NCBI GenBank assembly: GCA_002189035.1
Contig: NEEC01000361.1
Location: forward strand, 1 to 29,650
Direction of reading: 5' to 3'
Origin: Utricularia gibba
Taxonomy: Eukaryota; Plantae; Magnoliophyta
DNA length: 29,650 nucleotides
Positions 1 to 29,650 of the stretch are shown piece after piece; positions within the stretch are counted from its first letter, which is position 1; every line of letters starts with the position of its first letter. The position numbers and the translations under genes were made by a program. Under the pieces are notes generated by a model. It did no database searches. It saw nothing but the letters and a program-made list of their open reading frames with translations, and was not told where the DNA came from.

Positions 1-16
1 ACAACATACTTTATAC

Positions 17-330
17 ATGAGGAGGCGGTCTTGGGGGCACTTGGAACCGGAAAAAGATCAGCTTAGGCCTTGGCCCAAAGTAAGTTGTAGTCCGGCAAAT
101 AAAGTGATGTATTTATTATCGTTCGGTTTTCGGTGGCTGCCTACATGGTTTTTCAAGGAACCGCTTCTCGTTTTGTGGCGGCCAGTCTCGCTGGGAACTT
201 GGTCCTTGACGCCGATACTGTATTGCTCATGAGGTCAACCGGATGCAAATCAATTAAAAAAAATGATGCATTTTTTTAAATTACGATATCACGAGCACCC
301 TACATGATTTTTCAAACTCTTACTTTATAC
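17..330. repeat. Representative monomer made of two diverged ~155-159-bp subunits
   Basis: Ungapped at offset 159, positions 101-156 vs 260-315 match at 38/56. This includes CCTACATGGTTTTTCAA (140-156) vs CCTACATGATTTTTCAA (299-315), 16/17. At offset 156-158, TGAGGAGGC (18-26) vs TGTGGCGGC (174-182) match 7/9 and GGGCACTTGG (35-44) vs GGGAACTTGG (193-202) match 9/10. Confidence 0.85.
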
Positions 331-2849
331 TTCAGGAGGTGGTCTTTGGGGGGAAGAGGAACCGGACAAAAGTCAGCTTAGGCTTGGTCCGAAAGTAAGT
401 TGTAGCCCGGCAATGAAAGTGATGTATTTATTAACGTTCGGTATTCGCGGGCTGCCTACATGGTTTTTCAAGGAACCGCTTCTCGTTTTGTGACGGCCAG
501 TCTCGCTGGGAACTTGGTCCTTCATCCCCATTCTGTATGGCTCATGAGGTCAACTGGATGCAAATCGATTAAAAAAAATGATGCACTTGTTTAAATTATG
601 ATGTCACGTGCACCTCACATGATTTTTTCAACAACTTACTTTATACTTGAGAAGGCGGTCTTTGGGTGCACTTGGAAACGGAAAAAGATCAGCTTAGGCC
701 TTGGCCCAAAGTAAGTTGTAGCCCGGCAAAGAAAGTGATGTATTTATTAACGTTCGGTTTTCCGTGTTGCCTACAAGGTTTTTCAAGGAACAGCTTCTCG
801 TTTTGTGGCGGCCACTCTCGCTAGGAACTTGGTCCTTGACCCCAATTCTGTATGGCTCATGAGGTGAACTGGATGCAAATCGATTAAAAAAAATGATGCA
901 TTTGTTTAAATTACGATGTCACGTTCACTCCACATGATTTTTTTAACAACATACTTTATACATGAGGAGGCGGTCTTGGGGGCACTTGGAACCGGAAAAA
1001 GATCAGCTTAGGCCTTGGCCCAAAGTAAGTTGTAGTCCGGCAAATAAAGTGATGTATTTATTATCGTTCGGTTTTCGGGGGCTGCCTACATGGTTTTTCA
1101 AGGAACCGCTTCTCGTTTTGTGGCGGCCAGTCTCGCTGGGAACTTGGTCCTTGACCCGATTCTGTATGGCTCATGAGGTCAACTGGATGCAAATCGATTA
1201 AAAAAAAATGATGCATTTGTTTAAATTATGATGTCACGTGCACCCCACATGATTTTTTTCAACAACTTACTTTATACTTGAGGAGGCGGTCTTGGGGTGC
1301 AGCTGGAACGGGACAAAGGTAAGGTTTGGCTTGCCCGAGAGTTAGTTGTAGCCCGGCAAAAAAAAGTGATGTATTTATTAATGTTCGGTTTTCGGTGTTC
1401 CCTACATGGTTTTTCAAGGAACAGCTTCTCGTTTTGTGGCGGCCAGTCTCGCTAGGAACTTGGTCCGGGCCCGCGATTCTTTATGGCTCATGAGGACAAA
1501 GGATGCAAATCGATGAATACAATGTTGCATTTCTTTAAATTGCGATATCACGTGCACCCCACATGATTTTTTCAACAACTTACTTTATACTTGAGCAGGC
1601 GGTCTTTGGGTGCACCTGGAACGGGACAAAGGTAAGTTTGGCTTGCACCGAGAGTTAGTTGTAGTCTGGCAAATAAAGTGATGTATTTATTATCGTTCGG
1701 TTTTCGGGGCTGCCTACATGGTTTTCAAGGAACAGGTTCTCGTTTTGTGGCGGCCAGTCTCGCTGGGAACTTGGTCCTTGACCCCGATTCTGTATGGCTC
1801 AAGAGGTCAACTGGATGCAAATCGATTAAAAAAAATGATGCATTTGTTTAAATTATGATGTCACTTTCACCCCACATGATTTTTTTAACAACATACTTTA
1901 TACATGAGGAGGCGGTCTTGGGGGGCACTTGGAACCGGAAAAAGATCAGCTTAGGCCTTGACCCAAAGTAAGTTGTAGCCCAGCAAAGAAAGTGATGTAT
2001 TTATTAACGTTCGGTTTTAGGTGTTGCCTATATGGTTTTTCAAGGAACAGCTTCTCGTTTTGTGGCGGCCAGTCTCGCTGGGAACTTGGTCCTTGACCCC
2101 AATTCTGTATGGCTCATGAGGTCAACTGGATGCAAATCGATTAAAAAAAATGATGCATTTGTTTAAATTACGATGTCACGTGCACCCCACATGATTTTTT
2201 TCACAACATACTTTATACATGAGGAGGCGGTCTTGGGGGCACTTGGAACCGGAAAAAAGATCAGCTTAGGCCTTGGCCCAAAGTAAGTTGTAGTCCGGCA
2301 AATAAAGTGATGTATTTATTATCGTTCGGTTTTCGGTGGGCTGCCTACATGGTTTTTCAAGGAACCGCTTCTCGTTTTGTGGCGGCCAGTCTCGCTGGGA
2401 ACTTGGTCCTTGACGCCGATACTGTATTGCTCATGAGGTCAACCGGATGCAAATCAATTAAAAAAAATGATGCATTTTTTAAATTACGATATCACGAGCA
2501 CCCTACATGATTTTTTCAAACTCTTACTTTATACTTCAGGAGGTGGTCTTGGGGGGGAAGAGGAACCGGACAAAAGTCAGCTTAGGCTTGGTCCGAAAGT
2601 AAGTTGTAGCCCGGCAATGAAAGTGATGTATTTATTAACGTTCGGTATTCGCGGGCTGCCTACATGGTTTTTCAAGGAACCGCTTCTCGTTTTGTGACGG
2701 CCAGTCTCGCTGGGAACTTGGTCCTTCATCCCCATTCTGTATGGCTCATGAGGTCAACTGGATGCAAATCGATTAAAAAAAAGATGCACTTGTTTAAATT
2801 ATGATGTCACGTGCACCTCACATGATTTTTTTAACAACATACTTTATAC
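17..2849. repeat. Divergent satellite layer (monomers 1-9) with a 7-monomer ~2.2-kb periodicity
   Basis: Monomers 1-2 and 8-9 share private variants (GACGCCGATACTG, AAATCAATT, GGTATTCGCGGG, GTGACGGCC, CTTCATCCCC) at an offset of 2202-2204 bp. Monomers 3, 5 and 6 carry many private substitutions. Confidence 0.85.
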
Positions 2850-5346
2850 ATGAGGAGGCGGTCTTGGGGGCACTTGGAACCGGAAAAAGATCAGCTTAGG
2901 CCTTGGCCCAAAGTAAGTTGTAGTCCGGCAAATAAAGTGATGCATTTATTATCGTTCGGTTTTAGGTGTTGCCTACATGGTTTTTCAAGGAACGCTTCTC
3001 GTTTTGTGGCGGCCAGTCTCGCTGGGAACTTGGTCCTTGATCCGATTCTGTATGGCTCATGAGGTCAACTGGATGCAAATCGATTAAAAAAAATGATGCA
3101 TTTGTTTAAATTATGATGTCACGTGCACCTCACATGATTTTTTTAACAACATACTTTATACATGAGGAGGCGGTCTTGGGGGCACTTGGAACCGGAAAAA
3201 GATCAGCTTAGGCCTTGGCCCAAAGTAAGTTGTAGTCCGGCAAATAAAGTGATGCATTTATTATCGTTCGGTTTTAGGTGTTGCCTACATGGTTTTTCAA
3301 GGAACCGCTTCTCGTTTTGTGGCGGCCAGTCTCGCTGGGAACTTGGTCCTTGATCTCGATTCTGTATGGCTCATGAGGTCAACTGGATGCAAATCGATTA
3401 AAAAAAATGATGCACTTGTTTAAATTATGATGTCACGTGCACCTCACATGATTTTTTTAACAACATACTTTATACATGAGGAGGCGGTCTTGGGGGGCAC
3501 TTGGAACCGGAAAAAGATCAGCTTAGGCCTTGGCCCAAAGTAAGTTGTAGTCCGGCAAATAAAGTGATGCATTTATTATCGTTCGGTTTTAGGTGTTGCC
3601 TACATGGTTTTTCAAGGAACCGCTTCTCGTTTTGTGGCGGCCAGTCTCGCTGGGAACTTGGTCCTTGATCTCGATTCTGTATGGCTCATGAGGTCAACTG
3701 GATGCAAATCGATTAAAAAAAATGATGCATTTGTTTAAATTATGATGTCACGTGCACCCCACATGATTTTTTTAACAACATACTTTATACATGAGGAGGC
3801 GGTCTTGGGGGCACTTGGAACGGGAAAAAGGTCAGCTTAGGCCTTGGCCCAAAGTAAGTTGTAGTGCAAATAAAGTGATGTATTTATTACGTTCGGTTTT
3901 CGGGGCTGCCTACATGGTTTTTCAAGGAACTGCTTCTCGTTTTGTGGCGGCCAGTCTCGCTGGGAACTTGGTCCTTGACCCCAATTCTGTATGGCTCATG
4001 AGGTCAACTGGATGCAAATCGATTAAAAAAAATGATGCATTTGTTTAAATTATGATGTCACGTGCACCCCACATGATTTTTTTAACAACATACTTTATAC
4101 ATTAGGTGGCGGTCTTGGGGGCACTTTGAACCGGAAAAAGGTCAGCCTAGGCCTTGGCCCAAAGTAAGTTGTAGCCCGGCAAATAAAGTGATGTATTTAT
4201 TATCGTTCGGTTTTCGGGGCTGCCTACATGGTTTTTCAAGGAACTGCTTCTCGTTTTGTGGCGGCCAGTCTCGCTGGGAACTTGGTCCTTGATCCGATTC
4301 TGTATGGCTCATGAGGTCAACTGGATGCAAATCGATTAAAAAAAATGATGCATTTGTTTAAATTATGATGTCACGTGCACCCACATGATTTTTTTAACAA
4401 CATACTTTATACATGAGGAGGGTCTTGGGGGCACTTGGAACCGGAAAAAGATCAGCTTAGGCCTTGGCCCAAAGTAAGTTGTAGTCCGGCAAATAAAGTG
4501 ATGTATTTATTATCGTTCGGTTTTAGGTGTTGCCTACATGGTTTTTCAAGGAACCGCTTCTCGTTTTGTGGCGGCCAGTCTCGCTGGGAACTTGGTCCTT
4601 GATCCGATTCTGTATGGCTCATGAGGTCAACTGGATGCAAATCGATTAAAAAAATGATGCATTTGTTTAAATTATGATGTCACGTGCACCCACATGATTT
4701 TTTAACAACATACTTTATACATGAGAGGCGGTCTTGGGGGCACTTGGAACCGGAAAAAGATCAGCTTAGGCCTTGGCCCAAAGTAAGTTGTAGTCCGGCA
4801 AATAAAGTGATGTATTTATTATCGTTCGGTTTTAGGTGTTGCCTACATGGTTTTTCAAGGAACCGCTTCTCGTTTTGTGGCGGCCAGTCTCGCTGGGAAC
4901 TTGGTCCTTGATCCGATTCTGTATGGCTCATGAGGTCAACTGGATGCAAATCGATTAAAAAAAATGATGCATTTGTTTAAATTATGATGTCACGTGCACC
5001 CACATGATTTTTTAACAACATACTTTATACATGAGGAGGCGGTCTTGGGGGGCACTTGGAACCGGAAAAAAGATCAGCTTAGGCCTTGGCCCAAAGTAAG
5101 TTGTAGTCCGGCAAATAAAGTGATGTATTTATTATCGTTCGGTTTTAGGTGTTGCCTACATGGTTTTTCAAGGAACCGCTTCTCGTTTTGTGGCGGCCAG
5201 TCTCGCTGGGAACTTGGTCCTTGACCCCAATTCTGTATGGCTCATGAGGTCAACTGGATGCAAATCGATTTAAAAAAATGATGCATTTGTTTAAATTATG
5301 ATGTCACGTGCACCCCACATGATTTTTTTAACAACATACTTTATAC
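2850..5346. repeat. Locally homogenised monomer subfamily (monomers 10-17)
   Basis: B-type monomers with TTTTAGGTGTTG (10-12, 15-17), GTGATGCATTT (10-12) and CTTGATCCGA/CTTGATCTCGA (10-12, 14-16). These variants are nearly absent from the rest of the window. Confidence 0.8.
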
Positions 5347-5660
5347 ATGAGGAGGCGGTCTTGGGGGCACTTTGAACCGGAAAAAGGTCAGCTTAGGCCT
5401 TGGCCCAAAGTAAGTTGTAGCCCGGCAAATAAAGTGATGTATTTATTATCGTTCGGTTTTCGGGGGCTGCCTACATGGTTTTTCAAGGAACGCTTCTCGT
5501 TTTTTTGGCGGCCAGTCTCGCTGGGAACTTGGTCCTTGACCCCATTCTGTATGGCTCATGAGGTCAACTGGATGCAAATCGATTAAAAAAAATGATGCAT
5601 TTGTTTAAATTATGATGTCACGTGCACCCCACATGATTTTTTTAACAACATACTTTATAC

Positions 5661-6602
5661 ATGAGGAGGCGTCTTGGGGGCACTTGGAACCGGAAAAAGG
5701 TCAGCTTAGGCCTTGGCCCAAAGTAAGTTGTAGCCCAGCAAAGAAAGTGATGTATTTATTAACGTTCGGTTTTCGGTGTTGCCTACATGGTTTTTGAAGG
5801 AACAGCTTCTCATTTTGTGGCGGCCAGTCTCGCTGGGAACTTGGTCCTTGACCCCCATTCTGTATGGCTCATGAGGTCAACTGGATGTAAATCGATGAAT
5901 ACAATGTTGCATTTGTTTAAATTGCGATATCACGTGCACCTCACATGATTTTTTCAACAACTTACTTTATACCCTAGCAGAAGGTCTTTGGGTGCACGTG
6001 GAACGGGACAAAGTAAGGTTTGGCTTGCACCGAGAGTTAGTTGTAGTCTGGCAAATAAAGTGATGTATTTATTATCGTTCGGTTTTCGGGGGCTGCCTAC
6101 ATGGTTTTTCAAGGAACCGCTTCTCGTTTTGTGGCGGCCAGTCTCGCTGGGAACTTGGTCCTTGACCCCGATTCTGTATTGCTCATGAGGTCAACCGGAT
6201 GCAAATCGATTAAAAAAAATGATGCATTTTTTTAAATTACGATATCACGAGCACCCTACATGATTTTTTTCAAACTCTTACTTTATACTTCAGGAGGTGG
6301 TCTTGGGGGGGAAGAGGAACCGGAAAAAAGTCAGCTTAGGCTTGGCCGAAAGTAAGTTGTAGGCCGGCAATGAAAGTGATGTATTTATTAACGTTCGGTT
6401 TTCGGGGCTGCCTACATGGTTTTTCAAGGAACCGCTTCTCGTTTTGTGGCGGCCAGTCTTGCTGGGAACTTGGTCCTTGACCCCGATTCTGTATGGCCCA
6501 TGAGGTCAACTAGATGCAAATTGATTAAAAAAAATGATGCATTTGTTTAAATTATGATGTCACCTGCACCCCACATGATTTTTTTAACAACATACTTTAT
6601 AC
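5661..6602. repeat. Divergent trimer cassette (pre-C tail + C + D), copy 1
   Basis: Tail GATGTAAATCGATGAATACAATGTTGC is followed by C head CCCTAGCAGAAGGTCTTTGGGTGCACGTGGAACGGGACAAAG, then D head CTTCAGGAGGTGGTCTTGGGGGGAAGAGG. Confidence 0.9.
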
Positions 6603-7854
6603 ATGAGGAGGCGGTCTTGGGGGGCACTTGGAACCGGAAAAAGATCAGCTTAGGCCTTGGCCCAAAGTAAGTTGTAGCCCAACAAAGAAAGTGATGTATT
6701 TATTAACGTTCGGTTTTCGGTGTTGCCTACATGGTTTTTCAAGGAACAGCTTCTCGTTTTGTGGCGGCCAGTCTTGCTGGGAACTTGGTCCTTGACCCCG
6801 ATTCTGTATGGCCCATGAGGTCAACTGGATGCAAATTGATTAAAAAAAATGATGCATTTGTTTAAATTATGATGTCACGTGCACCCCACATGATTTTTTT
6901 AACAACATACTTTATACATGAGGAGGCGGTCTTGGGGGGCACTTGGAACCGGAAAAAGATCAGCTTAGGCCTTGGCCCAAAGTAAGTTGTAGCCCAGCAA
7001 AGAAAGTGATGTATTTATTAACGTTCGGTTTTCGGTGTTGCCTACATGGTTTTTCAAGGAACAGCTTCTCGTTTTTGGCGGCCAGTCTTGCTGGGAACTT
7101 GGTCCTTGACCCCGATTCTGTATGGCCCATGAGGTCAACTGGATGCAAATTGATTAAAAAAAATGATGCATTTGTTTAAATTATGATGTCACGTGCACCC
7201 CACATGATTTTTTTAACAACATACTTTATACATGAGGAGGCGGTCTTTGGGGCACTTGGAACCGGAAAAAGATCAGCTTAGGCCTTGGCCCAAAGTAAGT
7301 TGTAGCCCAGCAAAGAAAGATGTATTTATTAACGTTCGGTTTTCGGTGTTGCCTACATGGTTTTTCAAGGAACAGCTTCTCGTTTTGTGGCGGCCAGTCT
7401 CGCTGGGAACTTGGTCCTTGACCCCCATTCTGTATGGCTCATGAGGTCAACTGGATGCAAATCGATTAAAAAAAATGATGCACTTGTTTAAATTATGATG
7501 TCACGTGCACCCCACATGATTTTTTTAACAACATACTTTATACATGAGGAGGCGGTCTTGGGGCACTTGGAACCGGGAAAAAGATCAGCTTAGGCCTTGG
7601 CCCAAAGTAAGTTGTAGTCCGGCAAATAAAGTGATGTATTTATTCGTTCGGTTTTCGGGGCTGCCTACATGGTTTTTCAAGGAACCGCTTCTCGTTTTGT
7701 GGCGGCCAGTCTCGCTGGGAACTTGGTCCTTGACCCCCATTCTGTATGGCTCATGAGGTCAACTGGATGTAAATCGATGAATACAATGTTGCATTTGTTT
7801 AAATTGCGATATCACGTGCACCTCACATGATTTTTTCAACAACTTACTTTATAC
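5973..7854. repeat. Six-monomer higher-order unit (C-D-A'-A2-A1-B*), ~1.88 kb
   Basis: C starts at ~5973 and again at ~7855. The same six-type order recurs at 27152-29005. Confidence 0.7.
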
Positions 7855-8473
7855 CCTAGGTCTTTGGGTGCACGTGGAACCGGAAAAAGGTAAGCTTGGC
7901 TTGCACCGAGAGTTAGTTGTAGTCTGGCAAATAAAGTGATGTATTTATTATCGTTCGGTTTTCGGGGCTGCCTACATGGTTTTTCAAGGAACCGCTTCTC
8001 GTTTTGTGGCGGCCAGTCTCGCTGGGAACTTGGTCCTTGACCCCGATTCTGTATTGCTCATGAGGTCAACCGGATGCAAATCGATTAAAAAAAATGATGC
8101 ATTTTTTTAAATTACGATATCACGAGCACCCACATGATTTTTTCAAACTCTTACTTTATACTTCAGGAGGTGGTCTTGGGGGAAGAGGAACCGGAAAAAG
8201 TCAGCTTAGGCTTGGGCCGAAAGTAAGTTGTAGCCGGCAATGAAAGTGATGTATTTATTAACGTTCGGTTTTCGGGGGCTGCCTACATGGTTTTTCAAGG
8301 AACCGCTTCTCGTTTTGTGGCGGCCAGTCTTGCTGGGAACTTGGTCCTTGACCCCGATTCTGTATGGCCCATGAGGTCAACTGGATGCAAATTGATTAAA
8401 AAAAATGATGCATTTGTTTAAATTATGATGTCACGTGCACCCCACATGATTTTTTTTAACAACATACTTATAC
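7544..8473. repeat. B*-C-D cassette, copy 2
   Basis: Same pre-C tail, C markers (CTTGCACCGAGAGTTAG, GTATTGCTC, TCAACCGG, ATCACGAGC) and D markers (AAACTCTTAC, CAATGAAAG). Confidence 0.9.
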
Positions 8474-11400
8474 ATGAGGAGGCGGTCTTGGGGCACTTGG
8501 AACCGGAAAAAGATCAGCTTAGGCCTTGGCCCAAAGTAAGTTGTAGCCCAACAAAGAAAGTGATGTATTTATTAACGTTCGGTTTCGGTGTTGCCTACAT
8601 GGTTTTTCAAGGAACAGCTTCTCGTTTTGTGGCGGCCAGTCTCTTGCTGGGAACTTGGTCCTTGACCCCCGATTCTGTATGGCCCATGAGGTCAACTGGA
8701 TGCAAATTGATTAAAAAAAATGATGCATTTGTTTAAATTATGATGTCACGTGCACCCCACATGATTTTTTTAACAACATACTTTATACATGAGGAGGCGG
8801 TCTTGGGGGCACTTGGAACCGAAAAAGATCAGCTTAGGCCTTGGCCCAAAGTAAGTTGTAGCCCCAAAGCAAAGAAAGTGATGTATTTATTAACGTTCGG
8901 TTTTCGGTGTTGCCTACATGGTTTTTCAAGGAACAGCTTCTCTTTTGTGGCGGCCAGTCTCGCTGGGAACTTGGTCCTTGACCCCCATTCTGTATGGCTC
9001 ATGAGGTCAACTGGATGCAAATCGATTAAAAAAAATGATGCATTTGTTTAAATTATGATGTCACGTGCACCCCACATGATTTTTTCACAACATACTTTAT
9101 ACATGAGGAGCGGTCTTGGGGGGCACTTGGAACGGAAAAAAAATCAGCTTAGGCCTTGGCCCAAAGTAAGTTGTAGTACGGCAAATAAAGTGATGTATTT
9201 ATTACGTTCGGTTTTCGGGGGCTGCCTACATGGTTTTTCAAGGAACGCTTCTCGTTTTGTGGCGGCCAGTCTCGCTGGGAACTTGGTCCTTGACCCCGAT
9301 TCTGTATGGCTCATGAGGTCAACTGGATGCAAATCGATTAAAAAAAATGATGCATTTGTTTAAATTACGATGTCACGTGCACCCCACATGATTTTTTTAA
9401 CAACATACTTTATACATGAGGAGGCGGTCTTGGGGGGCACTTGGAACCGGAAAAAGATCAGCTTAGGCCTTGGCCCAAAGTAAGTTGTAGCCGCAAAGAA
9501 AGTGATGTATTTATTAACGTTCGGTTTTCGGTGTTGCCTACATGGTTTTTCAAGGAACAGCTTCTCGTTTTGTGGCGGCCAGTCTTGCTGGGAACTTGTC
9601 CTTGACCCCGATTCTGTATGGCCATGAGGTCAACTGGATGCAAATTGATTAAAAAAATGATGCATTTGTTTAAATTATGATGTCACGTGCACCCCACATG
9701 ATTTTTTTAACAACATACTTTATACATGAGGAGGCGGTCTTGGGGGCACTTGGAACCGGAAAAAGATCAGCTTAGGCCTTGGCCCAAAGTAAGTTGTAGC
9801 CCAGCAAAGAAAGTGATGTATTTATTAACGTTCGGTTTTCGGTGTTGCCTACATGGTTTTTCAAGGAACAGCTTCTCGTTTTGTGGCGGCCAGTCTCGCT
9901 GGGAACTTGGTCCTTGACCCCGATTCTGTATGGCCCATGAGGTCAACTGGATGCAAATTGATTAAAAAAAATGATGCATTTGTTTAAATTATGATGTCAC
10001 GTGCACCCCACATGATTTTTTAACAACATACTTTATACATGAAGAGGCGGTCGGGGGGGCACTTGGAACCGGAAAAAGATCAGCTTAGGCCTTGGCCAAA
10101 GTAAGTTGTAGCCCAGCAAAGAAAGTGATGTATTTATTAACGTTCGGTTTTCGGTGTTGCCTACATGGTTTTTCAAGGAACAGCTTCTCGTTTTGTGGCG
10201 GCCAGTCTCGCTGGGAACTTGGTCCTTGACCCCGATTCTGTATGGCTCATGAGGTCAACTGGATGCAAATCGATTTAAAAAAATGATGCATTTGTTTAAA
10301 TTATGATGTCACGTGCACCCCACATGATTTTTTTAACAACATACTTTATACATGAGGAGCGGTCTTGGGGGGCACTTGGAACGGAAAAAGATCAGCTTAG
10401 GCCTTGGCCCAAAGTAAGTTGTAGCCGGCAAATAAAGTGATGTATTTATTATCGTTCGGTTTTCGGGGCTGCCTACATGGTTTTTCAAGGAACGCTTCTC
10501 GTTTTGTGGCGGCCAGTCTCGCTGGGAACTTGGTCCTTGACCCCATTCTGTATGGCTCATGAGGTCAACTGGATGCAAATCGATTAAAAAAAATGATGCA
10601 TTTGTTTAAATTATGATGTCACGTGCACCCACATGATTTTTTAACAACATACTTTATACATGAGGAGGCGGTCTTGGGGGGCACTTGGAACCGGAAAAAG
10701 ATCAGCTTAGGCCTTGGCCCAAAGTAAGTTGTAGCCGGCAAAGAAAGTGATGTATTTATTAACGTTCGGTTTTCGGTGTTGCCTACATGGTTTTTCAAGG
10801 AACAGCTTCTCGTTTTGTGGCGGCCAGTCTCGCTGGGAACTTGGTCCTTGACCCCGATTCTGTATGGCTCATGAGGTCAACTGGATGCAAATCGATTAAA
10901 AAAAATGATGCATTTGTTTAAATTATGATGTCACGTGCACCCCACATGATTTTTTTAACAACATACTTTATACATGAGAGGCGGTCTTGGGGGCACTTGG
11001 AACCGGAAAAAGATCAGCTTAGGCCTTGGCCCAAAGTAAGTTGTAGCCCGGCAAAAGAAAGTGATGTATTTATTATCGTTCGGTTTTCGGGGGCTGCCTA
11101 CATGGTTTTTCAAGGAACGCTTCTCGTTTTGTGGCGGCCAGTCTCGCTGGGAACTTGGTCCTTGACCCCGATTCTGTATGGCTCATGAGGTCAACTGGAT
11201 GCAAATCGATTAAAAAAAATGATGCATTTGTTTAAATTATGATGTCACGTGCACCCCACATGATTTTTTTAACAACATACTTTATACATGAGGAGGCGGT
11301 CTTGGGGGGCACTTGGAACCGGAAAAAGATCAGCTTAGGCCTTGGCCCAAAGTAAGTTGTAGCCCAGCAAAGAAAGTGATGTATTTATTAACGTTCGGTT

Positions 11401-11912
11401 TTCGGTGTTGCCTACATGGTTTTTCAAGGAACAGCTTCTCGTTTTGTGGCGGCCAGTCTCGCTGGAACTTGGTCCTTGACCCGATTCTGTATGGCTCATG
11501 AGGTCAACTGGATGCAAATCGATTAAAAAAAATGATGCATTTGTTTAAATTATGATGTCACGTGCACCCCACATGATTTTTTTAACAACATACTTTATAC
11601 ATGAGGAGGCGGTCTTGGGGGGCACTTGGAACCGGAAAAAGATCAGCTTAGGCCTTGGCCCAAAGTAAGTTGTAGCCGGCAAAGAAAGTGATGTATTTAT
11701 TAACGTTCGGTTTTCGGTGTTGCCTACATGGTTTTTCAAGGAACGCTTCTCGTTTTGTGGCGGCCAGTCTCGCTGGGAACTTGGTCCTTGACCCCGATTC
11801 TGTATGGCTCATGAGGTCAACTGGATGCAAATCGATTAAAAAAAATGATGCATTTGTTTAAATTATGATGTCACGTGCACCCCACATGATTTTTTAACAA
11901 CATACTTTATAC

Positions 11913-12825
11913 ATGAGGAGGCGGTCTTGGGGGCACTTGGAACCGGAAAAAGATCAGCTTAGGCCTTGGCCCAAAGTAAGTTGTAGCCGGCAAATAAAGT
12001 GATGTATTTATTATCGTTCGGTTTTCGGGGCTGCCTACATGGTTTTTCAAGGAACCGCTTCTCGTTTTGTGGCGGCCAGTCTCGCTGGGAACTTGGTCCT
12101 TGACCCCGATTCTGTATGGCTCATGAGGTCAACTGGATGCAAATCGATTAAAAAATGATGCATTTGTTTAAATTGCGATGTCACGTGCACCCACATGATT
12201 TTTTAACAACTTACTTTATACATGAGGCGGTCTTTGGGGCACTTGGAACGGAAAAAGGTCAGCTTAGGCTTGCCAAAGTAAGTTGTAGTCGGCAAATAAA
12301 GTGATGTATTTATTATCGTTCGGTTTTCGGGGGCTGCCTACATGGTTTTTCAAGGAACCGCTTCTCGTTTTGTGGCGGCCAGTCTCGCTGGGAACTTGGT
12401 CCTTGACCCCGATTCTGTATGGCTCATGAGGTCAACTGGATGCAAATCGATTAAAAAAAATGATGCATTTTTTTAAATTATGATGTCACGTGCACCCACA
12501 TGATTTTTTCAAACATACTTTATACATGAGGAGGGTCTTGGGGGGGGAACCGGAAAAAGTCAGCTTAGGCTTGGCCAAAGTAAGTTGTAGCCCGGCAAAG
12601 AAAGTGATGTATTTATTAACGTTCGGTTTCGGGGCTGCCTACATGGTTTTTCAAGGAAGCTTCTCGTTTTGTGGCGGCCAGTCTCGCTGGGAACTTGGTC
12701 CTTGACCCCGATTCTGTATGGCTCATGAGGTCAACTGGATGCAAATGATTAAAAAAAATGATGCATTTGTTTAAATTATGATGTCACGTGCACCCACATG
12801 ATTTTTTTAACAACATACTTTATAC
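11913..12825. repeat. B-C-D cassette, blurred copy
   Basis: Short monomers (304 and 300 bp) keep partial C/D markers (AAATTGCG, AACAACTTAC, GCATTTTTTT, TTTTCAAAC, GGGGGGGAACCGG) mixed with consensus bases. Confidence 0.65.
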
Positions 12826-14700
12826 ATGAGGAGGCGGTCTTGGGGGGCACTTGGAACCGGAAAAGATCAGCTTAGGCCTTGGCCCAAAGTAAGTTGTAGC
12901 CCAGCAAAGAAAGTGATGTATTTATTAACGTTCGGTTTTCGGTGTTGCCTACATGGTTTTTCAAGGAACAGCTTCTCGTTTTGTGGCGGCCAGTCTCGCT
13001 GGGAACTTGGTCCTTGACCCCGATTCTGTATGGCTCATGAGGTCAACTGGATGCAAATCGATTAAAAAAAATGATGCATTTGTTTAAATTATGATGTCAC
13101 GTGCACCCCACATGATTTTTTTAACAACATACTTTATACATGAGGAGGCGGTCTTGGGGGCACTTGGAACGGAAAAAGTCAGCTTAGGCCTTGGCCCAAA
13201 GTAAGTTGTAGTCCGGCAAATAAAGTGATGTATTTATTATCGTTCGGTTTTCGGGGGCTGCCTACATGGTTTTTCAAGGAACGCTTCTCGTTTTGTGGCG
13301 GCCAGTCTCGCTGGGAACTTGGTCCTTGACCCGATTCTGTATGGCTCATGAGGTCAACTGGATGCAAATCGATTAAAAAAAATGATGCATTTGTTTAAAT
13401 TATGATGTCACGTGCACCCCCACATGATTTTTTTAACAACATACTTTATACATGAGGAGGCGGTCTTGGGGGCACTTGGAACCGGAAAAAGATCAGCTTA
13501 GGCCTTGGCCAAAGTAAGTTGTAGCCGGCAAAGAAAGTGATGTATTTATTAACGTTCGGTTTTCGGTGTTGCCTACATGGTTTTTCAAGGAACGCTTCTC
13601 GTTTTGTGGCGGCCAGTCTCGCTGGGAACTTGGTCCTTGACCCCGATTCTGTATGGCTCATGAGGTCAACTGGATGCAAATCGATTAAAAAAAATGATGC
13701 ATTTGTTTAAATTATGATGTCACGTGCACCCACATGATTTTTTTAACAACATACTTTATACATGAGGAGGCGGTCTTGGGGGCACTTGGAACCGGAAAAA
13801 GATCAGCTTAGGCCTTGGCCCAAAGTAAGTTGTAGTCCCAGCAAAGAAAGTGATGTATTTATTACGTTCGGTTTTCGGTGTTGCCTACATGGTTTTTCAA
13901 GGAACGCTTCTCGTTTTGTGGCGGCCAGTCTCGCTGGGAACTTGGTCCTTGACCCCGATTCTGTATGGCTCATGAGGTCAACTGGATGCAAATCGATTAA
14001 AAAAAATGATGCATTTGTTTAAATTATGATGTCACGTGCACCCCACATGATTTTTTTAACAACATACTTTATACATGAGGAGGCGGTCTTGGGGGCACTT
14101 GGAACCGGAAAAAGATCAGCTTAGGCCTTGGCCCAAAGTAAGTTGTAGCCCGGCAAAGAAAGTGATGTATTTATTAACGTTCGGTTTTCGGTGTTGCCTA
14201 CATGGTTTTTCAAGGAACGCTTCTCGTTTTGTGGCGGCCAGTCTTGCTGGGAACTTGGTCCTTGACCCCGATTCTGTATGGCCCATGAGGTCAACTGGAT
14301 GCAAATTGATTAAAAAAAATGATGCATTTGTTTAAATTATGATGTCACGTGCACCCCACATGATTTTTTTAACAACATACTTTATACATGAGGAGGCGGT
14401 CTTTGGGGGCACTTGGAACGGAAAAAGATCAGCTTAGGCCTTGGCCCAAAGTAAGTTGTAGCCCAGCAAAGAAAGTGATGTATTTATTAACGTTCGGTTT
14501 TCGGTGTTGCCTACATGGTTTTTCAAGGAACAGCTTCTCGTTTTGTGGCGGCCAGTCTCGCTGGGAACTTGGTCCTTGACCCCATTCTGTATGGCTCATG
14601 AGGTCAACTGGATGCAAATCGATTAAAAAAAATGATGCATTTGTTTAAATTATGATGTCACGTGCACCCCACATGATTTTTTTAACAACATACTTTATAC

Positions 14701-15612
14701 ATGAGGAGGCGGTCTTGGGGGCACTTGGAACCGGAAAAAGATCAGCTTAGGCCTTGGCCCAAAGTAAGTTGTAGTCCGGCAAATAAAGTGATGTATTTAT
14801 TATCGTTCGGTTTTCGGGGGCTGCCTACATGGTTTTTCAAGGAACCGCTTCTCGTTTTGTGGCGGCCAGTCTCGCTGGAACTTGGTCCTTGACCCCATTC
14901 TGTATGGCTCATGAGGTCAACTGGATGCAAATCGAAAAAATGATGCATTTGTTTAAATTGCGATGTCACGTGCACCCACATGATTTTTTAACAACATACT
15001 TTATACATAGGTCTTTGGGGCACTTGGAACGGAAAAGGTCAGCTTAGGCTTGCCCAAAGTTAGTTGTAGTCCGGCAAATAAAGTGATGTATTTATTATCG
15101 TTCGGTTTTCGGGGCTGCCTACATGGTTTTTCAAGGAACCGCTTCTCGTTTTTGGCGGCCAGTCTCGCTGGGAACTTGGTCCTTGACCCCGATTCTGTAT
15201 GGCTCATGAGGTCAACTGGATGCAAATCGATTAAAAAAAATGATGCATTTTTTTAAATTACGATGTCACGTGCACCCACATGATTTTTTCAAACATACTT
15301 TATACCAGGAGGCGGTCTTGGGGGGGGAGGAACCGGAAAAAGTCAGCTTAGGCCTTGGGCCAAAGTAAGTTGTAGCCCGGCAATAAAGTGATGTATTTAT
15401 TAACGTTCGGTTTTCGGGGCTGCCTACATGGTTTTTCAAGGAACCGCTTCTCGTTTTGTGGCGGCCAGTCTCGCTGGGAACTTGGTCCTTGACCCCGATT
15501 CTGTATGGCCCATGAGGTCAACTGGATGCAAATCGATTAAAAAAAATGATGCATTTGTTTAAATTATGATGTCACGTGCACCCACATGATTTTTTAACAA
15601 CATACTTTATAC
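14701..15612. repeat. B-C-D cassette, blurred copy
   Basis: Monomers of about 299 and 307 bp with partial markers (AAATTGCG, GGCTTGCCC, GTTAGTTG, TTTTCAAAC, GGGGGGAGGAACC). Confidence 0.65.
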
Positions 15613-17802
15613 ATGAGGAGGCGGTCTTGGGGGGCACTTGGAACCGGAAAAAGATCAGCTTAGGCCTTGGCCCAAAGTAAGTTGTAGCCCAAAAGAAAGT
15701 GATGTATTTATTAACGTTCGGTTTTCGGTTTGCCTACATGGTTTTTCAAGGAACAGCTTCTCGTTTTGTGGCGGCCAGTCTGCTGGGAACTTGGTCCTTG
15801 ACCCCGATTCTGTATGGCCCATGAGGTCAACTGGATGCAAATTGATTAAAAAAAATGATGCATTTGTTTAAATTATGATGTCACGTGCACCCACATGATT
15901 TTTTTTAACAACATACTTTATACATGAGGAGGCGGTCTTGGGGGGCACTTGGAACCGGAAAAAGATCAGCTTAGGCCTTGGCCCAAAGTAAGTTGTAGCC
16001 CAGCAAAGAAAGTGATGTATTTATTAACGTTCGGTTTTCGGTGTTGCCTACATGGTTTTTCAAGGAACAGCTTCTCGTTTTGTGGCGGCCAGTCTCGCTG
16101 GGAACTTGGTCCTTGACCCCCATTCTGTATGGCTCATGAGGTCAACTGGATGCAAATCGATTAAAAAAAATGATGCATTTGTTTAAATTATGATGTCACG
16201 TGCACCCCACATGATTTTTTCACAACATACTTTATACATGAGGAGGCGGTCTTGGGGGCACTTGGAACCGGAAAAAGGTCAGCTTAGGCCTTGGCCCAAA
16301 GTAAGTTGTAGTGGCAAATAAAGTGATGTATTTATTATCGTTCGGTTTTCGGGGGCTGCCTACATGGTTTTTCAAGGAACGCTTCTCGTTTTGTGGCGGC
16401 CAGTCTCGCTGGGAACTTGGTCCTTGACCCCGATTCTGTATGGCTCATGAGGTCAACTGGATGCAAATCGATTAAAAAAAATGATGCATTTGTTTAAATT
16501 ATGATGTCACGTGCACCCCACATGATTTTTTTAACAACATACTTTATACATGAGGAGGCGGTCTTGGGGGGCACTTGGAACCGGAAAAAGATCAGCTTAG
16601 GCCTTGGCCCAAAGTAAGTTGTAGCCCAGCAAAGAAAGTGATGTATTTATTAACGTTCGGTTTTCGGTGTTGCCTACATGGTTTTTCAAGGAACAGCTTC
16701 TCGTTTTGTGGCGGCCAGTCTGCTGGGAACTTGGTCCTTGACCCCGATTCTGTATGGCCATGAGGTCAACTGGATGCAAATGATTAAAAAAATGATGCAT
16801 TTGTTTAAATTATGATGTCACGTGCACCCACATGATTTTTTTTAACAACATACTTTATACATGAGGAGGCGGTCTTGGGGGGCACTTGGAACGGAAAAAA
16901 ATCAGCTTAGGCCTTGGCCCAAAGTAAGTTGTAGCCCGGCAAAAAGTGATGTATTTATTACGTTCGGTTTTCGGGGGCTGCCTACATGGTTTTTCAAGGA
17001 ACAGCTTCTCGTTTTGTGGCGGCCAGTCTCGCTGGGAACTTGGTCCTTGACCCCGATTCTGTATGGCTCATGAGGTCAACTGGATGCAAATCGATTAAAA
17101 AAAATGATGCATTTGTTTAAATTACGATGTCACGTGCACCCACATGATTTTTTTAACAACATACTTTATACATGAGGAGGCGGTCTTGGGGGCACTTGGA
17201 ACCGGAAAAAGATCAGCTTAGGCCTTGGCCCAAAGTAAGTTGTAGCCCAGCAAAGAAAGTGATGTATTTATTAACGTTCGGTTTTCGGTGTTGCCTACAT
17301 GGTTTTTCAAGGAACAGCTTCTCGTTTTGTGGCGGCCAGTCTTGCTGGGAACTTGGTCCTTGACCCCGATTCTGTATGGCCCATGAGGTCAACTGGATGC
17401 AAATTGATTAAAAAAAATGATGCATTTGTTTAAATTATGATGTCACGTGCACCCCACATGATTTTTTTAACAACATACTTTATACATGAGGAGGCGGTCT
17501 TGGGGGGCACTTGGAACCGGAAAAAGATCAGCTTAGGCCTTGGCCCAAAGTAAGTTGTGTAGCCCAGCAAAGAAAGTGATGTATTTATTAACGTTCGGTT
17601 TTCGGTGTTGCCTACATGGTTTTTCAAGGAACAGCTTCTCATTTTGTGGCGGCCAGTCTCGCTGGGAACTTGGTCCTTGACCCCATTCTGTATGGCTCAT
17701 GAGGTCAACTGGATGCAAATCGATTAAAAAAAATGATGCACTTGTTTAAATTATGATGTCACGTGCACCCCACATGATTTTTTTTAACAACATACTTTAT
17801 AC

Positions 17803-18730
17803 ATGAGGAGGCGGTCTTGGGGGCACTTGGAACCGGAAAAAGATCAGCTTAGGCCTTGGCCCAAAGTAAGTTGTAGTCCGGCAAATAAAGTGATGTATTT
17901 ATTGTCGTTCGGTTTTCGGGGCTGCCTACATGGTTTTTCAAGGAACCGCTTCTCGTTTTGTGGCGGCCAGTCTCGCTGGGAACTTGGTCCTTGACCCCCA
18001 TTCTGTATGGCTCATGAGGTCAACTGGATGTAAATCGATGAATAAATGTTGCATTTGTTTAAATTGCGATATCACGTGCACCTCACATGATTTTTTCAAC
18101 AACTTACTTTATAAGCGGTCTTTGGGGCACGTGGAACGGACAAAGTAAGTTTGGCTTGCCCGAGAGTTAGTTGTAGTCTGGCAAATAAAGTGATGTATTT
18201 ATTATCGTTCGGTTTTCGGGGGCTGCCTACATGGTTTTTCAAGGAACCGCTTCTCGTTTTGTGGCGGCCAGTCTCGCTGGGAACTTGGTCCTTGACCCCG
18301 ATTCTGTATGGCTCATGAGGTCAACCGGATGCAAATCGATTAAAAAAAATGATGCATTTTTTTAAATTACGATATCACGAGCACCCCACATGATTTTTTC
18401 AAACTCTTACTTTATACTTCAGGAGGTGGTCTTGGGGGGAAGAGGAACCGGACAAAAGTCAGCTTAGGCTTGGGCCAAAGTAAGTTGTAGGCCGGCAATG
18501 AAAGTGATGTATTTATTAACGTTCGGTTTTCGGGGGCTGCCTACATGGTTTTTCAAGGAACCGCTTCTCGTTTTGTGGCGGCCAGTCTTGCTGGGAACTT
18601 GGTCCTTGACCCCGATTCTGTATGGCCCATGAGGTCAACTAGATGCAAATTGATTAAAAAAATGATGCATTTGTTTAAATTATGATGTCACGTGCACCCC
18701 ACATGATTTTTTTAACAACATACTTTATAC
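17803..18730. repeat. B*-C-D cassette
   Basis: B* with TTATTGTCG and the GATGTAAATCGATGAAT tail, C head CACGTGGAACGGACAAAG...CCGAGAGTTAG, D head CTTCAGGAGGTGG. Confidence 0.9.
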
Positions 18731-21700
18731 ATGAGGAGGCGGTCTTGGGGGGCACTTGGAACCGGAAAAAGATCAGCTTAGGCCTTGGCCCAAAGTAAGT
18801 TGTAGCCACAAAGAAAGTGATGTATTTATTAACGTTCGGTTTTCGGTGTTGCCTACATGGTTTTTCAAGGAACAGCTTCTCGTTTTGTGGCGGCCAGTCT
18901 TGCTGGGAACTTGGTCCTTGACCCCGATTCTGTATGGCCCATGAGGTCAACTGGATGCAAATTGATTAAAAAAAATGATGCATTTGTTTAAATTATGATG
19001 TCACGTGCACCCCACATGATTTTTTTAACAACATACTTTTATACATGAGGAGGCGGTCTTGGGGGGCACTTGGAACCGGAAAAAGATCAGCTTAGGCCTT
19101 GGCCCAAAGTAAGTTGTAGCCCAGCAAAGAAGTGATGTATTTATTAACGTTCGGTTTTCGGTGTTGCCTACATGGTTTTTCAAGGAACAGCTTCTCGTTT
19201 TGTGGCGGCCAGTCTTGCTGGGAACTTGGTCCTTGACCCCGATTCTGTATGGCCCATGAGGTCAACTGGATGCAAATTGATTAAAAAAAATGATGCATTT
19301 GTTTAAATTATGATGTCACGTGCACCCCACATGATTTTTTTAACAACATACTTTATACATGAGGAGGCGGTCTTGGGGGCACTTGGAACCGGAAAAAGAT
19401 CAGCTTAGGCCTTGGCCCAAAGTAAGTTGTAGCCCAGCAAAGAAAGTGATGTATTTATTAACGTTCGGTTTTCGGTGTTGCCTACATGGTTTTTCAAGGA
19501 ACAGCTTCTCGTTTTGTGGCGGCCAGTCTTGCTGGGAACTTGGTCCTTGACCCCGATTCTGTATGGCCCATGAGGTCAACTGGATGCAAATTGATTAAAA
19601 AAAATGATGCATTTGTTTAAATTATGATGTCACGTGCACCCCACATGATTTTTTTAACAACATACTTTATACATGAGGAGGCGGTCTTGGGGGGCACTTG
19701 GAACCGGAAAAAGATCAGCTTAGGCCTTGGCCCAAAGTAAGTTGTAGCCAACAAAGAAAGTGATGTATTTATTAACGTTCGGTTTTCGGTGTTGCCTACA
19801 TGGTTTTTCAAGGAAACGCTTCTCGTTTTGTGGCGGCCAGTCTCGCTGGGAACTTGGTCCTTGACCCCGATTCTGTATGGCCCATGAGGTCAACTGGATG
19901 CAAATTGATTAAAAAAAATGATGCATTTGTTTAAATTATGATGTCACGTGCACCCCACATGATTTTTTTAACAACATACTTTATACATGAGGAGGCGGTC
20001 TTGGGGGCACTTGGAACCGGAAAAAGATCAGCTTAGGCCTTGGCCCAAAGTAAGTTGTAGTCCGGCAAAAAAGTGATGTATTTATTATCGTTCGGTTTTA
20101 GGTTGCCTACATGGTTTTTCAAGGAACCGCTTCTCGTTTTGTGGCGGCCAGTCTCGCTGGGAACTTGGTCCTTGACCCGATTCTGTATGGCTCATGAGGT
20201 CAACTGGATGCAAATCGATTAAAAAAAATGATGCATTTGTTTAAATTATGATGTCACGTGCACCCCACATGATTTTTTTAACAACATACTTTATACATGA
20301 GGAGGCGGTCTTGGGGGCACTTGGAACCGGAAAAAGATCAGCTTAGGCCTTGGCCCAAAGTAAGTTGTAGCCCAGCAAAGAAAGTGATGTATTTATTAAC
20401 GTTCGGTTTTCGGGGCTGCCTACATGGTTTTTCAAGGAACCGCTTCTCGTTTTGTGGCGGCCAGTCTCGCTGGGAACTTGGTCCTTGACCCCGATTCTGT
20501 ATGGCTCATGAGGTCAACTGGATGCAAATCGATTAAAAAAAATGATGCATTTGTTTAAATTATGATGTCACGTGCACCCACATGATTTTTTTTAACAACA
20601 TACTTTATACATGAGGAGGCGGTCTTGGGGGCACTTGGAACCGGAAAAAAGATCAGCTTAGGCCTTGGCCCAAAGTAAGTTGTAGCCCAAAGAAAGTGAT
20701 GTATTTTTATTACGTTCGGTTTTCGGTGTTGCCTACATGGTTTTTCAAGGAACAGCTTCTCGTTTTGTGGCGGCCAGTCTCGCTGGGAACTTGGTCCTTG
20801 ACCCCGATTCTGTATGGCTCATGAGGTCAACTGGATGCAAATTGATTAAAAAAAATGATGCATTTGTTTAAATTATGATGTCACGTGCACCCACATGATT
20901 TTTTTAACAACATACTTTATACATGAGGAGGCGGTCTTGGGGGCACTTGGAACCGGAAAAAGATCAGCTTAGGCCTTGGCCCAAAGTAAGTTGTAGCCCA
21001 GCAAAGAAAGTGATGTATTTATTAACGTTCGGTTTTCGGTTTGCCTACATGGTTTTTCAAGGAACAGCTTCTCGTTTTGTGGCGGCCAGTCTCGCTGGGA
21101 ACTTGGTCCTTGACCCCATTCTGTATGGCTCATGAGGTCAACTGGATGCAAATCGATTAAAAAAATGATGCATTGTTTAAATTATGATGTCACGTGCACC
21201 CACATGATTTTTTTCACAACATACTTTATACATGAGGAGGCGTCTTGGGGGGCACTTGGAACGGAAAAAGGTCAGCTTAGGCCTTGGCCCAAAGTAAGTT
21301 GTAGTACGGCAAATAAAGTGATGTATTTATTATCGTTCGGTTTTCGGGGGCTGCCTACATGGTTTTTCAAGGAACTGCTTCTCGTTTTGTGGCGGCCAGT
21401 CTCGCTGGGAACTTGGTCCTTGACCAATTCTGTATGGCTCATGAGGTCAACTGGATGCAAATCGATTAAAAAAAATGATGCATTTGTTTAAATTACGATG
21501 TCACGTTCACCCACATGATTTTTTAACAACATACTTTATACATGAGGAGGCGGTCTTGGGGGCACTTGGAACCGGAAAAAGATCAGCTTAGGCCTTGGCC
21601 CAAAGTAAGTTGTAGCCCGGCAAAGAAAGTGATGTATTTATTAACGTTCGGTTTTCGGTGTTGCCTACATGGTTTTTCAAGGAACAGCTTCTCGTTTTGT

Positions 21701-24700
21701 GGCGGCCAGTCTCGCTGGGAACTTGGTCCTTGACCCCATTCTGTATGGCTCATGAGGTCAACTGGATGCAAATCGATTAAAAAAATGATGCATTTGTTTA
21801 AATTATGATGTCACGTGCACCCACATGATTTTTTTAACAACATACTTTATACATGAGGAGGGGTCTTGGGGGCACTTGGAACCGGAAAAAGGTCAGCTTA
21901 GGCCTTGGCCCAAAGTAAGTTGTAGTCGGGCAAAGAAAGTGATGTATTTATTATCGTTCGGTTTTCGGGGTGCCTACATGGTTTTTCAAGGAACAGCTTC
22001 TCGTTTTGTGGCGGCCAGTCTCGCTGGGAACTTGGTCCTTGACCCCGATTCTGTATGGCTCATGAGGTCAACTGGATGCAAATCGATTAAAAAAAATGAT
22101 GCATTTGTTTAAATTACGATGTCACGTCACCCACATGATTTTTTTAACAACATACTTTATACATGAGGAGGCGGTCTTGGGGGGCACTTGGAACCGGAAA
22201 AAGATCAGCTTAGGCCTTGGCCCAAAGTAAGTTGTAGCCAGCAAAGAAAGTGATGTATTTATTAACGTTCGGTTTTCGGTGTTGCCTACATGGTTTTTCA
22301 AGGAACAGCTTCTCGTTTTGTGGCGGCCAGTCTCGCTGGGAACTTGGTCCTTGACCCGATTCTGTATGGCCCATGAGGTCAACTGGATGCAAATCGATTA
22401 AAAAAAATGATGCATTTGTTTAAATTATGATGTCACGTGCACCCCATGATTTTTTTCACAACATACTTTATACATGAGGAGGCGGTCTTGGGGGGCACTT
22501 GGAACGGAAAAAGATCAGCTTAGGCCTTGGCCCAAAGTAAGTTGTAGTACGGCAAATAAAGTGATGTATTTATTATCGTTCGGTTTTCGGTGTTGCCTAC
22601 ATGGTTTTTCAAGGAACAGCTTCTCGTTTTGTGGCGGCCAGTCTCGCTGGGAACTTGGTCCTTGACCCCGATTCTGTATGGCTCATGAGGTCAACTGGAT
22701 GCAAATCGATTAAAAAAATGATGCATTTGTTTAAATTATGATGTCACGTGCACCCCACATGATTTTTTTAACAACATACTTTATACATGAGGAGGCGGTC
22801 TTGGGGGGCACTTGGAACCGGAAAAAGATCAGCTTAGGCCTTGGCCCAAAGTAAGTTGTAGCCCAGCAAAGAAAGTGATGTATTTATTAACGTTCGGTTT
22901 TCGGTGTTGCCTACATGGTTTTTCAAGGAACAGCTTCTCGTTTTGTGGCGGCCAGTCTTGCTGGGAACTTGGTCCTTGACCCCGATTCTGTATGGCCCAT
23001 GAGGTCAACTGGATGCAAATTGATTAAAAAAAATGATGCATTTGTTTAAATTATGATGTCACGTGCACCCCACATGATTTTTTTAACAACATACTTTATA
23101 CATGAGGAGGCGGTCTTGGGGGGCACTTGGAACCGGAAAAAGATCAGCTTAGGCCTTGGCCCAAAGTAAGTTGTAGCCCAGCAAAGAAAGTGATGTATTT
23201 ATTAACGTTCGGTTTTCGGTGTTGCCTACATGGTTTTTCAAGGAACAGCTTCTCGTTTTGTGGCGGCCAGTCTCGCTGGGAACTTGGTCCTTGACCCCAT
23301 TCTGTATGGCTCATGAGGTCAACTGGATGCAAATCGATTAAAAAAATGATGCATTGTTTAAATTATGATGTCACGTGCACCCCACATGATTTTTTTAACA
23401 ACATACTTTATACATGAGGAGCGGTCTTGGGGGGCACTTGGAACCGGAAAAAGATCAGCTTAGGCCTTGGCCCAAAGTAAGTTGTAGTCCGGCAAATAAA
23501 GTGATGTATTTATTATCGTTCGGTTTTCGGGGGCTGCCTACATGGTTTTTCAAGGAACTGCTTCTCGTTTTGTGGCGGCCAGTCTCGCTGGGAACTTGGT
23601 CCTTGACCCCGATTCTGTATGGCTCATGAGGTCAACTGGATGCAAATCGATTAAAAAAAATGATGCATTTGTTTAAATTATGATGTCACGTGCACCCCAC
23701 ATGATTTTTTTAACAACATACTTTACATGAGGAGGCGGTCTTGGGGGGCACTTGGAACCGGAAAAAGATCAGCTTAGGCCTTGGCCCAAAGTAAGTTGTA
23801 GCCCGGCAAAGAAAGTGATGTATTTATTAACGTTCGGTTTTCGGTGTTGCCTACATGGTTTTTCAAGGAACAGCTTCTCGTTTTGTGGCGGCCAGTCTCG
23901 CTGGGAACTTGGTCCTTGACCCCCATTCTGTATGGCTCATGAGGTCAACTGGATGCAAATCGATTAAAAAATGATGCATTGTTTAAATTATGATGTCACG
24001 TGCACCCCACATGATTTTTTTCACAACATACTTTATACATGAGGAGGCGGTCTTGGGGGGCACTTGGAACGGAAAAAGATCAGCTTAGGCCTTGGCCCAA
24101 AGTAAGTTGTAGTCGGCAAATAAAGTGATGTATTTATTATCGTTCGGTTTTCGGGGGCTGCCTACATGGTTTTTCAAGGAACTGCTTCTCGTTTTGTGGC
24201 GGCCAGTCTCGCTGGGAACTTGGTCCTTGACCCAATTCTGTATGGCTCATGAGGTCAACTGGATGCAAATCGATTAAAAAAAATGATGCATTTGTTTAAA
24301 TTACGATGTCACGTGCACCCCACATGATTTTTTAACAACATACTTTATACATGAGGAGGCGGTCTTGGGGGCACTTGGAACCGGAAAAAGATCAGCTTAG
24401 GCCTTGGCCCAAAGTAAGTTGTAGCCCAAAGAAAGTGATGTATTTATTAACGTTCGGTTTTCGGTGTTGCCTACATGGTTTTTCAAGGAACAGCTTCTCG
24501 TTTTGTGGCGGCCAGTCTCTGGGAACTTGGTCCTTGACCCGATTCTGTATGGCTCATGAGGTCAACTGGATGCAAATCGATTAAAAAAAATGATGCATTT
24601 GTTTAAATTATGATGTCACGTGCACCCCACATGATTTTTTTAACAACATACTTTATACATGAGGAGGCGGTCTTGGGGGGCACTTGGAACCGGAAAAAGA

Positions 24701-26843
24701 TCAGCTTAGGCCTTGGCCCAAAGTAAGTTGTAGCCCAGCAAAGAAAGTGATGTATTTATTAACGTTCGGTTTTCGGTGTTGCCTACATGGTTTTTCAAGG
24801 AACAGCTTCTCGTTTTGTGGCGGCCAGTCTTGCTGGGAACTTGGTCCTTGACCCCGATTCTGTATGGCCCATGAGGTCAACTGGATGCAAATTGATTAAA
24901 AAAAATGATGCATTTGTTTAAATTATGATGTCACGTGCACCCCACATGATTTTTTTAACAACATACTTTATACATGAAGGAGGCGGTCTTGGGGGCACTT
25001 GGAACGGAAAAAGATCAGCTTAGGCCTTGGCCCAAAGTAAGTTGTAGCCCAGCAAAGAAAGTGATGTATTTATTAACGTTCGGTTTTCGGTGTTGCCTAC
25101 ATGGTTTTTCAAGGAACAGCTTCTCGTTTTGTGGCGGCCAGTCTCGCTGGGAACTTGGTCCTTGACCCCATTCTGTATGGCTCATGAGGTCAACTGGATG
25201 CAAATCGATTAAAAAAATGATGCATTGTTAAATTATGATGTCACGTGCACCCCACATGATTTTTTTCACAACATACTTTATACATGAGGAGCGGTCTTGG
25301 GGGGCACTTGGAACCGGAAAAAGGTCAGCTTAGGCCTTGGCCCAAAGTAAGTTGTAGTCGGCAAATAAAGTGATGTATTTATTATCGTTCGGTTTTCGGG
25401 GGCTGCCTACATGGTTTTTCAAGGAACTGCTTCTCGTTTTGTGGCGGCCAGTCTCGCTGGGAACTTGGTCCTTGACCCCATTCTGTATGGCTCATGAGGT
25501 CAACTGGATGCAAATCGATTAAAAAAAATGATGCATTTGTTTAAATTACGATGTCACGTTCACCCCACATGATTTTTTTAACAACATACTTATACATGAG
25601 GAGGCGGTCTTGGGGGGCACTTGGAACCGGAAAAAGATCAGCTTAGGCCTTGGCCCAAAGTAAGTTGTAGCCGCAAAGAAAGTGATGTATTTATTAACGT
25701 TCGGTTCGGTGTTGCCTACATGGTTTTTCAAGGAACAGCTTCTCGTTTTGTGGCGGCCAGTCTCGCTGGGAACTTGGTCCTTGACCCCGATTCTGTATGG
25801 CCCATGAGGTCAACTGGATGCAAATTGATTAAAAAAAATGATGCATTTGTTTAAATTATGATGTCACGTGCACCCCACATGATTTTTTTAACAACATACT
25901 TTATACATGAAGGAGGCGGTCTTGGGGGCACTTGGAACCGGAAAAAGATCAGCTTAGGCCTTGGCCCAAAGTAAGTTGTAGCCCAGCAAAGAAAGTGATG
26001 TATTTATTATCGTTCGGTTTTCGGGGGCTGCTACATGGTTTTTCAAGGAACCTTCTCGTTTTTGTGCGGCCAGTCTCGCTGGGAACTTGGTCCTTGACCC
26101 CAATTCTGTATGGCTCATGAGGTCAACTGGATGCAAATCGATTAAAAAAAATGATGCATTTGTTTAAATTACGATGTCACGTTCACCCCACATGATTTTT
26201 TTAACAACATACTTTATACATGAGGAGGCGGTCTTGGGGGCACTTGGAACCGGAAAAGATCAGCTTAGGCCTTGGCCCAAAGTAAGTTGTAGCCCAGCAA
26301 AGAAAGTGATGTATTTATTAACGTTCGGTTTTCGGTGTTGCCTACATGGTTTTTCAAGGAACAGCTTCTCGTTTTGTGGCGGCCAGTCTTGCTGGGAACT
26401 TGGTCCTTGACCCCGATTCTGTATGGCCCATGAGGTCAACTGGATGCAAATTGATTAAAAAAAATGATGCATTTGTTTAAATTATGATGTCACGTGCACC
26501 CCACATGATTTTTTTAACAACATACTTTATACATGAGAGGCGGTCTTGGGGGCACTTGGAACCGGAAAAAGATCAGCTTAGGCCTTGGCCCAAAGTAAGT
26601 TGTAGCCCAGCAAAGAAAGTGATGTATTTATTAACGTTCGGTTTTCGGTGTTGCCTACATGGTTTTTCAAGGAACAGCTTCTCGTTTTGTGGCGGCCAGT
26701 CTCGCTGGGAACTTGGTCCTTGACCCCATTCTGTATGGCTCATGAGGTCAACTGGATGCAAATCGATTAAAAAAAATGATGCATTGTTTAAATTATGATG
26801 TCACGTGCACCCCACATGATTTTTTTCACAACATACTTTATAC
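18731..26843. repeat. Homogeneous A/B tract of 26 monomers without C or D
   Basis: Only A2 (TCTTGC, GGCCCATG, AAATTGA), A1 (TCTCGC, CCCATTC, AAATCGA) and B (AATAAAG, TTATCG, GGGGCTG) types or mixtures of them, mostly in (A2)n-A1-B order. Confidence 0.8.
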
Positions 26844-27762
26844 ATGAGGAGGCGGTCTTGGGGGCACTTGGAACCGGAAAAAGATCAGCTTAGGCCTTGG
26901 CCCAAAGTAAGTTGTAGTCCGGCAAATAAAGTGATGTATTTATTCGTTCGGTTTTCGGGGGCTGCCTACATGGTTTTTCAAGGAACGCTTCTCGTTTTGT
27001 GGCGGCCAGTCTCGCTGGGAACTTGGTCCTTGACCCCATTCTGTATGGCTCATGAGGTCAACTGGATGCAAATCGATTAAAAAAATGATGCATTTGTTTA
27101 AATTATGATGTCACGTGCACCACATGATTTTTTTAACAACATACTTTATATAGAGAAGGTCTTTGGGGCACTGGAACGGAAAAGGTAAGCTTTGGCTTGC
27201 CCAAGTAAGTTGTAGTCCAAATAAAGTGATGTATTATTATCGTTCGGTTTTCGGGGGCTGCCTACATGGTTTTTCAAGGAACCGCTTCTCGTTTTGTGGC
27301 GGCCAGTCTCGCTGGGAACTTGGTCCTTGACCCCGATTCTGTATTGCTCATGAGGTCAACCGGATGCAAATCGATTAAAAAAAATGATGCATTTTTTTAA
27401 ATTACGATATCACGAGCACCCTACATGATTTTTTTAAACTCTTACTTTATACTTCAGGAGGTGGTCTTGGGGGGAAGAGGAACCGGACAAAAGTCAGCTT
27501 AGGCTTGGCCGAAAGTAAGTTGTAGGCCGGCAATGAAAGTGATGTATTTATTAACGTTCGGTTTTCGGGGGCTGCCTACATGGTTTTTCAAGGAACCGCT
27601 TCTCGTTTTGTGGCGGCCAGTCTTGCTGGGAACTTGGTCCTTGACCCGATTCTGTATGGCCATGAGGTCAACTGATGCAAATTGATTAAAAAAAATGATG
27701 CATTTGTTTAAATTATGATGTCACGTGCACCCCACATGATTTTTTTACAACATACTTTATAC
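26844..27762. repeat. B-C-D cassette with blurred C head
   Basis: C monomer of about 301 bp (GGTAAGCTTTGGCTTGC, GTATTGCTC, ATCACGAGC) followed by a clear D (CTTCAGGAGGTGG, CAATGAAAG). Confidence 0.8.
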
Positions 27763-29005
27763 ATGAGGAGGCGGTCTTGGGGGGCACTTGGAACCGGAAA
27801 AAGATCAGCTTAGGCCTTGGCCCAAAGTAAGTTGTAGCCCAACAAAGAAAGTGATGTATTTATTAACGTTCGGTTTTCGGTTGCCTACATGGTTTTTCAA
27901 GGAACCGCTTCTCGTTTTGTGGCGGCCAGTCTTGCTGGGAACTTGGTCCTTGACCCCGATTCTGTATGGCCCATGAGGTCAACTGGATGCAAATTGATTA
28001 AAAAAATGATGCATTTGTTTAAATTATGATGTCACGTGCACCCCACATGATTTTTTAACAACATACTTTATACATGAGGAGGCGGTCTTGGGGGGCACTT
28101 GGAACCGGAAAAAGATCAGCTTAGGCCTTGGCCCAAAGTAAGTTGTAGCCCAGCAAAGAAAGTGATGTATTTATTAACGTTCGGTTTTCGGTGTTGCCTA
28201 CATGGTTTTTCAAGGAACAGCTTCTCGTTTTGTGGCGGCCAGTCTTGCTGGGAACTTGGTCCTTGACCCGATTCTGTATGGCTCATGAGGTCAACTGGAT
28301 GCAAATTGATTAAAAAAATGATGCATTTGTTTAAATTATGATGTCACGTGCACCCCACATGATTTTTTTAACAACATACTTTATACATGAGAGGCGGTCT
28401 TGGGGGGCACTTGGAACCGGAAAAAGATCAGCTTAGGCTTGGCCCAAAGTAAGTTGTAGCCCAGCAAAGAAAGTGATGTATTTATTAACGTTCGGTTTTC
28501 GGTGTTGCCTACATGGTTTTTCAAGGAACAGCTTCTCGTTTTGGGCGGCCAGTCTCGCTGGGAACTTGGTCCTTGACCCAATTCTGTATGGCTCATGAGG
28601 TCAACTGGATGCAAATCGATTAAAAAAAATGATGCATTTTTTAAATTATGATGTCACGTGCACCCACATGATTTTTTTAAACATACTTTATACATGAGGA
28701 GGCGGTCTTGGGGGGCACTTGGAACCGGAAAAAGATCAGCTTAGGCTTGGCCAAAGTAAGTTGTAGTCCGGCAAATAAAGTGATGTATTTATTGTCGTTC
28801 GGTTTTCGGGGGCTGCCTACATGGTTTTTCAAGGAACCGCTTCTCGTTTTGTGGCGGCCAGTCTCGCTGGGAACTTGGTCCTTGACCCCATTCTGTATGG
28901 CTCATGAGGTCAACTGGATGTAAAATCGATTAAACAATGTTGCATTTGTTTAAATTGCGATATCACGTGCACCTCACATGATTTTTTCAACAACTTACTT
29001 TATAC
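27152..29005. repeat. Six-monomer higher-order unit (C-D-A'-A2-A1-B*), second occurrence
   Basis: C at ~27152 and ~29006, D at 27453 and 29318. A' carries GTAGCCCAAC as at 6603 and 8474. Confidence 0.65.
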
Positions 29006-29630
29006 CCTAGCAGAAGGTCTTGGGGCACTGGAACGGGAAAAGGTAAGGTTTGGCTTGCACCGAGAGTTAGTTGTAGTCTGGCAAATAAAGTGATGTATTT
29101 ATTATCGTTCGGTTTTCGGGGGCTGCCTACATGGTTTTTCAAGGAACCGCTTCTCGTTTTGTGGCGGCCAGTCTCGCTGGACTTGGTCCTTGACCCCGAT
29201 TCTGTATTGCTCATGAGGTCAACCGGATGCAAATCGATTAAAAAAAATGATGCATTTTTTTTAAATTACGATATCACGAGCACCCTACATGATTTTTTTC
29301 AAACTCTTACTTTATACTTCAGGAGGTGGTCTTGGGGGGGAAGAGGAACCGGACAAAAGTCAGCTTAGGCTTGGGCCGAAAGTAAGTTGTAGGCCGGCAA
29401 TGAAAGTGATGTATTTATTAACGTTCGGTTTTCGGGGCTGCCTACATGGTTTTTCAAGGAACCGCTTCTCGTTTTGTGGCGGCCAGTCTTGCTGGGAACT
29501 TGGTCCTTGACCCGATTCTGTATGGCCATGAGGTCAACTGGATGCAAATCGATTAAAAAAAATGATGCATTTGTTTAAATTATGATGTCACCTGCACCCC
29601 ACATGATTTTTTTAACAACATACTTTATAC
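28694..29630. repeat. B*-C-D cassette, last copy
   Basis: B* with TTATTGTCG and the GATGTAAAATCG...CAATGTTGC tail, C head CCCTAGCAGAAGG, D head CTTCAGGAGGTGG and tail GTCACCTGCACC. Confidence 0.9.
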
Positions 29631-29650
29631 ATGAGGAGGCGGTCTTGGGG

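Follow-up and report, generated by a model that had tools for sequence, protein, structure and literature searches.

Is the 313-bp unit of this satellite elementary, or is it composed of two older pieces of about 157 bp each, and which of the two lengths is the one that is now kept uniform? The question is raised by a window of 29,650 bases from Utricularia gibba (the window being the whole stretch of DNA that was analyzed), which is filled by a single array in which a 313-base unit recurs head to tail about 95 times, always in the same orientation. A first-pass annotation had read this array as a nested hierarchy of 157 bp, 313 bp and ~1.9 kb.

The array and its consensus unit

Tandem Repeats Finder (TRF) reported a period of 313, 95.1 copies and 93% matches over positions 1–29650, and a blastn search of the window with monomer 1 (17–329) gave 95 matches, all of them on the plus strand. 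The window holds no sequence other than the 313-bp satellite, and neither flanking nor source DNA lies within it. In the 4 kb that were scanned against Rfam, no match was obtained at E values up to 1, a hammerhead or other RNA family being absent, and a tRNA scan found none. As a long head-to-tail, non-coding array of one unit, the locus is tandem satellite DNA.

The array was cut into monomers, and the 93 full-length monomers were aligned to give a 314-nt majority consensus, in which the consensus base has a mean frequency of 0.957. Coordinates of the unit, its halves and the segments that they share are collected in Table 1. Among all differences from the column majority, approximately 29% are indel cells (394, versus 963 substitutions). 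The indels that were inspected are homopolymer length changes (CCCC/CCC, GGGGG/GGGG and T runs), and some of the apparent variation among monomers may therefore be long-read sequencing error. Two monomers are short, with lengths of 300 bp (12526–12825) and 299 bp (14701–14999), and ~13 bp are deleted in each.

Table 1. Positions in the window of the satellite array, the first monomer, its halves and the arms shared between them.
Feature	Position	Strand	Basis
313-bp satellite array, ~95 copies	1..29650	+	TRF, blastn
Monomer 1; sets the phase of the consensus	17..329	+	
Half A of monomer 1 (consensus 1–157); GC-rich, then AT-rich	17..173	+	Half-versus-half alignment
Half B of monomer 1 (consensus 158–314)	174..329	+	Half-versus-half alignment
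Strong arm, A copy (AAAGTGATGTATTT ... CCTACATGGTTTTTCAA)	101..156	+	38/56 ungapped versus 260–315
Strong arm, B copy (AAAATGATGCATTT ... CCTACATGATTTTTCAA)	260..315	+	38/56 ungapped versus 101–156
Weak arm, A copy (TGAGGAGGC ... GGGCACTTGG)	18..44	+	Offsets 156 and 158 to the B copy
Weak arm, B copy (TGTGGCGGC ... GGGAACTTGG)	174..202	+	Offsets 156 and 158 to the A copy

Similarity between the two halves of the unit

The first-pass annotation had aligned 101–156 with 260–315 at 38 of 56 ungapped positions, a count that we reproduced exactly, and the motif offsets that it gave for the other arm were recovered as well, with TGAGGAGGC at 18 and TGTGGCGGC at 174 being separated by 156, and GGGCACTTGG at 35 and GGGAACTTGG at 193 by 158. 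It had further named two signs by which a dimer should be recognized, an autocorrelation peak near the half unit and a half-versus-half score above that of shuffled sequence, and both were found. In the raw window, the median autocorrelation was 0.2545, whereas the peak at lags 156 and 157 reached 0.332 and 0.326. When the 314-nt consensus was compared with itself circularly, the best lag besides lag 1 was 157, which is exactly half of the unit length (n/2).

Because the 95 copies are not independent, the significance tests were run on the consensus. The best local alignment of opposite halves scored 22, whereas dinucleotide-preserving shuffles scored 9.5 ± 1.4, and none of 2000 shuffles reached 22 (z 8.8); the score was taken as the maximum over 12 rotations, so that the offset was not presupposed. 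Aligned globally, the two 157-nt halves scored 3, compared with −38.7 ± 6.1 for shuffled halves, a value reached by 0 of 3000 (z 6.8). The identity of A to B was 61% overall (92/150, gaps allowed), 68% in the strong arm and 51–58% elsewhere, and the 55–70% estimated in the first-pass annotation is thus a fair description. Percent identity alone is uninformative, since shuffled halves attain ~52% identity in gapped alignment. These data indicate that the halves are significantly similar at the half-unit offset (lag 157 of 314), as expected of a composite monomer.

The similarity lies in two blocks. In the AT-rich strong arm, consensus 81–145 aligns with 239–304 at 44 of 65 positions (68%), with one gap and an offset of 158–159. 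Since both strong arms are AT-rich, each was shuffled separately with its own dinucleotide content kept, and the observed score was reached by none of 20,000 such shuffles. The other block is GC-rich and comprises ~44 bases, consensus 1–44 aligning with 158–203 at 25 of 43 positions (58%, p 0.003, with boundaries chosen post hoc); the GC-rich arm taken whole was marginal, with p 0.011 under +1/−1 scoring and 0.02–0.16 under three other schemes. No similarity above shuffles was detected for the 36 nt between the blocks (consensus 45–80 versus 204–238) or for the last 12 nt (consensus 146–157 versus 305–314). Along the half, therefore, a 65-nt and a ~44-nt block are in register, so that ~109 of the 157 positions belong to blocks with detectable in-register similarity and ~48 do not, and the stretch between the two blocks has decayed beyond recognition. 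Of the features of a composite monomer that were examined, collinearity along the whole half is thus the one that can be detected only in part.

The distance between the two motifs common to both halves is 32 nt in A and 33 nt in B. A degenerate pattern built from both motifs matches 165 of the ~190 half-units in the window. Transitions make up 0.42 of the A/B mismatches versus 0.34 in the shuffle null, a shift in the direction of homology that is not significant (p 0.07). Columns in which A and B agree were no less variable than the others (p 0.66). The AT-rich dinucleotide content of the consensus has a period-157 component (p 0.005). A still older subunit of ~52 bp (157/3) was rejected: the corresponding peak of AT-rich dinucleotides had a corrected p of 0.074, and neither lag 52 nor lag 105 gave any sequence similarity.

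The unit of homogenization

When half-units were typed by their AT-rich arm, they followed the order ABAB over 190 half-units, with 0 AA or BB adjacencies. The modal spacing was 157, spacings otherwise ranged from 140 to 163 besides those in the two short monomers, and no half-unit register shift occurred anywhere. Like halves are ~93% identical across monomers, whereas A and B are ~60% identical. No polymorphism shared between the halves was found at sites that differ between A and B, minor alleles matching the base of the other half no more often than shifted controls did. No exchange between A and B halves is apparent. Given the strict alternation and the lack of shared polymorphism, it is the 313-base dimer, and not the 157-base piece, that is now kept uniform, which bears out what the first-pass annotation had claimed for the unit of homogenization; the unit behaves as a composite monomer whose half-types alternate strictly and are homogenized separately. 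The Jukes-Cantor distance between A and B is about 0.5–0.55, compared with ~0.07 among monomers, which suggests that the duplication is much older than the present array.

At one place, TGATGCATTT, which carries the B-type base, replaces TGATGTATTT in three consecutive A halves (2938, 3250 and 3565). Only one shared site is involved, and a recurrent T/C change might account for it.

No regular higher-order repeat of 1.9 kb

The third level of the hierarchy, which the first-pass annotation had put at ~1.9 kb, did not hold up as a regular higher-order repeat. Monomers six apart had a mean identity of 0.9328, versus 0.9236 in permuted order (z 4.7), and the p value of 0.004 applies to the maximum over 30 lags; at lags other than 6, identity was 0.924–0.929. 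The signal at lag 6 is thus a real but faint local periodicity. In a regular repeat of 6 monomers (~1.9 kb), monomers one period apart should stand out, but here they are barely more alike, with a gain of less than 1 percentage point. A single type accounts for 58 of the 93 monomers, and the variants are scattered.

The clearest higher-order feature of the window lies at its start, where monomers 1–2 (17–645) are 98–99% identical to monomers 8–9 (2219–2848), a local copy with a seven-monomer lag.

An invariant block and an inverted repeat

The longest run that is invariant among the 93 monomers is the 22-nt block CCTACATGGTTTTTCAAGGAAC (consensus 123–144; window 139–160, with the same place in every monomer), and the 20-nt window of lowest variability has a permutation p of 0.015. 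No other part of the unit has been kept as well between the A and B halves. Its counterpart in the B half is more variable, chiefly in the lengths of C and T runs. By analogy with the CENP-B box, CCTACATGGTTTTTCAAGGAAC might be a putative protein-binding box selected in both subunits since the duplication, a proposal that we regard as quite improbable. If it were correct, the way in which A and B have decayed relative to each other would be owed to constraint as well as to age.

Half B also contains an AT-rich inverted repeat at 252–282 (AATTAAAAAAAATG / CATTTTTTTAAATT), with 14-nt arms that are 93% complementary and a 3-nt loop. The consensus version is less perfect, and half A has only a weak counterpart.

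Origin of the 313-bp unit

The two collinear blocks at offset n/2 and the strict ABAB order sustain the diverged dimer of the first-pass annotation, and, judged from its sequence, the 313-bp unit is very probably a fossil heterodimer of two diverged ~157-bp pieces. A sequence of ~157 bp would have been duplicated in tandem, and its copies, A and B, would have diverged to ~60% identity. The A+B pair would then have been amplified as a single 313-bp unit and would have been kept uniform by unequal exchange or conversion in the 313-bp register. This order of events, in which duplication precedes divergence and divergence precedes amplification, is one that we infer.

The same similarity could have come about by a partial internal duplication, in which a ~65-bp AT-rich segment was copied within a unit of ~250 bp, the rest of the halves being unrelated and the GC-rich match being due to chance. 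The strong arm does hold most of the signal, consensus 45–80 lacks similarity, the p values of the whole GC-rich arm extend from 0.011 to 0.16, and the next-best local alignments, with offsets of 135 and 197, do not fall on the diagonal. We nevertheless consider a partial duplication unlikely and favor the dimer, because the copy offset of 158–159 in a 314-nt unit is close to n/2, where a random insertion would fall in ~3% of cases by our own estimate, because the GC-rich block at consensus 1–44 is itself matched in register, because A and B have the same length (157 nt each), and because the motif spacing is 32 in one half and 33 in the other. Composition or convergence is another explanation: both halves pass from GC-rich to AT-rich, and short motifs might be shared by chance or through the binding of a common protein. 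The period-157 component of the AT-rich dinucleotide signal would fit such a reading, as would the fact that the best-kept common block is also where the array varies least. However, the strong arm exceeds all of the shuffles in which the dinucleotide content of each arm was kept, and its 44 of 65 matches with one gap go far beyond two short motifs and are not confined to them, which makes this explanation barely credible.

A further possibility concerns what came before the dimer. The A+B pair may have been ready-made, either from the subrepeats of another element, such as an rDNA spacer or an LTR retrotransposon, or through a single duplication of unique DNA, with amplification coming only afterwards. 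This course would agree with the failure to find, in the one metagenome collection searched, any free 157-bp array related to A or B, and satellites derived from rDNA spacer subrepeats have been documented in plants (Silene X43.1, PMC3212565; tomato, PMC2679016). There is no direct evidence against it, but it would alter only the pre-history of the unit and leave its dimer structure unaffected; we hold it to be possible, though rather doubtful.

Relatives and comparable satellites

A scan of a metagenome collection with the degenerate two-motif pattern yielded only two matches, both by chance in unrelated, non-repeat DNA. A literature search with twelve 18–19-mers of the consensus, on both strands, found none of them in the papers covered, and no matching published family was found. 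The dimer reading is based on a single consensus sequence, because neither a free 157-bp relative nor a related satellite from another genome was found.

All satellite consensuses of the wheat satellitome have internal direct subrepeats, which were read as long units grown from short ones, and TaeSat15-620 consists of 4 × 155 bp (PMC10827815). The present unit is like TaeSat15-620 in that a piece of ~155–157 bp, repeated directly, makes up the long unit; it differs in having only two copies, much more diverged at ~60% identity, and a part that can no longer be aligned, the comparison being one of structure.

Dimeric higher-order units are well known in primate alpha satellite. Such units are also usual among the satellites of beetles (PMC5615363). 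The present unit shares with these dimers the strict alternation of two monomer types and the homogenization of the pair as one. In beetle and alpha-satellite dimers, however, the two types are usually 70–85% identical and monomeric arrays persist, whereas the halves described here are near the limit of detection and are not known in monomeric form.

Unit lengths close to those of the dimer and its half occur in two other plants. The subtelomeric satellites of Silene latifolia include X43.1, with a 313-bp consensus, and 15Ssp, of 159 bp (PMC3212565), the likeness being in the lengths of 313 bp and about 159 bp. Identity with X43.1 was rejected, as a 26-nt part of probe 12H5, the only part searched, had no counterpart in the window when as many as 3 mismatches were tolerated. 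In Patellifolia procumbens, pTS4.1 is pericentromeric and pTS5 centromeric, and the likeness is again one of unit lengths, which are 312 bp and 158 bp, respectively. Identity with pTS4.1 was rejected as well: one 24-mer from its published consensus likewise had no counterpart at a tolerance of up to 3 mismatches, and that consensus appeared unrelated by eye.

Implications

The growth of satellites by fixation of a diverged dimer is common and a matter of textbooks; the present finding is correct but ordinary, and its significance beyond annotation is small. Probes for the A and B half-units can be used to seek older monomeric relatives. For analyses of chromatin and phasing, the true period of this satellite may be the half-unit length of about 157 bp rather than the full 313 bp.
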